Positions 1 through 64,000 of a DNA stretch of 64,000 nucleotides are shown one piece after another. Below the pieces are notes generated by a model. The model saw only the letters and a program-made list of their open reading frames with translations, did not search any database and had not been told where the DNA came from. A program made the position numbers and the translations under genes. Positions within the stretch are counted from its first letter, which is position 1. Every line of letters begins with the position of its first letter. The stretch is from positions 49,486 to 113,485 of the forward strand of contig CAYGGK010000001.1 in the NCBI GenBank assembly GCA_964349555.1, in the 5' to 3' direction. The DNA is from an uncultured Candidatus Saccharibacteria bacterium (lineage in GTDB: Bacteria > Patescibacteriota > Minisyncoccia > Phycocordibacterales > Phycocordibacteraceae).

Positions 1-138
1 ACAAGAGAAATATCCCAGCCGGGGAGTACGGTTTTCGCGATTTCAGAAAACACGCGTCGCTCTCCGACTGCCGGACGACGCGTGAAGTTTCGTATTGAAA
101 CGCCCGCCATTTTATAGTGAGCAACGTTGAACTAGCAT

Positions 139-396
139 TTAACGCTTGCGCGTCTTCTTCGCGGCAGGGTCAATCTTGCCGAGCTTCACAAGTTCGTTAT
201 ACGTCTCTCGGCGAACCTTGGAGATAAGCGCGCGCTTGTGGCCGACGTTCTTTGATCGTGTTCGTTCAAAATATCGGCGATTACGCATCTCACGCACGAG
301 ACCGAGTCCTTGTGCCCTCCTGGTAAATCGGCGAATAAGCGCGGTGGAACTCTCGTTCTTTCCGCGCTTCACCTCAACTCTCGTTCCTGCTGTCAT
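139..396 (-). CDS. rpsU: 30S ribosomal protein S21
   Basis: 85-aa basic protein; the RRFTRR...GLVREMRNRRYFERTRSK...GHKRAL pattern matches S21. Confidence 0.55.
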   Translation of the reverse strand: MTAGTRVEVKRGKNESSTALIRRFTRRAQGLGLVREMRNRRYFERTRSKNVGHKRALISKVRRETYNELVKLGKIDPAAKKTRKR

Positions 397-432
397 GATT
401 TTGCAACTCTAGCACACCGGCCATACAATTGT

Positions 433-1575
433 CTACGCGAATGATTTGAGGCGTTCGGCAAGGCCGGCGAGTGGAAGGACGGTTTCTTCGTGAGTCTGGC
501 GATTGCGTAGGATGGCTGAACCCTCAAGAGCTTCTTTGCGTCCCATGATAAGGAGGTACGGACTGCCTCGCCTCTCGGCGAGATGAATCTGCTCGGTGAG
601 CGACTCCACCCCTATGTCCTGCGCCAGAGAGACACGCGCCTTGCGGAAGTCCTCGGCAAGAATAATAGAGAGTCGTTTCGCCTCGTCGCCGATGTGAACA
701 AATGAGAAACGCAATCGCGGTGACGTTGCTTTTTTCACCACACTTCCCTCGCTTGCTATGTGTAGTACTGCGCCCGTGGCACTGAAGGGAGCTCCCGGGA
801 AGATGTGACGGACGAGGTCATTGTAGCGCGAACCCCACGCGATGCGACGTCCGCCAACGCTGATATCAAAACACGTATCGTTCCACATACTGCGGCTGAT
901 AAGCGTACGCGCGAGTTCGTAGGGCGTTTCGGTCATTTCCAGATACTCGAGAAGGTCTTCAAAACGTTTACGGCTCGCGTCCGAGAGATGTTCGGTCGGG
1001 GCGGGAAGGTCCTCCGCACATTCGCGCGCGATGATGAGCTCGGCGGCCAGTAGCACGTCCTGTTTGGCGCGCGTGAGGCATTCTTCAGGGAGCGTGCTTG
1101 AGCGCTTTTTGAAAAAGTTAGAGAGTTCGCGCGCGTAGCGCGCACGGGTTTCTTTATCACCCATTGAATTTATGCGCACAACCGGTTCTTCGTGGTAGAG
1201 GTCGCGAATGAGCGCGATGAGCGCGCGAATGACCACTGCGTCTGCTATCGCGCGGTCAGCGCCGAGCGCGTGGAATTGTATCGTGGCTTTTTTCTGTGCC
1301 GGTCGGCCCTGGGCGATGTTCGTATGCCAAATGAAGAGAGGCTGTTTTTGCGTAGGTGCACACGCGGCGTTCCTGCATTGTTTCAGAAAACTTACGACTG
1401 TTTCAGCGATCGGATCCAGGGAGACATTCGCGAGAGTGTCAGGATAATTCGTCTTTGCGCGAGCTGTTCCTCGCGCGGCGGCGGTGAGTGTCGATAGTGG
1501 AGTAAATCCATAATATTGACCAACCGCGCGCGCTTTATTCAAAAGTTCTTCAGCCGGTATGGTGTCGCGCATCAT
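433..1575 (-). CDS. hisS: Histidyl-tRNA synthetase (class II aaRS, HisRS/HisZ-like)
   Basis: GGRRIAWGSRYNDLV matches the HisRS motif-3 GGRYD box. The C-terminal LLIMGRKEALEGSAILRNRQTHEE matches the class II anticodon-binding domain. A 4-nt overlap with lepB suggests an operon. Confidence 0.6.
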   Translation of the reverse strand: MMRDTIPAEELLNKARAVGQYYGFTPLSTLTAAARGTARAKTNYPDTLANVSLDPIAETVVSFLKQCRNAACAPTQKQPLFIWHTNIAQGRPAQKKATIQFHALGADRAIADAVVIRALIALIRDLYHEEPVVRINSMGDKETRARYARELSNFFKKRSSTLPEECLTRAKQDVLLAAELIIARECAEDLPAPTEHLSDASRKRFEDLLEYLEMTETPYELARTLISRSMWNDTCFDISVGGRRIAWGSRYNDLVRHIFPGAPFSATGAVLHIASEGSVVKKATSPRLRFSFVHIGDEAKRLSIILAEDFRKARVSLAQDIGVESLTEQIHLAERRGSPYLLIMGRKEALEGSAILRNRQTHEETVLPLAGLAERLKSFA

Positions 1576-2129
1576 AGAAGGGAGTACGTTGTATCGCCCG
1601 GGAAGAATCCGCTCTTCTTAATGGGGAGTAGCCGCAGATCAACACGACCGATGATGTCACTCTCTGGTAGCGGACCCCAGGTTCGGCTGTCGGAGCTGTT
1701 GGGGCGGTTATCTCCCATGACAAAATATTCTTTAGGACGAAGGGAGACATTTTTAGTATACGTCGCGTCCTCGTTGACGATGTAGGGCTCGGCGAGGGAG
1801 AGTTTTTCTCCGAGAACAGTGGTGACGGTAACGACTCCGCGATTGATGGAGACGGTTTCTCCGGGAAGTCCAACGATACGCTTGATATAGAAAACAGATG
1901 GCTTATTCGGATACCGGAAGACGATGACATCGCCGCGGGAGGGCGGCGTAAAGCGGTACACGAGCGCGTCAACAATGAGATAGTCAAGATTTTCAAAGGT
2001 CGGGGACATGGAGGCGCCATCAACAATAAACGGCGATACTACAAAGGCGCGTATCGGGATAACCACGACAACAACAAGTAATGCGAGCGTGAAAAGATCC
2101 TTCAGAAGACCCTTCCAAGTATCAGACAT
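1572..2129 (-). CDS. lepB: Signal peptidase I
   Basis: N-terminal TM, SPase I boxes (VVSPFIVDGASMSPTF, IKRIVGLPGETV, GDNRPNSSDSR). Confidence 0.85.
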   Translation of the reverse strand: MSDTWKGLLKDLFTLALLVVVVVIPIRAFVVSPFIVDGASMSPTFENLDYLIVDALVYRFTPPSRGDVIVFRYPNKPSVFYIKRIVGLPGETVSINRGVVTVTTVLGEKLSLAEPYIVNEDATYTKNVSLRPKEYFVMGDNRPNSSDSRTWGPLPESDIIGRVDLRLLPIKKSGFFPGDTTYSLL

Positions 2130-2184
2130 ACGCGCATTGTACGCATCCGCTCCAAGAGTGCAACTTTTCTGTTACCATGTGTGC

Positions 2185-2811
2185 ATGAGTATCGTCATTG
2201 TCGGGCTCGGGAATCCAGGGAAAGAATATGAAAAGACGCGGCACAACGCTGGAAGAAGCGCTGTGGAGCTGGTGGCGAAGCAAGAAAGCTTTGATGAATT
2301 TGTTTTTAACAAAACGGCGAACGCGCGTGTAAGCAAGGGCGCTATCGCAGGTGAAAATACGACACTCGTCTTGCCGGAAACATTTATGAATGCCTCCGGC
2401 AAAGCCGTCAGTGCGTTTATTCCCGCCGGAGGCGGGTCCGCCTCCGGCGGAAAAGGCAAAAAAATGTTAAAGAATCTTCTCGTCATTCACGACGACTTGG
2501 ATTTACCGCTCGGTACGGTAAAAATGGTGTTCGGTCGCGGCTCGGGAGGGCACAAGGGCGTAGAGAGCATCATGCGCGCCGTGAAGACAGAGAACTTCGC
2601 TCGCATTCGCATCGGCATCTCGGGAATGGGGAAGAAGAATCAGGCGAAGAAAGTTTCAGGAGACGAAAAAGTGCTTAAGCACGTGATAGGGAAGTGGAAG
2701 CCCGGCGAAGAAGCCGCGCTGAAAAAGACTCTGAAAAAAGTCGCAGAAACCGTCCGCCTCTTCGCCGCCTCCGGCATCGACCCTGCAACAATGTTCGCCA
2801 ACACCCGCTAG
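2185..2811 (+). CDS. pth: Peptidyl-tRNA hydrolase
   Basis: IVGLGNPGKEY...HNAG, LVIHDDLDLPLG and GGHKGV motifs. The start was trimmed to the ATG at 2185 inside the longer ORF. Carries a Gly/Lys-rich insert. Confidence 0.85.
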   Translation: MSIVIVGLGNPGKEYEKTRHNAGRSAVELVAKQESFDEFVFNKTANARVSKGAIAGENTTLVLPETFMNASGKAVSAFIPAGGGSASGGKGKKMLKNLLVIHDDLDLPLGTVKMVFGRGSGGHKGVESIMRAVKTENFARIRIGISGMGKKNQAKKVSGDEKVLKHVIGKWKPGEEAALKKTLKKVAETVRLFAASGIDPATMFANTR

Positions 2812-2814
2812 TGG

Positions 2815-3981
2815 TTACTTCTTCTTGCCGGCGAAGGTGAGCGTCATGCGCTGTTCCTTCGGCTCAAAGAGCGCGATGGTGAATGGGTACGTCTTACCGA
2901 GCTCAAGTGTTTCGCGGAGCTCGGCAGGCGTCGCAAATTCGCTCACGTGCACGAGGCCGGCGATGCCTTCCTCGATGGAGGCGAGTGCGCCGTGTTTGTT
3001 GTACTTGATAACGACGCCCAATACCTCCATACCCTTCGTATAACGCTCGGCGGCGGTGTGCCACGGATTCTCCTTGAGCGCTTTGATGGAAAGAGAAATT
3101 TTTCCGTCCTTTATCTCGATCACCTTGACGCGCACCTTGTCGCCGACCGCACAGAACATACGAGGGTCTTCCACGAGGCCCCAATCCAGCTCGCTGATAT
3201 GTACGAGACCTTCCAATCCCGGCTCCACTTTTACAAAGACACCAAAATCTACGATACCCGTCACCTCGCCTTCTGCGGTATCGTCAACCTGATACTTATC
3301 AATGATGGATGCCTTTTCTTCGGTTTCGTCTCCTACACGTTCCGAGAAAATAAGCTTGCCCTCCTTCGGATCAGCGGTGATGATACGCACCGATAAGGGG
3401 CGTCCGACGAGATTCATGAGTTCGCCGAGAATTTTATCTTTATCGCCTTCCGGCACACGCGGGTAGTGCTCCTTGGACAGTTGTGAAGCAGGGAGAAACC
3501 CAGCGATACCTTGCCACGAGAGGATGAGTCCGCCCTTGTTCGCCTCTTCAACAACGAGCGAATACGGCGTCTGCGAGAGAATCGCCGTCTCCGCTTCGCC
3601 CCAAATAGCCGCTTGCCGCGCCTCCTTAAGCGACAGCTCTATGTAGCCGTCGCGCCCGGCAGAATCCACCACCTTCGCACTGATGAGGTCTCCGGGATTC
3701 GCCTTGCGCAACACGTCTGCGGCGTTTAGGTATTCACGACCATAGATAATGCCTGTCCCGAAGGGAGGGAGGTCAACGTACACACGACCGCGACTAATCG
3801 CAATAATCGTGCCTTCAACAAGGTCGCCAACCGACGGTGGCATCGCTATGGCGTCAAGCATTCTGGCCATCGGGTGGCCCTCTGGTAGATGAATTGTCGA
3901 TGGCGGAACAATCTTTTCTTCGGACTTCTCAGACATGGTGTATAACGGTGCGGATTTTCGAGAAACGTACTCCGACGACAC
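2815..3981 (-). CDS. rpsA: 30S ribosomal protein S1 (four S1 domains)
   Basis: Repeated S1-domain signatures (G.V..I...G.FV.L..G..GL.H.SE). Confidence 0.8.
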   Translation of the reverse strand: MSSEYVSRKSAPLYTMSEKSEEKIVPPSTIHLPEGHPMARMLDAIAMPPSVGDLVEGTIIAISRGRVYVDLPPFGTGIIYGREYLNAADVLRKANPGDLISAKVVDSAGRDGYIELSLKEARQAAIWGEAETAILSQTPYSLVVEEANKGGLILSWQGIAGFLPASQLSKEHYPRVPEGDKDKILGELMNLVGRPLSVRIITADPKEGKLIFSERVGDETEEKASIIDKYQVDDTAEGEVTGIVDFGVFVKVEPGLEGLVHISELDWGLVEDPRMFCAVGDKVRVKVIEIKDGKISLSIKALKENPWHTAAERYTKGMEVLGVVIKYNKHGALASIEEGIAGLVHVSEFATPAELRETLELGKTYPFTIALFEPKEQRMTLTFAGKKK

Positions 3982-4068
3982 CGTCGGAGGGTTAGCGTCT
4001 CTCTACTTCCCCAGCACGCAATAGAAATATGCTAGCATAAGGCGCTAAAAAATGCTAGAATATGTGGG

Positions 4069-4755
4069 ATGGTTATTACGCATCATGGCGGACAATGTTT
4101 CAAGGTTACCTTCGGCGATTTGACGCTTGTCTTTGACCCGATCAGTAAGAACGGTACTTTGCCTGGAGTGCGTTTTGGCGCTGACATCGCGCTCGTCTCA
4201 CGCGACCACCCTGATATGAACGGCATAGAAGAAGTAACGTATGCGGGGAAAGCGCCATTCGCCATCACTGGCCCAGGAGAATATGAGCGGCAGGGCGTTG
4301 TTATCCAAGGATTTTTATCGCACAGCGATTATCCTGCGAGGTCTTCGACGAAGCAGGACAAGGGTTCCTATGTCAACACAATATACAGTGTAAAGCTTGA
4401 GGGCATGACGCTCGTACATCTCGGTGCACTCTCCGACACCGAGCTTTCCCACGAAGCGAGAGAGAGCATTGACGAGATAGACGTTCTTTTTGTTCCTATT
4501 GGCGGCGACTCGCCCACGCAGGCGGGAGTTCTCTCTCCCGCGAAGGCGCACGAGCTCGCCGTGTCTCTTGAGCCGAAAATTATTGTTCCGATGCATTGGA
4601 GCCTGCCTGCGCAGGCAGGCGGCATGGGCGCGTCCACGGCGCTTCAAGCTTTTCTCAAAGAGGCGGGGAACGGGGGCGAAAAGGTTGATAAACTTACCTT
4701 AAAGAAAAAAGATCTCGCAGGCCAAGAAGGGAGTATACTAGTACTAACGCCATAA
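4069..4755 (+). CDS. MBL-fold metal-dependent hydrolase (UPF0173-like)
   Basis: MVITHHGGQCFKV...LVFDP plus downstream HxHxD-like and His-rich motifs typical of the metallo-beta-lactamase fold. Confidence 0.5.
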   Translation: MVITHHGGQCFKVTFGDLTLVFDPISKNGTLPGVRFGADIALVSRDHPDMNGIEEVTYAGKAPFAITGPGEYERQGVVIQGFLSHSDYPARSSTKQDKGSYVNTIYSVKLEGMTLVHLGALSDTELSHEARESIDEIDVLFVPIGGDSPTQAGVLSPAKAHELAVSLEPKIIVPMHWSLPAQAGGMGASTALQAFLKEAGNGGEKVDKLTLKKKDLAGQEGSILVLTP

Positions 4756-4761
4756 CCGCAT

Positions 4762-5106
4762 ATGAAAACCGTTTTTGAGCACATAGAACACGTGAGAGGG
4801 AAGCCCCATCATATTCGTAAACAGATTGCGTTTAGTGTGGCGGGAGCCGTTACCGGACTCATTGCGCTTGTCTGGCTCGCCGGTTCTGTCGGAGCGGGAG
4901 TATTCGCTCTCAAGGACACTTCATTCGCACAGAGCACAGGAGGAGAGGAGGTGCGCGCCGTTTCTGGAGACCCCGCGGGGCAGCTTGCTGGGGTTACGAG
5001 TGCCGTACTTCCGAGTTTGAGTGAGCCTTCGCGTATCCAAATAATTGACGCGACATCTTCCGCTATGTTAGAGAAGGAGACCGAACAAACGACGATACCT
5101 TTCTGA
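4762..5106 (+). CDS. Hypothetical membrane protein
   Basis: One predicted TM helix; no recognisable domain. Confidence 0.3.
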   Translation: MKTVFEHIEHVRGKPHHIRKQIAFSVAGAVTGLIALVWLAGSVGAGVFALKDTSFAQSTGGEEVRAVSGDPAGQLAGVTSAVLPSLSEPSRIQIIDATSSAMLEKETEQTTIPF

Positions 5107-5130
5107 CCAAAAATACGTAATTAAATTATC

Positions 5131-7617
5131 ATGGCGCGTGAGAAAGCAGATATAAAAGATGGAGAGGGTTCCCCCCTGGGGAACCCTATCGCCGCAAATG
5201 TCATCAATCAGCCGATCGTGTCGGAGATGCGGACGTCGTATGTGGATTACGCGATGTCGGTTATTACTGGCCGCGCTCTGCCGGACGTGCGCGACGGGCT
5301 GAAGCCCGTGCATCGCCGCATCCTCTACGCGATGAAAGAGCTGGGGCTTCTCCCGGGGGCGAAGTTTCGCAAGAGCGCTTTGGTGGTCGGCGACGTGCTC
5401 GGTAAGTACCATCCGCACGGCGACACCGCAGTTTACGACTCAATGACCAAGATGGCGCAAGAATTCTCACACCGGTACCCGCTCGTTCTTGGGCAGGGCA
5501 ACTTTGGCTCCATTGACGGCGACTCGCCGGCGGCGATGCGCTACACCGAAGCAAAGATTTCTCGTATCGCCGAGGCGCTTCTTGCCGATTTGGAAAAAGA
5601 CACCGTCGCGTGGAATCCCAACTACGACGCGACACGCGAAGAACCACGAGTGCTCCCCGCCGCGCTCCCAAACCTGCTTTTAAACGGCACGCTCGGCATC
5701 GCGGTCGGCATGGCGACTAATATTCCACCGCACAATCTCCGCGAAGTCGTTGCCGCAACCATCCATCTTATTGATAATCCGGAGGCAACGACCGATGATC
5801 TTTTACAATTCGTGAAGGGTCCCGACTTCCCGCTTGGCGGCGTCGCCTTCGGTCAGGCTGACATTAAGCACGCCTATGGGTCCGGCAAGGGCTCGCTTGT
5901 TGTGCGAGGCGAAGCGGAGATTGTTGACGATGGGAAAAAGGATACAAAAATTGTCATCACCTCTATTCCGTATCGCGTGAACAAGAGCGAGCTCATCAGC
6001 CGCATCGCTGACTTGGTACAAGAAAAAAAGATTGAAGGCATCCGCGACTTGCGCGACGAGTCAACCTCGGATATCCGCGTCGTGGTGGAGTTGAAGGGCA
6101 CCGCGCATCCGCAGGCCGTTTTGAATAATCTATACAAATACACCGAGCTGGAAAGCACGTTCCACTACAACATGCTCGCGCTCGTCGACGGCGTGCCGGA
6201 GATGCTTTCGCTTTCCGGTATGCTGGAGCACTTCGTGGAGCACCGCCGAGAGGTGGTGAAGCTCCGCACGGAGTACGACCTGCGTCAGGCGACTGCAAGG
6301 GAGCACATTCTTCTCGGTCTCTCCAAGGCGCTCGACCATATTGACGAGGTCATTGCGATTATTAAGAAGTCTGCCGACGTTTCTTCCGCGAGCCTCGCGC
6401 TTCAAAAGAAGTTCGGTTTCTCTGCGCTCCAGACTGCGGCGATTCTTGAAATGAAACTCTCCAAGCTCGCGGGGCTTGAGCGTAAGAAAATCGAGGACGA
6501 GTTATCCGAGGTGCAGGCGCTCATCAAGACGTTGAAAGAGATTCTCTCCTCAGCGAAAAATATTCTCGCCGTTGTCAAGAAAGAGCTTACGGAGCTCAGT
6601 GAAAAATACGGCGACGACCGTCGCACTAGAATCGTGAAAGGCGGCGTGCAGAATATTTCCGCAGAGGACCTCGTGCCGGACGAAGACTCGATGTTGGTGC
6701 TTACCCAAGGAGGATATGTGAAGAGGACGAACCCGAGCGAATACAAGATACAAAAACGCGGCGGTGTCGGCGTCGTGGATATTGCGACGAAAGAAGAAGA
6801 CATCGTGACGCACTTCCTCGTAACGAATGCGCACAGCGACCTGCTGTTCTTCACCAACTTTGGCAAAGTGTACCAGCTCAAGATGTACGAAATACCGGAA
6901 GGGAAGCGCGCGACTAAAGGCAAGAGCATTATGAACTTCCTACCGCTCTCCGCTGAGGAGTCGGTGACGAGCGTGCTTGCGGTGCCGAAAGGGGCGGCGC
7001 TCAACGCCTCATCTGTTATGTTCGTGACGGAAGCGGGCGCGGTGAAGAGGGTAGCGGCGAAGAGTTTCGCCGACGTGCGCCGTTCCGGTATCATCGCGAT
7101 TACTCTGAAGAAAGGCGACACGCTCGTCTCAGCCCATCTTGCAGGAGAGGGCGATACCGTGTCTATCGTCACCGCGAAGGGACAGTCAATCCGTTTTGAG
7201 GTTGATGATGTTCGCGAAATGGGTCGTACCGCCGGAGGTGTGCGCGGTATGAGTGTGAAGAAGGGAGATCGCGTGGTCTCGGCTGAAGTCATTTCTGCCA
7301 CGGCCTCCGATGCGTCTATCCTCGTTATCATGAGCAAGGGTTACGGTAAGCGCACAAAAATTTCAGAATATAAGGTACAAGGTCGCGGAGGCTCGGGTAT
7401 GAAAACAGCCAATATCACGCCGAAGACTGGCGAGATTATCGGCGCGAAGGTTGTTATCGGTAGCTTGGAAGGAGAAGAGCTTGTTGTCATTTCTAAAAAA
7501 GGACAGGTAATCCGTACTTCGGTCTCTGGGATTCCGCTTCTTTCTCGTGCCACTCAAGGCGTTCGCATTATGAAGCTCTATCCTGGCGACTCCATCGCCA
7601 GCATGGTGGCACTGTAG
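5131..7617 (+). CDS. gyrA: DNA gyrase subunit A
   Basis: [29 protein letters not shown], the active-site region, and C-terminal beta-pinwheel repeats. Confidence 0.95.
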
Positions 7618-7624
7618 AAAATTC

Positions 7625-7921
7625 ATGGAGCAGTGGCACATCTTGGATCGGAACGGTAACCCAGAGAAAGAAGAGGAGTTGCCGGAGCGACCAGCAGATT
7701 CGAATCCAGCAGAAGGACAGGCGTTTCGGCCTTGGTACAAACAAGAAGAACATTTACATATCGAAAGTAATGCCATCAAGGGTATTCATGCCCATGGGAT
7801 GTTACAAACAGTTCAAGAACGCTTGCATCACTACTTAAGCAAAGAACCTCAGATCCTTGCGGAATTTGGAGGGAGCGAAGATGTCCTTCTTCCTACTGTC
7901 GATAATTTCCTCGAACAATGA
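7625..7921 (+). CDS. Hypothetical acidic protein
   Basis: ORF only; 4-nt overlap (ATGA) with the next gene. Confidence 0.25.
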   Translation: MEQWHILDRNGNPEKEEELPERPADSNPAEGQAFRPWYKQEEHLHIESNAIKGIHAHGMLQTVQERLHHYLSKEPQILAEFGGSEDVLLPTVDNFLEQ

Positions 7922-8226
7922 AAAAGGTTGTTGTGACGGTGCCGGTGGGGCATGCAGACAAAGTTCGGCAGGCGATAGGCGAGGCGGGTGGCGGGAAAGT
8001 CGGGAAGTATTCTTTCTGTAGTTTCAGTGTGCGTGGCACTGGACGATTTTTACCGGGTGATGGAGCGAAGCCCGCGATTGGCAAGGTAGGAAAAATTGAA
8101 GAAGTTGAGGAAGAGCAAATTGAGATTAATTGCGACGATGTTCTCGTCGAGGATGTCGTAGGAGCCATCCGTCGCGTACACCCCTACGAAGAGCCATCAA
8201 TCGACATCTACCTACTCGAAAACTAA
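7918..8226 (+). CDS. Stand-alone PII-like domain protein resembling the insert domain of NIF3/YqfO (COG3323-like)
   Basis: Pattern VVV.VP..H...V..A...AGGGK.GKYS.CSF...GTG.F.P..GA.P.IG..G.IEEVEE..IE...HPYEEPSIDIY, as remembered for the YqfO insert domain. Confidence 0.45.
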   Translation: MKKVVVTVPVGHADKVRQAIGEAGGGKVGKYSFCSFSVRGTGRFLPGDGAKPAIGKVGKIEEVEEEQIEINCDDVLVEDVVGAIRRVHPYEEPSIDIYLLEN

Positions 8227-8251
8227 CGCAGTAAAATATCCTTATCCACAT

Positions 8252-8275
8252 CCGGTCGGTCAGAGATAAGAATAT
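8252..8275. repeat. Repeat R1a: CCGGTCGGTCAGAGATAAGAATAT upstream of PaaX-like gene 1; embedded in a short inverted repeat (CTTATC...GATAAG)
   Basis: Seen directly. A second copy lies at 8901-8924, downstream of the same gene. Confidence 0.7.
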
Positions 8276-8294
8276 TTGTTTTACGATATGAGAG

Positions 8295-8876
8295 ATGGGT
8301 AAGCTTGAGACAGCATCGCGTAAAAGAAGAAGGAAACAGAATATACAACATGCCGTACTTGCTGCCGTTGCGGTCGTTGGGCTGCTCGCATGGGCGGCAG
8401 TTGCTCCGAACACTCTGAAACTCCTACGGTATTTGCCTAAAGAAAAGTACAATCTCGGATATCGAGCTCGCACGGCTGCTGGACGCCTCGTTACTAAAGG
8501 CCAGGCAAAATGGGTTGAAAGAGGTGGTAAAAAATATTTGCGACTAACTCCGGCCGGTCACAAAGCGCTTGCGTTTGAACAAACAAAGGTTACTCTCAAA
8601 AATCAGAAAAAGAAGTGGGATTGTCGGTGGCGAATGGTTGTTTTTGATATTCCAGAACGGCGGCGGCGCATTAGGATTCGTTTGCGCACATATATGAGCG
8701 AAGTCGGTTTCGTACGACTGCAGGATAGCGTGTGGGTATATCCCTACGATTGCGAAGATTTTATCGCACTTCTTAAGGCAGAGCTAAAGATCGGTAAGGA
8801 CGTACTTTATGCGATTGCTGACACAATTGAACACGACCGAGACATTCGTAAGTACTTCCATCTGCCGGAGCAATAG
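8295..8876 (+). CDS. PaaX-like (Cas2-fold middle domain) putative transcriptional regulator, paralog 1
   Basis: N-terminal hydrophobic wHTH-like segment. The motif WDCRWRMVVFDIPERRRRIRIRLR...GFVRLQDSVWVYPY recalls the PaaX middle domain. It shares about 45% identity, judged by eye, with the ORF at 15663-16250. Confidence 0.55.
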   Translation: MGKLETASRKRRRKQNIQHAVLAAVAVVGLLAWAAVAPNTLKLLRYLPKEKYNLGYRARTAAGRLVTKGQAKWVERGGKKYLRLTPAGHKALAFEQTKVTLKNQKKKWDCRWRMVVFDIPERRRRIRIRLRTYMSEVGFVRLQDSVWVYPYDCEDFIALLKAELKIGKDVLYAIADTIEHDRDIRKYFHLPEQ

Positions 8877-8900
8877 ACCAGTCAACATTCTTATAATAAA

Positions 8901-8924
8901 CCGGTCGGTCAGAAATAAGAATGT
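8901..8924. repeat. Repeat R1b: CCGGTCGGTCAGAAATAAGAATGT downstream of PaaX-like gene 1; flanked by the inverted repeat CATTCTTAT...ATAAGAATG
   Basis: Seen directly; 22/24 identity to R1a. Confidence 0.7.
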
Positions 8925-8981
8925 ACAGAAGAAATAATAGTTTGTCGTTCGTTTCAGGTGTTTTCCTATTGAGGTGTTGAT

Positions 8982-9007
8982 TGCGCGGCCCGTCCACGGG
9001 CCGCGCA
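8982..9007 (+). terminator. GC-rich hairpin (11-bp stem TGCGCGGCCCG / CGGGCCGCGCA, 4-nt loop) followed by a T-rich run; candidate intrinsic terminator or regulatory hairpin
   Basis: Perfect inverted repeat seen directly. It lies between PaaX-like gene 1 and the methyltransferase start. Confidence 0.4.
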
Positions 9008-9022
9008 TGTTATTTTATAGGC

Positions 9023-9559
9023 ATGACGGCCCATTTCAGTTCTCCGAGAGAGAATGTGCTACACCTTGGCTTGCGCGAGGGAATGAAGGTTGGAGACCTT
9101 GGCGCTGGTAGCGGCCATTACGCGCGCGCGGCCGCCGCCATCGTGGGGCACGGCGGTAAGGTCTACGCAATTGATGTGCAAGAGGACGTCCTTAAGCACC
9201 TCAAACTCAACACGCACGACCACCACAAAAGCATCATTGACGTGCTCTGGGGCAACATTGAGAAGCCTGGCGGGACGCATCTGCGCGACGCATCGTTAGA
9301 TGCCGTTATCCTCGCTAACACACTCTTCCAGGTTGAGAATCGTGACGGGTTACTTGCAGAGATCAAACGCGTTCTGAAGCAGGGGGGAAAGTTTATGCTT
9401 ATCGATTGGGCGGGTAGCTATGGGGGTATGGGCCCCACACCCGACCAAATCGTGCCTGAACACGAAGCCGAAGCGCTTTTCATCAACGGCGGTTTCCACA
9501 AGGTGAAGTCATTTCGCGCCGGGCCGCACCATTACGGCATTATCTTTACCGCACCATGA
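9023..9559 (+). CDS. Class I SAM-dependent methyltransferase (Methyltransf_11/25-like)
   Basis: VGDLGAGSG (motif I), VYAIDV (motif II), LDAVILANTL, GGKFMLIDW. The start was trimmed to the ATG at 9023. Confidence 0.65.
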   Translation: MTAHFSSPRENVLHLGLREGMKVGDLGAGSGHYARAAAAIVGHGGKVYAIDVQEDVLKHLKLNTHDHHKSIIDVLWGNIEKPGGTHLRDASLDAVILANTLFQVENRDGLLAEIKRVLKQGGKFMLIDWAGSYGGMGPTPDQIVPEHEAEALFINGGFHKVKSFRAGPHHYGIIFTAP

Positions 9560-10854
9560 AAATCTCTCTCTTCCAGGGAATCTTAATTGGCGTATTTGGT
9601 CTCGGCGCGGTTATCGGCCTTTTTGTTTTCGCGACGTATACGAGTACGGGGGACGGTAACGATACGGGTCCGGTTGTCGTGTGGGGCGTTCTGCCAGAGA
9701 CGGAGATGCAGACATTTCTCGTTACCATGATGGAGCGCGACACGACGTTTAAAAACGTATCGTATATACAAAAGGATCGCGGTTCTCTGGCCAATGATCT
9801 CTCCACGGCAATAGCGACCAATAGCGCGCCAGACCTTATTCTCGCCTCACAGGAAGAGCTTCATGCACTCGCAAAATTCATCGTACCGATATCTTTTGAT
9901 ACAGTATCTCCAAAATCGTTTACACAAACATTCATTGACGGGGCCGGGATTTTTACGTCTCCGAATGGTTATTACGGAATACCGTTCCTTACTGATCCGC
10001 TCGTGCTTTTTTCAAATAAATCCATCCTCGCGAGTAACGGCGTCGCGAAGCCCCCGGCAACTTGGGAAGCCTTGAGCGGCCTCGTGCCGACTATCACGGT
10101 GCTCACACCGACGCGGCAGATTGCGCGCGGTCTCATCGCGCTCGGCGCATACCAGAACGTCAATAATGCGCGCGGGATACTCTCGTCGCTCTTCCTCCAG
10201 ACGGGCGTGCCGATCTCTTCATATTCAGCGACGGGCGTGCTCGGCGCAAATCTCGGTACTCAATCGCGAAGCGGCGTGCCGCCCGGGCCCTCCGTGGTCA
10301 GCTTCTACACGCAATTCGCCGATCCGGCAAAAAGCTCGTATACATGGAATACTTCGTTGCCGAACTCCAGGGACCTGTTCCTTGCCGGCGACCTCGCGCT
10401 TTATCTCGGGTACGTGTCCGAGGCGCGCGCTCTCCGCTTAGCGAATCCAAACCTGAACTTTAGCGTTGGCGCGCTCCCGCAGCCGGCAACCGCGCAGGTG
10501 AAGAGTGCGTACGGTCGCATCTATTCGTTCATGATTCCACGCGGGGCGAAGAACGCTGCCGGGGCGTACAGAGTCGCCGTTCTCCTCTCTAACCAGACCG
10601 AGCAAGCCGTCGCCGCGGCCGCGACCGGTCTCGTGCCCGTCAACCTTGGCGCGCTTGGTACGGCGCCTGTTGACCCCGTTGCCGCCGTCGCGTACGCCGA
10701 GGCGCTCTACACGCGCGGATGGCTGTCCCCAGCCCCCTCAGAGGTAGATGCCGTTTTTTCAAGTATGATTGAAAATGTGACAAGCGGCCGACTCACTTTG
10801 GAAGGAGCGCTCGGCTCCGCCGAGCGCTCCTTAGGCGCCCTCCTTCAACAGTAA
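9556..10854 (+). CDS. Membrane-anchored extracellular solute-binding protein (SBP family 1-like); no adjacent permease or ATPase
   Basis: N-terminal TM, then VVVWG...APDLILAS...GIFTSPNGYYGIPFLTDPLVLFSNKSIL...PPATWEAL, which is typical of SBP_bac_1. Confidence 0.5.
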   Translation: MKISLFQGILIGVFGLGAVIGLFVFATYTSTGDGNDTGPVVVWGVLPETEMQTFLVTMMERDTTFKNVSYIQKDRGSLANDLSTAIATNSAPDLILASQEELHALAKFIVPISFDTVSPKSFTQTFIDGAGIFTSPNGYYGIPFLTDPLVLFSNKSILASNGVAKPPATWEALSGLVPTITVLTPTRQIARGLIALGAYQNVNNARGILSSLFLQTGVPISSYSATGVLGANLGTQSRSGVPPGPSVVSFYTQFADPAKSSYTWNTSLPNSRDLFLAGDLALYLGYVSEARALRLANPNLNFSVGALPQPATAQVKSAYGRIYSFMIPRGAKNAAGAYRVAVLLSNQTEQAVAAAATGLVPVNLGALGTAPVDPVAAVAYAEALYTRGWLSPAPSEVDAVFSSMIENVTSGRLTLEGALGSAERSLGALLQQ

Positions 10855-10856
10855 CC

Positions 10857-11348
10857 ATGCGCACCTCTTTCGTTGCAGCAATCATGTTCTTCGCGCTCGC
10901 GTCTTCGGCACTCGCACTTGGTCCATCAGGCGGCGGGACCGTCACCCCTCCCCCTCCAACTGTAGATCCAGTGCTCCAAGCAGAACAAGAGGCGGCGGCT
11001 AATTCGGGGTCGATCAATAATATCCCTACGCAAATCTCGCCAAGTGTAAATAATGTTCCGGGTGGCTCCAACGTCACCCTCGTCAATCCGTTAAGAGGCG
11101 GCGGGGACTTGATGACCTTCCTTCAAAACATCCTTGATTTCGTCATTGAAATCGGCACGGTCGTCGTCGTCCTCATGCTGGTGTATGTCGGCTACCTCTT
11201 TGTTGCCGCACAAGGGAACGAGACAAAAATAACCGAAGCGCGCAACGCGCTCCTCTGGACCGTCGTCGGCGCACTCATCCTCCTCGGCTCCAAAGCGATA
11301 GCCATCGGTATAGAGGCGACGGCGCAGGCGCTCTCGGTTGGCGGCTGA
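10857..11348 (+). CDS. Pilin-like two-TM peptide P1 (VirB2/TrbC-like topology), signal peptide
   Basis: Signal peptide, Pro/Gly-rich linker, then hydrophobic helix, charged loop (QGNETKITEARNALLW) and a second hydrophobic helix. Most divergent member of the array. Confidence 0.45.
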   Translation: MRTSFVAAIMFFALASSALALGPSGGGTVTPPPPTVDPVLQAEQEAAANSGSINNIPTQISPSVNNVPGGSNVTLVNPLRGGGDLMTFLQNILDFVIEIGTVVVVLMLVYVGYLFVAAQGNETKITEARNALLWTVVGALILLGSKAIAIGIEATAQALSVGG

Positions 11349-11625
11349 TATGGCCACGTCGTTTAAAGAATTTATCGGGGACAGCACGACTGGCGTCGTA
11401 GGCGCCATCAACACCGTCATTGTACCCGTCATATTCGCGCTCGCGCTCGCCGCCTTCGTCTGGGGCATCTACAAATACTTCATCTTGGGAGCAGCGAACG
11501 AGTCAGAAAAAGCAGAGGGCCGCACGTTCGCCCTGTGGGGCCTCATCGGCATAGTGCTCCTCTTCTCCGTCTGGGGATTTGTTAATTTGTTGCTATCCAC
11601 GCTCGGCCTCACGGCCACCGGCTGA
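11338..11625 (+). CDS. Pilin-like two-TM peptide P2
   Basis: Core VIVPVIFALALAAFVWGIYKYFILGAANESEKAEGRTFALWGLIGIVLLFSVWGFVNLL. No signal peptide. Confidence 0.55.
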   Translation: MAADMATSFKEFIGDSTTGVVGAINTVIVPVIFALALAAFVWGIYKYFILGAANESEKAEGRTFALWGLIGIVLLFSVWGFVNLLLSTLGLTATG

Positions 11626-11644
11626 TGTGTCATACTTACGCTAT

Positions 11645-12100
11645 ATGAAATCCATCACGCGTCTCGCTCTTATTCTCACTGCTTCTTTAGTGTGCGTCGC
11701 GCCGTCATTTGCGCTCGCGCAGACTCAAATTTATTCAGACTCATCCGGCAACTTCCAATACAACAGCCCTAGCTTCTCAATCGGTTTCGGGAGCGGTGGC
11801 ATGTTTATGTGCGGGGCGAGCAACATCTGCCGTGTTGCGTCCACCATCATCTACGTCATCAACAACGTGCTCGTGCCGCTCCTCTTCGCCGCCGCCTTCA
11901 TCACGTTTCTCTACGGCGTCGTCTCCAAGTACATCTTCTCTTATGGGGACGCCGAGAAGGTGAAGGAGGGTCACAAACTCATTCTCTGGGGTATTCTCGC
12001 CTTTGTCATTATGATATCGCTTTGGGGCCTCGTGAATGTCGTCGCGAACACCTTCGGCCTCTACGGCATCTCCGCGCCGCCCCTGCCGAGCTCATTCTGA
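11645..12100 (+). CDS. Pilin-like two-TM peptide P3, signal peptide
   Basis: Signal peptide (MKSITRLALILTASLVCVAPSFALA). Core INNVLVPLLFAAAFITFLYG...GDAEKVKEGHKLILWGILAFVIMISLWGLVNVV. Confidence 0.55.
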   Translation: MKSITRLALILTASLVCVAPSFALAQTQIYSDSSGNFQYNSPSFSIGFGSGGMFMCGASNICRVASTIIYVINNVLVPLLFAAAFITFLYGVVSKYIFSYGDAEKVKEGHKLILWGILAFVIMISLWGLVNVVANTFGLYGISAPPLPSSF

Positions 12101-12112
12101 TAGAACAGAAAC

Positions 12113-12610
12113 ATGAAAAAATACCTCACAGCCCTCGCCCTTGCTTTCTTTGTCTTTGCGCCTTTGGCGCTGGCACAGCCCGCAGAAACTACTGAGATAC
12201 CATTCACTGGCACTACTGACCTGCAACCGTTCGGAGAAACTACTACCGACAATGACAACGTACAGTTCGACGACCAAATCTATAACGGCCTAACACAAAC
12301 ACAGGGAGGTACCGGAGGTGGCATCAACATAGGAGTCATCAAGCCGTATGCGGACAGCATTATCGGCATCATCAACTTCATCTTCCTCCCGGTTATCATG
12401 GCGGTTGCCTTCATCGTCTTCATCTGGGGCATCTACAAATACTTTATCTTGGGTGCGTCGAACGAATCAGAAAAAGCAGAGGGTCGTAAGTTTGCGATGT
12501 GGGGCATCATCGGCTTCGCCATCATCATCTCTATCTGGGGCCTTGTGAATACCTTTACGGGCGCCCTAAATCTGCAGGGTGGGCGCGCCCCGAGGATTCC
12601 AACCCTCTAA
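12113..12610 (+). CDS. Pilin-like two-TM peptide P4, signal peptide
   Basis: Signal peptide, then the core FLPVIMAVAFIVFIWGIYKYFILGASNESEKAEGRKFAMWGIIGFAIIISIWGLVNTF, which is nearly identical to P2. Confidence 0.55.
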   Translation: MKKYLTALALAFFVFAPLALAQPAETTEIPFTGTTDLQPFGETTTDNDNVQFDDQIYNGLTQTQGGTGGGINIGVIKPYADSIIGIINFIFLPVIMAVAFIVFIWGIYKYFILGASNESEKAEGRKFAMWGIIGFAIIISIWGLVNTFTGALNLQGGRAPRIPTL

Positions 12611-12691
12611 ATAGGGGGCTATCCACACGCCGAGATAAGGTATATTGACCAAGCCGGTAAAGACGTTACTATTAAGAGCAGTTAATCACTT

Positions 12692-13075
12692 ATGTATACT
12701 ATGAAAAAAGCACTTGCCCTCGCTACCGGAACGCTCGTCGCGCTCGCCCTGCCGCTTGTCTCGTCGGCCCAAACGGTGCGGAACCTTTCGGATGCCGGTT
12801 CGCTCATTATCAACGTTATCAATAATGTGCTAGTCCCCGTGCTCTTCGCTGTTGCTTTCATCGTCTTCCTTTGGGGAGCGTTCAATACTTTCATTCTAGG
12901 TCAGGGCTCCGAAGATGTGAAAGAGAAAGGCAAGAGTCTCATGTTGTACGGCCTTATCGGCTTCTTCGTCATGGTCTCCATCTGGGGCTTGGTGAACATC
13001 CTCACTGGCACCGTGAGCTTCGGTAATACGACGGGGCCAAGCAATACGCCTTCATCAGGCGTTCAGGTCAGATAA
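12692..13075 (+). CDS. Pilin-like two-TM peptide P5, signal peptide
   Basis: Signal peptide. Core INNVLVPVLFAVAFIVFLWG...GQGSEDVKEKGKSLMLYGLIGFFVMVSIWGLVNIL. Confidence 0.55.
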   Translation: MYTMKKALALATGTLVALALPLVSSAQTVRNLSDAGSLIINVINNVLVPVLFAVAFIVFLWGAFNTFILGQGSEDVKEKGKSLMLYGLIGFFVMVSIWGLVNILTGTVSFGNTTGPSNTPSSGVQVR

Positions 13076-13348
13076 ATGCCGGTTCTCCACGAATTCCTCG
13101 GGAAGGTTGTCGTAGAAATCGTCAACCCGCTCATCCTCCTTTTGGCGGCTGTCGCCTTTGTCCTCTTTCTCTGGGGAGTGTTTGAATTCGTGGCTCACGC
13201 TGGAGACGAGACGAAACGCACAGAGGGCAAGAGAGCCATTATGTGGGGCCTTGTCGGCCTCGTCGTTATCTTCGGTGTGTACGGCATTCTCAATATTTTG
13301 ACGGATACGTTTAATCTGGAGCGGGTTAAAAAGATAAGCGGCTTATAA
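13076..13348 (+). CDS. Pilin-like two-TM peptide P6
   Basis: Core LILLLAAVAFVLFLWG...HAGDETKRTEGKRAIMWGLVGLVVIFGVYGILNIL. No signal peptide. Confidence 0.5.
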   Translation: MPVLHEFLGKVVVEIVNPLILLLAAVAFVLFLWGVFEFVAHAGDETKRTEGKRAIMWGLVGLVVIFGVYGILNILTDTFNLERVKKISGL

Positions 13349-13352
13349 ATAA

Positions 13353-13392
13353 AAAAGGCCGGCGGGTTCTACCGCGCGGCCTTTTGTTGGAC
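13353..13392. terminator. Bidirectional hairpin between convergent genes (AAAAAGGCCGGCGGG...CGCGCGGCCTTTTG)
   Basis: GC stem flanked by an A-run and a T-run, seen directly. Confidence 0.45.
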
Positions 13393-13406
13393 GAACCAAC
13401 AAGAGT

Positions 13407-14234
13407 TTAATTCATCGGAGCATAGTAGTAGGATACGATGTTTTGATTTTTCGTATCCTTACTCGTTACATATACTGCAGCAAGCGGGCCGTCAGTACAT
13501 GATTCCGAACACTCGCTTCTATCCTGATACACGTTATGTACACGGAAGTTGTTTCCAATGAACATTGCATGCATATAGGGCGGAACCGGAATGTTCTCTG
13601 ACCTTCCGCCCGCCGGAATGACCAACTTCGGCCATTCCGACTGAGGCGAGCTCGCGAGCGGGATTTCAGAGCGCGCAGCCTGCTCTGGTGGTTTTGGCGG
13701 TTCGTTGAACCACCCGATGAAGGGCAGAACGACGAAGAGCAAAGTCATCGCCGCGACGAGTACTCCTTGCAGGGGTCTTGCCCACGGTGCCTTAACCATC
13801 GTCTGAACGATTGAGAGAGCCCCGGCCGAACCGCCGAGGATCAAAACAATCCAAAGCCAATGGTCCTTCACACACTCCCACACCGTCCCCAGCGATGGTG
13901 ACGGTGTTTTCAATAAAGACCCCACTTGTTGCCACGGCACCGACCACCAGACGATTAGTGCCACAACAGCCACGCCGACGACGGCGAAAATGGAGCTGAT
14001 AAGGTTGCCAGTATCACTTCCGGTACCACTTTCCGCACGAGCAGGAGTCTTGCCAGTTTCGGCGGAGGGAACCGGTCCTTTCTTTTGGTGTCCGATCTTC
14101 TGGTCGAGCCGGCTTTGTGCCGCAGCCCTCTTTTTTAAATGAGGCTTGTTAACTCGGTACAAGATGAATCCGAGCACAACTAATGACACAATAGCGACAA
14201 GTGCCGCCAGAAACCATATCCACATCATGCTCAT
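13407..14234 (-). CDS. Multi-TM membrane protein, Cys-containing C-terminal domain; possible NfeD-like partner of the SPFH protein
   Basis: Four to five hydrophobic helices. 4-nt overlap with the upstream SPFH gene. No motif recognised. Confidence 0.35.
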   Translation of the reverse strand: MSMMWIWFLAALVAIVSLVVLGFILYRVNKPHLKKRAAAQSRLDQKIGHQKKGPVPSAETGKTPARAESGTGSDTGNLISSIFAVVGVAVVALIVWWSVPWQQVGSLLKTPSPSLGTVWECVKDHWLWIVLILGGSAGALSIVQTMVKAPWARPLQGVLVAAMTLLFVVLPFIGWFNEPPKPPEQAARSEIPLASSPQSEWPKLVIPAGGRSENIPVPPYMHAMFIGNNFRVHNVYQDRSECSESCTDGPLAAVYVTSKDTKNQNIVSYYYAPMN

Positions 14235-15484
14235 TTTTCACCTCCTTTTCCAGCCAACGGAACGAACGGATTGTTCGCCCAGATGACTGTGTTGCCGGCA
14301 CCCTTTGAGGATTCCCGCATCGCATCGAGTTGTGCGAGTAGCATTCCCTCGGCGCCATGGTCTTTAATGACATCGAGCCGCACACGGAGAGCCTCCGCTT
14401 CTTTTTCGCCAATCATCCCGATGACATCTGCTTTCGCTTGGCCAGTTTTGAGTGTTGACCGAGCCTCTTGTTCGGCGGTATACACTGCCGCCGCGGCTTT
14501 TTGGGCTTCCGTTTTTGCGTCTCCGGAGAGTTCGACAGTTTGCAGATCGGCCGTGCGTATCTCTACGCCGTACCTTCCACGCAACCCCCTTGGCAGAGGG
14601 GCGTCGTCTTTCTCGTCGGCTAACAGGTCACTAAGGTCGATAATGGGTTTTGAGAACTCCTCAGACCATTGGCTCGATATACTCTTCATATCTCCATCTT
14701 TTTTGATGGAGATAAGATCATCGTATCCCTTACTTCCGACGAAGTTCCGCACTTGGCGGTTGATCGCGGCAGTGATACGCCGAATCCAGTCCTCACCGCT
14801 GAACAACGCGCGATACGGGTTGCGTATAGCGACTGTCACGAGCGTGAGCTCATCAGTTGGGAGACGATCATTTGTCTCCGCGCCGTCGGTCACGATCGCA
14901 TAGGTGAAGTCGGCGACATAGATGAAGTCAGTTACTTCGGCGCGCGGAAGGACTTTTTCTTTCCCTTCCTCACTTTCCGTGTACGTCTCGTTCCACTCGA
15001 ATTGGTAGACATACACGCTATTTGCCCACGGCCATCCGACCCAGTAGAGGCCGAGTTTTTTGAGTAGCCACGAACGGTCGTCATAATAACTATCCTCCGT
15101 CTCCTCAAAACCATTTGCGTTGTCTTTGCCGTGATAGAGAACCTCCCAGCTTGGGGAATCACTCTTGAAGCCTTTTTCCCCCTTCTTCGTCGGGTTGAGA
15201 TGGTATCCCTTAAAGGACATGATGAAGCGGTCGAACGACGAGCCGCGCATGATAGCCTTGGCGGTTCCTTCATTTACCTTCGTGAAGAGAATACTCTCTT
15301 CTGCGAGCCACGGGAAGCCGAACACCACGACAGCCGTAATAAGCGGTACGAGTACCGCCACTACGACAGCCGCAATAGGTGCGACAGCCACAATAAGCGG
15401 CCAGAATTCTGCTACGACGGCCGCAACGACGGCTAGAATGCCTAGCACAGCGAACAAACGTTTCATGATTATTCTCCCAGTCAA
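14231..15484 (-). CDS. SPFH/band-7 (stomatin/flotillin-like) membrane protein
   Basis: N-terminal TM helices, then a core ending in the Ala/Glu-rich coiled-coil GVEIRTADLQTVELSGDAKTEAQKAAAAVYTAEQEARS, typical of the SPFH C-terminus. Confidence 0.6.
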   Translation of the reverse strand: MTGRIIMKRLFAVLGILAVVAAVVAEFWPLIVAVAPIAAVVVAVLVPLITAVVVFGFPWLAEESILFTKVNEGTAKAIMRGSSFDRFIMSFKGYHLNPTKKGEKGFKSDSPSWEVLYHGKDNANGFEETEDSYYDDRSWLLKKLGLYWVGWPWANSVYVYQFEWNETYTESEEGKEKVLPRAEVTDFIYVADFTYAIVTDGAETNDRLPTDELTLVTVAIRNPYRALFSGEDWIRRITAAINRQVRNFVGSKGYDDLISIKKDGDMKSISSQWSEEFSKPIIDLSDLLADEKDDAPLPRGLRGRYGVEIRTADLQTVELSGDAKTEAQKAAAAVYTAEQEARSTLKTGQAKADVIGMIGEKEAEALRVRLDVIKDHGAEGMLLAQLDAMRESSKGAGNTVIWANNPFVPLAGKGGEK

Positions 15485-15617
15485 TGTTCATATCCAGCTC
15501 AGGATTGAGCCAGACTTCTGCCATACAGCATACACGAACCCAATCATTTGTCAAGTACCCCGCAACGGTTCAATTCTTTAGACAACACAACGTGTTGACC
15601 ACCCATCATCTACTCCG

Positions 15618-15669
15618 TGGGAAATCAACAATTCTTGCTATAGCAGAAGTTGTTGATAGTTGTTATTTA
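15618..15669. repeat. Repeat R2a: ~52-bp element containing the imperfect palindrome ATCAACAATTCTTGCTATAGCAGAAGTTGTTGAT
   Basis: Seen directly. Copies at 16268-16301 (same orientation) and 30199-30250 (reverse complement, 1 mismatch in the core). Confidence 0.8.
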
Positions 15670-16250
15670 AAAGGGAGGCCGAAATGTTTGCGTATCCACA
15701 CATCATTCTCTATTTCTTCCACAACCGCATAGAGCACGTCCTTGCCGATATGCAGGTCTGCTTTAAGGAGGGCAACAAATTCTTCACAGTTGTACGGATA
15801 AATCCACGCGCTGTCCTGTACACGGAGAAAACCGACCTCTTGTACGTGATGCCGTAATATTTCACGAGTCTTTTTCCGTTTTTCTGGAACGTCAAACAGT
15901 ATCAAGCGGTAACGCCGATCCCACTTGCGCGGTTTGTGCGCGAGAAGAGAGAGCCTCTGTTGTTCCATGGCTAAAGACTCTTCACCACGTCTTGTAAGGC
16001 GCACACAACGTTTCCCGTCATGTTCGACGAACTCAATCTCGCCCTTCATTTTCAATCGCGCGAGAATGCCTCTGGTCTGATACTTAAGTTTGGCAAGAAC
16101 GCCGCTCTTCCCAAGCATCTGAAACATGTTAGGTGCAATGGCCGCAACAGCGATAACTCCGGCTACACCTATCGTCATAAGCATCGCGCTGCGTACATTG
16201 CGGCGCCTACTCTTCTGCGCGGCACTCGCTTCAAGAGATTTCATGTACAC
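15663..16250 (-). CDS. PaaX-like (Cas2-fold middle domain) putative transcriptional regulator, paralog 2
   Basis: WDRRYRLILFDVPEKRKKTREILRHHVQEVGFLRVQDSAWIYPYNCEEFVALLKADLHIGKDVLYA aligns residue-for-residue with the ORF at 8295-8876. Confidence 0.55.
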   Translation of the reverse strand: MYMKSLEASAAQKSRRRNVRSAMLMTIGVAGVIAVAAIAPNMFQMLGKSGVLAKLKYQTRGILARLKMKGEIEFVEHDGKRCVRLTRRGEESLAMEQQRLSLLAHKPRKWDRRYRLILFDVPEKRKKTREILRHHVQEVGFLRVQDSAWIYPYNCEEFVALLKADLHIGKDVLYAVVEEIENDVWIRKHFGLPFK

Positions 16251-16267
16251 ACCCTACACCACCCATA

Positions 16268-16301
16268 ATCAACAATTCTTGCTATAGCAGAAGTTGTTGA
16301 T
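16268..16301. repeat. Repeat R2b (core palindrome copy) upstream of PaaX-like gene 2
   Basis: Identical 34-bp core to R2a. Confidence 0.8.
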
Positions 16302-16346
16302 ATCCGATTGGGCTACTCGCCTGGATTATTCGCCGCGTTATGTTTG

Positions 16347-16429
16347 TGCTGGGGAGAGGACTCGAACCTCCAATGGGTTGCCCCGCTAGCTCCTAAGGCT
16401 AGTGCGTCTACCAATTTCGCCACCCCAGC
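16347..16429 (-). tRNA. tRNA-Leu (anticodon TAG)
   Basis: Hand-folded cloverleaf: acceptor GCTGGGG/CCCCAGC, anticodon stem CTAGC/GCTAG, loop CTTAGGA, long variable arm, T-loop TTCGAGT. Confidence 0.8.
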
Positions 16430-16577
16430 CGGCTTCCATTGCCATACGCGATGGAGGACGACTTCCAAAGCATACTATGTTCTGTTATATTTTTCCTAAC
16501 GCGCCTGTATGATTACATACGAGCGTTCGTTCGGAGAGAGAATGAGCGAAGACGCTTATTCTCTCCTCCTCACCTCG

Positions 16578-16650
16578 CGCCTGTAGCTCAGTTGGTAGAG
16601 CAGCTCCCTCTTAAGGAGACGGTCCCTGGTTCAAGCCCAGGCAGGCGCAC
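16578..16650 (+). tRNA. tRNA-Lys (anticodon CTT)
   Basis: Acceptor GCGCCTG/CAGGCGC, D-loop AGTTGGTA, anticodon loop CTCTTAA, T-arm CCTGG TTCAAGC CCAGG. Confidence 0.8.
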
Positions 16651-16740
16651 AAACGAGCAAAGCGAAGTTTGTGCGAGCCGGAGCGCGACGGCGCGAGGCG
16701 GGGTCGCGGGCGTTTTCAGCAGAAAACGACCTGTGACCAC

Positions 16741-17574
16741 TTAGTGTGAGTCTGTATGTTGTGCGAAACTTTTCATGAGGTCGCGCGTGACGGGGCCGGG
16801 CGATCCCGACCCGATAGCCTTCGCGTCCACCGAGGCGACCGGTATGATGTCTTTAAACGACGAGGTGATAAAGACCTCATCCGCGCCGAGAAGCTCATCG
16901 ATAGAAACGGCCCGCTCTTCTGTCGGGTGGGACTTGCGCGCGATATCGAGCACGACCTTGCGCGTAATACCGAGCAGGATGTTTTCTTTCGGCGTGATAA
17001 CGCTACCGTTCTGTACGATGAAAACATTGCTGGTGGTGCATTCAAGCGCCATGCCTCCTGCAACATACAGACCCTCGATAGCGCCAGCAGCTTCCAACTT
17101 CTTTTGAAGAAGGACTGCCGTTATGTAATTCGTCGTTTTATACGCGGGGAAGGCCCGCTGGTGTTCGTGAGTGAGTAGCGGAGCACCATTGGCGTATAAC
17201 ACTTCCGGGAGCATCGTTGCCGGCTCGGCAGTGATGAAGAATGTTTCGCGACCAGCAACATGCTTGATGCCCTCTCTCGCTTCACCTCCTGTGAGGACCA
17301 TCCGGATATGCGCGCGGCGACCGGATGAATTTTCTTCAATGACCGCACGCATCATCTCAAGGGATTCTTTTTCAGAAAAGGGGAGAACGAGGCCCAGAGC
17401 ATCTGCAGATATTTTGAACCGTTCCCAGTGGTCGCTGAAATGAAACGGCTCGCCAGCGAATGCGGCAAGTCCCTCGTAGATACCGAAGCCGCGGAGCACC
17501 CCGAGGTCAAGCACGCCAACCCTCGCCTGGCTCAAGGGAACAATCGAGCCATTTAAGTTGCAGACGGGGTCCAT
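16741..17574 (-). CDS. Class IV aminotransferase (branched-chain amino acid / D-amino acid aminotransferase family)
   Basis: Fold-type IV PLP enzyme signatures (LHYGQGVFEGLKAYR-like, E.F..SS, TRK). Confidence 0.7.
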   Translation of the reverse strand: MDPVCNLNGSIVPLSQARVGVLDLGVLRGFGIYEGLAAFAGEPFHFSDHWERFKISADALGLVLPFSEKESLEMMRAVIEENSSGRRAHIRMVLTGGEAREGIKHVAGRETFFITAEPATMLPEVLYANGAPLLTHEHQRAFPAYKTTNYITAVLLQKKLEAAGAIEGLYVAGGMALECTTSNVFIVQNGSVITPKENILLGITRKVVLDIARKSHPTEERAVSIDELLGADEVFITSSFKDIIPVASVDAKAIGSGSPGPVTRDLMKSFAQHTDSH

Positions 17575-17596
17575 ATTTTTATTATCTTACCACGAG

Positions 17597-17686
17597 TGCC
17601 GAGGGTGGGAATCGAACCCACATGAGGGTTTTTAGGCCCTCTCAGGATTTTAAGTCCTGTGCGTCTACCAGTTCCGCCACCTCGGC
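17597..17686 (-). tRNA. tRNA-Leu (anticodon TAA)
   Basis: Acceptor GCCGAGG/CCTCGGC, anticodon stem CAGGA/TCCTG, loop CTTAAAA, long variable arm, T-arm GTGGG TTCGATT CCCAC. Confidence 0.8.
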
Positions 17687-17762
17687 TTGTTTTCAGTGTA
17701 GCAAACGAACATCGCTGTGGCATTCAATTCCCGCTGGCGGATGCGAAGCATCCTCCTTCTTG

Positions 17763-17834
17763 AGGCCCGAGCGGGAATTGAACCCGCGCGTAACGGTTTT
17801 GCAGACCGTCGTGTTACCACTTCACCATCGGGCC
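17763..17834 (-). tRNA. tRNA-Cys (anticodon GCA)
   Basis: Acceptor GGCCCGA/TCGGGCC, anticodon stem ACGGT/ACCGT, loop CTGCAAA, T-arm GCGGG TTCAATT CCCGC, discriminator U. Confidence 0.8.
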
Positions 17835-17848
17835 GTCCGCTGATGATA

Positions 17849-18181
17849 CTAGTTTTTATGAGATTCGCCCAGCGGCTCATTGTTGTCGAGGAGGAAGTCA
17901 ATGCGAGGAAGGCGCAGACGCGAGTGGCTCTTCAGATAATCTGAGAATGCCTCACGCTTGCGCGCGAGGAAGGCGAGCGCGGCGCGAGCCTTCTCTACGG
18001 GGAAGACGCTGACGAAGATCACTATACGCTCCCCGTGCGATACGCCCTCTGCCCGAATGACGGTGATGAGCGAGTCAGTCCCCGCTTCTCTCGCGATAAA
18101 CTGCGCCGCTTCGCGCGCGACAATTTCGACGGCTCGACCGGCCTGTTTCCGCGGGCTTCGACTCCGTGCGTCTGGGTTCAT
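17849..18181 (-). CDS. rbfA: Ribosome-binding factor A
   Basis: 110-aa protein immediately downstream of infB, the conserved infB-rbfA order. Has an RbfA-like KH-domain pattern and 4-nt overlap with infB. Confidence 0.6.
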   Translation of the reverse strand: MNPDARSRSPRKQAGRAVEIVAREAAQFIAREAGTDSLITVIRAEGVSHGERIVIFVSVFPVEKARAALAFLARKREAFSDYLKSHSRLRLPRIDFLLDNNEPLGESHKN

Positions 18182-19647
18182 GATTCGGTAACGACAAAGG
18201 CAACGAGTTCGTCGCCGTACGCCGCGTTCTCGCGCGCCTCAATCTCCACGCCGAAGTCGCCTTCGGTCTTTATCTCCTTCACGTCTGCGCGCGCTTGCTG
18301 AAGATTTTTAATACTGCCTCGCGTGAGCTCATCCTCTCGGCGGAGCACCTTCACGCGATTCCCAACAGTGAACATACCTGACACATAGCGCGCGCCCAGA
18401 ACCTGCTTTTTCGCTCCGAGCGAAAAAGTTTTGAGCACCATTGCGCGCCCAAGCTCTTTCTCCACCGCGACGGTGGGCACTTTTGCGTCCAGAAGGGTTC
18501 TCACCTTTTCAGATAATTCGTAAATGATAGAGAAAGAAAGCACCGGAATATTCTCTCGTTCAGCGAGGTCGCGCGCGACGGCGTCGGTCCCGACGTTGAA
18601 GGCGATTATTGTTCCGCCGCCAGCCTTTGCCGTCTTCACGTCCGTTTCCGACACACTCCCGACGCCGGAAGAAATGACGCGGACGGATGCGCTCTCGTGA
18701 GTAATTTTGGACAGTTCGTGGGCGATAGCGTCAATGGAGCCGGCGACGTCGGCCTTCACGACGAGTGGGAGTTCGGCTATTCCCTCGACCGAAACGCCTC
18801 GCTCCGGCGCTTCGCCAAATGATGTTGCGTTTTTCCGTGCGAGCGCCTCCGCCTCTTTTTTATTTTTTACCACGCTGAAGAGCGCGCCCGCCGTCGGCAA
18901 CTTGCTGAATCCTGAAATACGAGCCGGCTCCGATGGCCCAGCGTGTGGGACACGTGTGCCGCGAAAGTCCTCAATGAAGCGTATGGGCGCATAGGCGTCG
19001 CCCGCGACGACGAACCCGTCCAGAGAGAGAGTGCCGTCTTTCACGATGAGTGTTGCGGAGGCACCGCGCCTCGGGTCCTGTGTTGATTCCAGCACAAAAC
19101 CGGTTGCGCTTACTGAAGGGTCTGCGGTAATCTCGGCTAGGTCGGCCGCGAGTAGGACGAGGTCCAGAAGCTCAGAAATACCCTCGCCAGTCTTGGAAGA
19201 TATTTGCGCATACGCGATTTCTCCGCCCATTCCTTCAATAAATATTTCATTCTCAATAAGCGAATTTTTCGTGCGGGCGATGTCCGCGTTATTTTTATCA
19301 ATCTTTGTAATCGCGATTATGAAAGGGATGCTGGCCTCTTTAATCGCCGTAAGTGCGTCGAGCGTCTGTGGCATCACTCCTTCGTCCGCGGCAACGACTA
19401 GAATGGCGATATCCGCGGCCGCCGCCCCGCGCGTGCGGAGCGCCTTAAACGCCTCGTGTCCCGGCGTGTCAAGAAAGGTGATCGGCCGCTCGCTGTGGAG
19501 CGCGATATACGCGGCAACGTGCTGGGTAATACCGCCAGCCTCGCCCGCGACGATATTTTCCTTCCGGATGTAATCCAGAAGAGAAGACTTCCCGTGGTCT
19601 ATGTGACCCATCACCGCGATGACGGGCGGTCGTGCGGTCCGCGCCAT
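18178..19647 (-). CDS. infB: Translation initiation factor IF-2 (short form)
   Basis: G-domain VIAVMGHIDHGKSSLLD, DTPGHEAF, TKID. C-terminal IF-2 beta-barrel. Lacks the long N-terminal region. Confidence 0.9.
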   Translation of the reverse strand: MARTARPPVIAVMGHIDHGKSSLLDYIRKENIVAGEAGGITQHVAAYIALHSERPITFLDTPGHEAFKALRTRGAAAADIAILVVAADEGVMPQTLDALTAIKEASIPFIIAITKIDKNNADIARTKNSLIENEIFIEGMGGEIAYAQISSKTGEGISELLDLVLLAADLAEITADPSVSATGFVLESTQDPRRGASATLIVKDGTLSLDGFVVAGDAYAPIRFIEDFRGTRVPHAGPSEPARISGFSKLPTAGALFSVVKNKKEAEALARKNATSFGEAPERGVSVEGIAELPLVVKADVAGSIDAIAHELSKITHESASVRVISSGVGSVSETDVKTAKAGGGTIIAFNVGTDAVARDLAERENIPVLSFSIIYELSEKVRTLLDAKVPTVAVEKELGRAMVLKTFSLGAKKQVLGARYVSGMFTVGNRVKVLRREDELTRGSIKNLQQARADVKEIKTEGDFGVEIEARENAAYGDELVAFVVTES

Positions 19648-19716
19648 AATGGCTCTATTTCATCACAAAAATCACTTTGCCGCAATCTTTTGCGCAATTT
19701 TTGTTAGAATGAACGG

Positions 19717-20892
19717 ATGTTTTGGAAACGAAGGTCTTACTTTGATTATGCCGCTGGCGCGAGCGGGAACCCTTCATCGCCGCACGAAGAGGGGAGGCGG
19801 GCAAAGAAAATGTTGGAAGATGCGCGTACGAGTATTGCGCGACTCGTTGAAGTACAGTCCGATGATGTGCTCTTCACGAGCGGCGCAACTGAGGCAAACG
19901 CGCTTGCTATCCTCGGACACGTGCGGGCCCTGCGTGCTGAAGGAAGGAACGACATTCATATATTGTATCTGCCAAGCGCACACGCGTCGGTGGTGGAAAA
20001 TGCAAAGATATTGGAGACGGAGAACGTTTCGGTTGAAGCTCTGCCGATTAAAGATTGCCGCGTTGATACCGAAGCGCTCGCGAAGGCGCTTCGCTCAGAG
20101 ACGGCGCTCATAACAATGGACGCGGTCTGCGGCGAGACGGGAGTTATATGGAATACGCGCGAGGTGGCAAATACGATTCAGGCCGCTTCGAAAATACCGT
20201 TTTCGCGCTCGCTCGAGGCACGGCAGCCACTCGCAACGAAAACGGCATTTCCGTCGCGGCCCCTGCTGCATGTAGACGCAAGTCAGGCGCCCCTGACCGA
20301 GAAAATAACGCGCGCGCATTTCGGTGCGGATATGTTGACATTGGACGCATCAAAAGTCGGTGAGGTTCGCGGTATCGGTAGCCTCGTTGCGCACAGAACA
20401 ATTCCACTCGCTCCTCTGTATGGCGGCGGAGGGCAGGAGCGCGGACTGCGCCCTGGGAGCGAGACCCCAGAGCTTGCGAAGGAGTTCGCAGAGAGTCTAC
20501 ACGCCGCTACGCACGGTCGCGAAGCGTTTCGCGCATCCGCCACGCGCGCGCGAGCAGGGCTCGTACGTCATCTCACCCCTTCTATTCAGAATATTTTTAT
20601 AAACGAATCTCGTACACAAGCTCCGCACATCCTTAACCTCTCCCTCCCCGGCCGCGACACCGACTACCTCGTCGCGCTTATGGACGGAGAGGGCTTCGCC
20701 GTCTCTACGCGTAGCGCGTGCGAGACCGACTCAGAGGAAGGTTCACGGGCGGTTCTCGCTCTCTCCGGCAACCTGGAGCGCGCGCGAGCGACACTGCGCA
20801 TATCGTGGGGTCCTCGTGCGCGCGCGAGCGAATTCTCCCGTTTCGCACATACGCTTGTGCGAGCAGTCGCATTTATTGACAACAAGGGTTGA
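19717..20892 (+). CDS. Cysteine desulfurase (NifS/IscS-like, class V aminotransferase)
   Basis: FTSGATEANALA, a PLP-lysine region (LDASKVGEVRGIGSL), C-terminal active-site Cys region. Confidence 0.75.
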   Translation: MFWKRRSYFDYAAGASGNPSSPHEEGRRAKKMLEDARTSIARLVEVQSDDVLFTSGATEANALAILGHVRALRAEGRNDIHILYLPSAHASVVENAKILETENVSVEALPIKDCRVDTEALAKALRSETALITMDAVCGETGVIWNTREVANTIQAASKIPFSRSLEARQPLATKTAFPSRPLLHVDASQAPLTEKITRAHFGADMLTLDASKVGEVRGIGSLVAHRTIPLAPLYGGGGQERGLRPGSETPELAKEFAESLHAATHGREAFRASATRARAGLVRHLTPSIQNIFINESRTQAPHILNLSLPGRDTDYLVALMDGEGFAVSTRSACETDSEEGSRAVLALSGNLERARATLRISWGPRARASEFSRFAHTLVRAVAFIDNKG

Positions 20893-20910
20893 CGGTAGCA
20901 TCATGGTTGT

Positions 20911-21666
20911 ATGAACATAGAAGAACTCTCCAAATCCCAACTCATTCTGCTCACGATTCTCGTGAACTTCGTCACCTCCGTCGCGACTGGAATCTTGACG
21001 GTTTCCCTACTTGACCGCGCGCCGTCATTTGTCACTCAAACAGTCAATCGCGTCGTGGAGCACACCATTGAGACCATTGCGCAGGCAACGCCTACGATTA
21101 TTCAAGCCCCCGCACCCTCCAACCAGGACCTGGTCACTGCGGCGATAGGATCGGCGGCCATTCGCGCAGTCGCCATTTATTCCGCAGAAACCGGCACCTC
21201 AACGCCGGCTCTTTCCGTCGGTACGTATATTCCCAAAGCGCGCGCCATCGCCACCGCCACGCAAGGCGCTTTGCCCAAAGAGGCACTTATAGAATTTCCG
21301 GGCGGTCTCTATATTCCCGCATCACTTGCGCAGGAGGGCGGCGGCGTCGCTATTTACGGTTTCGCAGATGATGCCATTCTGCCAAAGGGTACGTCGCCTG
21401 TTTTGGTGGCCGCGAGCGACTTAAAGCTCGGAGAGACCGTTCTTGCTCTTGGTGCCGATGGTTCGGCTTCTACCGGCATAGTCGCGCGGGTGGGCGGCGA
21501 GAACATTTACACGACACTGCCGGACATAGGCGCGGGAAGCGGCGCGGTGAACCTCTCCGGCAATCTCATCGGCATCGGTGTCGGAGTGAAGCCTGGGCTC
21601 CTCATTTCCGCGGGTAGGATCAGCGCACTTCTCACGGCGACCACGACTTCAGCACAATCGCGTTAA
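20911..21666 (+). CDS. Membrane-anchored protein with degenerate trypsin-like fold (probably non-catalytic)
   Basis: N-terminal TM. GAGSGAVNLSGNLIGIGV echoes the GDSGGP...G.VIGI motif of trypsin-like proteases, but the Ser and His positions are not conserved. Confidence 0.3.
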   Translation: MNIEELSKSQLILLTILVNFVTSVATGILTVSLLDRAPSFVTQTVNRVVEHTIETIAQATPTIIQAPAPSNQDLVTAAIGSAAIRAVAIYSAETGTSTPALSVGTYIPKARAIATATQGALPKEALIEFPGGLYIPASLAQEGGGVAIYGFADDAILPKGTSPVLVAASDLKLGETVLALGADGSASTGIVARVGGENIYTTLPDIGAGSGAVNLSGNLIGIGVGVKPGLLISAGRISALLTATTTSAQSR

Positions 21667-21678
21667 GACATACCACAC

Positions 21679-24390
21679 ATGCCTCCATTCAATAATTTCA
21701 CCACAAAAGCAAAAGAGGCCGTGCGTCGAGCGCATGAGCTCGCGATAGAACGCGGACAAAACCACGTCTCGCCGCTCCACTTGCTCGCCGCTCTCGTTCT
21801 CCAAGAGGAATCGCTCGTCTTCTCGATGCTCGACCGTATGGAAATTGACACCGTTGCACTTGCAGACTCGGTACTTGAACACTTGGAGACGCCCGAGACC
21901 GCCACCGTGCTCTCACCCTCATACCAGATATATCTCACACCGGATCTTGCGCAGGCACTTGAAGCATCGGGGAAAATAGCCGCGCGCATGAACGACACCT
22001 TCGTCGGCACCGAGCATCTTTTCCTAGCGGTCATTGAGCACCCCGGACAAGCCGCTGATATTTTCACGCGTTTTTCCATAGGTAGAGACGCGGCGCTTGC
22101 CATCCTCAAGGAACTCAAGAGCTCAAAGGACGGACAAACGGCGGAGCCGAAACGTTTCCGCGCGCTCGCCAAGTACGCCCGCAACCTCACCAAGCTCGCT
22201 TCAGAGAACAAACTGGACCCGGTTATCGGTCGCGATGTTGAGATTAACAGAGTCATTCAAATCCTCGCGCGCCGAACCAAGAATAATCCAATACTTATCG
22301 GCGAAGCGGGAGTAGGGAAGACCGCCATTGCCGAAGGTCTTGCCGCGCGCATGGCCACCGGCGATGTCCCGCAATCACTAAAAGGAAAAGAGCTTCTCTC
22401 GCTCGATCTTGGGCTTATGGTCGCTGGTACGAAGTATCGCGGCGAATTTGAAGAACGGATGAAAAGTGTGATGAAGGAAGTTGAGCGATCAGAAGGGAAG
22501 GCGATCCTCTTCATTGACGAACTCCATACACTTGTCGGTGCCGGAGGCGCCGAGGGTTCTCTAGACGCCTCAAATATGCTGAAGCCCGCGCTTTCGCGCG
22601 GAGATATCCGTGTCATCGGCGCAACCACACTCAAGGAATATCAAAAATATATAGAAAAAGACGCCGCGCTTACCCGCCGCTTCCAGTCAGTGTTCGTACA
22701 GGAGCCGTCGATAGAGGACGGTATCGCCATTTTGCGCGGACTTCGCGACAAGTATGAGCTCTTTCACGGCGTGCGTATCACCGATGGCGCTATCGTTGCG
22801 GCCGTTGAGCTCTCGGCGCGCTACATTAGCGATCGATTTTTACCGGACAAGGCTATTGACCTCATTGATGAAGCGGCCTCCGGACTGCGCATCGCGCTTG
22901 AGAACAAGCCGCCGCTTCTTGATGAAACCGACCGAAAAATTCGCCGTCTGGAAATTGAGCGGCAGGCGCTCCAGAAGGACGCAGAGCTCGCGTCCGCCGG
23001 AGGCGCTACCGCTTCGGGTGGAAAGGAAATCAAAGAGCGTATCAAAGAGATAGATACTGAAGTCGCCGACTTGAAGGAGACAACGAGCGAACTTGAGCTC
23101 AAGTGGAAGAATGAAAAAGAAGTACTTGAAGGTATTCGTGCGGATAAGACCGAGCTTGAGAAGTTGAAAATACAAGCGGACAACGCCGAGATGACGGCCG
23201 ACCTCGGGACGGTCGCAGAGATACGGTATGGCAAGATGCCCCACTTACAAAAAGATTTAGAAACCAAGCTCAAGCGTTTAAAGACGCTCCAAAAGTCGCG
23301 GCGCGTGCTGAACGAAGAGGTGGCTGAGCAGGACATCGCGTCGGTTGTGAGCCGTTGGACCGGCATTCCTGTTGCGCGGATGCTTGAGGAAGAGGCGTCA
23401 AAGCTCTCGCGTATGGAGGAGTGGCTCAGAAACAGCATTATCGGACAGGACAGCGCGGTGAAAAAAGTCACCGATGCCGTGAAGCGCTCCAGAGTGGGCA
23501 TCTCTGACCCGAACCGTCCGATTGGCTCGTTCCTCTTCCTCGGTCCCACTGGCGTGGGGAAGACTGAACTCTCCAAGAAACTTGCGGAGTTTATGTTTAA
23601 TGATGTGGATGCGCTTGTCCGCGTTGATATGAGCGAATTTATGGAGAAACACTCGGTTGCGAAGCTTATTGGCGCGCCGCCGGGCTACGTTGGATATGAA
23701 GAAGCGGGTACCTTGACCGAGCGCATACGACATCGTCCGTACGCGGTAGTGCTCTTTGACGAGATAGAAAAGGCGCACCCGGAAGTATTCAATATTCTCC
23801 TCCAGGTGCTCGACTCCGGCCACCTCACCGACGGCAAGGGTCGCAAGATTAATTTCAAGAACACTATTATCGTGCTCACTTCAAATATCGGCGGTGAGTT
23901 CATAGACCGCCTCGCGCACATCGGTTTTGGGAAGGCTGGTGCGACCGACGCGACGCGTTACGAGGAGACGAAGGAGAAGGTGATGGGAGCGCTTAAAGAA
24001 CACTTCCGACCCGAGTTTCTTAATCGCCTTGATGACATTATTATCTTTGATGTGCTCGCGAAGGAGGCACTCGCGCGCATTGTTGATACGCAGATTGAAG
24101 AGGTGATGAAACGGCTCACGCAGAAGCGCATCGCGCTTGTTATAGAACCGCCCGTGCGAACATGGCTCGCAGAGAAGGGATATAATCCACAGTACGGCGC
24201 CCGCCCCCTACGTCGCACTATCCAGGACAAGATACTGACGCCGCTTGCCTCAATGATGGTTGAACAGGGCCTCATGGAAGGCGGCACCGTCACGGTCTCC
24301 ATTAAAAATGACGAGCCGCATTTTGACGTGAAGAAGAAGTTGACTAGAACGAAACCCAAAAGCGCGAAAAAAGAGACCAGCATTGCCTAA
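21679..24390 (+). CDS. clpB: ATP-dependent chaperone ClpB
   Basis: N-domain, two AAA+ modules ([30 protein letters not shown]), long M-domain coiled coil, sensor-2. Confidence 0.95.
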
Positions 24391-24417
24391 ACCTTTAGTT
24401 TCTGTTAGATTCTTTGT

Positions 24418-24573
24418 ATGTCACAAGACCGCCTACTCCGGCTCAAGTCCACGAAGTCCAGCCACGTCGTCTGGACTCGCAAGAATAAGAAAAAGGTGGA
24501 ACGGAAAATAGAACTTATGAAGTTCGACCCCACGCTCCGCAAACGCGTACTCTTTAAAGAAACGAAGAAGTAA
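24418..24573 (+). CDS. rpmG: 50S ribosomal protein L33 (Cys-less form)
   Basis: 51-aa ORF, below the ORF-track cutoff and translated by hand: MSQDRLLRLKSTKSSHVVWTRKNKKKVERKIELMKFDPTLRKRVLFKETKK. Matches the L33 pattern without the zinc ribbon. Confidence 0.7.
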   Translation: MSQDRLLRLKSTKSSHVVWTRKNKKKVERKIELMKFDPTLRKRVLFKETKK

Positions 24574-24597
24574 TCTAGTGTGCTATCGTTTTGTCGA

Positions 24598-24668
24598 GGG
24601 CCTATAGTTTAGCGGTAAAACAGCGGTCTCCAAAACCGCCGTCCCAGGTTCGAGTCCTGGTGGGCCCG
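24598..24668 (+). tRNA. tRNA-Trp (anticodon CCA)
   Basis: Acceptor GGGCCTA/TGGGCCC, anticodon stem GCGGT/ACCGC, loop CTCCAAA, T-arm CCAGG TTCGAGT CCTGG. Confidence 0.8.
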
Positions 24669-24719
24669 CACGGTGGGGAAAATCATATTCTCCCTCTAGA
24701 TACGCGGTATACTATCTCT

Positions 24720-25733
24720 ATGCGTTCCCGCACAGCTCTGTTTGCACTCTTGCTCGTCGCGGGCTCTCTCGCGTTGCCTCTCGTCGCGCAGGCGGGCATC
24801 CCATTCTTCGGTCCAATCATCGAGCCTAATATTTCGAACATTGCAACGAATTCCCAGTATTGTCCTCTGGGTTGGGGTGCAGTCATCGTCGTTATCAATA
24901 ACATAATCAGCCTCCTTATAACGCTCGCTATCGTCTTTGTTGCGCCACTGATGATCGCATGGGCCGGTTTTCTTCTTGTCGTAAATCCGGTGAATGCGGG
25001 CGGGAAAGAAGAAGCGAAAAAGATTCTTACTAATACCGTTGTCGGCATCGTTCTCGCGCTTGCGGGTTACATGATAGTGGCCGCGCTCATGGCAGTTCTC
25101 TACGATTCTAGGGAGGTGGGTAAAACATGGACACAACTCATTACCTCAGGTGGCCTAGACCCCTGCATGGAGATTGCCGGGAGCCTCAACCAAGCTCAGC
25201 AGGAAGCCGGAGCTCCGACTCCAGGTGTTGCCGTAGCCCCAGGCGCGTGTCCGGCGCCGCTTTCGTCGCTTACCGACCCGTCCGCGACTCAAATGGAAGG
25301 AGGGCAGACTGTGATATGGACTAATACCGACCCTCGGCTACAAGCATGCGCAAACAAATTCATAAGAGACGCAGGTGGCGGCAGTGTTACTTCTGCATAC
25401 AGGCCGCAATCGTATCAGACGCATTTATGGGAGATACATGACCGATGGTGTACGCAGGGTTTGAAATCTAATTCGGACCCAGTATGCAGTTCTCTCAGAG
25501 ATACTGTTTCTCAGGAAGTGGCAAAGCACGGCCTTTCCTCCTGTGGCTCCGTTGCTCAAAATGCCTCTAATCATGGCAATCCACAGGGCGCGAGCATTGG
25601 AGTCGATATTAGTCTTACCAGTGGTGATTATAGCGGGACACAAACGTTGGCGTCGCAATCGTGTCTTACATGGGCAAATTATCCAGGAGATCAATGGCAC
25701 TACAACCTTAAATCTAGCTGTTCGTGCCAATAA
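24720..25733 (+). CDS. Secreted or membrane fusion protein: N-terminal pilin-like two-TM module plus C-terminal Cys-rich M15 (VanY-like) peptidoglycan peptidase domain
   Basis: Signal peptide. Two TM helices around the loop NPVNAGGKEEAKKIL. The C-terminus has SAYRPQSYQ (SxYRS...Q), GASIGVDIS (G.A.DI) and DQWHYN (WHY), matching the three M15 zinc-binding signatures; many Cys. The start was trimmed to 24720, downstream of tRNA-Trp. Confidence 0.55.
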   Translation: MRSRTALFALLLVAGSLALPLVAQAGIPFFGPIIEPNISNIATNSQYCPLGWGAVIVVINNIISLLITLAIVFVAPLMIAWAGFLLVVNPVNAGGKEEAKKILTNTVVGIVLALAGYMIVAALMAVLYDSREVGKTWTQLITSGGLDPCMEIAGSLNQAQQEAGAPTPGVAVAPGACPAPLSSLTDPSATQMEGGQTVIWTNTDPRLQACANKFIRDAGGGSVTSAYRPQSYQTHLWEIHDRWCTQGLKSNSDPVCSSLRDTVSQEVAKHGLSSCGSVAQNASNHGNPQGASIGVDISLTSGDYSGTQTLASQSCLTWANYPGDQWHYNLKSSCSCQ

Positions 25734-25743
25734 AAGACAGAAG

Positions 25744-26634
25744 TTAAGACACTGTGTGTCCTAGCTTACGGAGCCAAGCCTTCTGGCGGCGGGCGTACTG
25801 CCAGAGTTTTGCTGAGAGGGTGGGGAAGAGAGATTCTTCGGCGCGCTCCTTTCGTAGAAATTCGCCGATGATTTTGTACTCAAGACCAAGCTCGTTCAGA
25901 CGCTCATCGCCCACCTCTTCGCGTACGCGGCGCACCTCGTCAATAAGCCCCCGCTCAAGCGCGCTTTTGAGACGTGTGTCTATCCGCGCGCGCAGTTCCT
26001 CGCGCGAGGGGTCAATTACAATCCATTCAATCAGGTATCTCAAAGATATGCCTATAGGTACGTCTTTGGGACACCTCAACGGAACAGTGCCGAGGAACTC
26101 GATGATTTCGAGCGCGCGGATGAGGCGTCGGCGGTTCTGCGGGTCAAGCTCGCTTGCGCGCCGCGGGTCTACTTCTCTAATTCGCGCGAATAGTTCCTCA
26201 GTGGGGAGTGCCTCAAGCTCCTCGCGTAGTGCAGGATTAGCATCAACTCCCGTCGGGAGGCCGCGGAGCAAGGCGTCAAAATAAAAGTGCGTCCCACCGA
26301 CAAGGATCGGGAGTTTCCCGCGAGACGATATTTCCTCAATCAGGCGCGTCGCATCGGCCACGAAATCTCCGGCGGAGTACTTCTCGCTCGCGCCACGGAT
26401 ATCAATAAGGTGATGCGGAACCCCCTGCATTTCTTCAAGCGTTATTTTCTCAGTGCCGATATCAAGCCCGCGATATACCTGTCGTGAGTCAACCGAGATC
26501 ACCTCGCTCATGAAGGGTTTCGTAAATCCTTCATTTGATGAAGGATTTACGAAACCCTTCAAAGCAATTTCAACGGCCCGAGAGGATTTACCCGAGGCGG
26601 TGGGGCCGGCTATGCAGAGGATTTGTGTTGCCAT
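25744..26634 (-). CDS. miaA: tRNA dimethylallyltransferase
   Basis: P-loop ILCIAGPTASGKSS and ISVDSRQVYRGLDIGTEK, HHLIDI. Carries a 16-aa in-frame insertion right after the P-loop. Confidence 0.85.
   Translation of the reverse strand: MATQILCIAGPTASGKSSRAVEIALKGFVNPSSNEGFTKPFMSEVISVDSRQVYRGLDIGTEKITLEEMQGVPHHLIDIRGASEKYSAGDFVADATRLIEEISSRGKLPILVGGTHFYFDALLRGLPTGVDANPALREELEALPTEELFARIREVDPRRASELDPQNRRRLIRALEIIEFLGTVPLRCPKDVPIGISLRYLIEWIVIDPSREELRARIDTRLKSALERGLIDEVRRVREEVGDERLNELGLEYKIIGEFLRKERAEESLFPTLSAKLWQYARRQKAWLRKLGHTVS
26511..26561. repeat. Perfect palindrome (23-bp arms TGAAGGGTTTCGTAAATCCTTCA / TGAAGGATTTACGAAACCCTTCA, 5-nt spacer) inserted in-frame within miaA
   Basis: Seen directly; it encodes the extra GFVNPSSNEGFTKPF segment. 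Confidence 0.85.
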
Positions 26635-26676
26635 TAAGCGCGATGGTATCATGATAGTGAGGTAACCAATACACAT

Positions 26677-27336
26677 ATGAAAGAGACCAAAAGTAATTAT
26701 TGCGGGCACTGCGGAGAGTTCCACGACACGGTTCGTGACTACTCCTCAATGGTGAAGGTTGGAGAACCCGTACCAGACTTTGAATTTGAAGTGTTCCATA
26801 AAGACACGATTACAACGATGAGCTTGTTGCAACTGCGCGGGAAATGGGCGATCATCGTTTTCTATCCGGCCGACTTCACCTTCATCTGCCCGACTGAACT
26901 TGAAGAATTGGCGGAGCTGTATCCGAAGTTCCAAGGGCTGAACGCAGAAATCATCTCTGTCTCGACCGACACCGTCTTCACGCACAAGGCGTGGCATGAT
27001 GCGTCGAGCGGTATTAAGGCGATCAAGTATCCGATGGCGGCCGACCCTTCGGGTAAACTCGCTCGCGCGTTCGGCGTTCTCATTGAAGGAGAGGAGACGG
27101 CACTTGCGCCGGACGAAGGTCTTGCTCTCCGCGGGACATTCATCATTGACCCTGCGGGCATTCTGCGCGGAGCGGAGATTAACGACAACTCAATCGGCCG
27201 CAAAGGCTCGGAGACTTTGCGTAAGCTCCAGGCGGCGCAGTACGTGGAAACGCACAAGGGCCAAGTCTGTCCGGCTTCGTGGGAGCCAGGTTCCGACACA
27301 CTCGAACCGGGCCTGGACTTAGTGGGGAAGTTATAA
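26677..27336 (+). CDS. Typical 2-Cys peroxiredoxin (AhpC/TSA family) with N-terminal CxxC-containing extension
   Basis: FYPADFTFICPTELE peroxidatic Cys motif and resolving Cys near the C-terminus (VCP). An alternative start at 26749 is possible. Confidence 0.85.
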   Translation: MKETKSNYCGHCGEFHDTVRDYSSMVKVGEPVPDFEFEVFHKDTITTMSLLQLRGKWAIIVFYPADFTFICPTELEELAELYPKFQGLNAEIISVSTDTVFTHKAWHDASSGIKAIKYPMAADPSGKLARAFGVLIEGEETALAPDEGLALRGTFIIDPAGILRGAEINDNSIGRKGSETLRKLQAAQYVETHKGQVCPASWEPGSDTLEPGLDLVGKL

Positions 27337-27380
27337 GATAAGAGTCATTCGACGAACAATATGCTAATCTGCACCTCATT

Positions 27381-27462
27381 GCCGGGGTGGCGGAATCGGT
27401 AGACGCAAGGGATTCAAAACCCCTCGTCGCAAGACGTGAGAGTTCGAGTCTCTCCCCCGGCA
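27381..27462 (+). tRNA. tRNA-Leu (anticodon CAA)
   Basis: Acceptor GCCGGGG/CCCCGGC, anticodon loop TTCAAAA, long variable arm, T-arm GAGAG TTCGAGT CTCTC. Confidence 0.75.
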
Positions 27463-27525
27463 CACGAACCAGTAGAAGTTCGCATGGGTACATGCTCCCC
27501 CGGCACCTGTGTTAAAATATTTTGT

Positions 27526-28500
27526 ATGAACGAAGAGGCGCGTTACATACCGACAAAATACGATTCGGTTTTTTGGATTGACGTTGATCGTATACAGCCG
27601 AACCCCTACCAACCGAGGAAGGAGTTCAGCGAGGCGGGACTCGCGTCCCTTGCTGAGAGCATACGCCAATACGGCGTACTCCAGCCGCTCGTCGTGAGTC
27701 GCGTTGACGTCGAGAAGCCGGATGGCGGGCTCGGGAGCGTATACGAGCTTATCGCCGGTGAGCGGCGCCTGCGTGCGAGCAAGCTCGCCGGTCTCAAACA
27801 AGTACCGGTTGTTATCCGACAGGGCGAGAGCAATCTTACGAAACTCGAGCTCGCCATTATTGAAAATCTCCAGAGAGAAGATTTAAACGCGATTGATCGG
27901 GCGAAGGCTCTGCAAAAGCTTATTGACGAGTTCGGCATATCTCACGTTGAGTGTGCGGCAAAGATAGGGAAGAGCCGCGAGTACGTTTCAAACAGCATTC
28001 GATTACTCGCACTGCCGGAGCACATGCAGAATGCCATTGTTGCCAAGGAGCTCACCGAGGGCCACGCGCGCGCGGTTATGGCCCTGAATGATCGTCCGGA
28101 AGAGCGCGAAACTCTTTTTAAGGAAATTGTTTTAAAGCGGATGTCGGTACGTGCCGCTGAACGCATCGCGCGCTCTATCGCGCAGGAGCGCGTACGCAAG
28201 TATCATAGAAAATCGCCTGAAATGGCAGAGCTTGAAAAATCGCTTACCGAGACCCTCGGCACGCGCGTCATTATCGAGACGAACGCCGAAGGCGGCCGTC
28301 TCCTCATAGATTTTTTCTCTCCCGAGGACCTCTCAACCATCGCGGCCGCTCTCGTGGCACACGAGTTCCAGAACGTGAACACGCCCGTCTTCAAGAACAC
28401 CACACAACTCTCACCCGACTCCGACCCCGCGCCTTACCAGACCGACGTCGAAAAGCCGGACGACGACGATCTATACTCGGTAAAAAACTTCACCGTTTAG
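27526..28500 (+). CDS. parB: Chromosome partitioning protein ParB/Spo0J (no adjacent parA)
   Basis: IQPNPYQPRKEF, GVLQPLVV, LIAGERRLRASKLAG, HTH; the start was trimmed to 27526. Confidence 0.85.
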   Translation: MNEEARYIPTKYDSVFWIDVDRIQPNPYQPRKEFSEAGLASLAESIRQYGVLQPLVVSRVDVEKPDGGLGSVYELIAGERRLRASKLAGLKQVPVVIRQGESNLTKLELAIIENLQREDLNAIDRAKALQKLIDEFGISHVECAAKIGKSREYVSNSIRLLALPEHMQNAIVAKELTEGHARAVMALNDRPEERETLFKEIVLKRMSVRAAERIARSIAQERVRKYHRKSPEMAELEKSLTETLGTRVIIETNAEGGRLLIDFFSPEDLSTIAAALVAHEFQNVNTPVFKNTTQLSPDSDPAPYQTDVEKPDDDDLYSVKNFTV

Positions 28501-30110
28501 TTTTTTTTGAACATTGAGTGCCCTCTCCACTTCCCTCCATGGTGTTTGTGGCGACGGGACGGCTTAGCCGGCTCGGTGAGCCCGAGCGCCGCGCGGATAT
28601 GTCGGCGAGCGAGCGAAGTCTTGGCGATATCAAGCCACTTCGGCGACGGGTGTGCAGAGTCGCGCCGTATTATCTCAACAACTTCTCCGTTGCCGAGGAC
28701 GGTGTCGAATGGGACCAATTTTCCGTTCACTTTCGCACCTTGAATGTGGTTCCCCAAGTCGCTATGTATCGCGTACGCGAAATCAATCGGCGTTGACGCC
28801 ACCGGCAGGTCTATAACGTCCCCGTCGGGAGTGAAGACGAACACGCGATGTGAGAAGAAATCTTCTTTAAGTCCTTCTATGAATTCTTCAGAGCCGGCCA
28901 TGTCAGTATGCGCCTCGACGAGGTCGGCAAGCCATGGTGGGGCCTTTGCTGCGGTCCTTGCCAACCCGTCTTTCTTTGAAAACTTCATGAGTGATGGGAT
29001 AAGTGAGGAGATCCACGTAAGAGAAAGCGAGGAGAATTTGTTTTTTTGGGCACCTTTATCTAATTTCTCCACCTCTTTGCCGAGTTGTTTATAGGACATG
29101 TGTGACGCTATGCCGAACCGCGCACGACGATGCATTTCCTCGTCGCGAATCTGAATTTCCACTATGCCGGCGTCAGAGGTTACGACCGTCGTGTGAAGCG
29201 ATTGGTATCCGTTCGGTTTTGGAAAGGCGATGTAATCCTTGAACTCTCCCGGGAGTGGCTTATATAGAGCATGCACGACGCCAAGCGTCGCGTAACAATC
29301 TTCAATGGTCGGGACAATAATTCGCAAGGCGGCGATGTCGTGAATGAGGCTTATGTCGTCACGCTTTCTCTTTAACTTTTGATGCAAGCTCCAAATTCCT
29401 TTTATACGAATATCGGTATGGAAATTCTTGAGCCCCTTTCTTGCCAACTCCCGTTTCAGTTCTTTCTGCACCTTTAAGAGACCGCTTTCGGTCTCTTTCG
29501 TTTTTAGAGTACGCATTTCAGCAGTATGGCTGGCGGCGTCAGGGTCGACGAAAGGGAAGGAGAGGTCCTCAATCTCACGTTTCATTCTTCCCATCCCAAG
29601 CCGGTCGGCGATGGGGGCGTAAATTTCCAATGTTTCAAGCGCGATACGTCGGCGCTTATGTTCCGGCACGTACTCAAGCGTTTCCATGTTGTGCTTGCGA
29701 TCTGCGAGCTTCACGATGAGCACGCGAATATCACTCGCGGTCGCCACCAACAGCCGGCGCAGAGACTCCGCGTGGCGCTCAGCACCGCGGTATTTATGCG
29801 TACCAAGCTTGGTTACTCCCTCAACAATAAAAAGCAACTCTTTCCCGAATTCTTTTTCCATTTCTTCGCGCGTGATGCGGCCGTCCTCAACAGCGTCATG
29901 CAGAAGGCCCGCGGCGACAGTCGTCGCGTCCATGCCGTACTCGGCGAGCGTTTTCGCGGTGGCTGAAGGATGAACGAAATAGGGTTCTCCAGAATAGCGC
30001 TTTTGTCCCTCATGCGCCTTCCTGGAGAATTCATACGCTTTCTCCACGAGAGCGACGTCTTCGGGCGTTGCACCCTCCATCTTGGCGATAATCTCCTTGA
30101 CGGTGGTCAT
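28497..30110 (-). CDS. rel: RelA/SpoT-family (p)ppGpp synthetase/hydrolase, ACT-less (HD + synthetase + TGS)
   Basis: HD motifs (HPSATAKTLAEYGMDATTVAAGLLHDAVED), synthetase region (DIAALRIIV), TGS (VFTPDGDVIDLPVASTPIDFAYAIHSDLG); ends after the TGS domain. Confidence 0.85.
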   Translation of the reverse strand: MTTVKEIIAKMEGATPEDVALVEKAYEFSRKAHEGQKRYSGEPYFVHPSATAKTLAEYGMDATTVAAGLLHDAVEDGRITREEMEKEFGKELLFIVEGVTKLGTHKYRGAERHAESLRRLLVATASDIRVLIVKLADRKHNMETLEYVPEHKRRRIALETLEIYAPIADRLGMGRMKREIEDLSFPFVDPDAASHTAEMRTLKTKETESGLLKVQKELKRELARKGLKNFHTDIRIKGIWSLHQKLKRKRDDISLIHDIAALRIIVPTIEDCYATLGVVHALYKPLPGEFKDYIAFPKPNGYQSLHTTVVTSDAGIVEIQIRDEEMHRRARFGIASHMSYKQLGKEVEKLDKGAQKNKFSSLSLTWISSLIPSLMKFSKKDGLARTAAKAPPWLADLVEAHTDMAGSEEFIEGLKEDFFSHRVFVFTPDGDVIDLPVASTPIDFAYAIHSDLGNHIQGAKVNGKLVPFDTVLGNGEVVEIIRRDSAHPSPKWLDIAKTSLARRHIRAALGLTEPAKPSRRHKHHGGKWRGHSMFKKN

Positions 30111-30198
30111 AGGTAACCACTATACACCCAACAGTTTATTTTTGCTTTTTAATGAAAATCTCAGCGTAACTATGAGAATCGAATTGGCCTCCCTCTCA

Positions 30199-30250
30199 AA
30201 TAAACACTATCAACAACTTTTGCTATAGCAAGAATTGTTGATTTCCCAGG
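30199..30250. repeat. Repeat R2c: reverse-complement copy of the R2 palindromic element in the topA-rel intergenic region
   Basis: The core ATCAACAACTTTTGCTATAGCAAGAATTGTTGAT is the reverse complement of the R2a core with 1 mismatch; the flanking ~10 bp on each side also match R2a. Confidence 0.8.
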
Positions 30251-30295
30251 AGATAGATGGAGATGAGTGACCAACACAGACGCGGAGGCAGTAAG

Positions 30296-32770
30296 TTATT
30301 TCAAGTACTCGGCGGCTGAGGTGGGAGTGAGGGACTCCGGAGAAACTGTATCGGGCAGATAGATGCGGCGAAGGCCTTTTTTTAAGAAAACGCCTTGTTT
30401 TGATTTGTAGAGCACAAGTTGTTTGCCGGTGCGCGGGTGTGCGCCGATCTCTTTTACTATCTCAACGCCCTTGGGTGGCCGCTTGGGCTCGGCAAGCAGA
30501 GTGAGGGCTTCGTCCAGCGTAATAGTATATGGGTCGCCGACCTTTGCCTTCAGAGAACGAAACTCTCCGTCGCTTCCCACATACGGCCCGAATCTTCCGG
30601 TTGAGGCGAACACCGGCTTGTCGGTGGAAGGATGCATTCCCAACTCGCGCGGAAGCGAGAGGTATTTAATTGCGTCTGCGAGCGTTATCTGCAAGAGGTC
30701 GGTACCGGCGGGAATGCTCGCACGTTTGGCGGCCGTCTTCGGCCGCCCCTTCCCACGCTTCTTTTCGCCGCTTTTTGCGGCGCCCCGCGGAGCCTTGGCG
30801 GAGTGGGGTTCTTTATCCAGCGCCCCCTCCACCGAAGCTTCGGAGGGCAACGGCATCTCCACGTACGGTCCGAATCGTCCAGTCTTTATATAAATTGGCG
30901 CACCGGTCTCCGGATGGGTGCCGATAGGTTCGTCATTTTTAAGTTCAGCACCATCTTCAGTCCGTATACCGAGGCATTCTGGATATTTTTTACAACTCAT
31001 AAAGACCCCGCCGCGGCCGAGCTTGTTCTCCATAGGGCTTCCGCAGAGCGGACATGGGAATTCTTTTGAAACGTCGCCGAGCGAAGTCGCCTTTGGGAGC
31101 TTATCCTTTGCCCGTACAGCTTTATCAAATGGACCATAAAATGCAGTCAGTGTTTCGGTATATCCGCGTTCGCCGCGAGCGATTTCATCGAGTTCGTCCT
31201 CCATTTCTGCAGTGAAAGTATCACTTACGTAATTTGGAAAGTTTTCCTCGAGCCACCCGGAGACGACCATGCCGGTGGCCGTTGGTTTAAGCGCGCGCGC
31301 AAGTTTCTCCACATATCCGCGATCCTGGATGGTTTTCATAATAGAAGCATAGGTTGACGGACGACCAATACCGCGTTTTTCCAATTCCTTGATAAGTCCG
31401 GCTTCAGTGTAGCGGTTCGGAGGCTCAGTCTGCTTTTCTTCCGCACCGAGTGAGAGGAGCGAGAGGGGGTCGCCAGTGGAGAGCTTCGGCAACTCCACGT
31501 CCTCTCCTCGCGCCGCCGTATCGAGCGCGAGCCATCCGGGGAAGATCACGCGAGAACCGTTTGCGGTAAAAAGAGGGATATCGATGTCGGCTTTTGCCGC
31601 AACGTTCGTACGCATAATCTTCGCCGAAGACATTTGTGAAGCGAGCGCACGCGTCCGGATTAAATTATATAGATGCACTTCATCCGGCGTAGACCCGGCG
31701 TGTGCGCGAGCCGAGTCGGTCGGGCGTATCGCTTCATGCGCCTCCTGGGCATTCTTACTCGTCGTTTTATACACGCGCACATGCAGATACTCCTTACCGA
31801 ATTCTTTTTCAACAACGCCCGCCATTTTCGCGACCGCCTCTGTTGAGAGACTCACGGAATCCGTTCTCATGTAGGTAATATGTCCGGCCTCGTAGAGTTT
31901 CTGCGCGGCGCGCATCGCTCGGGAGGGCGCGAAGCCAAGGCGCGTCGAGGCCGTCTGTTGGAGCGTTGAGGTGGTAAAGGGAGGGCGAGGGTTACGCTCC
32001 TCGGCTTTTTCAGTGACGCTCGCCACGCTCCACTTCGCCACTCTGCCGGCATCCACTATCTTGTCCGCTTCTTCTCGCGTTGCGGGCTGTTCGGTACATG
32101 TCGTTTGCAATTCCGACTTTCTGCCGGAGGCGGATCCGCCTTTGGCGGAAAAGAGCGCTGAGAGTACGAAGTAGGTTACGGGTATAAAAGCTTTTATTTC
32201 CCGTTCGCGTTCTGCAAGTATCCGGAGCGCCGGCGACTGTACCCTCCCGGCTGACAGGCCGTACCGCACCTTTTTCCAGATCAGGCCGGAGAGATCATAG
32301 CCAACGATGCGATCAAGAACGCGTCGCGCTTCTTGCGCGCGACGCAGATTCTCGTCTATATCTCTCGGATGCTCTATCGCATCCTTGATGGCACTCTCCG
32401 TAATTTCATGATAGACAACGCGTTTAATCAGTTTGGAATTTCGAGTTTGATGCTTCTCGCTTCCCAAGCCATCCCTGATGATTTGGGCGATATGCCACGC
32501 AATCGCTTCGCCCTCGCGGTCAGGGTCGGTCGCGAGGTATATCTCGTCTGCCGACGCCGCCGCGCGCTGTATTTTTTCTATCACGTCGCGTTTATCGGCA
32601 GATATGACATAGCGCGGTATAAAACCACCTTCAATGTCTACCGCGTCTTTATTGCTCTTCGGCAGGTCGCGCACGTGTCCGACCGAAGCGAGAACTTCGT
32701 AGTCCTTGCCGAGATATTTTCCTATGGTTCTCGCCTTGGTTGGCGACTCTACAATCAATAGCCTCTTCAT
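30296..32770 (-). CDS. topA: DNA topoisomerase I
   Basis: Toprim (KRLLIVESPTKARTI), the active-site Tyr region, C-terminal zinc-ribbon and Lys-rich repeats. Confidence 0.95.
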   Translation of the reverse strand: MKRLLIVESPTKARTIGKYLGKDYEVLASVGHVRDLPKSNKDAVDIEGGFIPRYVISADKRDVIEKIQRAAASADEIYLATDPDREGEAIAWHIAQIIRDGLGSEKHQTRNSKLIKRVVYHEITESAIKDAIEHPRDIDENLRRAQEARRVLDRIVGYDLSGLIWKKVRYGLSAGRVQSPALRILAEREREIKAFIPVTYFVLSALFSAKGGSASGRKSELQTTCTEQPATREEADKIVDAGRVAKWSVASVTEKAEERNPRPPFTTSTLQQTASTRLGFAPSRAMRAAQKLYEAGHITYMRTDSVSLSTEAVAKMAGVVEKEFGKEYLHVRVYKTTSKNAQEAHEAIRPTDSARAHAGSTPDEVHLYNLIRTRALASQMSSAKIMRTNVAAKADIDIPLFTANGSRVIFPGWLALDTAARGEDVELPKLSTGDPLSLLSLGAEEKQTEPPNRYTEAGLIKELEKRGIGRPSTYASIMKTIQDRGYVEKLARALKPTATGMVVSGWLEENFPNYVSDTFTAEMEDELDEIARGERGYTETLTAFYGPFDKAVRAKDKLPKATSLGDVSKEFPCPLCGSPMENKLGRGGVFMSCKKYPECLGIRTEDGAELKNDEPIGTHPETGAPIYIKTGRFGPYVEMPLPSEASVEGALDKEPHSAKAPRGAAKSGEKKRGKGRPKTAAKRASIPAGTDLLQITLADAIKYLSLPRELGMHPSTDKPVFASTGRFGPYVGSDGEFRSLKAKVGDPYTITLDEALTLLAEPKRPPKGVEIVKEIGAHPRTGKQLVLYKSKQGVFLKKGLRRIYLPDTVSPESLTPTSAAEYLK

Positions 32771-32805
32771 TATGAGTCAGTCATAGCGCGCGCGCCTATG
32801 CGCCG

Positions 32806-33585
32806 TCAAGACACCTCCACGCGTATCGGGTTATGGTCGGAACCGACTTTGTCCGAAATAACCTCCGCGTTTTTGATGGAAAAAGAGTGCGAGACGAGTA
32901 TATGATCAAGCTGTGAACGCGAGAGTGGGTGCGTTATAGAGCCGGCGAGCGTGTTAACCAGCTCGTACTCAACGAAGCGCTGTTCTATATGCATGCGTTC
33001 CCGCTTATGGAAGAAAACGTCGCCCGCGCGCCCGCCGAGAAGCCAGTTTAATATTGAAATATGCGGCGCCTCAATGGTGTTGAAATCCCCGCAGACAATA
33101 GTCGGACGAGAAGGGTCGCGCTTCGTCATCGCGAGTTCAAATTCTTTCAGTCGCCACGCCGGCTGAGCGAGTATGAGGTGCAGATTGAACACGCGGACGA
33201 TTCCACGAGGTGTCTCTATGTCGGCATATACGGCGTGTCGCTTGCCGACTCCTTTCGCCCAGAGCCGTAGGGCGAACATGAGTCGGGTAAACAGTCTCCC
33301 GCGAGGTGGCAGGTTAACGCCGCTGTACGAGAGGGGGATCGCCTCGAATGTTCGTATCGGATATCGTGAGAGTACGACGACGTACTGTGTTGATCGTACC
33401 CCCTTGAACAGGCGGTCGGTCTCCGGAGCCGCCGCAACGGATAGAGGGAGCGACTTAAGTCGTGTCAGAAAATCTTCCGGCACCTCCTGCAGGCAGAAGA
33501 TATCAAAGTCGCTTCGCGCGATAAACTCAAATGCGCGATCCAGTTCACGATTGCGAAACAAGATGTTCCAAGAATAGATTTTCAT
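32806..33585 (-). CDS. Endonuclease/exonuclease/phosphatase (EEP) family protein
   Basis: KIYSWNIL, CLQEV, GDFN, SDHNPI motifs. The start was trimmed to avoid overlap with dprA. Confidence 0.75.
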   Translation of the reverse strand: MKIYSWNILFRNRELDRAFEFIARSDFDIFCLQEVPEDFLTRLKSLPLSVAAAPETDRLFKGVRSTQYVVVLSRYPIRTFEAIPLSYSGVNLPPRGRLFTRLMFALRLWAKGVGKRHAVYADIETPRGIVRVFNLHLILAQPAWRLKEFELAMTKRDPSRPTIVCGDFNTIEAPHISILNWLLGGRAGDVFFHKRERMHIEQRFVEYELVNTLAGSITHPLSRSQLDHILVSHSFSIKNAEVISDKVGSDHNPIRVEVS

Positions 33586-33634
33586 GTTATTTATAGTGAG
33601 CGATTTATCCTGAGCTTGGTCGAAGGAAGTCGAA

Positions 33635-34498
33635 CTACACTCGGTGCCACGCGCCAAACTCTTCTCTAATTAATCCGCGGAGTTCCAGTGCAACGAGTGC
33701 CGTAAGGAGCTCGCCAGTACCACTGTCTGGCGAAGTCGAAGCACGCAGGATTTCATCGCGGGTCTTTGGCTCTTCTAGCATATTCCACACGAGCAGTTCT
33801 GTGTCCTCAAGGTCGGTCGGTGCTGACATTGCGGCGGTCTCTCGCGGGACGATATGGAGCGCTTCGAGAATGTGGAGAGGGTCGCTGACAAGTGCGGCAC
33901 CCAACCGTATGAAAAGGTGCGGGCCGAAGGCGTGCGGGTCGCCAATGCGGTGAGGGATGCAGAGCAGGTCGCGGTTGTACTCGCTCGCGAGACGGGCGGT
34001 GATGAGCGTACCGGACTTCGGCCCCGCTTCAATAACGAGCACGGCGTCGGCGAGAGCCACCATAAGACGGTTGCGTTCGGGGAAGAAGTGCACGCGTGAG
34101 GCGGTGCTCGGTGCATATTCAGAGAGGAGTCCGCCGCCAGCTTTTAGAATTTCCTTTGCGAAGCCGCGATTACTCCGCGGATAGAGCACCTCGTCGTCGA
34201 GTCCCGATCCCGGTACCACGAGCGTGTGGAGCCCTGCGGCGAGCGCCGCCTTATGCGCGCAGGTATCCACGCCAAGCGCGAGGCCGCTGACAATAGATAT
34301 AGGATAGCCGGCGAGGCCGGTAATTAGCTTCTCGCAGGCCTCCTGCCCGTAGCGCGTCATCGCGCGGCTCCCGACAACCGTGAGCAACTTCGTTCCCTCC
34401 GGCGGCAGGGCCCCGCGCACCCACAGCCGCTCCGGCGGCTGGGGTATCTCCAACAGTTGTGCAGGCCACTCACTTTTCGGCAATTCCCGTACCTCCAT
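33635..34498 (-). CDS. dprA: DNA processing protein DprA (Smf)
   Basis: VVGSRAMTRYGQE...IVSGLALGVD Rossmann-like DprA core. The conserved topA-dprA pairing is present. Confidence 0.8.
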   Translation of the reverse strand: MEVRELPKSEWPAQLLEIPQPPERLWVRGALPPEGTKLLTVVGSRAMTRYGQEACEKLITGLAGYPISIVSGLALGVDTCAHKAALAAGLHTLVVPGSGLDDEVLYPRSNRGFAKEILKAGGGLLSEYAPSTASRVHFFPERNRLMVALADAVLVIEAGPKSGTLITARLASEYNRDLLCIPHRIGDPHAFGPHLFIRLGAALVSDPLHILEALHIVPRETAAMSAPTDLEDTELLVWNMLEEPKTRDEILRASTSPDSGTGELLTALVALELRGLIREEFGAWHRV

Positions 34499-34522
34499 GG
34501 GTGCAGTATACTACTCAGTATC

Positions 34523-35815
34523 ATGCTCGATATACATTTTATTCGGGAGAATGCGGAAATAATAAAAGCGGGGGCGCTGAAGAAACGTGTAGAGGTTGAT
34601 ATCGACCGCCTCATTGTTGTTGACGACGAGCGGAAGCTCTTGCGGCAAGAGCTGGACAATAAGCGTTTTGAGCAGACGCGCCGCAGTAGCGAGATGCAGT
34701 ATGTCAAAGACCTTGATCGCGAGAAGTTGCTTGAAGCGATGCGCCACCTGAAGAACGGCATGCTTGAGAGCGAAGAAAGGCTGAAGTTAGTAATGGAGGA
34801 GTGGCAGAGACTCATGCTCGCGGTACCGAATATTCCCGACATGTCGGTGCCCGACGGCGTAAGCGATGCTGATAATGTTGAGATAAAAAAGTGGCCTGTA
34901 TCAAGTGTGAACGAAGGTGGAACGCCGAAGAAGTTTGATTTCAAACCGAAGGATCATGTGGAGCTGATGACGGTACTTGATATCGCCGACTTTGAGCGCG
35001 GTGCGAAGGTCGCCGGCTTCCGCGGCTACTTCCTCAAGGGCGACGGCGTGCTTCTTATGAACGCCGTATGGCAATTGGCGCTCGCGCATTTTTCTAAAAA
35101 AGGGCTGACGCCTATAAGCGTGCCGAGCCTGGTGCGCCGGGAGGCCTTTATGGGCACTGGATACCTCCCGCAGGGCGAAGAGGATCTCTACAAGACGCAG
35201 GACGGCGAGTATCTAGCAGGCACCGGCGAGGTGGCGGCGATGGGCTACTACATGAATGAGACGTTGGACATGAGTGCATTCCCTGTACAATTTCTCGCAT
35301 TTTCGCCCTGCTTCCGCAGAGAGGCAGGGGCGCACGGGAAGGATGTGCGAGGACTTGTTCGCGTACATGAGTTTTTCAAATGGGAACAAGTGGTTCTCTG
35401 CAAGGCGGAGCATGATGAGTCAGTCCGTCTGCATGAGTGGCTGAATCGTAATACAGAAGAATTTATTGAACTTCTAAACATTCCGTACCGTACCGTTGTG
35501 AACTGCGGGGGCGACCTTGGGCTCGGTCAAGTGAAGAAATACGATATCGAGCTTTGGGTGCCGGGTGAAGACACGTATAGAGAGATAAGCTCCGCGTCGT
35601 ACTTCCATGACTTTCAGACACGCAGGCTGAATATCCGCTATCGCGATGCGGAGGGGAATATGCGCTTTCCTCATTCGTTAAACGCAACGGCGATACCGAC
35701 TCCGCGTATTCTGGTTTCCATTATTGAAAATTACCAACAGGCGGACGGCTCCATCAAGGTGCCTGACGCTCTCGTCCCGTATGTTGGGAAGAGCATCATC
35801 GGCAGGGCGCAGTAG
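34523..35815 (+). CDS. serS: Seryl-tRNA synthetase
   Basis: N-terminal coiled coil and class II motifs (FRREAGAHGKDVRGLVRVHEF, GLGQ, SSASYFHDFQTRRL). The start was trimmed to 34523. Confidence 0.9.
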   Translation: MLDIHFIRENAEIIKAGALKKRVEVDIDRLIVVDDERKLLRQELDNKRFEQTRRSSEMQYVKDLDREKLLEAMRHLKNGMLESEERLKLVMEEWQRLMLAVPNIPDMSVPDGVSDADNVEIKKWPVSSVNEGGTPKKFDFKPKDHVELMTVLDIADFERGAKVAGFRGYFLKGDGVLLMNAVWQLALAHFSKKGLTPISVPSLVRREAFMGTGYLPQGEEDLYKTQDGEYLAGTGEVAAMGYYMNETLDMSAFPVQFLAFSPCFRREAGAHGKDVRGLVRVHEFFKWEQVVLCKAEHDESVRLHEWLNRNTEEFIELLNIPYRTVVNCGGDLGLGQVKKYDIELWVPGEDTYREISSASYFHDFQTRRLNIRYRDAEGNMRFPHSLNATAIPTPRILVSIIENYQQADGSIKVPDALVPYVGKSIIGRAQ

Positions 35816-36698
35816 CTCGCCCGGCCAGGGCGAGCGCCTGGCGGAGCGGCGCCGAGGGCGGCGCCGCAAAGCCCGTATCGCGCTTTGCGTTCTCTCACTG
35901 CTAGTAATCGGCACGCTCATCTGGGGGCTTTGGCAAAGCGCGGTACGAATCTCTCAAGTAGAAATATTCGGTCCCACTACCGACCAAAGGGCAGTGGTCG
36001 CTGATATCGCGACACGAGCGATGCTGGGAAACTACCTCGGCATCGTTCCGCGCGACTCCATACTCTTCTTTCCAGAAGAGCGTATGCGTGTCGACATTCT
36101 TTCTGTTGACAGTGCTATCGCCGCGGTTTCCATCCTCCGTAGTAGCCTCACCAGTATTTCAATAAAGGTGGACTATCGTGTCCCTATCGCGCGCTGGTGT
36201 GGTTCGACGGACTCAGGGCAGGCAAGCTCATCACAAGTGGTCTTGTCCGACGAAAATTGTTACGTTTTTGACTCAAGCGGCGTTATTTACGCGGTCGCCG
36301 CGACGACGACGGAGACTATCAACACTTTTATGCTCTACGCGCCCCTCGACTCTCCTCGACAAAGCTCGGAACAAGCCACTCGGGACGAACCGCCTGTGGT
36401 GAGCGTAGTCGAACCACTCCGTGCGCACATCAAGGGCGCAGAGAAACTATCCGCGACGTTTGACTTCGCGAGGCGACTCGCCACTTTCGGCTCCCCGGTC
36501 GCCTCAATCGCTATCTCCGGTGATGAAGTGAATCACACGCTCGTAAGCGGGACGCGCGTCACCTACGTGCTTGGGAACGAGCAAAACGCTTTTACCGCAC
36601 TTGTTTCTTCCCGCGAGAATATAAATTTCACGGACGGTTCGGTTGACTATGTTGACCTGCGCTTTGATGGAAAGGTGTATCTGAAGAAGAAGGAGTGA
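35724..36698 (+). CDS. FtsQ/DivIB-like membrane protein (POTRA-like); the true start is probably downstream of the serS stop at a non-ATG codon
   Basis: Single TM, then VSQVEIFG...LFFPEERMRVDIL, resembling the POTRA region of FtsQ; weak. Confidence 0.3.
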   Translation: MKITNRRTAPSRCLTLSSRMLGRASSAGRSSSPGQGERLAERRRGRRRKARIALCVLSLLVIGTLIWGLWQSAVRISQVEIFGPTTDQRAVVADIATRAMLGNYLGIVPRDSILFFPEERMRVDILSVDSAIAAVSILRSSLTSISIKVDYRVPIARWCGSTDSGQASSSQVVLSDENCYVFDSSGVIYAVAATTTETINTFMLYAPLDSPRQSSEQATRDEPPVVSVVEPLRAHIKGAEKLSATFDFARRLATFGSPVASIAISGDEVNHTLVSGTRVTYVLGNEQNAFTALVSSRENINFTDGSVDYVDLRFDGKVYLKKKE

Positions 36699-36710
36699 TA
36701 AGGTTGAGAA

Positions 36711-37703
36711 ATGTCTCTCTGGAGCAATCTGCCGAAACCGTTTTTTGTTATGGCGCCGATGGCGGACGTGACCGACAGAGCGTTCCGCGCGCTTGTCGCG
36801 AAGAGAGGGAAGCCGGACGTGTTTTGGACTGAGTTCGTGTCGGCTGACGGGCTGTACCACCTCAACGAGGTCGCCAGCGCAACAGAAAAATCAAGGAATA
36901 ACCCTTTGATGCGCGACCTTGCTTTTGAAGAAGACCAGCGGCCGATTGTCGCGCAGATATTCTCCAGCAAACCGGAGATGATTGCGTACGCGACGGAACT
37001 TGTCGCTCGGTTGGGATTTGATGGCGTTGACATTAATATGGGCTGTCCCGATCGCACGATTGAGAAGCAGGGTTGTGGAGCGGCGATGATTAAAAACCCA
37101 AAACTCGCGGTAGGCATTATTCGCGCGGCACAAGGGGCGAGCGCGTTGCCGGTGTCGGTGAAGACGAGGGTTGGGTATAACAATGAATCACTTGATGAAT
37201 GGCTCCCCGCGCTTTTATCGGCGAATCCTGCCGTCCTCACGCTTCATTTGCGTACGCGTAAAGAGATGTCCGCTGTGCCGGCCGATTGGGAACTGATGAA
37301 GAAGGCGGTAGAAATCAGGAACCGCGAGAACCCAAACGTGCTCCTTATCGGGAATGGCGACGTGCGAGACTTGAGAGACGCGCAAACGAAGGTTGCGCAG
37401 TCCGGCTGTGACGGCGCGATGATTGGCCGCGCGATGTTCGGCAACCCATGGGTGTTTACCGACCGCCGACCTGAAACAATCGGCCTTCAAGAAAAGCTTG
37501 ATGCTCTAGTAGAACTTGCTCATGATTTTGAAAAGCTCTCCCCGCCAAAAAATTTCGCTATTCTGAAAAAACACATTAAAGCATTCGTCACTGGCTTCGC
37601 TGGCGCCGCCGAGCTCCGCGCGGAACTCATGTCAGCCGAGAGTGCCAGCGAACTCGCGTCCATCATGCGCCTGCACGAGCGCGCTCTAGTGCCTAAGGCC
37701 TAG
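36711..37703 (+). CDS. dus: tRNA-dihydrouridine synthase
   Basis: APMADVTDRAFR, DINMGCP, the FMN-binding TIM-barrel pattern. Confidence 0.85.
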   Translation: MSLWSNLPKPFFVMAPMADVTDRAFRALVAKRGKPDVFWTEFVSADGLYHLNEVASATEKSRNNPLMRDLAFEEDQRPIVAQIFSSKPEMIAYATELVARLGFDGVDINMGCPDRTIEKQGCGAAMIKNPKLAVGIIRAAQGASALPVSVKTRVGYNNESLDEWLPALLSANPAVLTLHLRTRKEMSAVPADWELMKKAVEIRNRENPNVLLIGNGDVRDLRDAQTKVAQSGCDGAMIGRAMFGNPWVFTDRRPETIGLQEKLDALVELAHDFEKLSPPKNFAILKKHIKAFVTGFAGAAELRAELMSAESASELASIMRLHERALVPKA

Positions 37704-37722
37704 CGCCTATATACTAGCTGAT

Positions 37723-38796
37723 ATGGCGCACCAGTCTTTATACCGGACACATCGGCCAGCGACTTTTGCGGATGTGATAGGGCAGGAGCAGGTGACGAAG
37801 CCCTTGGAAGAAGCGGCTACGTCAAAGAAGATTGGCCATGCCTACCTCTTCGCCGGCTCGCGCGGCTTAGGGAAGACATCGGTCGCGCGCATATTCGCCG
37901 CCGCTATCGGTTGTAAAGAAAATGATTTATATGAAATTGATGCGGCGAGCAACAACAGCGTCGACGACATCCGTGCTCTTACCGAAGGTGTCTATACACT
38001 GCCATTCGAGTCGCCCTATAAGGTGTATATCCTTGACGAAGCACACATGCTTTCTAAGAGTGCTTGGAACGCGTTTCTGAAGACACTTGAAGAACCTCCC
38101 GCATACGCGGTTTTCATTCTCGCGACGACCGAACTTGAGAAAGTGCCCGAGACCGTGCAATCACGTTGTCAGGTGTTTGAATTCAAGAAACCAACGCGCG
38201 CCGTGCTCGCAAAAATGACGACAACAGTCGCGGAGAAGGAGGGATACACGCTCGCGAGCGACGCCGCCGAACTTATCGCTATGCTCGCCGAGGGGTCGTA
38301 TCGCGATGCGCTCTCCATCTTGCAAAAAGTATGCGTCGCGACAGAAGGGAAGCCATCTCGCCCGAGTGGAGCCCCCTTGGGACGCGAAGAGGTAGAGATA
38401 GCGACCGGCGCACCGCGGCGTGAGCAGGTGCATGCGCTTATACACGCGCTTGCAAAGGGCGAGCGCGGGAAGGCGCTCACGGCTGTCGAACAAGCGGCAA
38501 GTACCGACGTTGATATGAAGCTCTTTTTGGCGCTCGTGCTTGAGGCGCTCCGCGCCACCCTTCTTATCCGCTACGCGCCCGAACTCCGCACCTCGCTCCA
38601 GGATGAGCTCGGCGCGGACGAATTCTCCGCACTAGAAAAGTTTGCAGAAGGGAACCCCTCGACAAAACTCGGGGCAGGAGGGATTACCCACGCGACTATG
38701 CTCGCCTTCCTCACTGCCGCCGAGCGCATTCGCTACGCGCCCATTTCCGCGCTCCCGCTCGAGCTCGCCGTCTTGGAATTGTTCCAAGGCGAGTGA
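37723..38796 (+). CDS. dnaX: DNA polymerase III subunit gamma/tau (short form, no zinc module)
   Basis: YRTHRPATFADVIGQEQV, GSRGLGKTSVARIFA, DEAHMLS, the sensor motifs; 357 aa. Confidence 0.85.
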   Translation: MAHQSLYRTHRPATFADVIGQEQVTKPLEEAATSKKIGHAYLFAGSRGLGKTSVARIFAAAIGCKENDLYEIDAASNNSVDDIRALTEGVYTLPFESPYKVYILDEAHMLSKSAWNAFLKTLEEPPAYAVFILATTELEKVPETVQSRCQVFEFKKPTRAVLAKMTTTVAEKEGYTLASDAAELIAMLAEGSYRDALSILQKVCVATEGKPSRPSGAPLGREEVEIATGAPRREQVHALIHALAKGERGKALTAVEQAASTDVDMKLFLALVLEALRATLLIRYAPELRTSLQDELGADEFSALEKFAEGNPSTKLGAGGITHATMLAFLTAAERIRYAPISALPLELAVLELFQGE

Positions 38797-38826
38797 TACA
38801 GTACAAAAGTGCGTTACAAGTCAGTA

Positions 38827-38897
38827 TTGCCAGGTCGTCTAACGGTAGGACAGCGGCCTTTGAAGCCGTGAATTGGGGTTCGATTCCCTACCTGGCA
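38827..38897 (+). tRNA. tRNA-Gln (anticodon TTG)
   Basis: Acceptor TGCCAGG/CCTGGCA, anticodon stem GCGGC/GCCGT, loop CTTTGAA, T-loop TTCGATT. Confidence 0.75.
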
Positions 38898-39074
38898 GCC
38901 GACGAACGAAGGTGAGGAGGTACTGAGACCAGTAGGACGAACGTGCAAGGAGCGAAGCGACGCAGTCCTGAGGAGTCCGCGACGAAGGGCAGATGAGAAG
39001 GTACTGAGGCCAACAGGCAAGCGGTGCTCAAATATTCCGAGATTAATAAAAACGGCTTGTAGTATACTTACCGT

Positions 39075-40511
39075 ATGCAAACGCACATCTCATTTACAAA
39101 AAGGAATGTGCTCTATGGAATCGGCATCGCGGCGCTCATCGTAGGAGGATTCTTGCTCTTCTCGGGCGGCACCGACACCAAGGAGGAGCTTCTTACTGTT
39201 GTGCCGGAGCCGTTTATCCAACAAATCAGCACCTCCGGCAGGGTCGTGGCGGTGCGTGAGGTCGATCTGGCATTCTCCGAGACAGGGCGCGTAGTCTCAC
39301 TACCGGTGCGAGTGGGCAGTACGGTCGTCATAGGGCAGGCGCTCGCCTCGCTCGCCTCGGAGACTCTCGTGTCTGATCTGCGCTCCGCGGAGGCGAGCCT
39401 TGCCCTTCGCCGGGCTCAGGGCTACAACACAGCGATTACTCTCGACGAGGTGCGCCGCGAGCAAGACGGACTCGTCGCAAGTGCCTACCGCAAGATGCTC
39501 TCGAGCGACTTGGCCGCGGTGCCAGAGGACTCCACTCTCACCGTGGAGCCGCCCCAGATTACCGGAGCATATGATGGCGCCGAGGGCGTATACCGGATAT
39601 CGATTGATCGGCGCAACTCCTTTGGCGCAGGCGATTCTGACCTCGACACCTTCGGGCTAGAGCTCGCGCGCTATGTGCCGATTGCCGACAGCGAGCCCAC
39701 CAAGCTTGGCACCCGCGGGCTCTATGTCTCGTTCCCCGATGCTATAGACGCATATGACGAGACCGTCTGGAATATCACGATACCGAATCGGAAGAGCTCT
39801 TCGTACCTTGCAAACTATAATGCGTACCAGGAGGCGCTCCGTACGCGCGACCGTGCGGTTGCAGCCGCAGAAACTGAGCTACGGAGCGGGCAGGCCGGGA
39901 GCGTCTCTGCCGCCGAGATACGACAGGCAGAAGCAGAGATAGAACGCATACAAGCGGCGCTCGCAGAGCGCACGCTCTATGCGCCCTTCAACGGTATCAT
40001 CACCGCTATCGACGCGAAGCTGGGAGGTGTCGCGGCGGCAAATGAGACCGCCGTCTCGCTCATCAGCGCCGGCACGCTCCAGATAGAGAGCTATGTGCCG
40101 GAGATACATCTGCCCTTCATCGCCGTTGGCGACCGCGCAGACATAACGCTCGACGCCTATGGTCCCGACACTCACTTCAGCGCAATAATCGCCTCTATCG
40201 ATCCTGCCGAGACCGTACGAGACGGCGTCTCGACCTACCGTGCGGTGCTGCAATTTGTCGGGGATGATACGCGGGTCAGGTCTGGCATGACCGCCAATGT
40301 GACGATCACTACCGACGAACGCGAGAATGTGCTCACGGTCCCCCAGGGAGTCATTATCGAACGCGACGGCAAGAAGTACGTCCTGGTGCAGCAGGGTGCC
40401 GACCGGGAGGAGAGCGATGTAACCACCGGCGCCGTTTCCTCGCTGGGCCGCATCGAGATCAAGAGCGGCCTCTCCTCCGGCGAGACGGTCGTGTTGTCGC
40501 TCCCGCGATGA
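39075..40511 (+). CDS. HlyD-family periplasmic adaptor (membrane fusion protein)
   Basis: N-terminal TM, a biotinyl/lipoyl-like hairpin, long coiled coil, C-terminal beta-barrel (GETVVLS). Confidence 0.75.
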   Translation: MQTHISFTKRNVLYGIGIAALIVGGFLLFSGGTDTKEELLTVVPEPFIQQISTSGRVVAVREVDLAFSETGRVVSLPVRVGSTVVIGQALASLASETLVSDLRSAEASLALRRAQGYNTAITLDEVRREQDGLVASAYRKMLSSDLAAVPEDSTLTVEPPQITGAYDGAEGVYRISIDRRNSFGAGDSDLDTFGLELARYVPIADSEPTKLGTRGLYVSFPDAIDAYDETVWNITIPNRKSSSYLANYNAYQEALRTRDRAVAAAETELRSGQAGSVSAAEIRQAEAEIERIQAALAERTLYAPFNGIITAIDAKLGGVAAANETAVSLISAGTLQIESYVPEIHLPFIAVGDRADITLDAYGPDTHFSAIIASIDPAETVRDGVSTYRAVLQFVGDDTRVRSGMTANVTITTDERENVLTVPQGVIIERDGKKYVLVQQGADREESDVTTGAVSSLGRIEIKSGLSSGETVVLSLPR

Positions 40512-41758
40512 TGCCCCTCAACATCCGTGTCGGCTTCTTCTTGGCGCTACGGGCGCTGCGTCGTGCGTCGCCCTGGACCACAAGTCTGATCATCTTCGTC
40601 ATGGTGCTGACGTTCCTCAACCTGGTGGTGATCTCTGGCATCCTCGTCGGCCTCTTGCAGGGAGCGGTCGATGCCGTGCGCACCAAGTACACGAGCGATG
40701 TTATTATCTCGACCCTCTCTGACAAACAATACATCGAGAACAGCCAGAATCTCCTCGCCATCATCAGAGCGCCCCAGGAGGTCGAGGCGGTTACCGCGCG
40801 CTACCGCGAGGGCGGTATCCTCGAAGCGAACTACAAGACGCGCAAGGAGTCGGACAAGCCGAACACGGCCGCCGCACAGCTGGTCGGCGTGAATCCTCTC
40901 GACGAGGAGCAGGTAACGCACATCTCAGAAGATATTGTCGAAGGGTCGTTCCTCTCTCCCGGCGACTACGACCAGATCGTGCTGGGGAACTATCTCCTGA
41001 AGCAGTACATCCCCATAGAGTCTCCCGCCTTCTCGACACTGGAGGATGTGGGTGTCGGGACGAAGATCCGCGTCAAGGTGGGAGAGGTAACCAGGGAGAT
41101 GACGGTCAAGGGGATCTTGAAGACGAAGGTAGACGAGGTGGCGCTCCGCGCCTTTATGGTCGACTCCCAGTTCCGGAGTATGATCGGGCGCAACGACGGC
41201 AACGTTACCGAGATATCCGTCAAGCTCGTCGAGGGAGCAGACCCAGTTGCGTTGCGCGAGAAACTGATGCTCAGTGGTGTCGACGCTTATGCGAAGGTGC
41301 AGACCTTCGAGGACGCGCAGCCCCAGGCGTTTAAGGACATCATCAATACGTTCAATATGCTCGGCACGATGTTCTCCTCTATCGGTCTCGTGGTCGCCTC
41401 GGTAACGATCTTCATCGTTATCTTCGTTAACGCGCTCACACGCAGAAAGTTTATCGGTATCCTCAAGGGTATCGGCATCCACGGGCGCGCAATCGAGATC
41501 TCATACGTTTTCCAGTCCATTTTCTACGCCGTGATCGGCTCGGGAATTGGCCTGCTCCTGGTCTACGGCTTCCTGGTACCCTACTTCCTCGCCCACCCGA
41601 TTGACTTCCCCTTTAGCGACGGCATCCTCGTCGCACCCGCAGCACAGACGATGCAGCGCGTCGGGCTCCTGGTAGTGTCTACTATTATCGCGGGATACAT
41701 CCCCGCGTGGATGATTATCCGCCGCAACACGCTCGATTCGATCCTCGGCAGAAACTGA
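40508..41758 (+). CDS. ABC transporter permease, FtsX/MacB-like
   Basis: N-terminal TM, a large extracytoplasmic domain, then three C-terminal TM helices with an FtsX-like pattern. 4-nt overlap with the adaptor gene. Confidence 0.75.
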   Translation: MMPLNIRVGFFLALRALRRASPWTTSLIIFVMVLTFLNLVVISGILVGLLQGAVDAVRTKYTSDVIISTLSDKQYIENSQNLLAIIRAPQEVEAVTARYREGGILEANYKTRKESDKPNTAAAQLVGVNPLDEEQVTHISEDIVEGSFLSPGDYDQIVLGNYLLKQYIPIESPAFSTLEDVGVGTKIRVKVGEVTREMTVKGILKTKVDEVALRAFMVDSQFRSMIGRNDGNVTEISVKLVEGADPVALREKLMLSGVDAYAKVQTFEDAQPQAFKDIINTFNMLGTMFSSIGLVVASVTIFIVIFVNALTRRKFIGILKGIGIHGRAIEISYVFQSIFYAVIGSGIGLLLVYGFLVPYFLAHPIDFPFSDGILVAPAAQTMQRVGLLVVSTIIAGYIPAWMIIRRNTLDSILGRN

Positions 41759-41760
41759 AT

Positions 41761-42444
41761 ATGGCACCACTCATTACCACAAGAGGGCTGACGAGATCGT
41801 TCCGCAACGGCGATGTCGTAACCGAGGTGTTGCGCGGCATCGACTTTAGCGTGGACGAGGGAGAATGGGTGGTGATCATGGGGAGGAGCGGCGCCGGCAA
41901 ATCGACCTTTCTCTACCAGATAAGCCTTTTAGACGATCCTACGGGCGGCGAGATTAGCATCGACGGTCATGATACGCACACAATGAGCGCGCACGAGAAG
42001 ATGCACTTCCGCCTCTCACAGTTTGGATTCGTGTTTCAGGATTATGCTCTCCTGCCCGAGCTCACAGCGCTCGAGAATGTCGCGTTGCCGCTCTTCATGC
42101 AGGGAGTGCCGAAGCTTGAGAGCTATCGGCGCGCGACCGCCTCGCTTGAGCGTGCCGGCCTTATCCACCGGGTACACAACCTCCCGAGCCAGCTCTCCGG
42201 CGGGGAGCAGCAGCGCGTCTCGATTGTGCGGGCGGTCGTTCATGCCCCCAAGGTCCTCTTTGCTGACGAGCCGACCGCAAACCTCGACAACGAGTCGTCG
42301 AGGCTGATCATGGACATATTTAAAGAGCTCCACCGAGAGGGGCAGACCATCCTCATGGTTACCCACGAGGAGCAGTACGCGAAACTCGCCGAGCGCATTG
42401 TCGTCCTAGACGACGGGAGGGTCGTCTCTGATACCCTGGCCTAG
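41761..42444 (+). CDS. ABC transporter ATP-binding protein (MacB/LolD-like)
   Basis: Walker A GRSGAGKST, signature LSGGEQQRVSIVRA, Walker B LFADEPT. The start was trimmed to 41761. Confidence 0.85.
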   Translation: MAPLITTRGLTRSFRNGDVVTEVLRGIDFSVDEGEWVVIMGRSGAGKSTFLYQISLLDDPTGGEISIDGHDTHTMSAHEKMHFRLSQFGFVFQDYALLPELTALENVALPLFMQGVPKLESYRRATASLERAGLIHRVHNLPSQLSGGEQQRVSIVRAVVHAPKVLFADEPTANLDNESSRLIMDIFKELHREGQTILMVTHEEQYAKLAERIVVLDDGRVVSDTLA

Positions 42445-42488
42445 TGGCGCGCATCGTGCTCCCTTCTTCGTTGGTATAATACAGTAGT

Positions 42489-43289
42489 ATGAATAAGTTA
42501 CTGTTAATTGTCATAACTCTGGCGGTTGTGGCGGCTGGTGCAGGATACGTCTTTTATAAAGGTTATTTTAACGACGATCGTATGAAAAATGCGCAGATGA
42601 TGAAGAACGACAATGCGACGAAAGTCGTCATAGAAGACACGGTCGAATATTTTGCCGGGGCGAAAGGATATTTCGTTCGACCAGAGGCTCCCGGTACGTA
42701 TCCCGGTGTCGTGCTGATTCATGAGAACCGCGGCTTACGGCCGGAGATCCGCGAGACGGCGGAGACGCTTGCCAAAGAAGGGTACCTGGTACTCGCGGTG
42801 GATCTCTTGGGAGGAGTTGCTGAAGATCAGGTCGGCGCGCACGAGCTCACGGCAAATTTCAAACAAGAAACGGGTGTTGAAAACATGCGGGCGGCAGTTG
42901 CTTATCTTAAAGAAAGGGGGGCCGGAAAGATTGCTTCGCTCGGTTGGTGTTTTGGCGGGAGACAATCTATAGAACTCGCCATTTCGGGTGAGAAGTTAGA
43001 CGCAACGGTTGTGTACTACGGAGGCGGCATAGCCACAACAACGGAAAAACTTGCGCCCATCACCTGGCCGGTCTTAGGAATCTTCGCTGATCAAGATCAG
43101 TTTATACCGGTCGAAACGGTACTCGCGTTTGAAGCGTCCTTGAATACGCTTGGAGTCCCCAATGAAATCCATATCTACCCCGGAGTTGGGCATGCTTTTG
43201 CTAACCCTTCCGGCGTGAACTACGCTCCGAACGAAACGATGGATGCGTGGAAGAAGACGCTCGCCTTTCTAAATAAGTATCTCAAATAA
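42489..43289 (+). CDS. Dienelactone hydrolase family protein (membrane-anchored)
   Basis: VVLIHENRGL, GWCFGG nucleophile elbow, C-terminal His (GHAF). Confidence 0.75.
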   Translation: MNKLLLIVITLAVVAAGAGYVFYKGYFNDDRMKNAQMMKNDNATKVVIEDTVEYFAGAKGYFVRPEAPGTYPGVVLIHENRGLRPEIRETAETLAKEGYLVLAVDLLGGVAEDQVGAHELTANFKQETGVENMRAAVAYLKERGAGKIASLGWCFGGRQSIELAISGEKLDATVVYYGGGIATTTEKLAPITWPVLGIFADQDQFIPVETVLAFEASLNTLGVPNEIHIYPGVGHAFANPSGVNYAPNETMDAWKKTLAFLNKYLK

Positions 43290-43397
43290 AAGATAGTACG
43301 ATAGGGAAATTTAACTGCTGGCTTTTCGGCTGTCTGGGTGTATAAACAGAGGAGATCTGCACCTTTTTGTCCTTTAACTTAACAACGGGAGGGCGAT

Positions 43398-43928
43398 ATG
43401 CTCTATCAGAGAATCGTGTGGAGTATTCTTGGGCTAGCACTGGCCTTGATGATGGTTAATCCGGCCGATGCTAAAGAGAGCACCAACAAGCTCTTTTTTC
43501 AAAAAGAATTCAGAGGAAGATTACTCTTCGTAGAGGCAACAACCGACCCAGACAAAGGCGTGGGAGATCCCACCGCATCTCACTTGAGACACGATTATAC
43601 CAGTCTTTTGGAGAAATCCGGCTGGCAAAAAGCCCCCGATGAATATCGGAACGCCGCCATCTCGTGCCTTATTTACGAGAAGAAAGATAGCGTACTCGTG
43701 GGGTGCTGGAACAATAATCCTGGCGATGACCTCTTGGCGCTCGTGGTCATCCTCATGGACAACGAGATTGATTCCCTCATCAACAAAGCAATAGAGTTGA
43801 TGATTGATAAGATGATTGCCCCTCCGTCTCCTCGGGAACCGTCGCGTGATTCTTTGTACTGTGCCTTTTGGCCCCGCGCTCTAAACAGCGCGGGGTCCAT
43901 GTTTTGGAGTGATACAATAAAGTCATGA
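43398..43928 (+). CDS. Secreted hypothetical protein
   Basis: Signal peptide; no domain recognised. Confidence 0.3.
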   Translation: MLYQRIVWSILGLALALMMVNPADAKESTNKLFFQKEFRGRLLFVEATTDPDKGVGDPTASHLRHDYTSLLEKSGWQKAPDEYRNAAISCLIYEKKDSVLVGCWNNNPGDDLLALVVILMDNEIDSLINKAIELMIDKMIAPPSPREPSRDSLYCAFWPRALNSAGSMFWSDTIKS

Positions 43929-44569
43929 AATTTAAGGCGATGGACACATTAAATCTTCGCTTTGGCCCGAGCGTTGATAGCCCTAAAACGGGAAGCATTC
44001 CAGCAGGGACTATTGTGGAGAGCGATGAATACTCGTGGAAGGCCGTTACGTTGCCCGACGGTAAAAAAGGATTCTGCGCGGCGACGTATCTGCAGGCAGT
44101 GCCTGCGAGTAAGTGGTCGGTACCAATCAGAATTGACAAATTTAAAGTGACTCAGAAATTTTTAAATCAAGACCCTGTCACTTATCCTAAAACAGGGCAC
44201 CACCCGGGTACCGACTACGGCACAAAGGGGGAAGTCAACGTACCTCTTTATTTTTGTGCGGATGGGGAAGTTATAGAGAGAGGCTCCCACAGTTCTTTTG
44301 GAAATTATTTTTTCTACTATGTTCCAGAGGTAGATCGCACCTTCGTATATTTTCATTTGCGAGACGCCGCCCCTGCGAAAGGGCACTATACAGTCGGGGG
44401 GCCATGCGGCATCGCGGGGGAAACAGGTCTCTCGCACGGCATTCATCTGCACTTGGAGTGCATGAAAGGTAAGAAAACATCTGCAAACCGCGCTCTCTTG
44501 TATACTTCAAAAGAAGCTCTGGTCGTCTCTGCGGAGGACGCAGACGCGTTTATCAAAGCGCGTCTTTAA
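43925..44569 (+). CDS. SH3b-domain plus M23 (lysostaphin-like) peptidase
   Basis: The N-terminal pattern (LNLRFGPSVDSPKTGSIPAGTIV...WKAVTLPDGKKGFCAATYL) resembles SH3b. M23 motifs HHPGTDY (HxxxD) and SHGIHLHLE (HxH). Confidence 0.7.
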   Translation: MKFKAMDTLNLRFGPSVDSPKTGSIPAGTIVESDEYSWKAVTLPDGKKGFCAATYLQAVPASKWSVPIRIDKFKVTQKFLNQDPVTYPKTGHHPGTDYGTKGEVNVPLYFCADGEVIERGSHSSFGNYFFYYVPEVDRTFVYFHLRDAAPAKGHYTVGGPCGIAGETGLSHGIHLHLECMKGKKTSANRALLYTSKEALVVSAEDADAFIKARL

Positions 44570-44571
44570 AT

Positions 44572-45648
44572 ATGTTTACTATGTTCACCATACTACGGAG
44601 TGCTGGGATAGGCGCGGGGACGCTTGCGCTCGTCTACGTCTTCGGCTACTCCGGTCTCGTCGCGACGGAGTATCGTTCGGAAGCATACGGCGTACCGGAG
44701 CGCTTCATTCCCATACCCGAGCTGGATAAGGATGACTACAATGCGCGGCTCCTCGCGCTCGCGCATGCGAGCGCCTCTACCACACTCGCCTTCACCGGCA
44801 AAATACCGCCCGCCTCTACTACGCCCTTCATTTGGCCGGTCAAGACGGCGTATCCGAACGCGCGCGCGATTCTGCCATTTAAACGCATCGTCGCGTATTA
44901 CGGGAACTTTTATTCCAAAGGCATGGGAGTGCTCGGCGAATATCCGACCGATCAGATGCTCGCCATGCTCGCGAGCACGAGCCTGATGTGGACTGCCGCC
45001 GACCCAACCACTCCCGCAGTGCCCGCCATCCACTACATCGCGGTCGTCGCGCAGGCAACCGCGGGGAAGGAAGGGAAGTATATCCTCCGGATGCCGGACG
45101 ACCAGATAGAACACGCGCTTACTCTTGCGAACCAGATACAGGGAATCGTCTTTCTCGACGTACAAGTGGGGCTTAGCACTCTGCAACACGAACTCCCGCA
45201 ACTTGAAAAATACTTGAGGATGCCACAGGTGCATCTCGGCATTGACCCGGAGTTTTCCATGAAATACGGCAACCGACCGGGCACGGTTATCGGCACCTTT
45301 GACGCGGCCGACGTAAACTATGCGATAGAATATCTCGCGGGTCTCGTGCGTGACGCGAGTGTGCCGCCGAAGATTCTCGTCATACACCGCTTTACAAAGG
45401 ATATGGTGACCAACTATAAAAATATTCAGCCGTTGCCTGAGGTCCAGGTTGTGATGGACATGGACGGCTTCGGATCTAAGGAAAAGAAGTACGGCACGTA
45501 TACGAGAGTCATCGTGCCGGAGCCGGTGCAGTTCACCGGTATCAAACTCTTTTATAAAAATGACACGCGCTCGCCGGCAAACGGCCTTCTCACGCCCGCA
45601 GAAGTGCTCAGGCTCACACCGATTCCCATCTATATTCAGTATCAATAA
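44572..45648 (+). CDS. Membrane-anchored hypothetical protein (extracytoplasmic)
   Basis: N-terminal TM; no motif recognised. Chosen over the 410-aa antisense ORF. Confidence 0.35.
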   Translation: MFTMFTILRSAGIGAGTLALVYVFGYSGLVATEYRSEAYGVPERFIPIPELDKDDYNARLLALAHASASTTLAFTGKIPPASTTPFIWPVKTAYPNARAILPFKRIVAYYGNFYSKGMGVLGEYPTDQMLAMLASTSLMWTAADPTTPAVPAIHYIAVVAQATAGKEGKYILRMPDDQIEHALTLANQIQGIVFLDVQVGLSTLQHELPQLEKYLRMPQVHLGIDPEFSMKYGNRPGTVIGTFDAADVNYAIEYLAGLVRDASVPPKILVIHRFTKDMVTNYKNIQPLPEVQVVMDMDGFGSKEKKYGTYTRVIVPEPVQFTGIKLFYKNDTRSPANGLLTPAEVLRLTPIPIYIQYQ

Positions 45649-45651
45649 GTT

Positions 45652-46230
45652 ATGAACCACACACCACAGATAAAGAGAGCGATACAGTTTGCCGCAAAGA
45701 AGCATCACGGACAGATGCGCCGCGAGGCGGACCCTCTGCCCTATATCACACACCTCTTCTCGGTTGCCTTGTTGGTCGCCGAGGATGGTGCAGACGACGA
45801 CACGGTCACCGCGGCTCTTCTGCACGACACTCTTGAGGACACACGTACGACGCGCGAAGAAATCGTGACCGCGTTTAACGAGAGAGTCGCGGAGTTGGTC
45901 GAGTCGGTAAGCGAAGTAAAGGAGGAGGGCGGTAAAAAGGTAGAGTGGAAAGAGCGCAAGGTTCGCTATCTTGCCAATCTCGAGAATGCGAGTGGCGACG
46001 CCGTTCTTATCGCCATCGCGGACAAAGTAGATAACCTTGAGAGTTGGAACGAGGGGTTTGAAAAAGAGGGAGAGGATTTCTTAAATCACTGGAAGCGGTC
46101 GAAGGAGGAGTATAGGTGGTTCTATAGTGAAGCGCTTCGTATCGCGCAAAATAAACTGCCGGAACATTCGCTCACCAAACGATATACCGAGGCCTACCAG
46201 ATTTTCGCGCGGTCCTTTGGTTTTCGGTAG
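45652..46230 (+). CDS. Stand-alone HD-domain (p)ppGpp hydrolase-like protein (small alarmone hydrolase, Mesh1/SpoT-like)
   Basis: HHGQMRREADPLPYITHLFSVALLVAEDGADDDTVTAALLHDTLEDT matches the RelA/SpoT hydrolase-domain motif pattern. Confidence 0.65.
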   Translation: MNHTPQIKRAIQFAAKKHHGQMRREADPLPYITHLFSVALLVAEDGADDDTVTAALLHDTLEDTRTTREEIVTAFNERVAELVESVSEVKEEGGKKVEWKERKVRYLANLENASGDAVLIAIADKVDNLESWNEGFEKEGEDFLNHWKRSKEEYRWFYSEALRIAQNKLPEHSLTKRYTEAYQIFARSFGFR

Positions 46231-48173
46231 AGGCGGTCGCCTTTTTTAACACGAAAGGCTTCGTAGAATTCGGGGAGATTTGAAGAGGGGCCGTTGATGC
46301 GGTAGATGCCGGGAGAGTGAGGGTCGGTGAGTACCTGTGCTTTTTCCGCCTCGGGACGGCGGTTCTCGCGTTCAAAAAGCGCAAAACCGAGGAAAAAGCG
46401 CTGTTCGGGAGTGAATCCTCCAATGTCTCTGCGTCCCGTTTTTGCAAGGCGGAGTTTAAGCGCGTCGTAGGCGATAGAGGCGCCACCAAGGTCGGCGATG
46501 TTTTCTCCAAGTGTCAGCTGTCCGTTCACCCTGAGTCCGTCCGCCACGGTGTAACGATTGAATTGTTTGACGAGCCTCTTGGCCTTTGTATTGAAACGCG
46601 CATTGTCCCTTTTCGTCCACCAAGACTTTCTGTTTCCCTTGCCGTCGAATTTTGACCCTTGGTCGTCAAAGCCGTGCGTGATTTCGTGCCCAATGACCGA
46701 GCCTATTGAACCGTAGTTGACCGCATCGTCGGCGTTCGGCGAAAAAAATGGCGGTTGAAGTATCGCGGCGGGGAAGACGACATCGTTCAACCCATGGCTA
46801 TAGTACGCGTTTACCGTCTGCGGAGTCATAAACCATTCCTTGCGATCAACCGATTTTCTCAAACGGCGCATCTGGCGCATATGTTCAAATAGGGTAGTGC
46901 GAATCATGTTGCCGAAATATTCGTCAGGTTTGATGACGAGGCCACGATAGGTGCGCCATTTGTCCGGATATCCAAGCTTGCGGTTCATCTGGCCAAGTTT
47001 TTTCAAAGCCTTCTTTTTTGTCGCGGCACTCATCCAATCAAGGTTCTTGATGCGCGCCTCGTACGCCTCAAAGAGGTCGTCAACAATCGTCACAATTCTC
47101 TTTTTTGCTTCGGGGCTAAAGTACGCTTGCACATACAGCTTGCCGAGCGCCTCGCCCACGCTCCCGTTCACCGTGCTGAGGACACGGCGCCACAGTGGCT
47201 TCATGACTCTCGTCCCGGAGAGTGTCGTCCCATAGAACGCGAAGTTTTGTCTTTCAAATGCCGACGAAAGATAACGCGCCGACCCGCCGACGAGGTGCCA
47301 CGTCAAATATGTTTTCCAGTCTTCAAGCGGCTCCCTATTCAGCATCGCGTTCACCGCTTTAAGAAATTTCGGTTGCATGACGATTACCTCGCGTACACTT
47401 CTCGCGCCAACCTCGCGCAAGAAGGTACTCCAGTCTATGTTGCTGGTGAGGCGAGAGAGCGCACGAATGCGCCTCTTGTGATAGGTCTTATCAACCTCGC
47501 GCAGATCCTCCTTCGGCATGGAAGCTTTTGCTATTTTTGTCTCTATTCGCATAACGGTCTCGCGATTTTTCTTTGCCTCAATCTTTGACTTACCCATAAG
47601 CGCGAATATGGCCTCGAGATGTTTTTGGTATGCGGTGCGCACGCGTACCGACTCAGCGTCATTTTTAAGATAGTAATCGCGGTCGGGCATCCCGAGACCG
47701 CTTTGGTAGATATGCACAACATACTTCTCGCTGTTTTTCATGTCCTGGTCAACACCGAGTCCCCACGGTCCGCCTCCACCGATTTTCTCCAAGTGAGCAA
47801 ATGTTGAAACAAGCGAGCGAATGTCTTTGATGTTCGCAATGCGGTTCATCCACGGACGGAGCGGCTCCAGCTTTAGCGCGTTTCGTTTCTGCATATCCAA
47901 GCCGGAACGATACAAGTCGCGAACCATCTGCCCTGGACTCCCGACGCGAGGGCGCTTCGCGCGTTCGATCTTGGTAAGGACGGTACGAAGTTTTTTCTCC
48001 GTATCGTAGCGGAGCATAAGGAAAGAGCCCCAGCGCGACTCGTGCGGCGGGACGGGGTTCCTCTTCAACCAGCCGCCATTTACATAGTGATAGAAGTCAT
48101 TCTGCGGTCGAACGGACGTGTCCATATCGCGCACAGCAAGCCCCAACGCTTTTTTGTCTCCGGACTTCCTCAT
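46194..48173 (-). CDS. pepO: M13 family zinc metallopeptidase (PepO / neprilysin-like)
   Basis: VIGHEITHGFDDQG (HExxH) and the downstream E...D zinc ligand region, ~660 aa. Confidence 0.85.
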   Translation of the reverse strand: MRKSGDKKALGLAVRDMDTSVRPQNDFYHYVNGGWLKRNPVPPHESRWGSFLMLRYDTEKKLRTVLTKIERAKRPRVGSPGQMVRDLYRSGLDMQKRNALKLEPLRPWMNRIANIKDIRSLVSTFAHLEKIGGGGPWGLGVDQDMKNSEKYVVHIYQSGLGMPDRDYYLKNDAESVRVRTAYQKHLEAIFALMGKSKIEAKKNRETVMRIETKIAKASMPKEDLREVDKTYHKRRIRALSRLTSNIDWSTFLREVGARSVREVIVMQPKFLKAVNAMLNREPLEDWKTYLTWHLVGGSARYLSSAFERQNFAFYGTTLSGTRVMKPLWRRVLSTVNGSVGEALGKLYVQAYFSPEAKKRIVTIVDDLFEAYEARIKNLDWMSAATKKKALKKLGQMNRKLGYPDKWRTYRGLVIKPDEYFGNMIRTTLFEHMRQMRRLRKSVDRKEWFMTPQTVNAYYSHGLNDVVFPAAILQPPFFSPNADDAVNYGSIGSVIGHEITHGFDDQGSKFDGKGNRKSWWTKRDNARFNTKAKRLVKQFNRYTVADGLRVNGQLTLGENIADLGGASIAYDALKLRLAKTGRRDIGGFTPEQRFFLGFALFERENRRPEAEKAQVLTDPHSPGIYRINGPSSNLPEFYEAFRVKKGDRLYRKPKDRAKIW

Positions 48174-48221
48174 GAGTCTATAGTATATGAATCTGTAATC
48201 TCATGCTATCTTTTTCTTATT

Positions 48222-50057
48222 ATGACCGTTAGCGAGGTACGAAAACGCTATTTGGATTTTTTCAAGGCGCGCGGGCACGCGATTATCCCGTCCTCTCCAC
48301 TTGTGCCACAGAACGACCCGACGACACTTTTTACCAGTAGCGGTATGCAACCGCTCGTCCCGTATCTTCTCGGACAGGGACATCCTTCCGGCTCTCGCCT
48401 CTGCAATTCTCAACTTTCGTTCCGCGCCGAGGACATTGAAGAAGTAGGGGACAACCGTCACACGACTTTTTTTGAAATGCTTGGCAACTGGTCGCTCGGT
48501 GATTATTTTAAAAAAGAGCAGTTGCCGTGGGTCTACGAGTTTTTGACCAAGGAGCTTAAACTCCCGAAAGAGCGCCTTTGGGTTACCTGCTTTGAGGGCG
48601 ACGAGGAGTTTCGCCTACCCAAGGACACAGAGTCGGCGCAGATATGGAAGAGCCTCGGCGTACCCGAAGATAAAATCAGTTTCTACGGCGCGAAGAAGAA
48701 TTGGTGGAGCCGCTCGGGCACTCCGGGGAAGATGCCCTCGGGAGAACCGGGCGGTCCCGACTCTGAAATCTTTTTTGACTTCGGCACGGCGCACGACGAA
48801 AAATTTGGAGAGACCTGCCACCCAAACTGCGACTGCGGACGCTTTATGGAGGTCGGCAACTCGGTGTTTATGGAATATGTTAAGCTCGACCCTTCGACCT
48901 CTTCGACAGGCTCAGGGCAAGCAAGCTCAGGGCAAATGGCCTTCGGCAAGCTCCCGAAGCAAAACGTTGACTTCGGCGGTGGGCTTGAGCGTCTCACCGC
49001 GGCCTCTTGCGATAATCCGGACGTATTCCTCATTGACGTGTTTGATGAAGCGCGCGCGGAACTTGAGAAGTTCTCTGGCAAGAAGTATGGAGAAGACTCT
49101 CGTATGACTCGTTCGTTTAGAATCATTCTTGACCACGGACGCGCGGCAGGGTTTATGATCGCGGACGGCGTGCGCCCCTCAAACACCGACCAAGGATACG
49201 TACTGCGCCGGCTCATTCGTCGAGCCGTTTTTGAGATCGACCGGCTTGGTATTAAAGACATGACATTCGCCGATTTGAAGTTCGCCTCCGCTTATAAAGA
49301 CCAGTACTCGCATCTTCTCGCACATAAAGAAACAATAGAAAAAGAAATCAATGACGAGGATGTGCGCTTCCGTAAGACGCTCGAGCAGGGTGAGCGCGAG
49401 CTCAAGAAGATGGGGCAGAACATTGACGCCTTCATGCTCTTTACCACCTACGGATTCCCGATAGAGCTCACCGAAGAAATCGCGAAAGAACGCGGCGTCA
49501 TACTTGATATGGATTCGGTAAGGGCGAAGATGTCAGAGCATCAGACGCTCTCGCGCGCCGGCGGCGCGCAGAAGTTCGCCGGCGGCCTCTCAGATCACGC
49601 TGAGCAGACTATTAAATATCACACAGCGCATCACCTGCTCTTAAAAGCTCTCCAAACGGTGCTTGGTAAAGACGTGCACCAGAGGGGAAGTAACATCACG
49701 AGCGAGCGCCTGCGCATGGACTTTTCTTACGGACAGAAAGTAACGCCCGAACAGCTTAAAGAGGTGGAAAGTATTGTGAATGAGAAGATAAGGGAAAACA
49801 TCCCAGTCATTCGCACGGATATGAAAAAAGAAGAGGCGGAAAAACTTGGTGCTGAGCACGAGTTCGGCACCACCTATCCCGAGGTGGTAAGCGTGTACTC
49901 GGTGGGACCTCTCGAGAATGCTTTCTCAATAGAATTCTGCGGCGGCCCGCACATCAAGAACACGAGCGAGCTTAGCGAGGGAGGCAAGAAGTTCAAAATT
50001 CAAAAAGAAGAAGCCTCTTCCGCCGGCGTTCGTCGTATCAAGGCGGTGTTAGAATAA
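48222..50057 (+). CDS. alaS: Alanyl-tRNA synthetase, compact form (catalytic, tRNA-recognition and editing domains; no C-Ala domain)
   Basis: FTSSGMQPLVPY, FFEMLGNWSLGDYFK, the editing-domain HHLLLKAL (HxxxH) and CGGPH. The start was trimmed to 48222. Has a low-complexity Ser/Gly insert. Confidence 0.85.
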   Translation: MTVSEVRKRYLDFFKARGHAIIPSSPLVPQNDPTTLFTSSGMQPLVPYLLGQGHPSGSRLCNSQLSFRAEDIEEVGDNRHTTFFEMLGNWSLGDYFKKEQLPWVYEFLTKELKLPKERLWVTCFEGDEEFRLPKDTESAQIWKSLGVPEDKISFYGAKKNWWSRSGTPGKMPSGEPGGPDSEIFFDFGTAHDEKFGETCHPNCDCGRFMEVGNSVFMEYVKLDPSTSSTGSGQASSGQMAFGKLPKQNVDFGGGLERLTAASCDNPDVFLIDVFDEARAELEKFSGKKYGEDSRMTRSFRIILDHGRAAGFMIADGVRPSNTDQGYVLRRLIRRAVFEIDRLGIKDMTFADLKFASAYKDQYSHLLAHKETIEKEINDEDVRFRKTLEQGERELKKMGQNIDAFMLFTTYGFPIELTEEIAKERGVILDMDSVRAKMSEHQTLSRAGGAQKFAGGLSDHAEQTIKYHTAHHLLLKALQTVLGKDVHQRGSNITSERLRMDFSYGQKVTPEQLKEVESIVNEKIRENIPVIRTDMKKEEAEKLGAEHEFGTTYPEVVSVYSVGPLENAFSIEFCGGPHIKNTSELSEGGKKFKIQKEEASSAGVRRIKAVLE

Positions 50058-50061
50058 GGCG

Positions 50062-51114
50062 ATGAATTTCCTGAGCAATTTTTTCCATTCAAAACAGGCG
50101 GAGTCAGTTCTATTCATAGACATCAGCGCGGGGTCGGTCGCCGGAGCATATGTGCATTATAAAAAAGAAGAGTTACCCGCCCTTCTCTACACACGCCGTC
50201 TCCCTATAGACGCGAGAGAGGGGGAGCCGCAGGAACGCGCGATGCAACGAGCCTTGGAAATTCTCGGTTCTTTCCTTATTCGCGAAGGAGCGCCCGCGCT
50301 CGTGCGCTATGCGGGAAGAGGGAGTGTTGACACCATCCTCGTGTCGGTAGATGCGCCGTGGCAAAAAACCGATGTGCATACTGAACGCTTTGAACGAAAG
50401 GACCCCTTTGTCTTTACCAGGGCAATGGTTGACGCCGCACTGGAAAAAACGAGCGTTGTGCCGCCCGGGAAACTTCTCGCAGACGAAAGTATCATAGGGA
50501 CTATTCTCAATGGATACGAAATGCGCAGGCCGTACGGCAAGAAAGTTCACCGCGCCTCCGTCCTCGTCCTCACCTCGTTCATAGACGAGAAAATCTCAAA
50601 AAGCATCGTGACGACCCTCAAGAGCCTTTTTCATACAAAGAACATCCTCTCCATCGCCGGCAGTTCTCTACGCTACCAAGCGATGCGCTCCATATTTCCA
50701 CACGAGAGAAACGTTCTCGTGTTAGACATTATTGGACCGCTCATATCCATCGCTCTTGTGCGCAAAGATCTTCTCGTCGCCGTAACAGAAGTGACAGACA
50801 TTGATATAAGAAATGATACCGGCGCGTGGTTGAAAAAAGTAGTTGATGAATTCGTCAAACTCGCAGAGAAATATCCCTTACCGCGAACCATATTCTTGCT
50901 TGCGCAAGAACCCGAGATCTCTTCTCTTGGGCAGGCACTTGATGCGGCAAAGCTCGGCGGATTATGGCTCTCGGACAACCCGCCGAAGGTCACCCCTGTT
51001 CTCGCGAGCCATCTCGTCGGCTCCGTACGGCAGATAACGACCACCTCTCCAGACTTACCCCTCCTCCTTATGACGTTGTACTGGCAACACCGCGTTTCCG
51101 AGAAAGAAACGTAA
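50062..51114 (+). CDS. Actin-like ATPase fold protein (PilM/FtsA-like)
   Basis: LFIDISAGSVAGAYV (phosphate-1-like) and VLVLDIIGPLISIALV (phosphate-2-like), spaced as in PilM/FtsA; 350 aa. Confidence 0.35.
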   Translation: MNFLSNFFHSKQAESVLFIDISAGSVAGAYVHYKKEELPALLYTRRLPIDAREGEPQERAMQRALEILGSFLIREGAPALVRYAGRGSVDTILVSVDAPWQKTDVHTERFERKDPFVFTRAMVDAALEKTSVVPPGKLLADESIIGTILNGYEMRRPYGKKVHRASVLVLTSFIDEKISKSIVTTLKSLFHTKNILSIAGSSLRYQAMRSIFPHERNVLVLDIIGPLISIALVRKDLLVAVTEVTDIDIRNDTGAWLKKVVDEFVKLAEKYPLPRTIFLLAQEPEISSLGQALDAAKLGGLWLSDNPPKVTPVLASHLVGSVRQITTTSPDLPLLLMTLYWQHRVSEKET

Positions 51115-51164
51115 TACACAGGAGACGGATAAAAACTGGTTGTGGTAGATGGTATACTTTTCTC

Positions 51165-52364
51165 ATGCGTACACTAAATGACATCATACCGCCGTCTCGC
51201 AGAAAGGAGACGGAGCCTCTTACCAGTTCTTCTGTCAGGATTCCCACCGATAAACCGCGTAGGTTCCCCTACACGACGCTCGGCATCGCCGCACTTATCA
51301 TCGTGATCTCCATCGGCGCGCTCTTTTACTTCTCCGTCGCGAAGGTCGAGGTAACGCCGAACTCCGTCTCGGTCGCGGTGCAAGACTCATTCTCGGCGAA
51401 CAAGGGCACCGGCTCTCTGCCTTTTGAAATCATAACGGCACAGAAGGTCGCGTCTCAAAGCGTAAAAGGGAGCGGGACGAAGACCGTAAACTCTTCCGCC
51501 TCCGGTACCATCACCATCTACAACACACAGTCGAAACCGCAAACGCTCGTTGCCAACACCCGTTTTGCGACTGCCGCGGGGCTCGTCTTCAAAATCTCCG
51601 CCAGAGTGACCATACCGAGCGGTACGGCCGAAAAACCCGGGAGCATAACAGCGAAAGTCACGGCCGCTCAACCCGGCGACTCGTACAACATTGCGGCGAC
51701 ATCTTTCACTCTCCCCGGTCTTGCTGGAACGCCCGAGGCAAGTAAGGTGTACGCGCGCTCGACAAGCGCGATGACCGGTGGCGCCTCTGGGAACGTTCCG
51801 GTCGTAGACACGGTACTTGAAACAGAAGCGCGTAGTGCCTTAAAGACCGCGCTCGCTCCGGACCTTCTTGCCGACATACAAACGCAGATTCCATCGGGGT
51901 ATCTTCTTGTGCCGGGATCCGCAACAACGAAATACGAAGACCTTGCTCTCGTACCCTCTTCGGACGGAATGGTTGACGTGAAAGAGCAGGGCACTATCAC
52001 GGCAGTTGTTTTTCCGAATGCGGCGCTCGCGAAGGCGATCGCATCATCAGCCACCACTCTCGGGTACCAGGGAGAACACCTCACACTCGTTTCAGCAGAC
52101 AGTCTCTCGCTCTCGACGGTTGACACGCTGAGTTTGGATGCCGAAACCTTCTCATTCTCGCTCTCTGGTACGGCTTCGCTTGTGTATACTGTTGATCCGA
52201 GCCGTATCGCTGCCGCTGTCGCCGGGAAGACACGCTCGAATGCCGAAGTCGCTGTGTCCGGCTACCCGGAGGTCAAGCGCGCGCTTATCGTCCTGCGACC
52301 GTTCTGGAGACAGACATTCCCTCAAGACCCCTCCTCCATCTCAGTCGTAGTAACCACTCCGTAG
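51165..52364 (+). CDS. Bitopic membrane protein with a short cytoplasmic N-terminus (MRTLNDIIPP) and a large Ser/Thr/Ala-rich extracytoplasmic region; possible PilN/PilO-like partner
   Basis: Single TM after ~45 residues. The start was trimmed to 51165. Confidence 0.35.
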   Translation: MRTLNDIIPPSRRKETEPLTSSSVRIPTDKPRRFPYTTLGIAALIIVISIGALFYFSVAKVEVTPNSVSVAVQDSFSANKGTGSLPFEIITAQKVASQSVKGSGTKTVNSSASGTITIYNTQSKPQTLVANTRFATAAGLVFKISARVTIPSGTAEKPGSITAKVTAAQPGDSYNIAATSFTLPGLAGTPEASKVYARSTSAMTGGASGNVPVVDTVLETEARSALKTALAPDLLADIQTQIPSGYLLVPGSATTKYEDLALVPSSDGMVDVKEQGTITAVVFPNAALAKAIASSATTLGYQGEHLTLVSADSLSLSTVDTLSLDAETFSFSLSGTASLVYTVDPSRIAAAVAGKTRSNAEVAVSGYPEVKRALIVLRPFWRQTFPQDPSSISVVVTTP

Positions 52365-52452
52365 TGCGGTTGAGCTTGACAATTACACACCATAGTCTAT
52401 GACAGAAAGGGGTCCAGTTTCCGACTCTCAACAATGAAAGAAAGGACAGAGA

Positions 52453-52647
52453 ATGGACGCGAGAGAGTACGTAGAAAACAAGGTCGCCCATATGCGAAGG
52501 ATGGGAATCCTTGCCGAGGTTAGCCGCGATACGGGGGCAGCCTGTCCGGTCTGGTTAAAAATCCTGCGGGCTGAAGGGAAGAGGCACCAGGGTATGCCGT
52601 CATTACGGCGACAGCTTGATCTTGAAGCGGCCGACACCGACTCGTAA
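52453..52647 (+). CDS. Small hypothetical protein (64 aa)
   Basis: AAAGGA Shine-Dalgarno 7 nt upstream; a strong intrinsic terminator 35 nt downstream. Confidence 0.25.
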   Translation: MDAREYVENKVAHMRRMGILAEVSRDTGAACPVWLKILRAEGKRHQGMPSLRRQLDLEAADTDS

Positions 52648-52681
52648 CATCGGCGTTGCAGGATATCATTGGGGGCCAGCC

Positions 52682-52715
52682 ACGTGCTGGCCCCTTTATT
52701 TTTATACGATGCCAC
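52682..52715 (+). terminator. Intrinsic terminator (GGGGCCAGC-loop-GCTGGCCCC followed by TTTATTTTTAT)
   Basis: Perfect 9-bp GC stem plus a U-tract, seen directly. Confidence 0.6.
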
Positions 52716-52742
52716 AAATCCTTTTTAGTTCCGATTACATAA

Positions 52743-52765
52743 GTACCGAGGGCCGCCCTCGGTAC
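52743..52765. repeat. Palindromic element P-a: GTACCGAGGGCCGCCCTCGGTAC (perfect palindrome), intergenic
   Basis: Seen directly; copies at 52874-52894 and 59515-59535. Confidence 0.8.
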
Positions 52766-52873
52766 CCACGACGATGGGCGATTGGCAACGAAGCGTGTGC
52801 CACAGAACGGCTTATCTACAACGTGAAATAGGACAAGGTTTAACCTTGTTAGATCACGCGTAATCACCAGTAA

Positions 52874-52894
52874 TACCGAGGGCCACCCTCGGTA
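52874..52894. repeat. Palindromic element P-b: TACCGAGGGCCACCCTCGGTA (1 mismatch), intergenic
   Basis: Seen directly. Confidence 0.75.
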
Positions 52895-52999
52895 ACCTCG
52901 GTAAGCATCTGTTGAACCGTGCGGTTGACCGATTGACTTTATCGTAATAAAAGGTATTTTAAACATGGCTAGTTGTTTGAACAAGGGGAGGCAGAAAAA

Positions 53000-53290
53000 A
53001 TGGGTTATGAAAAGAGCAAGGCGCTTAAACTTGCCGCTCGCCAGGCAAGAGTCGACGGCCATTTTGGGGCTCGATTCGCAAGTTCACAGCCTTCTTCGTT
53101 TGAAGAGGGAGAGACCGTTCGTATCAAAAAGAGCGGCGAAGAAGGAGTTGTGGTAAGCAGGGCCTCTTGGGGCGACTATGTTCTTAATGGCAAAGAAGGA
53201 CTCTACTTTTCGCCCAAGAATCTAGAAAAAGTTATCAAAGGACGAGCCCCAAAGCTCGTCTTCTTCGTTTTTATGCGCGTGGTTGTCTGA
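53000..53290 (+). CDS. Hypothetical protein (96 aa)
   Basis: Strong Shine-Dalgarno AAGGGGAGG 9 nt upstream of the second ATG of the ORF. Confidence 0.3.
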   Translation: MGYEKSKALKLAARQARVDGHFGARFASSQPSSFEEGETVRIKKSGEEGVVVSRASWGDYVLNGKEGLYFSPKNLEKVIKGRAPKLVFFVFMRVVV

Positions 53291-53463
53291 CGAAAGTTAG
53301 TAATATCAGTCTTGTACCTCCTGTGCTTTTCTAGCATTGACTGAGGGGGTTCACCCCACAGCGAGGAGTGCTAAATGTGGTGGACTCGTACAGCACGTTG
53401 ACGATATACCGGGTATCTGCTAGATTTACAATACACTTGCATGAGAATGGTGGCGACAGATAA

Positions 53464-53709
53464 ATGAGCGACGGCGAAGAGACTAAAACGACAACGGTCG
53501 GTACCGTTGAAGAGGTGTTGCCCAACTCATTATTTAGAGTCCGTCTGCAGGCGACAGAGGAGGAGGAAGGAGTGGAGAAACCGCTCGTGCTCGCCTACCT
53601 CGCAGGGAAGATGCGCCTCCACCGTATTCGGGTCTTGGTAGGCGATCAGGTTGATATGGTTCTCGACCCGTACGGCGGCAAGGCGAGAATAGTGCGCAGA
53701 TTAACGTAA
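53464..53709 (+). CDS. infA: Translation initiation factor IF-1 (with acidic insertion)
   Basis: VGTVEEVLPNSLFRVRL...GKMRLHRIRVLVGDQVDMVLDPY...GRIVRR matches IF-1; carries an extra ATEEEEGVEKP loop. Confidence 0.8.
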   Translation: MSDGEETKTTTVGTVEEVLPNSLFRVRLQATEEEEGVEKPLVLAYLAGKMRLHRIRVLVGDQVDMVLDPYGGKARIVRRLT

Positions 53710-53727
53710 GGTAACTATAATACTAAG

Positions 53728-53844
53728 ATGAAAGTTCGTGCATCAATAAAAGTACAACAGCCGGGAGACCAGCTCGTCCGCAGAGGCGGACGCTTGTACC
53801 GTATTAATAAGAAGAATCCGCGACGCAAAGCTCGACAAGGCTAA
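53728..53844 (+). CDS. rpmJ: 50S ribosomal protein L36 (Cys-less form)
   Basis: 38-aa ORF, below the cutoff and translated by hand: [38 protein letters not shown], in the canonical infA-rpmJ-rpsM position. Confidence 0.7.
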
Positions 53845-53880
53845 CACTACCAATCAACAAAAAACTTTACAGTAACAACT

Positions 53881-54261
53881 ATGAGAATCGCAGGAGTCAC
53901 CATCCCGGATAACAAGCAGTTGGCGTACTCGTTGCCGATTATTTTCGGTATTGGGCCGACGCGCGCGCGCGACATCCTCAAACAGGTTAATGTGCCAGCG
54001 ACCAAGAAGGGAAGCGAGCTCACCAGTGAGGAGGAACAAAAAATTCGCTCGCTCGCCGAGGGGTTCACTATTGAGGGCGAACTGCGCCGCGAGATAGGAC
54101 AGAACGTTAAGCGGTTGAAAGACATCCGCTCAATTCGGGGAGACCGCCATGCGCGCGGACTCCCGGTGCGCGGACAGCGCACTAAGACCAACTCACGCAC
54201 GCGCCGTGGCAACGTGAGGAAGACGATGACCTCCGGTCGCCGTACGCTTGAAAAAACATAA
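53881..54261 (+). CDS. rpsM: 30S ribosomal protein S13
   Basis: MRIAGVTIPDNK...GIGPTRARDIL...GLPVRGQRTKTNSRTRRG. Confidence 0.9.
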   Translation: MRIAGVTIPDNKQLAYSLPIIFGIGPTRARDILKQVNVPATKKGSELTSEEEQKIRSLAEGFTIEGELRREIGQNVKRLKDIRSIRGDRHARGLPVRGQRTKTNSRTRRGNVRKTMTSGRRTLEKT

Positions 54262-54264
54262 TCT

Positions 54265-54699
54265 ATGGGAAAGAAACGTATTATCAAGAAAAGTGGAAAA
54301 GGCCTCGACCAGGGGCGTAAGGAGCGCGCCCTCTCTAAGGCGACCAAGCGCCATCTCGAGAAGGGCATTCTGCACATTGAGGCGACCTTCAACAACACAA
54401 AAGCGATTCTCACCGATGAAAAGGGAAATGCTATTGTTTCTTCGAGCGCCGGCGCACTCGGTTTCTCCGGTGCGAGAAAGTCTACACCGTATGCCGCGGC
54501 GAAGGTCGGTGAATTTCTCGGAGAGAAGGGCATGATGATCGGGCTTAAAGAAGCGACCGTCGTTATTCGCGGCGTCGGCGCAGGTCGCGAGTCGGTATTG
54601 CGCGCTTTCTCCGGGAAGGGAGTCCAAATCAAATCCATCAAGGATGTAACGCCGATACCGCACAACGGCCCGCGACCACCGAAGCCGAGGAGGGTGTAG
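54265..54699 (+). CDS. rpsK: 30S ribosomal protein S11
   Basis: GILHIEATFNNT...SSAGALGFSGARKSTPYAA...IRGVGAGRES. Confidence 0.9.
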   Translation: MGKKRIIKKSGKGLDQGRKERALSKATKRHLEKGILHIEATFNNTKAILTDEKGNAIVSSSAGALGFSGARKSTPYAAAKVGEFLGEKGMMIGLKEATVVIRGVGAGRESVLRAFSGKGVQIKSIKDVTPIPHNGPRPPKPRRV

Positions 54700-54713
54700 C
54701 GTAATAAAACACT

Positions 54714-55328
54714 ATGATTACCGGACCACGATATAAAATAGCAAAGCGCCTCGGCGCGTCAGTCTTTGAAAAAGCGCAGACGCAGAAGTTTGCGCTTTCC
54801 GCCGATCGCTCTGCCAAAAACAAAAAGCGCAGCCGCGGGCGCCAGAGCGAATACGGCAAACAGATGTTGGAGAAGCAGAAGGTGCGCATCACCTACGGTC
54901 TGCCCGAAAGGCAGTTCCGTAATTATGTGAATAAAGCGCTCGCCACTGTGCACACTCAGAGGCCGAGCGATCGCCTCCACGAACTTCTTGAGCTCCGGTT
55001 GGACAACGTTGTGTGGCGTCTCGGCTTGGCAATGACTCGCCGTGGCGCGCGCCAGATGGTCGCGCACGGCCACGTAGTGGTTAATGGAAAGAAGTCCCGT
55101 GTGCCGTCGCAGTCCCTCTTCGTCGGAGATCGCATTTCCGTGCGCGAGGGTTCGAAAGAGCACGGCGTCCTTGTCGGCTTCGCCGAGCGATTCCTAGAGC
55201 GCCCGCTACCGTCATGGCTCTTGTGGGACCCGAAGAAGATGGAGGGCTCGGTAAAGGAGAGACCGACCTCCGCCTCCTCCGACGTGGCGGGCGATCTTGC
55301 GTCGGTGCTCTCGTTCTATACGAGGTAG
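54714..55328 (+). CDS. rpsD: 30S ribosomal protein S4
   Basis: GPRYKIAKRLG, S4 RNA-binding domain (RLDNVVWRLGLAMTRRGARQMVAHGHVVVNGK). Confidence 0.9.
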   Translation: MITGPRYKIAKRLGASVFEKAQTQKFALSADRSAKNKKRSRGRQSEYGKQMLEKQKVRITYGLPERQFRNYVNKALATVHTQRPSDRLHELLELRLDNVVWRLGLAMTRRGARQMVAHGHVVVNGKKSRVPSQSLFVGDRISVREGSKEHGVLVGFAERFLERPLPSWLLWDPKKMEGSVKERPTSASSDVAGDLASVLSFYTR

Positions 55329-55370
55329 TTTTTATTCATTGTTTTATTAATTGGTAACTACGATTGCGTT

Positions 55371-56309
55371 ATGGAATACCACATCACCCTACCCAGTAAG
55401 CCCCGTATTGTTTCTGAAGAAGGATTGCAGGGCGTGTACGAAATAGATTCTCTGTATCCGGGCTATGGCCACACTCTTGGCAACAGTCTTCGCCGCATTA
55501 TTCTCTCTTCGCTTCCCGGCGCGACCGTCACGCAGGTGAAGATTGAGGGCGTCCCGCACGAGTTCAGTACGATAGAAGGTTCTCGCGAGACGGTTATGGA
55601 AATTCTCTTGAATTTGAAGCGCGTGCATTTCGTTCTCCACGGCGATGAGCCGCAGACCGTCTCGCTCGTCGCGAAGGGTTCAGGCGAGATAACCGCGAAA
55701 GACTTCAAGTGTCCGAGTCAAGTTGAAATAAAGAATCCCGAACAGCACATCTGTGACCTCTCCGGAAAGGCGAGTCTAGAGCTGGAGGCGACGATTGAGC
55801 GCGGTCTCGGGTATGTCGCGCGTGAGGCGCTCACCAAGGACAAGGTGGACATCGGCACCATCGCGCTTGACGCGACGTTCACGCCGATTCGCCGCGTCAA
55901 TTATGAGGTAGAAAACATGCGTGTCGGAGACCGCACCGACTTCAATCGCCTGCGTATCCTTATTGAAACGAACGGCACCATCGCCCCGCGCGAAGCTTTG
56001 GAGAAGTCGATCGAGACAATGATCCACCAACTGAAGGCGGTTATAGGATTCCAAGAAAGCGCTTCTCCTTCCGCTGAAAGTACCTCTGCGGAGGGAAGTG
56101 CCGTCTCCGGCGGGAAGATCAAGGTTGCGGAGCTCGGCCTTCCAGCTCGTGTGACGTCCGCTCTTGAAGATTCGGGCATCAAGAGCGCGGCTGGTCTCGC
56201 CAGAAAAACTGCGAGCGCGCTCAAGGAGCTTGATGGGATAGGAGAGAAGGCGATTGAAGAAATCTCAGTTGCGCTCGCCGGTCACGGCCTCACCTTAAAA
56301 TCCGATTAA
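55371..56309 (+). CDS. rpoA: DNA-directed RNA polymerase subunit alpha
   Basis: N-terminal dimerisation domain (GYGHTLGNSLRRILLSS) and C-terminal alpha-CTD (LGLPARVTSALEDSGI). Confidence 0.9.
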   Translation: MEYHITLPSKPRIVSEEGLQGVYEIDSLYPGYGHTLGNSLRRIILSSLPGATVTQVKIEGVPHEFSTIEGSRETVMEILLNLKRVHFVLHGDEPQTVSLVAKGSGEITAKDFKCPSQVEIKNPEQHICDLSGKASLELEATIERGLGYVAREALTKDKVDIGTIALDATFTPIRRVNYEVENMRVGDRTDFNRLRILIETNGTIAPREALEKSIETMIHQLKAVIGFQESASPSAESTSAEGSAVSGGKIKVAELGLPARVTSALEDSGIKSAAGLARKTASALKELDGIGEKAIEEISVALAGHGLTLKSD

Positions 56310-56329
56310 AGTTGTGATTTTAAACTGAT

Positions 56330-56683
56330 ATGGCGTACACCACCAAAGGACAGACATTCCACCGAAAGGCCGGCCAACGCCGGGCGCTTATAAAGTCGCT
56401 CGCGCGGTCTCTTGTTCTCGAGGAGCGTATCTCGACGACCGAGGCAAAGGCGAAGGCACTGCGCCCTTTTGTTGAGCGACTCGTAACCTACGCGAAGAAA
56501 AATACGCTCGCGAGTCGCCGGCTCGCCCAAACGCGTCTCGGCGATAAGGAGGCGGTAAAGAAACTCTTTGATTCAATCGGGCCTCGGTACACCAAGAGAG
56601 ACGGCGGGTACACGCGTGTCGTGAAGCGTACGAAGCGCGGGTTTAATGATGCCCGCAAGCTTGCATATATCTCTTTTACCTAG
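56330..56683 (+). CDS. rplQ: 50S ribosomal protein L17
   Basis: FHRKAGQRRALIKSLARSLVLEERISTT...YTRV. Confidence 0.9.
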   Translation: MAYTTKGQTFHRKAGQRRALIKSLARSLVLEERISTTEAKAKALRPFVERLVTYAKKNTLASRRLAQTRLGDKEAVKKLFDSIGPRYTKRDGGYTRVVKRTKRGFNDARKLAYISFT

Positions 56684-56695
56684 TATTCATATCTT

Positions 56696-57067
56696 ATGAC
56701 CCTCAACACGAAGCCGACCCACACCGAGCACCTCATCGACGCGACTGACCGTACGCTCGGGAGAGTGGCGAGCGAGGCGGCGCACGCGCTGCTCGGCAAG
56801 CGCTCGGTTCACTTCGCGAAAAACCAAGCGGTCCCCATCACCGTTACGGTCAACAATGCCAGCAAGCTACACTTGCCTGCGCGCCGTACGAAAGGGAAGG
56901 TGTATACGCGGTACACCGGCTACCCGGGAGGCCTCTACTCCATGACGATGGAGGAAATGATCGCGAAGAAGGGCATCGCCGAGGTCGTAAAGAAGACCGT
57001 TGACGGCATGATTCCGCGCAACAAACTACGCAAGCCGCGCATGAAGAATCTGGTAGTCAACGCATAA
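56696..57067 (+). CDS. rplM: 50S ribosomal protein L13
   Basis: HLIDATDRTLGRVASEAAHALLGK...TGYPGGL...MIPRNKL. Confidence 0.85.
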   Translation: MTLNTKPTHTEHLIDATDRTLGRVASEAAHALLGKRSVHFAKNQAVPITVTVNNASKLHLPARRTKGKVYTRYTGYPGGLYSMTMEEMIAKKGIAEVVKKTVDGMIPRNKLRKPRMKNLVVNA

Positions 57068-57076
57068 CGGTACGAT

Positions 57077-57472
57077 ATGGCAACAAAATTCATCACTGCA
57101 GTCGGGCGCCGCAAAACCGCAATCGCAACGGTACGCATGAGTGTCGCGCCAAAGTCGAGCGTCATGGTTAACGGCAAGAATCTAAAGGATTATTTCAAGA
57201 CAGATCTACGCGCGAAAATAGCCGAAGAAGCGCTCTCAACAGCGGAGAGCGCCGAGAATTACCAAGTGACTGCGCATGTCGAAGGAGGTGGTATCGCGGC
57301 ACAGGCCGACGCGCTTCGTCACGCTATCTCCCGCGCTCTTATCAAGGTAGAACCGAATACGCGCAAGGTATTAAAGGCCGCGCATTTTCTCAAGCGCGAC
57401 TCGCGCGCCAAGGAACGCAAGAAGCCCGGTCTCGTCAAGGCTCGCAAAGCAAAGCAGTGGAGCAAACGCTAG
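57077..57472 (+). CDS. rpsI: 30S ribosomal protein S9
   Basis: GRRKTAIATVR...GGGIAAQADALRHAISRAL...KKPGLVKARKAKQWSKR. Confidence 0.9.
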   Translation: MATKFITAVGRRKTAIATVRMSVAPKSSVMVNGKNLKDYFKTDLRAKIAEEALSTAESAENYQVTAHVEGGGIAAQADALRHAISRALIKVEPNTRKVLKAAHFLKRDSRAKERKKPGLVKARKAKQWSKR

Positions 57473-57492
57473 TTTTATAAAAAGAGCCAATC

Positions 57493-57855
57493 ATGAACAT
57501 CACGATCAGGGCGACGAAGTACAAGCTCTCCCCAGAAACTGAAGCGCTGATTGAGAAGAAGCTCGCGGCGCCGCTCCGTCTTCTTGGGAAGGACGGCGAC
57601 CGTGCGTTGTTGGAGATAGAGATAGAGGAGGCGCCGCCGGAAGGACGCTCGTCAGAACCCTGCCGGCTCGTCGCGAGGCTTGTGATAAACGACAACGTTT
57701 TTCATGCCGAAGCGGTGAAGCCGACGCCCGAGAGCGCGGCCGATAAGGTCCGCAGTGAGCTCGAGGCCGAGATACGACGTTCACGCGGTCGCGCCCGCCG
57801 ACTCTTTAGGTACGGTGGCGCGGCGCTCAAGCGGATGTTGCGTTTCGGTCGTTAG
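57493..57855 (+). CDS. hpf: Ribosome hibernation promoting factor / ribosomal subunit interface protein (HPF/RaiA-like)
   Basis: MNITIRATKYKLSPETEALIEKKL...FHAEAV pattern of the S30AE family. Confidence 0.65.
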   Translation: MNITIRATKYKLSPETEALIEKKLAAPLRLLGKDGDRALLEIEIEEAPPEGRSSEPCRLVARLVINDNVFHAEAVKPTPESAADKVRSELEAEIRRSRGRARRLFRYGGAALKRMLRFGR

Positions 57856-58391
57856 GTCCTCAGATAGGAAAGCATCGTACCGGCGCCAGAAACCTCAAAT
57901 GGGTCGTCTGGGCAGTTGTCCACATATCCGGGTTCGATAAAAAGCTTTTTGATAACTCCGTCTTCCACAAACATTGAGTAGCGCCATGAGCGCTCGCCGA
58001 AGCCAAGGTTCTCTTTTTTTACAAGCATTCCCATCCCGCGTGTGAACGCGGCATTGCCGTCGGGAAGCATCTTCACGTTCTTCACGCCCTGCTTGTCCGC
58101 CCACTGCTTCATAACAAAGGCGTCATTGACCGAGAGGCAGTAGACTTCGTCAACACCTAATGCCTTAAACTCGTCATACGCCACCTCAAAGCCCGGGAGG
58201 TGCGTCGAGGAGCAGGTGGGCGTAAAGGCGCCCGGCAGGCTGAAGACAACCACCTTTTTGCCCTTGAAGACGTCGTCTGTGGTAATGTCCTGCCATCGGT
58301 ATGGGTTCTCTCCACCGACCGATTCATCCCGCACTCGCGTCTTGAACACGACTTCCGGTACCTTCTCACCTTCTTTTGTATGTGTAGTCAT
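57852..58391 (-). CDS. Peroxiredoxin, Prx5-like (AhpC/TSA family)
   Basis: LPGAFTPTCSSTHLPGF peroxidatic Cys context. Confidence 0.8.
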   Translation of the reverse strand: MTTHTKEGEKVPEVVFKTRVRDESVGGENPYRWQDITTDDVFKGKKVVVFSLPGAFTPTCSSTHLPGFEVAYDEFKALGVDEVYCLSVNDAFVMKQWADKQGVKNVKMLPDGNAAFTRGMGMLVKKENLGFGERSWRYSMFVEDGVIKKLFIEPGYVDNCPDDPFEVSGAGTMLSYLRT

Positions 58392-58406
58392 AATGGCAGA
58401 AGCATA

Positions 58407-59756
58407 TCAAGCCAGCTTTTTATAATCAACCTCGCGTTTGCCTTCAGGGATGACGCGCTCAATAACGAATTTTCCATTCTTGAAAGACGCCTCAGTAATT
58501 TTTATGCGTTTCCCATTTTCAAAAAAATACGTGCCGATAGAGTCAGCATAGGCGCGATACTTGTTCCAATTCTCTTCGGCGGGAGCGTCAAGCGAGAGAA
58601 GACCGTCTTCTTTTTTGATTTTATACGCGCGCGTTGCCTGCGAAGTGTCCTGCGGAGTCGGCGCGAGGTTTCCTTCCAAATATTCCGGGAGCGTTTCAAC
58701 AAGAAGCTTCGCGCCCATCTCGACAAGACGAGGCCGAAGTTCTCGCACAGTTTCATCTGGCCTGATAGGTGTCGCCTCCTGCGCGAGCACGTCGCCTGCA
58801 TCGAGTTCTTTTGCCATTTTCTGTATCGTCACTCCCGTTTCACTTTCTCCCGCGAGAAGAGCAGTTTCGAGAGGTGTTGCTCCTCGATATTTCGGCAGAA
58901 GCGAATAATGCACGTTTAGGACGCCGCTCGGGAATGCGTCTATAAGCGTCTCGGGAAATATTTTCCCATAAGCGACGACGAGGGCGTAGTCGCATCCGAG
59001 TGCGCCAATCGTCCTAATGGTCTCTGAGTCCAGCTTTTCTGGAGTCATGACCGGAATGTCGTGCTCGAGGGCGAGAGTCTTCGTTTCTGAGGGAGTGAGA
59101 GCGAGACCTCGGCCTCTCGGAGCGTCTGGAGAGGTGACGACGACCGAGGGCACGAATCCGCGCTCTATGAGAAGAACGAGCGTGTCGCTCGCGACCTTCG
59201 GCGTGCCGAAGTAGGCGAACGAGTGCGCCAGCCCATGCGGGATACGAATAAGATGTGTCGCGTGGTCGGTAAAGAGAATGCCGTTCAAATGATCCACCTC
59301 ATGTTCAAATATCTGCGCCATGAGCCCGCCGCCGCCGCGTTGAAAGTGAGAGCCGTCAATGCGCCTCGCCTTGATAGTGGCACGCTCGTGTCTCTTTGTT
59401 GTGCCGTAGACGCCGTGCACCGAGAGGCACCCTTCGTCCGTAGTCGCTCTTTTACGCGAGGTTTTTACAATCTCAGGGTTCACATACACCTCCACTTCAG
59501 GAGGGAGCACTTCATACCGAGGGCCGCCCTCGGTAGGTTTAGGCGGGGGAAGAGTTCTGTCTTTGCGCACGATGAACACGCGATATGAGACGCCTATTTG
59601 TGGCGCGGCGATAGCGACCCCTTCCGGGGAGCGGTCAAGCGCTTCGCTCATGTCGTTAACCAGGCGCACGAGCTCCGGCGAGCCGAAGAGATTCTCCGGC
59701 ACCGGTTTCGCGACTTCCCGCAGTATGGGCGCACCGTCCTGCACAATTTCTTTCAT
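58407..59756 (-). CDS. def-fmt: Fused peptide deformylase (N-terminus) plus methionyl-tRNA formyltransferase (C-terminus)
   Basis: The N-terminal half has Def motifs GVAIAAPQIG, EGCLS, EHEVDHLNG. The C-terminal half has the Fmt core: HYSLLPKYRGATP and the Fmt C-terminal domain. Single uninterrupted 449-aa ORF. Confidence 0.8.
   Translation of the reverse strand: MKEIVQDGAPILREVAKPVPENLFGSPELVRLVNDMSEALDRSPEGVAIAAPQIGVSYRVFIVRKDRTLPPPKPTEGGPRYEVLPPEVEVYVNPEIVKTSRKRATTDEGCLSVHGVYGTTKRHERATIKARRIDGSHFQRGGGGLMAQIFEHEVDHLNGILFTDHATHLIRIPHGLAHSFAYFGTPKVASDTLVLLIERGFVPSVVVTSPDAPRGRGLALTPSETKTLALEHDIPVMTPEKLDSETIRTIGALGCDYALVVAYGKIFPETLIDAFPSGVLNVHYSLLPKYRGATPLETALLAGESETGVTIQKMAKELDAGDVLAQEATPIRPDETVRELRPRLVEMGAKLLVETLPEYLEGNLAPTPQDTSQATRAYKIKKEDGLLSLDAPAEENWNKYRAYADSIGTYFFENGKRIKITEASFKNGKFVIERVIPEGKREVDYKKLA
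59515..59535. repeat. Palindromic element P-c: TACCGAGGGCCGCCCTCGGTA inserted in-frame within the def portion of def-fmt
   Basis: Seen directly; encodes part of the extra PKPTEGGPRYEV segment. Confidence 0.8.
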
Positions 59757-59877
59757 TCAACGAATTACAGCACATATATGGGTCTATTCAAAAGTATTGA
59801 CAAATATAAATCTATGGTATATCATAAAAGCAGACCGTATCCGCCCTTGGTCAGGGCATTGAAGTAGGGGGCTGAAC

Positions 59878-60561
59878 ATGTCGAACGCAAGTGCCGCTTT
59901 GGCGGCTTCGTCACCTTTCACCGTTCTTGAACGGAAGATGTTGTGGGTGGGCGGTGTAATTGAAATTACAGTGCCAGAGACAGCAAACGAAGGAAGTTAC
60001 CCTTCCGACGCGGGTCCCCAGAGGTTCGTTAGATTTGCCCAGAGCGTTAAGGGCGGTGTGGTGAACTTCTTTGTTCACGACGCAGAACCGACCAGGCTTC
60101 TCGGGAAAAAGATCATTGCTGACGTCAAGATCTGGGAGAAGAGGTTGGCTGATGGAAGGAAATTCCTCTATGTTGACTTCCACCCCACCGCGAATACCTC
60201 GTCCGCCGTACATCGCATGTCGGTAATGAACGCACAGAAAAAGGACATCGTGATGGAAGAAGGGTTTGCGGCGTTCGAAACGCCGGCGCCCTTTGTCGGT
60301 GTCGTCGTGGTTGCTCCAGTCGGGAGTAAGATCCTGATTAAAGCGCCGCTTGCGTTTGCCGGTACGCAAAAGCCGAAGTTCTTGACTATTCCGTCACCTG
60401 TCTCGACTGGCGATCGGAAACTTGATCAACTGATCAAGGATGGTTGGAAGATTAACCACGAGAACGACAAGTGTGTGTACCTCTGGAAGATGAAGGGCGG
60501 CAAGGAGAAACATCTCGTGCATTACAAGCCGCAACTGGCAAAAAAACAAAAACCACGCTAA
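59878..60561 (+). CDS. Hypothetical protein
   Basis: ORF followed by a clear intrinsic terminator; no domain recognised. Confidence 0.35.
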   Translation: MSNASAALAASSPFTVLERKMLWVGGVIEITVPETANEGSYPSDAGPQRFVRFAQSVKGGVVNFFVHDAEPTRLLGKKIIADVKIWEKRLADGRKFLYVDFHPTANTSSAVHRMSVMNAQKKDIVMEEGFAAFETPAPFVGVVVVAPVGSKILIKAPLAFAGTQKPKFLTIPSPVSTGDRKLDQLIKDGWKINHENDKCVYLWKMKGGKEKHLVHYKPQLAKKQKPR

Positions 60562-60581
60562 TTTGCGGCGGCAGACATCGG

Positions 60582-60616
60582 GGCCCGTTCAAGGTAAAAC
60601 CTTGCGGGCCTTTTTT
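60582..60616. terminator. Intrinsic terminator, bidirectional context (GGCCCGTTCAAGG-TAAAA-CCTTGCGGGCC + TTTTTTATT)
   Basis: 13-bp interrupted GC stem plus a T6 run, between convergent genes. Confidence 0.65.
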
Positions 60617-60623
60617 ATTGGGG

Positions 60624-60908
60624 TTAATGTTTTGTCGGGTCGAGTTCCCACCAGAATTTTTTGCTGAAATTTTTTGCCTGACTGCAGACGCTTTTTAAAT
60701 AATACAAGTCCTGCGTCGGTATCTTCTCAAGGACCGTGCCGAGGTGCGCCATCGTCATCGGCGCGAGACCGTCGTGTTTGCGGGAATAATTCAGATGGCG
60801 CAAAAAGAAACGCATCAGCTCGCCGCGCTCGGTCTGGCGTTTTCGTCCCTTTGGCGCTTCTTCCGCCTTTTTTCGTATATCGGGGACCAATTCGTGAATA
60901 GACTTCAT
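60624..60908 (-). CDS. Hypothetical small protein
   Basis: ORF only. Confidence 0.3.
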   Translation of the reverse strand: MKSIHELVPDIRKKAEEAPKGRKRQTERGELMRFFLRHLNYSRKHDGLAPMTMAHLGTVLEKIPTQDLYYLKSVCSQAKNFSKKFWWELDPTKH

Positions 60909-60926
60909 GTGATTTAGCAGAGTCGC

Positions 60927-62234
60927 CTATGAGGAGACTTCTATTGAGGCGCCGAGGCGCTTCAGGCGACTCACGATATCTTCGTAGCCGCGGTTGATGC
61001 TGTAGACGTTGCGGAGCATCGAGCGCCCCTTAGCGGCAAGCATGGCGACGAGAATGATGGTCGCTGGACGGAGCGCGGGCGGGCAGATGACCTCGGCGGC
61101 CTTGAGGTGCGTCGGCCCCTCAATCGAGATGCGATGAGGATCGTGCAGGACCGTTCTCGCTCCAAGGCGGTCAAGCTCGGTGTAGTAAATGGCGCGTTTC
61201 TCGTACGACCAATCATGGATAAGCGTCGTGCCTACGGCCTGGGTCGCGATGACCGCGAAGAACGGCAAGTTGTCGATGTTGAGCGCGGGGTAGGGCCGCG
61301 CATGAATTTTTTCCGGGAAGGAGACGAGCTCGGACGCCTCAAGGTGAATGTCAGCGAGCTTGGTGATACCATTTTCTGATACTCCCGCGTCGGTAACGGT
61401 AAAGCGCGCTCCCATTTTCTCGAGTACGAAGAGTTCCACCTCGAGAAATTCAATGGGCGCTTTCGCAATAGTAAGCGTGCTTCCAGTCACAAGGGCGGCC
61501 GTAATAAAAAACATCGCATCGGTCGGATCTTCGGCGACCGCGTATTCGATATCTTTCCGTATCTCCTCGACACCCGTAACGACAAGGGTGCTCGTGCCGA
61601 CTCCCTCGATACGCACGCCAAGCGCTATGAGGAAGCCGCAGAGTTCCTGTACCGCATAATTGGCCGAACAGTATTTAATGGTGCTCTCGCCAGGGATGCG
61701 CGCGGCCGCGAGGAGAGCGTTCTCGGTCGCCGTGTCGCTCGCTTCATATAATATGACGGTTGCGCTCGTGAGCACGTCGCGGGTTACTCGGTAACGGTCG
61801 ACGAGTGTCTCGATAGTGACACCGAATTTTTCAAGTACCCAGAGATGCGGTCGTACCGAACGGAGTCCGAGCGTACAGCCGCCCGATTGAGGAAGTTCAA
61901 ATGTTTTGAATACGTGCACAAGCGAACCGATGAACATCAAGATACTGCGTGTCTTGGTCGCCGCAACATGGTCGATGGTATCAATTGAAATTTTTTCGGG
62001 CGGCTGTATGACGACGCTTGACCCTTGCCACTCTACCGAGACGCCTATCGAGCGGAGAACTTCTATGAGGCGATTAACCTCTTCAATTTTGGGAACGTTT
62101 TTAAGCGTCGTGCGGCCCGCATTCAGGAGTGAGGCGGCCAAGAGGGCGACGGCGCCGTTTTTAGACCGGCTCGTCTCCACCACCCCCGAGAGCTTCTTCC
62201 CGCCGTCAATCACGAAATTCATCTCTCCTTGCAT
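60927..62234 (-). CDS. murA: UDP-N-acetylglucosamine 1-carboxyvinyltransferase
   Basis: EPSP-synthase fold repeats; the catalytic-loop Cys region (…CTLGLRSVRPH…). Confidence 0.8.
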   Translation of the reverse strand: MQGEMNFVIDGGKKLSGVVETSRSKNGAVALLAASLLNAGRTTLKNVPKIEEVNRLIEVLRSIGVSVEWQGSSVVIQPPEKISIDTIDHVAATKTRSILMFIGSLVHVFKTFELPQSGGCTLGLRSVRPHLWVLEKFGVTIETLVDRYRVTRDVLTSATVILYEASDTATENALLAAARIPGESTIKYCSANYAVQELCGFLIALGVRIEGVGTSTLVVTGVEEIRKDIEYAVAEDPTDAMFFITAALVTGSTLTIAKAPIEFLEVELFVLEKMGARFTVTDAGVSENGITKLADIHLEASELVSFPEKIHARPYPALNIDNLPFFAVIATQAVGTTLIHDWSYEKRAIYYTELDRLGARTVLHDPHRISIEGPTHLKAAEVICPPALRPATIILVAMLAAKGRSMLRNVYSINRGYEDIVSRLKRLGASIEVSS

Positions 62235-62263
62235 GGGAGTATCGTACCACTTATGATGCGTCT

Positions 62264-63289
62264 ATGTCTTTCTTCTCTCCCAAGCTCGGTATAGATCTCG
62301 GCACGACCAATGTGCTTGTTTTCGTGCCCGGGAAGGGAGTCATTATCAATGAACCCTCGGTTGTCGCCGCGAGTAAGACGCACGGCAGGCGTGGCGGCAA
62401 CAAGATACTCGCTATAGGAATGGAAGCGAAGAACATGATCGGCAAGACTCCCGACGATATTATTGCGTATCGTCCGATGAAGGACGGCGTTATCGCAGAC
62501 TACCGTATCACCGAGGCAATGCTCCGCTATTTTATGAAAAAGGCGCTCGGCAGAAACCCGTTCAAGCCGACCGTGTTGATCTCCGTCCCCGCGGGGGTGA
62601 CATCAACCGAGAAGCGCGCCGTCATTGAAGCGGCGCTTAAGGCCGGAGCCAAGAATGCGTACGTGGTGAAGGAGCCGATACTCGCCGCCATTGGCGCGGG
62701 TATTCCTATTCACGAAGCGATGGGGCACATGGTCGTGGACATCGGCGGCGGAACGATAGATGTTGCGGTGATTTCTCTCGGCGGTATCGTCGCCTCAACA
62801 AGTGTGAAGTGTGCGGGCGACCGCCTGGACCACGCGATTATTGATCACGTAAAAAAACACCACAATCTCGCCATAGGCGGGAAAACAGCCGAAGAGCTGA
62901 AGATAAGGGTCGGAGCCGCCGTGCCGATGAACGAGGAACTCTCCATGGCGGTCAAAGGACGCGACCTCATGAGCGGTCTGCCGCGCACGGTTGAGATCTC
63001 AACAAACGAGCTTGTGCAGGCGATAGCGCGAGAGCTCCGCGAGATGACACAGGCGATACGCAAGGTGCTTCAGGACACGCCGCCGGAGCTCGCCGCTGAT
63101 ATTATTGACAACGGCATTATTCTCACAGGGGGCTCTTCCCAACTCCGTCAAATGTCCGAGCTCGTATATCGCCGCACCGGCGTCGTCGCCAAGCTTGGGA
63201 AAGATCCGTACTTTTGTGTGGCGCGCGGAACCGGCGTCGCGCTCCAGCACCTGGACACCTACCAAAAAAGCATCCTCGCAAAACAATGA
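62264..63289 (+). CDS. mreB: Rod shape-determining protein MreB
   Basis: GIDLGTTNVLVFV, VVDIGGGTIDVAV, the actin-fold motifs. Confidence 0.9.
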   Translation: MSFFSPKLGIDLGTTNVLVFVPGKGVIINEPSVVAASKTHGRRGGNKILAIGMEAKNMIGKTPDDIIAYRPMKDGVIADYRITEAMLRYFMKKALGRNPFKPTVLISVPAGVTSTEKRAVIEAALKAGAKNAYVVKEPILAAIGAGIPIHEAMGHMVVDIGGGTIDVAVISLGGIVASTSVKCAGDRLDHAIIDHVKKHHNLAIGGKTAEELKIRVGAAVPMNEELSMAVKGRDLMSGLPRTVEISTNELVQAIARELREMTQAIRKVLQDTPPELAADIIDNGIILTGGSSQLRQMSELVYRRTGVVAKLGKDPYFCVARGTGVALQHLDTYQKSILAKQ

Positions 63290-63969
63290 GAAATCACGCG
63301 TTTGTAGTAGAGGCGGAAGCAGAGGAGGGGATACGAGCGGCCGAAGCGTGGGCCGAAAAAGAGTTGAAAATTAAGATACAGGGGAACCCGGACGTCGTCG
63401 TTTTGCGCTACGGGCTCTTTTCGGTTGAGGACGCGCGGCGAGTAACGGAGCTCGCCGCGAGCGCACCTTTCGCAGGCGAACACAAAGTAGTGATTATTGC
63501 CGCAAGTCGCGCGTATCACGAAGCGCAGAATGCGCTTCTAAAACTCTTTGAGGAACCACCACAAGGAACCTATATGTTCCTTGTGCTTCCGACTCTGGGG
63601 TCTCTGCTTCCCACGTTAAGGTCGCGCATGCAAGTCTTGAGAAGTGCAGTCCCTCGACTGGACTCGGGACGACAAGAAATTCCAGAAGTTGCAAAGCAAT
63701 TTCTTGCCGCGAGTAAGGAGAAGCGGAGCGCGATTATTAAAAAATTGACCAGCGGGAAGGACGAAGAAGAGAAGAGAGAGAATCGCGAGGAGGCGATAGC
63801 TATCGTAAACGGCATCGAGCAAGTGGCTTACCGAAGTCTGACTTCGGCAGGAAATACGGCACTCTTGTCGGATATCGCAACTCTGCGCGGGTACCTCTAC
63901 GACCGTAGCGCACCGGTGCGTATGATTATGGAGCACCTCTCACTAGTGATTCCTCGGAATTTGCTATAA
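63286..63969 (+). CDS. holB: DNA polymerase III delta-prime-like clamp-loader subunit
   Basis: ALLKLFEEPP and SRC-like TLRSRMQVL motifs. 4-nt overlap with mreB. Confidence 0.6.
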   Translation: MRNHAFVVEAEAEEGIRAAEAWAEKELKIKIQGNPDVVVLRYGLFSVEDARRVTELAASAPFAGEHKVVIIAASRAYHEAQNALLKLFEEPPQGTYMFLVLPTLGSLLPTLRSRMQVLRSAVPRLDSGRQEIPEVAKQFLAASKEKRSAIIKKLTSGKDEEEKRENREEAIAIVNGIEQVAYRSLTSAGNTALLSDIATLRGYLYDRSAPVRMIMEHLSLVIPRNLL

Positions 63970-64000
63970 ACTATTACCTATAACCTACCAACTACTTCAT

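Follow-up and report, generated by a model that had tools for sequence, protein, structure and literature searches.

PaaX-like regulator genes between paired palindromes: candidate autoregulatory units in Paceibacteria

Two paralogous regulator genes in the window (the whole 64-kb stretch of DNA analysed here) each lie between two palindromes of their own, an arrangement that holds across their family in Paceibacteria. We consider it somewhat more probable than the contrary that each regulator gene and its two palindromes form a compact, self-contained autoregulatory unit of ~0.75-0.9 kb with two operators. The units look like insertable one-gene elements that were apparently inserted where they now stand, and the 8-kb stretch between the two in the window is an ordinary gene cluster of the chromosome, conserved in relatives, in which two of them happen to lie. 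We did not find a one-gene unit with two palindromes of its own described in the searchable literature.

Two regulator genes and their palindromes

The regulators R1 (8295-8876, plus strand) and R2 (15663-16244, minus strand) are 193-residue proteins with 46% identity, confirming that two paralogs are encoded on opposite strands; the R2 open reading frame spans 15663-16250 on the minus strand, with the ATG at 16244 as the likelier start. Both consist of a winged helix and a Cas2-fold domain, matching the N-terminal two-thirds of PaaX. Profile searches matched PaaX_M (PF20803; E-values of 6e-20 for R1 and 1.3e-15 for R2); the C-terminal domain of PaaX is lacking. An AlphaFold model (pLDDT 75) has E. 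coli PaaX as its best PDB match (8A39; E 1.7e-4 over 198 columns), followed by Rv0674 and then by Cas2 proteins, and together with the Pfam matches this upholds the PaaX-like, Cas2-fold identity proposed in the sequence-only reading. R1 also scores above the NCBIfam cas2 cut-off (26.3 vs 24.5 bits). A Cas2-type aspartate where strand 1 ends, D118, does not vary in the family alignment and may be the equivalent of the catalytic Cas2 aspartate.

The upstream palindrome of R1 (8234-8277, plus strand; AAATATCCTTATC-CACAT-CCGGTCGG-TCAGA-GATAAGAATATTT) is kept in 25 R1 orthologs and is a putative operator covering the R1 promoter in its -35/spacer region. A -10-like hexamer, TACGAT (8282-8287, plus strand), precedes the R1 ATG by 7 nt, a position that would make the R1 mRNA leaderless or nearly so. 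The downstream palindrome (8885-8924, plus strand), located 8 nt past the stop codon, has higher symmetry than its upstream counterpart in most R1 orthologs and may act as a second, auxiliary operator. TAnnnT is conserved after the upstream copy only, in all 25 R1 orthologs, and no -10-like element follows the downstream palindrome, either here or in any of them. The R1 unit has an intrinsic terminator at 8982-9017 (plus strand), with an 11-bp GC stem and a T run (RNA fold -31.5 kcal/mol, z -5.2), and similar GC hairpins occur downstream in several R1 orthologs. The repeats originally noticed around R1, at 8252 and 8901, are the only two copies of a 22-mer in the 64 kb (none expected), and each sits within one of these longer, imperfect palindromes.

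The palindromes of R2 are identical 34-nt copies (ATCAACAA-N4-TGCTATAGCA-N4-TTGTTGAT), the downstream one (15624-15657, minus strand) 5 nt after the stop codon and the upstream one (16268-16301, minus strand) ending 23 nt before the ATG, with a -10-like TAGGGT (16256-16251, minus strand) in between. The two copies flank the gene as first described; a third copy of the palindrome, with 1 mismatch, is present far outside the block, at 30209-30242.

Chromosomal setting and insertion footprints

The sequence-only reading took the block from R1 to R2 to be an islet complete in itself, with a regulator at either end, inserted at a tRNA hotspot. Its inventory of the intervening genes was largely accurate. 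Pfam matches confirm a plus-strand cargo cluster (9023-13348), outside the regulator cassettes, of a SAM methyltransferase (MTase; 9023-9559), a membrane-anchored solute-binding protein (SBP; 9556-10854; SBP_bac_8/1) and six consecutive VirB2-like T4SS_pilin genes (10857-13348; PF18895) of low mutual identity. Tandem VirB2-like pilin arrays have already been reported in CPR bacteria, from 383 assemblies (bioRxiv 10.1101/2025.01.22.634366); unlike those, the array here follows a conserved MTase and an orphan SBP, and neither virB4 nor any other T4SS family was called within the 64-kb window. The supposed SPFH/band-7 pair (13407-15466, minus strand) holds for one gene only, encoding a 411-aa protein that is weakly SPFH-like (Band_7 match of 22 bits, below the 23.6-bit cut-off); its partner is a 275-aa membrane protein without known family, and the presence of this gene pair varies among relatives. 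tRNA-Leu(TAG) (16346-16429, minus strand) does adjoin the R2 cassette, 44 nt from its upstream palindrome, but does not mark the border of an island; it is the first member of a conserved tRNA-Leu(TAG)/Lys/Leu(TAA)/Cys cluster that is followed by rbfA-infB.

The gene order gyrA-R1-MTase-SBP-six pilins-tRNA cluster-rbfA-infB is shared by at least 25 related genomes of Paceibacteria, the comparison named beforehand as the one to refute the islet, and the islet reading is therefore rejected. Integration of the whole 8-kb block beside tRNA-Leu(TAG), for which the nearby tRNA and the regulator at each end had spoken, is thus highly improbable. The tRNA cluster is itself conserved in relatives, the block has neither an integrase nor a tRNA-derived direct repeat, and GC3 is normal in the cargo genes. 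The block as a whole does not deviate in composition; low GC3 is confined to the R1 and R2 genes (0.43 and 0.51, compared with 0.58-0.74 in their neighbours), and that of R1 is below its neighbours' in 23/23 genomes. As the earlier reading had noted, no integrase or transposase family is found among the called genes of the 64-kb window. The repeats do not delimit a module; they accompany each regulator gene throughout the family.

R1 orthologs, 61-87% identical, occupy the same chromosomal position, and we regard R1 as an insertion of long standing that has become fixed between gyrA and the MTase-SBP-pilin operon. R2 does not belong to the conserved gyrA-pilin-tRNA block: one relative (L007) lacks it between the SPFH-like gene and tRNA-Leu, its orthologs occupy other gene contexts away from SPFH-like genes, and we regard its insertion between the SPFH-like gene and tRNA-Leu(TAG) as lineage-specific. 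Several regulator paralogs are encoded on the contig. R3, in a third unit 100 kb away, has a 51-62-nt duplicate of the 3' end of tyrS at its flank, and a fourth unit of this genome has decayed to a relic between topA and relA/spoT (30186-30277, plus strand). This 92-nt relic of the 3' junction of an R2-like cassette retains ~18 nt from the end of the gene (..GLPLK*), the palindrome at 30209-30242 and a further ~35 nt, with a match of 86% over 93 columns (E 1.6e-22); it is absent from the same junction in ~28 relatives, and the junction measures only 23-73 nt in many relatives. Units in three other genomes likewise adjoin a duplicated 3' end of the neighbouring gene. One of them (L031) interrupts the ribosomal spc operon, where it separates rplE from rpsH, is encoded on the opposite strand and is accompanied by a second copy of 60 nt of the rplE 3' end; in the two others (L045 and L033) ~100 nt of the 3' end of an epimerase gene is duplicated. 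It is the missing R2, the relic and these duplicated neighbour 3' ends that make the units look inserted.

The palindrome pair across the family

An upstream/downstream palindrome pair, called at a match score of at least 14 between the two copies, is present in 52 of 83 non-redundant family genes from ~75 genomes; this score was reached in only 5 of 300 mismatched gene pairs, and shuffle maxima were 8-13. About one-third of family members are without a clear repeat pair by this ungapped test. The palindromes measure 34-44 bp (~38 bp), with outer arms of ~8-12 bp that vary and a central core that is conserved, CGRYCG or GCTATAGC/CCTATAGG. Relative to the start codon, upstream copies begin at -36 to -68 and downstream copies at +579 to +663; the former end a median of 18 nt ahead of the start codon and the latter begin a median of 8 nt past the stop codon. 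Many downstream copies are perfectly palindromic over their full 38-52 nt, a symmetry that exceeds what protein contacts usually need.

TAnnnT ending 4-12 nt before the start codon is found in 66 of the 83 genes, compared with 22% of shuffles, and no good -35 element is evident. This -10-like element behind the upstream copy is suggestive of a self-repressed promoter with a leaderless transcript. The downstream copy goes with the regulator gene and not with the next promoter, since it is retained where the neighbouring gene is convergent (~25 of 80 cases, for example L085 and L086) and is followed by the terminator in the window. An ordinary regulator is expected to have targets beyond its own gene; palindrome copies in front of other genes within ±10 kb are nearly missing, being found at only 3 of 43 loci.

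The sequence of the arms changes together with two residues in the predicted recognition helix, which spans residues 49-67 in the AlphaFold model. Among R1 orthologs, the half-site TGTTATC accompanies Q57 (4/4 vs 0/20, Fisher 9e-5) and xCTATC accompanies V61 (4/5 vs 0/19, Fisher 5e-4), in statistics that ignore phylogeny and are based on two groups of four genomes. These groups are no tighter as clades than the other R1 orthologs.

Proposed autoregulation, alternatives and related systems

The closest described system is PaaX, the phenylacetyl-CoA-responsive repressor of E. coli and Pseudomonas (PDB 8A39; TIGR02277), which shares the N-terminal winged helix and Cas2-like middle domain, represses its own promoter and binds a long palindrome whose outer half-sites, TGATTC-N27-GAATCA, span 39 bp (PMC9493321). 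In contrast, the regulators described here have no PaaX_C effector domain (193 aa vs ~305-316 aa), score 40 bits against the 264-bit TIGR02277 equivalog cut-off and have no paa genes nearby; their sites have an extra conserved central core, with a second site immediately past the stop codon, and the family, as far as seen, is found only in Patescibacteria, with several paralogs on one contig. With Cas2/VapD-type proteins they share a ferredoxin-like beta-alpha-beta-beta-alpha-beta domain and a sequence match to Cas2 profiles over their first ~40 residues, including the invariant aspartate after strand 1, and GenBank labels many family members 'CRISPR-associated endonuclease Cas2'. This annotation is misleading, because the Cas2-like domain is here joined to a winged helix, the called neighbours include neither cas1 nor any other cas family, and two single palindromes take the place of a repeat-spacer array.

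The position and symmetry of the palindromes, the covariation and the analogy to PaaX suggest that a dimer of the regulator binds both of them; their geometry agrees with that of the E. coli PaaX site. A dimer at the upstream site, which would overlap the -35/spacer region ahead of the TAnnnT -10 located ~7 nt before the ATG, would shut off the regulator's own leaderless transcript. The downstream site would be an auxiliary high-affinity operator, acting through cooperative looping or local capture of the repressor and perhaps also as a roadblock, and not the operator of the next gene. Cross-talk between paralogs is not expected, because their palindrome arms differ. A promoter operator with a second, better matched operator several hundred bp away, past the gene, would recall lambda CI OL/OR, lac O1-O2 and gal OE-OI. 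Unlike in those systems, the second site keeps a set distance of ~8 nt from the stop codon throughout the family, and the pair moves with its gene to new chromosomal sites. The ~650-bp spacing shows no helical phasing, so the proposed looping gains no specific support.

It is unlikely that the downstream palindromes are instead operators of the adjacent operons, through which the regulators would jointly govern a surface-structure module, R1 controlling the MTase-SBP-pilin genes and R2 the SPFH-like pair. Both downstream palindromes in the window do lie upstream of co-directional genes, and R1 is always near the gyrA-MTase-SBP-pilin cluster, even in the distant genomes L074 and L081; as gyrA and MTase abut in L073 and L058, an inserted R1 unit could gate read-through into the pilin operon. 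However, the downstream copy keeps its distance to the regulator stop codon and not to the next start (14 to >2000 nt away), persists beside convergent genes and lacks a -10-like element in the 25 orthologs; a strong terminator separates it from MTase, and R2 orthologs elsewhere are not beside SPFH-like genes. We think it quite improbable that the palindromes act as RNA hairpins that terminate or stabilise the regulator's own mRNA or are bound within it. RNases occur among Cas2 relatives, the downstream copy lies between stop codon and terminator and would be transcribed, many such copies are perfect full-length hairpins, and RNA folds of the palindromes reach z -2.7 to -3.3. Yet the upstream copy precedes the -10-like element and is probably untranscribed, spacers are asymmetric in many sites (with C.A mismatches in the R2 sense strand), hairpin energies are modest (~-12 kcal/mol) beside a separate GC-rich terminator, and arm changes follow the DNA-recognition helix.

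We also hold it rather doubtful, though the confinement of sites to a unit's own flanks would fit, that the units are selfish mobile elements in which autoregulation is secondary, the palindromes being cis sites for excision, insertion or copying and the wHTH-Cas2-like protein a mobilising enzyme or targeting factor. The tyrS, rplE and epimerase duplicates, the variable occupancy of R2, the relic in an otherwise short junction, the several paralogs, the low GC3 of R1, and D118 with the cas2 score of R1 all speak for mobility. As in RAYT/REP and IS200/IS605-type elements, a single gene lies between two family-specific palindromes that differ among paralogs, but HUH/Y1 transposase motifs are absent, the palindromes are few (2-3 copies in 64 kb) and the footprints lie outside them. 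The duplicated segments are 15-100 nt beyond the palindromes and have no terminal motif in common, duplications of 50-100 nt fit no known transposase, and PaaX is not known to have a nuclease role. The pseudo-copies of neighbouring genes resemble diverged orthologous C-termini and are equally explained by recombination with foreign DNA; no near-identical unit copies were found at different sites, and no relatives in IMG/VR viral contigs. R1 has remained in place down to ~61% protein identity with both palindromes kept, which argues for a function at the level of the host rather than for relics of transposition.

Fold and family of the PaaX-like proteins

The regulators R1 (8295-8876, plus strand) and R2 (15663-16250, minus strand, with a likelier ATG at 16244) both match the central Cas2-like domain of PaaX (Pfam PaaX_M, PF20803), with E-values of 6e-20 and 1.3e-15, as does R3, a third paralog on the same contig about 100 kb away (E 1.4e-16); all three exceed the 24-bit cut-off. 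R1 and R2 are 46% identical, and both also give weak partial Cas2 matches in Pfam. An AlphaFold model of R1, built from a 48-sequence alignment (mean pLDDT 75), consists of three helices and a beta wing, a linker helix and a beta-alpha-beta-beta-alpha-beta domain, in that order. Its best PDB match in Foldseek is E. coli PaaX (8A39; E 1.7e-4 over 198 aligned columns), followed by Rv0674 and then several Cas2 proteins. The N-terminal part adopts an H-H-H-wing arrangement in the model, with low confidence for residues 26-38, and the Pfam PaaX N-terminal family gave no match at E<=0.1. The PF20803 matches and the structural match to 8A39 bear out the PaaX/Cas2-fold assignment made for both regulators in the sequence-only reading.

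While R1 has the Cas2-like domain of PaaX and a predicted winged helix, no Pfam match to PaaX_C, the C-terminal helical effector (phenylacetyl-CoA) domain, was found; R1 stops at residue 193, directly after the Cas2-like domain. The scores of R1 and R2 against the PaaX equivalog TIGR02277 (40.6 and 28.7 bits) fall far short of its 264.55-bit cut-off, and there are no paa genes in any neighbourhood examined. Unlike the stand-alone Cas2 of ~90 aa, the Cas2-like domain of this family is fused to a winged helix; the match to the Cas2 profile covers only positions 3-41 of 96, and Pfam CRISPR_Cas2 scores 20.6 bits against a cut-off of 23.8. R1 narrowly exceeds the NCBI cas2 model, over the first 40 residues, which accounts for the name 'CRISPR-associated endonuclease Cas2' in GenBank. 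No cas1 or other cas family was found among the called genes around R1, R2, R3 and one R2 ortholog, and a repeat search of 7600-17000 revealed no CRISPR array. Membership in a defense system was rejected, the PADLOC matches of the regulators being weak partial Cas2 matches only. Judging from profile coordinates, D118 may correspond to the catalytic Asp of Cas2; an attempt to align it through a PDB sequence search with the Cas2-like half returned no Cas2 match. Clustering at 50% identity divides the family into 307 clusters at E<=1e-30 and 2422 at E<=1e-10. Nearly all are ~190 aa in length, and the named sources are Patescibacteria throughout. A viral origin was set aside, as there are no relatives among IMG/VR contigs.

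Palindrome pairs and the predicted promoter

As the sequence-only reading had proposed, each regulator carries its own flanking repeats. The 22-mer of the R1 pair, in the 8252/8901 region, occurs exactly twice in the 64-kb window (0 expected) and lies within a longer, imperfect palindrome (8234-8277 and 8885-8924; 40-44 nt); R2 is flanked by identical copies of a 34-nt palindrome at 15624 and 16268. We refer to one regulator gene with a palindrome before its start codon and a second copy after its stop codon as a unit. When the 150 nt upstream were compared, ungapped, with the 150 nt downstream of 83 non-redundant family genes, the match score was at least 14 in 52 genes and at least 18 in 38, against 5 and 0, respectively, of 300 mismatched gene pairs; shuffle maxima were 8-13. 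The repeats are a property of the regulator genes of this family and not the edges of a module.

The shared element is a palindrome of 34-44 bp (up to 52 bp), in which short spacers lie between variable outer arms of ~8-12 bp and a core that is conserved, CG[AG][TC]CG or GCTATAGC/CCTATAGG/CCATGG. Family-wide, the median distance is 18 nt from the end of the upstream copy to the start codon and 8 nt from the stop codon to the downstream copy, with palindrome centers 615-724 bp apart (median 649). The arms differ between the three paralogs of the one contig: CTTATC...GATAAG around CGGTCG in R1, ATCAACAA...TTGTTGAT around GCTATAGC in R2, and CAGCACAATAATTAC...GTAATTATTGTGCTG around GCTATAGC in R3. 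Upstream and downstream palindromes show no significant difference in quality across the family (symmetric score, Wilcoxon p 0.24), and asymmetry between the copies is clear only in the alignment of R1 orthologs. Extra copies of a unit's palindrome within ±10 kb are rare (3/43 loci).

A few palindromes depart from this arrangement. The R2-type gene of L035, a locus from a relative, has four copies, two upstream (9778-9817 and 9915-9958) and two downstream (10612-10650 and 10841-10884). At another such locus, L040, an identical upstream palindrome with ~80 nt of its upstream flank recurs at ~1790-1925, ~1.6 kb past the regulator start codon, and may represent either a further relic or a promoter-operator module that was duplicated and drives a different gene. 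The best palindrome of the window by a wide margin, a perfect one of 51 nt at 26511-26561 (TGAAGGGTTTCGTAAATCCTTCATTTGATGAAGGATTTACGAAACCCTTCA), lies within the 5' part of a gene called miaA (IPPT); it is unrelated to the regulator sites, and may have arisen by insertion, form a structured element or be an artefact of the assembly. A 26-nt palindrome at 63560-63585 (CACAAGGAACCTATATGTTCCTTGTG) and a lone CCTATAGG core at 26051 vaguely resemble the family sites, and may belong to a paralog whose gene lies elsewhere.

Both palindrome copies are conserved in an alignment of 25 R1 orthologs. A conserved TAnnnT follows the upstream copy by 4-5 nt and ends 7-9 nt before the ATG; it is predicted to be the -10 box of a leaderless or nearly leaderless mRNA. 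The motif is absent after the downstream copy in the same alignment, and the downstream copy is the more symmetric in most of these orthologs, with spacers complementary to each other. Across the family, a TAnnnT ending 4-12 nt before the start codon is found in 66 of the 83 genes, compared with 22% of shuffles. The upstream palindrome would therefore extend over approximately -12 to -50 of the predicted promoter of its gene. Span and logic match those of E. coli PaaX, whose 39-bp site is TGATTC-N27-GAATCA and which occludes its own Px promoter and thereby represses it (PMC9493321).

Covariation among the R1 orthologs lends direct support to the predicted recognition of these sites by the encoded protein. 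In four genomes all four half-sites read TGTTATC, and all four proteins have Q at position 57, where the other 20 have R or, in one case, Y (Fisher 9e-5); a further motif, xCTATC, is found in four genomes that all have V at position 61, a residue found there in no other genome (Fisher 5e-4). These tests ignore kinship; the similarity within either group is no higher than to other R1 orthologs. Both positions fall within the predicted recognition helix of the AlphaFold model (residues 49-67). A family-wide comparison of core type with protein columns by mutual information, with top columns 46, 48 and 49 near the HTH turn, was confounded by phylogeny and discarded.

A conserved neighborhood holding apparently inserted units

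The genes that the sequence-only reading had placed between the regulators, and the tRNA, are present according to the ORF listing and Pfam: a methyltransferase (MTase), an orphan membrane-anchored solute-binding protein of the SBP_bac_8/1 families (SBP), six T4SS_pilin genes (PF18895, E 4.5e-7 to 3.8e-10, each past the cut-off) and, 44 nt past the upstream palindrome of R2, tRNA-Leu(TAG). Of the proposed 'SPFH/band-7 pair', the 411-aa protein resembles SPFH below threshold (22 vs 23.6 bits), and its 275-aa partner matches no family. The absence of integrase and transposase families was confirmed among the called genes of the window and around the paralogs. The six pilin genes, the last part of the conserved MTase-SBP-pilin stretch at 9023-13348, constitute a CPR VirB2-like pilin array as defined by at least two tandem T4SS_pilin/TrbC genes, and such arrays of 2-11 genes have already been described in CPR genomes (bioRxiv 10.1101/2025.01.22.634366). 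Among the called genes of the whole 64-kb window there is no virB4, virB6 or other T4SS family. In PADLOC, the MTase matches 'mad2' of the mads system (E 6e-19), which probably reflects generic methyltransferase similarity.

Synteny, conservation of the tRNA cluster and composition all argue against reading the 8-kb block (8252-16301) as a regulator-bracketed islet at a tRNA hotspot. When the proteins of the window were mapped onto 80 genomic loci encoding R1 relatives, the order gyrA-(small ORFs)-R1-MTase-SBP-six pilins was found in at least 25 genomes, with R1 61-79% identical, and gyrA-MTase-SBP-pilins is kept in more distant genomes. In 9/9 relatives checked, the block is closed by tRNA Leu(TAG)/Lys(CTT)/Leu(TAA)/Cys(GCA), followed by rbfA-infB. 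Variation within the block is confined to the SPFH-like pair and R2: in the relative locus L007 a gap of 35 nt that holds no regulator separates the start of the SPFH-like gene from tRNA-Leu(TAG), and R2 orthologs elsewhere (~74% identical) are flanked by unrelated housekeeping genes. The GC3 of the cargo equals that of its housekeeping neighbors and the composition of the block is unremarkable, low GC3 being limited within it to the two regulator genes. A duplicate of the tRNA-Leu 3' end was looked for around R2 and not found. With no integrase, no tRNA-derived repeat, normal cargo GC3 and a conserved block and tRNA cluster, a tRNA-associated island was rejected; the variable part is the 0.85-kb R2 unit. 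The claim of an 8-kb islet is therefore dropped: the stretch is a conserved gyrA-MTase-SBP-pilin-tRNA neighborhood that holds two units, plus one relic 14 kb away.

In two loci of more distant Paceibacteria (L073, 427-3562; L058, 5285-8419), gyrA directly abuts the MTase gene with no regulator, which suggests that the R1 unit was inserted later into an ancestral gyrA-MTase-SBP-pilin operon. Despite their conserved position, R1 orthologs have a lower GC3 than gyrA, MTase and SBP in 23/23 genomes (mean difference -0.17; loci L005-L030). The GC3 of a small ORF at 7625-7921 is low as well (0.43). Other family members occupy different places of the same tRNA cluster in L073 and L078.

A third copy of the R2 palindrome, with one mismatch, lies at 30209-30242. 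This extra copy is a relic of a unit: the surrounding stretch (30186-30277) aligns at 86% over 93 columns (E 1.6e-22) with a segment that comprises the final 18 nt of R2, the downstream palindrome of R2 and the 32 nt that follow. Its position 99-132 nt upstream of the relA start codon had made a conserved relA/spoT operator a candidate; this was rejected, as the site carries an R2-like gene end and is absent from the topA-relA junction of ~28 relatives. That junction measures 23-73 nt in many of them and holds other small genes in the rest, and never a PaaX-like gene or GCTATAGC core. The topA-relA/spoT intergenic region (30111-30295 in the window; L089-L158) is a variable-content hotspot, reaching 200-2000 nt in some relatives, and its longer versions hold small genes. 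Examples are a small membrane protein that recurs among them and has a '..VVAWHRAELERLD..' motif, and a '..GERYRRYLEPQL..LRIGQQLQFLKRAL' protein of ~140 aa.

At four units, a second copy of a neighboring gene's 3' end, running up to the stop codon, lies 15-100 nt beyond the palindromes. The duplicated gene is tyrS at R3 (5806-5867 and 6734-6795 of L085; 51-62 nt, 89-94% identity), rplE at L031 (1580-1639 and 2398-2457; 60 nt), and an NAD-epimerase gene at both L045 (9779-9836 and 10677-10734) and L033 (9825-9877 and 10704-10756), each about 100 nt. These gene-end duplicates look like insertion footprints, and the units look inserted. In L031 (423-2949), from a Kaiserbacteria MAG, the unit separates rplE (L5) from rpsH (S8) and runs on the opposite strand, within the otherwise universally conserved spc ribosomal-protein operon. 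The orphan duplicate copies still read as intact C-termini.

Proposed autoregulation and its alternatives

The best explanation, which we hold to be somewhat probable, is that each unit encodes a self-repressing winged-helix protein with two cognate candidate operators. A unit would comprise a leaderless promoter overlapped by a palindrome, the gene and the second palindrome, and the protein would repress its own promoter by binding the upstream copy. For the downstream copy we infer an auxiliary operator, close to ideal, that would raise local repressor occupancy, through looping or capture; alternatively, it may block transcription across the unit. Helical phasing of the two sites gave no signal (Rayleigh p 0.3-0.9) and lends looping no specific support. 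Control of the adjacent operon through the downstream site is conceivable for R1 only, and quite improbable there. The downstream copy does not serve the following gene as its operator. It adjoins the regulator stop codon regardless of the neighbor, whose start lies 14 to >2000 nt away and which is convergent in ~25/80 cases, strong repeat pairs included (e.g. loci L085 and L086). A strong intrinsic terminator (8982-9017, -31.5 kcal/mol) separates the downstream copy of R1 from the MTase gene, and GC-rich hairpins lie 3' of the downstream copy in several orthologs. A purely RNA-level role of the palindromes is unlikely, since their RNA folds reach only about -12 kcal/mol and the upstream copy should escape transcription.

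The main rival to self-repression, which we judge unlikely, regards the units as selfish mobile cassettes and their palindromes as sites that serve movement. The footprints at four units, one of them within the spc operon, and the confinement of the sites almost entirely to the genes' own flanks fit such cassettes; however, duplications of 50-100 nt far exceed transposase target duplications and have no common terminal motif, and the pseudo-copies resemble diverged orthologous C-termini, so that recombination with imported DNA also fits. The units differ from transposable elements of the IS/MITE/RAYT-REP kinds in having no transposase family and in palindromes that lie 15-100 nt inside the duplicated flanks, and the duplications are gene 3' ends and not short target sites. 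Active mobility is also at odds with the retention of R1 at one position over deep divergence with both palindromes kept, which implies that both sites serve the cell or the unit's own regulation. It is very unlikely that the units are unrecognized small mobile elements of Patescibacteria, in which the wHTH-Cas2-like protein would recognize its own palindromes and promote, or be required for, a ~0.8-kb insertion at gene 3' ends that leaves the long target duplications.

Searches of the literature (PaaX+Cas2, PaaX+Patescibacteria, Cas2-like+CPR) found no description of the palindrome-bracketed PaaX-like architecture; as far as these reach, the autoregulated PaaX-like repressor is the known part and the unit architecture is new. 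The spc-operon footprint and the flank-confined sites raise the question of selfish-cassette behavior. Were the minority reading true, a Cas2-fold protein would stand at the heart of a new mobile element, as a specificity or catalytic component outside CRISPR, with a bearing on the recruitment of Cas2 to CRISPR adaptation, and this would be much more novel than an autoregulated repressor.

Patescibacteria have tiny genomes with few recognizable regulators, and to our knowledge the gene control underlying their host-dependent lifestyle is largely unknown. The family, widely mis-annotated as 'Cas2', appears to provide Paceibacteria with a major set of sequence-specific DNA-binding proteins. As each gene carries its own putative site in duplicate, the cognate site can be read from the genome; this yields natural protein-operator pairs by the hundreds, from which winged-helix specificity could be decoded, and a direct handle on regulation in organisms that are not yet genetically manipulable.

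What the first reader, a model, noticed from the sequence alone, without database searches (positions are those of the whole stretch)
8252..8924. Distinct repeat pair flanking PaaX-like paralog 1, each embedded in its own inverted repeat
The core CCGGTCGGTCAGA(G/A)ATAAGAAT(A/G)T occurs about 20 bp upstream of the start and about 25 bp downstream of the stop of gene 8295-8876. Short inverted repeats surround the core at both sites: CTTATC...GATAAG at 8252-8275 and CATTCTTAT...ATAAGAATG at 8901-8924. Paralog 2 has an unrelated flanking repeat. So each paralog appears to have its own cognate site, consistent with divergent regulator and operator specificities.
Basis: seen in the sequence. Interest (0 to 1): 0.5.

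Follow-up and report, generated by a model that had tools for sequence, protein, structure and literature searches.

The report
Palindromic binding sites bracketing a mini-PaaX gene
The two repeats are real and are two copies of a 40-bp palindromic site that most likely binds the small PaaX/Cas2-like DNA-binding protein encoded between them; the same gene-bracketing layout, with a different site sequence in every lineage and paralog, recurs across Patescibacteria.

Summary
Each copy is a 40-bp palindrome in three parts (8236-8275 and 8885-8924): 10-11-bp arms, about 5-bp non-symmetric spacers and the centre CCGGTCGG.

The flanked gene (8295-8876) encodes a 193-aa protein with a PaaX-type winged helix and a Cas2-like domain. 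It lacks the PaaX effector domain.

In 52 of about 76 related loci from other Patescibacteria, the orthologue or paralogue is bracketed in the same way. Arm sequences differ between lineages and track the recognition helix. Paralogs within one genome always differ in arms or centre.

All 26 paralog-1 orthologues have a -10 box 5-8 nt before the ATG, which implies a leaderless mRNA. The upstream palindrome therefore covers about -59 to -20 of the gene's own promoter.

Symmetry statistics favour a double-stranded DNA site for a dimer over an RNA hairpin. My best reading is cognate operators with autorepression, as in E. coli PaaX (TGATTC-N27-GAATCA).

The role of the downstream copy is unresolved. 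The same palindromes also occur elsewhere, at about one per 60-70 kb. Some sit in-frame inside tsaD, uvrC and holB with presence/absence polymorphism. This leaves open a REPIN/RAYT-like reading.

The parts
8236..8275 (.). Upstream copy of the 40-bp three-part palindrome: left arm 8236-8246, spacer 8247-8251, centre CCGGTCGG 8252-8259, spacer 8260-8264, right arm 8265-8275. It spans about -59 to -20 relative to the ATG/TSS.
   Evidence: Sequence; pattern search; palindrome scans; orthologue alignment.
8282..8287 (+). Predicted -10 box TACGAT, 7 nt before the ATG, which implies a leaderless mRNA.
   Evidence: A TAnnnT hexamer lies 5-8 nt before the ATG in 26 of 26 paralog-1 orthologues and in 59 of 76 loci overall, against 8% at control offsets. 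The TSS is inferred; there are no transcript data.
8295..8876 (+). Paralog 1: a 193-aa mini-PaaX with a basic/hydrophobic N-terminal helix, a PaaX-type winged helix (about residues 38-85), a linker helix and a Cas2-like beta-alpha-beta-beta-alpha-beta domain (112-175). It has no PaaX_C domain.
   Evidence: Pfam PaaX_M 6e-20 and Cas2 5e-4. TIGR02277 scores 40.6 bits against a cut-off of 264.6; TIGR01573 cas2 scores 26.3 against 24.5. AF2 model, pLDDT 71. Best PDB fold match is E. coli PaaX 8a39, followed by Cas2 proteins. 2304 homologues, with orthologues 70-87% identical, in Patescibacteria.
8885..8924 (.). Downstream copy of the palindrome: left arm 8885-8894, centre 8901-8908, right arm 8915-8924. 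It starts 8 nt after the stop codon and lies upstream of the terminator.
   Evidence: A downstream copy is present in most related loci.
8982..9017 (+). Intrinsic terminator: an 11-bp GC-rich stem at 8982-9007 followed by a T-run. It is the probable 3' end of the paralog-1 transcript, so the downstream palindrome would lie in the 3' UTR.
   Evidence: Terminator scan; RNA fold -25.7 kcal/mol, z = -4.5.
15663..16244 (-). Paralog 2, 193 aa, 46% identical to paralog 1, with the same domain layout.
   Evidence: tblastn; Pfam PaaX_M 1.3e-15; sequence.
16267..16302 (.). Paralog-2 upstream palindrome: arms ATCAACAA/TTGTTGAT, centre GCTATAGC. Its centre is 40 nt before the ATG.
   Evidence: D3.
15623..15658 (.). 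Paralog-2 downstream palindrome, 100% identical to the upstream copy and 5 nt after the stop.
   Evidence: D3.
30208..30243 (.). Third copy of the paralog-2 palindrome, with no gene next to it, between topA and a relA/spoT-like gene. Its flanks retain the last codons (GLP(F/L)K*) and about 40 nt of the downstream flank of a paralog-2-like gene, so it is a relic of a duplicated gene end.

Best explanation
The two repeats are two copies of a 40-bp three-part palindromic DNA site. The protein encoded between them most likely recognises this site as a dimer.

That protein is a truncated PaaX-type regulator. I infer that its two winged-helix domains read the 10-11-bp outer arms, and that the Cas2-like dimerisation module, with its arginine-rich helix, sits over the conserved centre CCGGTCGG.

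The upstream copy covers the -35 and spacer region of the gene's own leaderless promoter (-10 TACGAT at 8282-8287, TSS at about the ATG, 8295). An occupied site would therefore exclude RNA polymerase and repress the gene, as E. coli PaaX does at its Px promoter.

The downstream copy is a second cognate site, lying just after the stop codon and before the terminator. I think it most likely cooperates with the upstream site, either by a loop of about 650 bp or as a roadblock or insulator.

Arms and centre have diverged together with the recognition helix in each lineage. Paralog 1 (ATATTCTTATC...CCGGTCGG) and paralog 2 (ATCAACAA...GCTATAGC) are therefore insulated from each other.

What is shown: the anatomy of the site, its presence across the family, co-variation with the protein, the promoter overlap and the PaaX-like fold.

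What is inferred: binding, repression and the role of the downstream copy.
For: 1. The site is real and non-random.

2. It is present across the family. Of about 76 loci from GTDB species representatives, 52 carry both an upstream and a downstream copy that are at least 26/44 identical. Strong palindromes are rare elsewhere in the same loci: 21 of 2231 control windows reach 14/20.

3. Symmetry profile over 94 elements:
- centre positions k=2-4 are 88-97% symmetric
- spacer positions k=5-9 are about 50% symmetric
- arm positions k=10-19 are 77-96% symmetric
- beyond k=20 symmetry falls to 33-51%

4. G.T mismatches (119) equal A.C mismatches (116). Positions that would form a hairpin loop are symmetric. 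This fits a duplex site for a dimer rather than an RNA hairpin. The RNA folds are weak, at -10 to -12 kcal/mol.

5. A -10 box lies 5-8 nt before the ATG in 26 of 26 orthologues and 59 of 76 loci, against 8% in controls. The palindrome therefore overlaps the core promoter. In another subgroup TATAAT lies inside the palindrome and the centre is 17-19 nt from the ATG.

6. Half-site identity is 0.73 within a locus and 0.33 between loci. Recognition-helix classes go with arm classes. Same-genome paralogs differ in arms or centre.

7. The protein is PaaX-like by profile and by fold. E. coli PaaX binds TGATTC-N27-GAATCA, a 39-bp span, and represses its own promoter by steric hindrance (PMC9493321).

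8. A full-length PaaX-like protein (PaaX_M + PaaX_C) in L084 has the same type of site 6 nt upstream of its own gene, and another in front of the neighbouring gene.

9. Paralog-1 orthologues are syntenic (gyrA ... gene ... methyltransferase, solute-binding protein). The gene is therefore vertically inherited and is not a mobile cassette.
Against: - There are no binding or expression data. The TSS is inferred.
- A downstream operator is not needed for autorepression, and the upstream-downstream spacing shows no helical phasing.
- Paralog 1 has no other site in 64 kb, so no regulon is visible here.
- In related genomes most exact matches to the site are not next to a PaaX-like gene. Their neighbours are functionally unrelated, and some sites lie inside coding regions.
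- The tsaD copies are insertions present in only about 15 of 120 orthologues. That looks like spread by duplication or mobility, not like operators evolving in place.
- Co-variation of arms with the protein could partly reflect shared phylogeny.
- The N-terminal hydrophobic segment (residues 19-37, pLDDT below 50) could be a membrane helix, which would be odd for a repressor.
Confidence: 0.62

Rival explanations
1. This is a REPIN/RAYT-like system. The palindromes would be short non-autonomous elements that spread within the genome. The single-copy, vertically inherited gene they bracket (wHTH + Cas2-like, possibly a nuclease) would mobilise or maintain them, each paralog with its own repeat family.
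For: - The gene is bracketed on both sides, each paralog has its own palindrome family, and the gene is single-copy and syntenic. These are the stated hallmarks of RAYTs (PMC3337134).
- About 45 of 62 metagenome loci with the paralog-1-type site show no PaaX-like gene, and their neighbours are functionally unrelated.
- In-frame copies occur in tsaD, uvrC and holB.
- In tsaD, about 100 of 120 orthologues lack the 8-13-aa palindrome-encoded insert. Four carry a different palindromic insert at the same spot.
- In uvrC the palindrome is kept in another frame and orientation, so the encoded peptides differ. Selection or turnover therefore acts on the DNA.
- The third paralog-2 copy arose by segmental duplication.
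- The Cas2 signature is retained (FDIPE ... RLQDSVW, with D118 invariant), and the protein passes the TIGR01573 cut-off.
Against: - Copy number is low, about one non-flank site per 60-70 kb, whereas REPs number in the hundreds.
- There is no HUH/Y1 domain, and no transposition activity is known for Cas2-like folds.
- The upstream copy is built into the promoter at a fixed distance.
- Orthologous intragenic sites keep arms and centre while their spacers diverge. This suggests site-by-site selection for binding.
- Full-length PaaX-like regulators use the same type of site in ordinary promoter positions.
- Some short contigs may simply lack the gene because they are truncated (for example L119).
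Confidence: 0.18
2. The repeats act as RNA hairpins in the 5' and 3' untranslated regions of the mRNA, controlling stability, termination or binding by the Cas2-like domain acting as an RNA-binding or RNase module.
For: - Both copies can fold. The downstream copy folds at -12.1 kcal/mol (z = -4.3) and the paralog-2 copies at -11.5 kcal/mol.
- The downstream copy lies inside the predicted transcript, before the terminator.
- Some Cas2 proteins are reported to be RNases (general knowledge).
Against: - The -10 box lies downstream of the upstream copy and the mRNA is predicted to be leaderless, so the upstream copy would not be transcribed.
- There is no excess of G.T over A.C mismatches (119 against 116).
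- Positions k=2-4, which would be the apical loop, are the most symmetric.
- Positions k=5-9 pair only about 50% of the time.
- The upstream copy folds no better than 10 of 200 shuffles.
- A separate strong terminator follows.
Confidence: 0.05
3. The repeats are a degenerate CRISPR-like unit: two repeats around a 'spacer' that contains a Cas2 homologue. Alternatively, they are attachment or target-site duplications of an inserted cassette.
For: - The repeat length (36-40 bp) and partial palindromy resemble CRISPR repeats.
- Many orthologues are annotated as Cas2, and the protein passes the cas2 model cut-off.
- L068 has three tandem upstream copies 100-120 bp apart.
Against: - The window contains no tandem array.
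- No cas gene is among the neighbours. These are gyrA, a CutA1-like gene, a methyltransferase and a solute-binding protein.
- The 'spacer' is the conserved gene itself.
- The locus is syntenic across genomes 60-87% identical, with no empty site.
- The two copies differ in their spacers but share arms and centre, unlike target-site duplications.
Confidence: 0.02

Closest known systems
E. coli / Pseudomonas PaaX repressor and its operators (TGATTC-N27-GAATCA; autorepression of Px)
   Same: - It has a winged helix plus a central Cas2-like domain (Pfam PaaX_M), and E. coli PaaX (8a39) is the best PDB fold match.
- The operator is a split palindrome spanning about 39-40 bp.
- One site overlaps the regulator's own promoter.
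   Different: - The protein is 193 aa and has no PaaX_C effector domain.
- It scores far below the PaaX equivalog cut-off (40.6 against 264.6 bits).
- No paa genes lie nearby.
- The arms are 10-11 bp and there is an additional conserved 6-8-bp central palindrome.
- A second copy sits directly after the stop codon, so the gene is bracketed.
- The Cas2 sequence signature (FDIPE/QDSVW) is retained, whereas the Rv0674 sequence aligned lacks it.
- The family is confined to Patescibacteria, usually as two paralogs per genome.
REPIN-RAYT systems (REP-associated tyrosine transposases flanked by their cognate REP palindromes)
   Same: - A short (about 0.5-0.6 kb), single-copy, vertically inherited gene is flanked on both sides by its cognate palindromes.
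- Several distinct gene/palindrome pairs occur per genome.
- The palindromes are also dispersed elsewhere.
   Different: - The protein is not an HUH/Y1 transposase.
- There are tens of copies per genome at most, not hundreds.
- Copies occur in-frame inside genes.
- The upstream copy is part of the promoter.
Cas2 (CRISPR adaptation protein)
   Same: The C-terminal half has the Cas2 ferredoxin-like fold and the YDI...Q-SVF-type motif. NCBI's cas2 model is passed narrowly, so many orthologues are annotated as Cas2.
   Different: It is fused to a DNA-binding winged helix. There is no cas1, no array and no other cas genes. The 'Cas2' annotation of this family is almost certainly a misnomer as far as function goes.
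Rickettsia palindromic elements (RPEs), which insert in-frame into protein-coding genes (general knowledge, not checked here)
   Same: In related genomes, palindromic DNA of this family sits in-frame in linker regions of housekeeping genes (tsaD, uvrC, holB), with presence/absence polymorphism.
   Different: The elements are about 40 bp rather than 100-150 bp, and they are tied to a cognate DNA-binding protein gene.

Membership tests
PaaX transcriptional repressor family | Central Cas2-like domain (Pfam PF20803, PaaX_M) | tested here: met
   E = 6e-20, 71.6 bits against a cut-off of 24, residues 106-181. Paralog 2 gives 1.3e-15.
PaaX transcriptional repressor family | N-terminal PaaX-type winged helix-turn-helix | tested here: met
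   TIGR02277 aligns residues 58-160 to PaaX positions 37-137 (E = 2e-10). The AF2 model has helices at 38-46 and 54-67 and a beta-hairpin wing at 71-84. Foldseek's best hit is 8a39, E. coli PaaX, over 195 columns with E = 2.7e-4. The Pfam PaaX N-domain model itself did not hit.
PaaX transcriptional repressor family | C-terminal PaaX_C effector (phenylacetyl-CoA) domain; full-length equivalog score | tested here: not met
   There is no PF08223 hit and the protein ends at residue 193. TIGR02277 scores 40.6 bits against a cut-off of 264.55. A 273-aa relative in L084 does have PaaX_C.
PaaX transcriptional repressor family | Operator made of two inverted half-sites spanning about 39 bp and overlapping a regulated promoter | tested here: met
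   The site is a 40-bp palindrome with outer arms 18-20 bp apart. It overlaps the -35/spacer region of the gene's own predicted promoter. For comparison, the E. coli operator is TGATTC-N27-GAATCA (PMC9493321). Binding itself was not tested.
PaaX transcriptional repressor family | Control of phenylacetate catabolic (paa) genes | tested here: not met
   The neighbours are gyrA, a CutA1-like gene, a SAM methyltransferase and a solute-binding protein. No paa gene was seen near any of the loci inspected.
Cas2 / CRISPR adaptation module | Cas2 fold and sequence signature | tested here: met
   TIGR01573 scores 26.3 bits against a cut-off of 24.5. Several PADLOC Cas2 models hit, down to 1.8e-6. Fold hits include 3exc, 5zyf and 2ivy.
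Cas2 / CRISPR adaptation module | Adjacent cas1 and a CRISPR array | tested here: not met
   There is no tandem repeat or array in the 64-kb window. Neighbouring genes are not cas genes. The rest of the genome was not examined.
REPIN-RAYT | Gene flanked by its cognate palindromes; one repeat family per paralog; single-copy and vertically inherited | tested here: met
   flanks and paralog-specific families; synteny.
REPIN-RAYT | HUH/Y1 (IS200-like) transposase | tested here: not met
   Only PaaX_M and Cas2 domains were found, plus a weak PadR hit. The fold is PaaX/Cas2.
REPIN-RAYT | High-copy, extragenic dispersal | tested here: not met
   There is about one non-flank copy per 60-70 kb. Several copies are intragenic. 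No complete genome was available, so copy number is an estimate.
Intrinsic terminator | GC-rich stem followed by a T-run | tested here: not met
   The palindromes have AT-rich arms, large internal loops and no T-run. The scan finds only 8982-9007.

The most novel reading that the evidence does not exclude
The wHTH-Cas2-like proteins and their 40-bp palindromes form a REPIN/RAYT-like partnership in Patescibacteria. A vertically inherited, single-copy Cas2-fold protein, bracketed by its own palindromes, would bind and also propagate or maintain them. These palindromes can land in-frame inside housekeeping genes such as tsaD, uvrC and holB. That would be a domesticated repeat-propagating system built on a Cas2 fold rather than on an HUH transposase. 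It could bear on how Cas2 was recruited to act on palindromic repeats.
Probability: 0.15. Interest if true: 0.85.

Novelty: new variant of a known kind. Interest (0 to 1): 0.55.

Why it matters
- Almost nothing is known about transcriptional regulation in Patescibacteria (CPR). This family is among the best-conserved small proteins of the Paceibacteria (orthologues 70-87% identical, usually two paralogs per genome), yet it is annotated as 'Cas2', 'PaaX' or hypothetical.
- The analysis gives each member a predicted 40-bp recognition site, a predicted leaderless promoter, and a natural set of co-varying protein/site pairs. That set could be used to work out a recognition code, and it is directly testable by EMSA or reporter assays in E. 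coli.
- It argues that the 'Cas2' annotation of these genes is wrong as far as function goes.
- The gene-bracketing arrangement and the in-frame intragenic copies are unusual for a repressor. They raise the question of whether binding sites, or the protein itself, drive the spread of the palindromes.

Tried and rejected
- **Rfam and tRNA scan:** a window scan at gathering threshold found only tRNAs and nothing at the repeats.
- **RNA hairpin or terminator:** rejected on mismatch symmetry, symmetric 'loop' positions, weak folding, the predicted leaderless TSS and a separate real terminator.
- **Mobile gene cassette or att sites:** rejected because paralog-1 orthologues are syntenic between gyrA and the methyltransferase.
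- **CRISPR-like array:** no arrays and no cas neighbours.
- **Other paralog-1 sites in the window:** none. The best other match is 18/28.
- **Helical phasing of the upstream-downstream distance, as a test of looping:** no signal, so uninformative.
- **GC-skew profile, to ask whether the gyrA-adjacent locus is near the origin:** no clear switch.
- **PDB sequence search:** only a marginal hit to Rv0674. The fold search was needed.
- **Literature:** no paper contains both PaaX and Patescibacteria, or both PaaX and Cas2.
- **Functional theme among genes next to dispersed sites:** none found.
- **holB site as an insertion:** not supported. The window's orthologue has the same length but no palindrome. 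The tsaD site clearly is an insertion.
Full report

Yes. The 24-nt core matches exactly twice, at 8252-8275 and 8901-8924. No further match appears even with three mismatches allowed, and none is expected by chance.

Read in full, each copy is a 40-bp unit with dyad symmetry:
- 8236-8275: ATATcCTTATC-CACAT-CCGGTCGG-TCAGA-GATAAGaATAT
- 8885-8924: ACATTCTTAT-AATAAA-CCGGTCGG-TCAGAA-ATAAGAATGT

A scan of the whole window for a symmetric centre plus at least 9 of 10 symmetric arm positions finds only these two sites; 20 shuffles gave 0.

The first copy ends 19 nt before the ATG at 8295. The second begins 8 nt after the stop codon at 8874-8876.

**2. The gene and its paralog.**

The ORF 8295-8876 encodes 193 aa. 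Evidence on what it is:
- Pfam finds the PaaX central Cas2-like domain (6e-20) and a weaker Cas2 hit.
- NCBIfam aligns residues 58-160 to PaaX, but at 40.6 bits against a cut-off of 264.6. The cas2 model is passed narrowly, at 26.3 against 24.5. This explains why many orthologues are annotated as 'Cas2'.
- An AlphaFold2 model (pLDDT 71) shows a long N-terminal helix, a winged helix (helices 38-46 and 54-67, wing 71-84), a linker helix and a beta-alpha-beta-beta-alpha-beta domain.
- The best PDB fold match is E. coli PaaX (8a39), followed by Rv0674 and then many Cas2 proteins.
- There is no PaaX_C effector domain.

Paralog 2 (15663-16244, - strand, 46% identity) is flanked by a perfect 36-nt repeat at 16267-16302 and 15623-15658. 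This repeat is also a palindrome (ATCAACAA...GCTATAGC...TTGTTGAT) and is unrelated in sequence to the paralog-1 site.

**3. The arrangement occurs across the family.**

The protein has 2304 homologues, all in Patescibacteria, and orthologues are 70-87% identical. I fetched 80 loci from GTDB species representatives.

- In most of them the gene is flanked upstream and downstream by similar near-palindromes of 36-44 bp, whose sequence differs from genome to genome.
- With a centre-anchored search, 52 loci have both copies at 26/44 identity or better.
- Control 140-nt windows elsewhere in the same loci rarely reach comparable symmetry: 21 of 2231 reach 14/20.
- Over 94 elements the symmetry profile has three parts. 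Centre positions 2-4 are 88-97% symmetric, spacer positions 5-9 about 50%, and arm positions 10-19 77-96%. Beyond position 20 symmetry falls to 33-51%.
- Centres fall into a few classes: CGGTCG, CGGCCG, GCTATAGC, CCTATAGG and CGATCG.

Paralog-1 orthologues sit in a conserved context: gyrA, variable small genes, the gene itself, variable genes, a methyltransferase and a solute-binding protein. The gene is therefore vertically inherited and is not a mobile cassette.

**4. DNA site or RNA hairpin?**

Several results point to a duplex DNA site read by a symmetric dimer:
- G.T mismatches (119) equal A.C mismatches (116), so there is no sign of wobble tolerance on the sense strand.
- The positions that would form the apical loop are the most symmetric ones.
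- The spacer positions do not pair.
- RNA folds are weak, at -10 to -12 kcal/mol. The upstream copy folds no better than 10 of 200 shuffles.
- A separate strong terminator lies at 8982-9007, at -25.7 kcal/mol.

**5. Relation to the promoter.**

Aligning the upstream regions of 26 paralog-1 orthologues shows a conserved TAnnnT box (TACGAT, TAGAAT, TATGAT and others) 5-8 nt before the ATG in all 26. Across all loci it is present in 59 of 76, against 8% at control offsets. This implies leaderless mRNAs.

In the window the box is TACGAT at 8282-8287. The upstream palindrome therefore spans about -59 to -20, covering the -35 and spacer region.

In another subgroup the palindrome centre is 17-19 nt before the ATG and TATAAT lies inside the right spacer, so the site covers the whole core promoter. 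In both layouts a bound protein would occlude RNA polymerase.

**6. Cognate specificity.**

- The four half-sites of a locus are 73% identical to one another, against 33% between loci whose proteins are under 60% identical.
- Arm classes go with recognition-helix classes. For example:
  - NL.YRAK(T/S)AAGRL goes with ATATTCTTATC and centre CGGTCG.
  - RLKYQTKG(V/I)L.RLK goes with TATC(C/A)ACAA and centre GCTATAGC.
  - NPKYLFG.AFEKL goes with AATTA(C/T)GTTAA.
- Paralogs from the same genome always differ in arms or centre (L022/L033, L007/L043, L021/L050, L052/L059, L072/L073). L052 and L059 have similar arms but different centres.
- This pattern is what co-evolving regulator/operator pairs would produce, although shared ancestry contributes to it.

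For comparison, E. coli PaaX binds TGATTC-N27-GAATCA, a 39-bp span, and represses its own Px promoter by steric hindrance (PMC9493321). A full-length PaaX-like protein (PaaX_M + PaaX_C) in L084 has the same type of site 6 nt upstream of its gene, and another in front of the neighbouring metallo-beta-lactamase-fold gene.

**7. What does not fit a simple autoregulator.**

(a) The downstream copy is as well conserved as the upstream one, and is often a more perfect palindrome. Yet it lies after the stop codon and before the terminator. Looping or a roadblock role is plausible but untested, and the upstream-downstream distances (598-745 bp) show no helical phasing.

(b) I scanned metagenome contigs for TYCTTAT-N7-CGGTCG-N7-ATAAGRA and obtained 62 loci. 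Only about 16 of these are flanks of a PaaX-like gene. The rest fall into three groups:
- Intergenic sites, often just after a terminator and before a promoter (for example L117 and L084).
- Sites next to a paralog-2-type palindrome (L081, L089, L098, L113).
- Sites inside coding regions of tsaD, a uvrC-like gene and a holB-like gene.

The neighbouring genes share no functional theme.

(c) The intragenic copies deserve a closer look.
- In tsaD, about 100 of 120 orthologues have a 29-residue segment at this position, and about 15 carry an extra 8-13 residues encoded by the palindrome (ILMxSRPxxDKNI).
- Four tsaD orthologues carry a different insert, which in L143 is encoded by another palindrome, GGTATGATATATCATACC. 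The palindromes are therefore gained and lost.
- In uvrC, two orthologues keep the palindrome at the same position but in a different frame and orientation, so the encoded peptides differ. Whatever maintains the sequence acts on the DNA.
- In holB, two orthologues keep arms and centre while their spacers differ. The window's orthologue (63286-63966) lacks the palindrome.

(d) The third paralog-2-type copy in the window (30208-30243) carries the last codons and about 40 nt of the downstream flank of a paralog-2-like gene. It is a relic of a segmental duplication.

(e) The density of non-flank sites is low, at about one per 60-70 kb. This is closer to the size of a regulon than to REP elements.

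**8. Verdict.**

The most likely explanation (about 0.6) is a pair of cognate binding sites for the encoded mini-PaaX. The upstream site mediates autorepression at a leaderless promoter, and the downstream site is an auxiliary site.

The parallels with REPIN/RAYT systems (PMC3337134) keep a repeat-propagation reading alive at about 0.15-0.2. Those parallels are:
- the gene is bracketed by its own palindromes;
- each paralog has its own palindrome family;
- the gene is single-copy and vertically inherited;
- copies are dispersed elsewhere and are gained and lost.

Low copy number, the absence of an HUH domain and the integration of the upstream copy into the promoter count against that reading. 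RNA-hairpin, CRISPR-like and attachment-site readings are disfavoured.

I found no publication describing this family or its sites. I class it as a new variant of a known kind: a PaaX-type repressor/operator, truncated, bracketing its own gene, with a three-part site.

Noticed in passing
window 30208-30243 (flanks 30168-30290): A third copy of the paralog-2 palindrome lies between the stop of topA (30296-32770, -) and the start of a relA/spoT-like gene (28497-30110, -). Its flanks keep the last codons (GLP(F/L)K*) and about 40 nt of the downstream flank of a paralog-2-like gene. It looks like the relic of a lost third paralog or of a segmental duplication.
   Followed up: partly
L090, L091, L111, L121, L137, L140 (tsaD); L101, L118 (uvrC-like); L086, L095, L100, L110, L125 (holB-like): Paralog-1-type palindromes sit in-frame inside housekeeping genes of related genomes. 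The tsaD copy is an 8-13-codon insertion present in about 15 of 120 orthologues. The uvrC copies are in different frames and orientations in two orthologues.
   Followed up: partly
L143 3001-4284 (tsaD of P0210): A different perfect 18-bp palindrome, GGTATGATATATCATACC, encodes an insert (GMIYHTS) at the same tsaD position. This loop appears to be a hot spot for palindromic insertions.
   Followed up: no
window about 26033-26076: A three-part palindrome with a CCTATAGG centre (TCTCAAAGA...TCTTTGGGA arms) lies inside ORF 25744-26724 (-). No cognate paralog is present in the window. It may be a site for a third family member, or it may be chance.
   Followed up: no
window 8892-8897 and the downstream copies of L001, L003, L004, L007, L016, L029: Downstream copies of the paralog-1 type often carry TATAAT or TATAAA in the left spacer, where upstream copies have TATCAACA or TATCCACA. 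This could be a promoter reading away from the gene. It remains unexplained.
   Followed up: no
window 8982-9025: The terminator hairpin 8982-9007 is followed by TATTTT and then, 7 nt later, the ATG (9023) of the methyltransferase gene. That gene may therefore also be leaderless, with its -10 box inside the terminator's T-run. The same layout is seen in L001 and L011.
   Followed up: no
L068 2700-3000: Three tandem upstream copies of the palindrome lie 100-120 bp apart. Two of them are followed by an ATG; the short ORF after the first resembles the gene's N-terminus. These look like partial duplications of the promoter and start region.
   Followed up: partly
L084 7370-9200: A full-length PaaX-like gene (273 aa, with PaaX_C) and the upstream metallo-beta-lactamase-fold gene each have a paralog-1-type palindrome in front of them. 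After the regulator's stop codon lies a palindrome with different arms and centre GCGGCCGC.
   Followed up: partly
L082 8744-9448: An IS200-like (HUH motif HFHLL) transposase ORF ends 28 nt before a paralog-1-type palindrome. L127 has a DDE transposase near another. The identification is by eye only.
   Followed up: no
window 2423-2453, 22994-23024, 32121-32151: There are three copies of a GC-rich palindrome, CCGCCGGAGGCGG.TCCGCCTCCGGCGGAAA. They are probably shared terminator hairpins.
   Followed up: no
window 10857-13348: Six tandem small genes encode paralogous membrane proteins that share a conserved C-terminal hydrophobic segment (repeat families D1 and D2). They resemble pilin or VirB2-like arrays seen in CPR genomes.
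   Followed up: no
L022 3669-3968 compared with window 7918-8226: The CutA1-like small gene lies downstream of the PaaX-like gene in L022 but upstream of it in the window. The interval between gyrA and the methyltransferase is a variable hot spot holding different small genes in different genomes.
   Followed up: no

Follow-up and report, generated by a model that had tools for sequence, protein, structure and literature searches.

A tandem array of six predicted T4SS pilin genes at a fixed, virB4-unlinked position in Paceibacteria chromosomes

Pilin gene arrays of Patescibacteria

Patescibacteria make up much of the bacterial diversity that has so far escaped cultivation. They grow attached to other microbes, and few of the machineries behind this lifestyle have been shown to be essential; the T4SS with its unusual pilin array is one of them. 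In Southlakia epibionticum ML1, six PF18895 genes (SEML1_0014-0019) lie beside VirB6...VirB4, and all of them are essential for epibiotic growth by Tn-seq (Wang et al. 2023, Cell; PMC10633639), Tn-seq evidence existing only for Southlakia. Tandem arrays of 2-11 VirB2-like genes (PF18895/PF04956) have been described across Patescibacteria by Quinonero-Coronel 2025 (Microb Genom; PMC12102498); the 441 published arrays are those near virB4 (Fig. S9 legend) and are most abundant in Microgenomatia and Saccharimonadia, and PF18895 genes adjoin VirB4/TrsD/VirB3 in many of these bacteria (Table S3, PMC12102498). For PF18895 members, filament formation is a prediction, and so is the term 'pilin', even in Southlakia (PMC10633639, PMC12102498).

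The array considered here consists of six consecutive plus-strand open reading frames (ORFs; g1-g6) for small membrane proteins at positions 10857-13348 of the window, i.e. the whole stretch of 64,000 nucleotides that was analysed. The surroundings of the array in the window are those of a housekeeping chromosome, and the bacterium belongs to the Paceibacteria/Parcubacteria (Patescibacteria/CPR); the closest related loci are all from Paceibacteria, Parcubacteria, Kaiserbacteria or Nomurabacteria MAGs, with GyrA identities of 64-90%. The array is a further example of those already described in Patescibacteria and not a new kind of system, since such arrays have been published (PMC12102498), as has the six-gene array of Southlakia (PMC10633639), and the novelty that a first-pass annotation of this DNA had allowed for does not stand.

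Indeed, both the Southlakia array and the present one, found in the same phylum, comprise six tandem same-strand PF18895 genes, divergent in sequence but structurally alike (of ~100-185 aa in Southlakia) and some with weak PF04956 matches. However, the Southlakia genes are directly beside VirB6/PrgI/VirB4, close to the first genes of the genome numbering, whereas the array here is found in Paceibacteria, between gyrA and infB and behind a gene for a solute-binding protein (SBP), lacks the proximity to virB4 (~20 genes) that is a trait of Southlakia-type arrays, and includes two copies without a signal peptide. The identity of its cores (mean 31%, maximum 52%, minimum 12% among the six paralogues) is comparable with that within the published VirB2 arrays (mean 25%, maximum 54%; PMC12102498), from which it differs in being unlinked to virB4 and a conserved feature of Paceibacteria. 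What this locus adds to the known kind is, first, that in this largest class the array occupies a fixed chromosomal position unlinked to virB4 and, second, that the paralogues are conserved position by position, which speaks for a structure of several specialised subunits rather than for antigenic variation.

The six genes, their common core and family

All six genes are on the plus strand. The g1 product (10857-11348, 163 aa) begins with a signal peptide, after which a variable linker rich in Pro, Gly and Ser leads to the two-helix core; g2 (11350-11625, 91 aa) has two TM-like segments and no signal peptide; g3 (11645-12100, 151 aa) has a signal peptide and linker; g4 (12113-12610, 165 aa) a signal peptide and an acidic/Thr-rich linker; g5 (12701-13075, 124 aa) a signal peptide; and g6 (13076-13348, 90 aa), which begins directly 3' of the g5 stop, again has none. 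Three of the ORFs extend further upstream, namely that of g2 (11338-11625, opening at TTG 11338), of g3 (11579-12100, opening at TTG 11579) and of g5 (12692-13075, 127 aa from ATG 12692), but the likelier starts, in agreement with public gene calls, are ATG 11350, ATG 11645 and ATG 12701, respectively. Thus, in the length range of 90-173 aa first given for the array, the lower value is that of g6 whereas the upper one is the maximal ORF of g3, the likelier product of which has 151 residues.

In the core alignment, helix 1 of g2-g6 ends in F(L/I/V)(W/Y)G and is followed by the charged loop G.(A/S)(N/D)E.EK.EG(R/K)..(L/M)WG, and helix 2 ends in S(I/L/V)WG(L/F)VN. The g1 core is divergent (12-30% identity) and lacks the WG/VN motifs, so that a single shared core, as originally proposed for all six copies, is borne out by the alignment for g2-g6 and is looser for g1; g1 orthologues are nevertheless still joined to the g5-type group by profile comparison (hhalign probability 98%, E 9e-14). 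The g4 and g2 cores are 52% identical, and paralogy is visible also in DNA repeats (e.g. 186 nt at 75% between g2 and g4), no recombination-type repeats being seen beyond this coding paralogy.

A hydropathy scan finds two TM-length hydrophobic segments in all six copies and, as the first-pass annotation had read them, divides the proteins into four with an N-terminal signal-peptide-like segment and A-x-A-type sites (ALA/LG in g1, ALA/QT in g3, ALA/QP in g4 and SSA/QT in g5), and two without such a segment (g2 and g6), these signal peptide and TM calls being heuristic ones from hydropathy windows. The AF2 model of g5 contains a signal-peptide helix and two long helices (32-72/74-108; core pLDDT 84-94) and that of g6 a helical hairpin (H2-40/H45-78; pLDDT 84.6). 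A predicted two-helix hairpin core of ~70 residues is what fits PF18895 in all six copies, with confident models for g5 and g6.

With PF18895 (T4SS_pilin), all six proteins score above the gathering score of 26.6 bits (g1 31.6, g2 36.2, g3 30.7, g4 37.6, g5 35.9 and g6 40.1 bits; E 4e-10 to 3e-7), and Pfam labels precomputed on public gene calls agree for the array; at the sequence level, this membership is far beyond chance. PF04956 (TrbC/VirB2; gathering score 27.9 bits) is reached by none of them: g1, the most divergent and most TrbC-like of the PF18895 copies, scores 24.5 bits (E 3e-5) and g5 13.4 bits, and g2, g3, g4 and g6 give no match. The T4SS-pilin (VirB2/TrbC-like) architecture recognized by the first-pass annotation is therefore upheld through PF18895, with a sub-threshold PF04956 match of g1 in addition, and the homology found is to a pilin family instead of an unrelated one. 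Scores with NCBIfam NF045849 (Mbov_0395 family pilin-like conjugal transfer protein) are all below its cut-off of 40 bits (g6 38.1, g4 34.7, g2, g3 and g5 ~29, and g1 12 bits; E down to 9e-10).

A word-indexed search returned at least 3586 homologues, with source names Parcubacteria, Paceibacterota or Minisyncoccia and some of them called 'pilin' at NCBI; at E<=1e-3 the family comprises 14,700 cluster representatives, and the best database matches are dominated by g5-like proteins of 121-127 aa. A tblastn search of g1 against 72,556 plasmids gave no match, nor was a pilin match found in an HMM search of PDB sequences.

The resemblance to proteobacterial VirB2/TrbC proteins (e.g. Agrobacterium VirB2) lies in the small size, the signal peptide ending in A-x-A/Q, the two hydrophobic helices and the polar loop. 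Aligned as a whole with eight annotated proteobacterial VirB2/TrbC proteins, the family gives a weak collinear hhalign match spanning signal peptide and both helices (probability 65%, E 6e-5; 20% for g1 orthologues alone), scores against VirB2 being inflated by the TM helices. The inter-helix loop counts against the link to VirB2, being ~8 residues longer than that of VirB2 and of mixed charge rather than basic. As further differences, the loop carries a conserved NE.EK.EG(R/K), two copies are leaderless, the organism is a monoderm, and every VirB2/TrbC gene fetched for comparison is followed by virB3, while the array is not beside virB3/virB4.

Absence of T4SS genes and the nature of the apparatus

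The first-pass statement that the window holds no VirB4, VirD4 or VirB6 gene is confirmed for ORFs of at least 150 aa, among which a Pfam scan detected no VirB4, VirB6, VirB3 or VirD4/T4CP. All of these are also absent, by precomputed Pfam labels, from the called genes 10 kb beyond each window end (84 kb covered), and the array is at least 22 kb upstream and 60 kb downstream from any T4SS gene. The flanks of 27 related loci, made of collinear housekeeping genes, contain no T4SS genes either. A partner T4SS elsewhere in the genome is assumed from relatives, two genomes with the same array type being VirB4-positive, Parcubacteria C7867-004 (L017) and GW2011_GWB1_57_6 (source of P0050) (Table S1, PMC12102498).

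We consider it reasonably probable that the six genes encode paralogous VirB2-like T4SS pilins (PF18895), which are assembled by a T4SS encoded elsewhere and are specialised, non-interchangeable parts. The proteins would insert into the cytoplasmic membrane, g1, g3, g4 and g5 by way of Sec and signal peptidase I (the gene of which is in the window, 1572-2129) and g2 and g6 via their first helix, leaving the two termini on the outer side and the charged loop on the inner one. An MPF-FATA-like T4SS (VirB4/TrsD/VirB3/VirB6), encoded elsewhere on the chromosome and in this class typically close to dnaA, would then extract and assemble them into a hetero-oligomeric pilus or a channel extension contacting the host cell on which the epibiont depends.

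An unlikely, but still plausible, alternative is that the proteins are T4SS-associated two-helix subunits of a translocation channel or assembly platform, similar to PrgF and other small two-TM proteins of Gram-positive conjugation systems and forming no extracellular pilus. The T4SS of Patescibacteria belongs to the MPF-FATA type of monoderms, whose members generally lack pili (PMC12102498; PMC10633639). Like PrgF of pCF10, which has 75 residues and forms a hairpin of two helices around a charged loop, and like the Mbov_0395 family, g2 and g6 are leaderless hairpins of this kind, and two Nomurabacteria genomes have a tandem VirB2(T_virB2)+PrgF+PrgF set away from virB4 that may be the same array type (Table S3, PMC12102498). 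Furthermore, g2-g6 come near the cut-off of NF045849, a family of Mollicutes ICEs (at best 38.1 vs 40 bits), but remain below this curated value, and when the family is compared by profile with pCF10 PrgF, no similarity emerges (probability 0.3-1.3%). PrgF and the Mbov_0395 family, moreover, are single genes inside mobile-element T4SS operons, in contrast with the tandem array here. The signal peptides of four copies and their long extracellular linkers, of up to ~280 residues in orthologues, would be unusual in a channel component buried in the membrane and would better suit a polymer exposed at the surface.

The gene preceding the array (9556..10854, plus strand) encodes a membrane-anchored extracellular SBP of 432 aa (SBP_bac_8, E 6.6e-22; SBP_bac_1) with one N-terminal TM segment by hydropathy; among PDB entries it weakly resembles sugar/maltose-binding proteins. 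At its start the gene overlaps the stop of the methyltransferase gene upstream, and 2 nt separate its own stop from the g1 start; it is probably co-transcribed with the array, and its membership of the array system is uncertain. On these grounds a T4SS-independent, Paceibacteria-specific envelope apparatus may be envisaged, in which the SBP and the array serve the capture or uptake of host-derived molecules, or adhesion. In 23 of the 27 related loci the SBP gene immediately precedes the array, down to ~36% SBP identity, no ABC permease or ATPase gene adjoins it, T4SS genes are not found within the 84 kb, and SBP and pilin genes evolve at similar rates (dN/dS ~0.15 vs 0.09-0.35). Adjacency alone, however, is weak evidence because these genomes are collinear over the entire ~20 kb around the array; g5-g6 are served by a promoter of their own, and the same family occurs inside T4SS clusters of other Patescibacteria classes, the Southlakia T4SS gene rows examined being without an SBP. 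Such an apparatus therefore appears improbable.

Upstream of g5, a predicted internal promoter (12619..12672, plus strand), listed as a promoter-like site by the scan, comprises a TT(A/T/G)TCC(A/C)CA box (here cTATCCACA), 17 nt, TTGAC (-35), 17 nt and TACTAT (-10). The layout box-17-TTGAC-17-TAnnnT is kept in 16 of 17 orthologous intergenic regions, and the pattern occurs once in the window vs 0.13 expected occurrences. The box preceding the promoter resembles the DnaA box consensus TTATCCACA. Thus, g5-g6 have a conserved predicted promoter of their own, preceded by a DnaA-box-like motif. A bolder, and similarly improbable, version of a T4SS-uncoupled array would combine the SBP with a separate hetero-oligomeric envelope filament or pore of fixed subunits, in which the core subunits g5/g6 would be switched by DnaA via the promoter box; if true, DnaA switching would couple the machinery for host contact to chromosome replication in the epibiont.

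Positional orthology and specialisation of the subunits

A block running from gyrA through the methyltransferase, the SBP and 5-7 pilin genes to infB is conserved in 20+ Paceibacteria species. Across 21 complete arrays the first gene is always g1-type and the last always g6-type (21/21 each), and the penultimate one is g5-type in 19. Orthologues are 50-80% identical (g5 up to 81%) vs 12-52% for paralogues, and the gene-wide dN/dS of the pilin genes is 0.09-0.35, with dS saturated. Collinear orthology, these dN/dS values and the conserved internal promoter point to the paralogues being ancient subfunctionalised subunits and not the product of whole-gene diversifying selection.

The latter had been suggested in the first-pass annotation from the multiplicity and divergence of the copies, and the published arrays have likewise been given versatility and antigenic-variation-like roles (PMC12102498). 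Several divergent VirB2-type genes in a row are found also in Bartonella and Anaplasma, where the paralogues, as cited in PMC12102498, are read as immune-evasion or host-range variation. For the present genes, a device of this type, in which diversifying selection acts on divergent pilins and serves immune-like evasion or shifts in host range, would agree with the low paralogue identity (mean 31%), with a dN of 0.14-0.56 vs 0.07-0.21 in housekeeping genes, and with the hypervariable length and composition of the N-terminal linkers in copies of the g1 and g3/g4 types, to which strong variation of this kind is limited. It is nonetheless quite improbable, and the suggestion is not sustained: one-to-one positional orthology with orthologues much more alike than paralogues, and dN/dS well below 1, favour fixed specialised subunits over antigenic variation; unlike what is proposed for Bartonella and Anaplasma, in the account cited, positions here are stable and selection is purifying. 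Furthermore, six contigs assembled independently from one population are 99.98-100% identical and show no polymorphism, and repeats of the recombination type do not extend beyond the coding paralogy.

That the proteins are holin-like, bacteriocin or immunity-type membrane-active peptides unrelated to secretion systems, as the first-pass annotation had also entertained, is hardly credible, small size and two-TM topology being all that recommends it, whereas none of the six copies has a match in PHROGs, lysin, endolysin, C39-peptidase transporter and phage genes are absent nearby, the locus keeps its place among housekeeping genes throughout a bacterial class, signal peptides and long linkers are atypical for such peptides, and the Pfam family is a different one (PF18895).

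If the genes do encode T4SS pilins, the paralogues would be specialised parts instead of a reservoir of variants. The likely major subunit would be g5, possibly with g6, because g5 is compact, most conserved (orthologues 65-81% identical; lowest dN, 0.14-0.26) and separately promoted. The hypervariable extracellular N-terminal extensions of g1, g3 and g4 would make these the likely minor or surface-decorating subunits, which adjust the recognition of the host, these roles being read from conservation and promoter layout. The g1 orthologues range from 129 to 368 aa, with hypervariable and often Cys-rich N-terminal regions, and keep L.NPL before helix 1; those of g4 have 128 to 325 aa in total and linkers of very different lengths; those of g3 are 53-77% identical in the four closest loci; and those at the g2 position mostly have 79-111 aa. 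The candidates nominated are the g5/g6 core, the g1/g3/g4 variable surface subunits, the DnaA-box-like promoter element and the linked SBP.

The arrangement of the array is operon-like and closed by a terminator-like element (13353..13385), a GC-rich hairpin followed by a U-run, which is common to the array and to the convergent gene ending at 13407; its RNA fold has an energy of -28.9 kcal/mol (z-score -4.5), a stability that none of 200 shuffled sequences attains.

The tandem array and its family

Between 10857 and 13348 six open reading frames (g1 to g6) succeed one another on the + strand, encoding, with the likelier ATG starts, proteins of 163, 91, 151, 165, 124 and 90 residues, respectively; the starts adopted for g2 (11350), g3 (11645) and g5 (12701) are also those of the public gene calls on identical contigs. 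By a hydropathy scan, each protein contains two transmembrane (TM)-length helices; the N-terminus of g1, g3, g4 and g5 also resembles a signal peptide and includes an A-x-A site, a feature that g2 and g6 lack. The genes are spaced by 0-19 nt, with the exception of about 90 nt ahead of g5, and a strong hairpin with a U-run is found 3' of g6. Open reading frames, alignment and hydropathy thus establish that the array described in the first-pass annotation is genuine and was well described. The core motifs that it attributed to all six copies are visible in the alignment of g2-g6, whereas g1 is strongly divergent (12-30% core identity), although hhalign, at a probability of 98%, still groups its profile with the other copies. 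Core identity among the six copies is on average 31% and at most 52%, and their paralogy is detectable also in the DNA sequence. AlphaFold2 models (pLDDT 84.6 for g6) support a predicted helical hairpin for these proteins.

The initial guess of a type IV secretion system (T4SS) pilin family was correct, all six proteins belonging to PF18895 (T4SS_pilin), a curated Pfam entry, and the array is of a known kind. The closer assignment to TrbC/VirB2 proper (PF04956) is not borne out by the Pfam scores, and profile comparison with eight genuine VirB2/TrbC proteins gave no more than a weak match. Fold searches do not decide on this identity, because thousands of unrelated structures also contain such a helical hairpin; the sequences of solved structures, when compared with the family profile, gave spurious GPCR matches only (E 0.4). 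A word-indexed search returned at least 3586 homologues, with source names including Parcubacteria, Paceibacterota, Minisyncoccia and 'pilin', and 14,700 cluster representatives have E<=1e-3. Some database proteins of 230-370 aa, P0129, P0130 and P0131 among them, contain two or three PF18895-like stretches, which may reflect either a fusion of pilin domains in tandem or gene calls that read through. A holin or phage family was discarded, since the copies gave no matches in PHROGs; tblastn of g1 against all plasmids also gave none.

Positional orthology, selection and an internal promoter

Relatives were collected by a genome scan with g4 alone as the query; the g1-g6 alignment held no sufficiently conserved stretch. 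Tandem copies were found in 27 loci from different species, complete arrays consisting of 4-7 copies (mostly 5-6), and every relative among the GTDB genomes is a Paceibacteria-type MAG. The array is part of a collinear block (S1, MBL hydrolase, GyrA ... methyltransferase, solute-binding protein, array ... IF-2, aminotransferase, ClpB) across which GyrA identity goes down to 64%, and it is a conserved feature of the whole lineage. All 21 complete arrays begin with a g1-type gene and end with a g6-type gene (21/21 each), and the penultimate one is of the g5 type in 19. For the four species closest to this one, the six genes can be matched one to one, with an identity between orthologues (41-79%) clearly higher than that between paralogues.

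The gap ahead of g5 contains a promoter (12619-12672), conserved in 16/17 loci, of fixed geometry: TT(A/T/G)TCC(A/C)CA, 17 nt, TTGAC, 17 nt and TAnnnT, the distance between the TT(A/T/G)TCC(A/C)CA box and the promoter being 17-18 nt across the orthologous intergenic regions. The box resembles the DnaA-box consensus (TTATCCACA), and this putative element suggests that g5 and g6 may be under DnaA- or replication-linked control.

The multiplicity and divergence of the copies had originally been taken to suggest diversifying selection on a surface-exposed component. Gene-wide dN/dS is 0.09-0.35, values that are rough because dS is saturated, and the pilin genes have a higher rate of evolution than housekeeping genes, similar to that of the adjacent solute-binding-protein gene. 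Strain-level polymorphism gave no indication of diversification, the contigs of six assemblies of the same population being 99.98-100% identical. It is mainly the N-terminal extensions encoded at position 1 and position 3/4 that vary, the orthologues there being 114-368 aa long and often Cys- or Gly/Thr/Pro-rich; g2-, g5- and g6-type genes remain compact. Conserved position, orthology, selection, linker variability and the promoter, taken together, argue for ancient and specialized subunits and against diversifying selection over whole genes or antigenic variation.

Among the g1 orthologues (loci L007-L033) an L.NPL motif is conserved immediately ahead of helix 1, and the N-terminal region, which in several species includes Cys-rich modules, is anywhere from near zero to about 280 residues long; the L010 orthologue has a long C-terminal extension as well.

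Known arrays and a proposed mechanism

The array type is already known from Patescibacteria. By searching 3,035 genomes with PF18895 and PF04956, Quinonero-Coronel et al. (2025) found 441 'VirB2 arrays', made up of 2-11 genes whose identity averages 25%; according to the legend of their Fig. S9, these arrays are the ones near virB4 (PMC12102498). In Southlakia epibionticum, Wang et al. (2023) described six tandem PF18895 genes (SEML1_0014-0019) adjoining VirB6...VirB4, all six being essential for growth on the host (PMC10633639), and a 2025 T4SS review regards this array as a possible first monoderm T4SS pilus (PMC12857230). Whereas the published VirB2 arrays are defined by virB4 linkage, the g1-g6 array has no such linkage in the window and its 10-kb flanks, which is also what chiefly sets it apart from the Southlakia system. 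Indeed, the lack of T4SS genes reported for the window holds on extension: no VirB4, VirB6, VirB3 or coupling-protein domain is encoded in it or in 10 kb on each side, where only housekeeping genes are found. Points of note are its conserved place apart from virB4, the orthology of its genes position by position, an internal promoter bearing a DnaA-box-like element and a linked gene for a solute-binding protein.

The proteins would enter the membrane as helical hairpins, to be then assembled by a T4SS encoded elsewhere. Two relatives with the same array type are VirB4-positive in published tables (PMC12102498), and the T4SS of Paceibacteria is usually near dnaA. As the bulk subunit g5, together with g6, is the strongest candidate; g1, g3 and g4 are candidate minor subunits bearing decorations. 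The product may be an extracellular pilus or else a membrane/channel component: pili are normally missing from monoderm T4SSs (PMC12102498; PMC10633639), and PF18895 proteins are not known to form filaments (PMC10633639; PMC12857230). A signal peptidase I gene (Peptidase_S26; 1572-2129, - strand), 9 kb upstream of the array, is an obvious candidate for processing the four leader-bearing pilins.

The cut-off of NF045849, a family of pilin-like Mollicutes ICE proteins, is nearly reached by g2-g6, and two Nomurabacteria genomes are listed with a tandem 'VirB2 + PrgF + PrgF' away from virB4 (CONJScan, Table S3; PMC12102498), which hints at VirB2-like two-TM relatives in monoderm MPF-FATA systems. 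Direct profile comparison with PrgF and PrgG of pCF10 revealed no similarity and, therefore, the PrgF connection is a literature lead only.

Neighbouring genes and chromosomal setting

Genes for a SAM-methyltransferase and a TM-anchored solute-binding protein (SBP_bac_8, directly upstream of g1), at 8981-10854, are contiguous with each other and with g1, through stop/start overlaps or abutting ends, and both precede the array in 22-23 of the 27 species. The solute-binding-protein gene has no gene for an ABC permease or ATPase beside it and is therefore an orphan, apparently sharing one operon with the pilin genes. Downstream, a convergent gene pair (13407-15484, - strand) encodes two proteins: a multi-TM one of 275 aa that matches no family, and one of 417 aa that is SPFH/Band-7-like (weak match, 21.9 bits, below GA). 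The former is kept in only 3/27 loci and, therefore, is not counted in the system. NCBIfam gave no match for the unknown neighbours (the solute-binding, 275-aa membrane and SPFH proteins and others). The array region is flanked by two paralogues of about 194 aa with a PaaX_M/Cas2-like domain (8295-8876, + strand; 15663-16250, - strand), one of which scores above the TIGR01573 cas2 cut-off (26.3 versus 24.5 bits); no cas genes are present among the neighbours with Pfam families checked.

The window is ordinary chromosome, with genes for GyrA, a short IF-2, ClpB, MiaA, RelA/SpoT, TopA, DprA, SerRS, AlaRS, RpoA, ribosomal proteins, MreB and seven tRNAs; Rfam detects tRNAs and nothing else. A maximal open reading frame of 380 aa with no family match (24591-25733, + strand) begins within tRNA-Trp (24598-24669), so that its true start must be further downstream. 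IF-2 (18178-19647, - strand) has only 489 aa, corresponding to the GTPase and C-terminal domains with the long N-terminal region missing, consistent with a reduced genome. Finally, a 449-aa open reading frame (58407-59756, - strand) combines peptide deformylase (residues 1-168) with the N- and C-terminal domains of methionyl-tRNA formyltransferase and looks like a def-fmt gene fusion.
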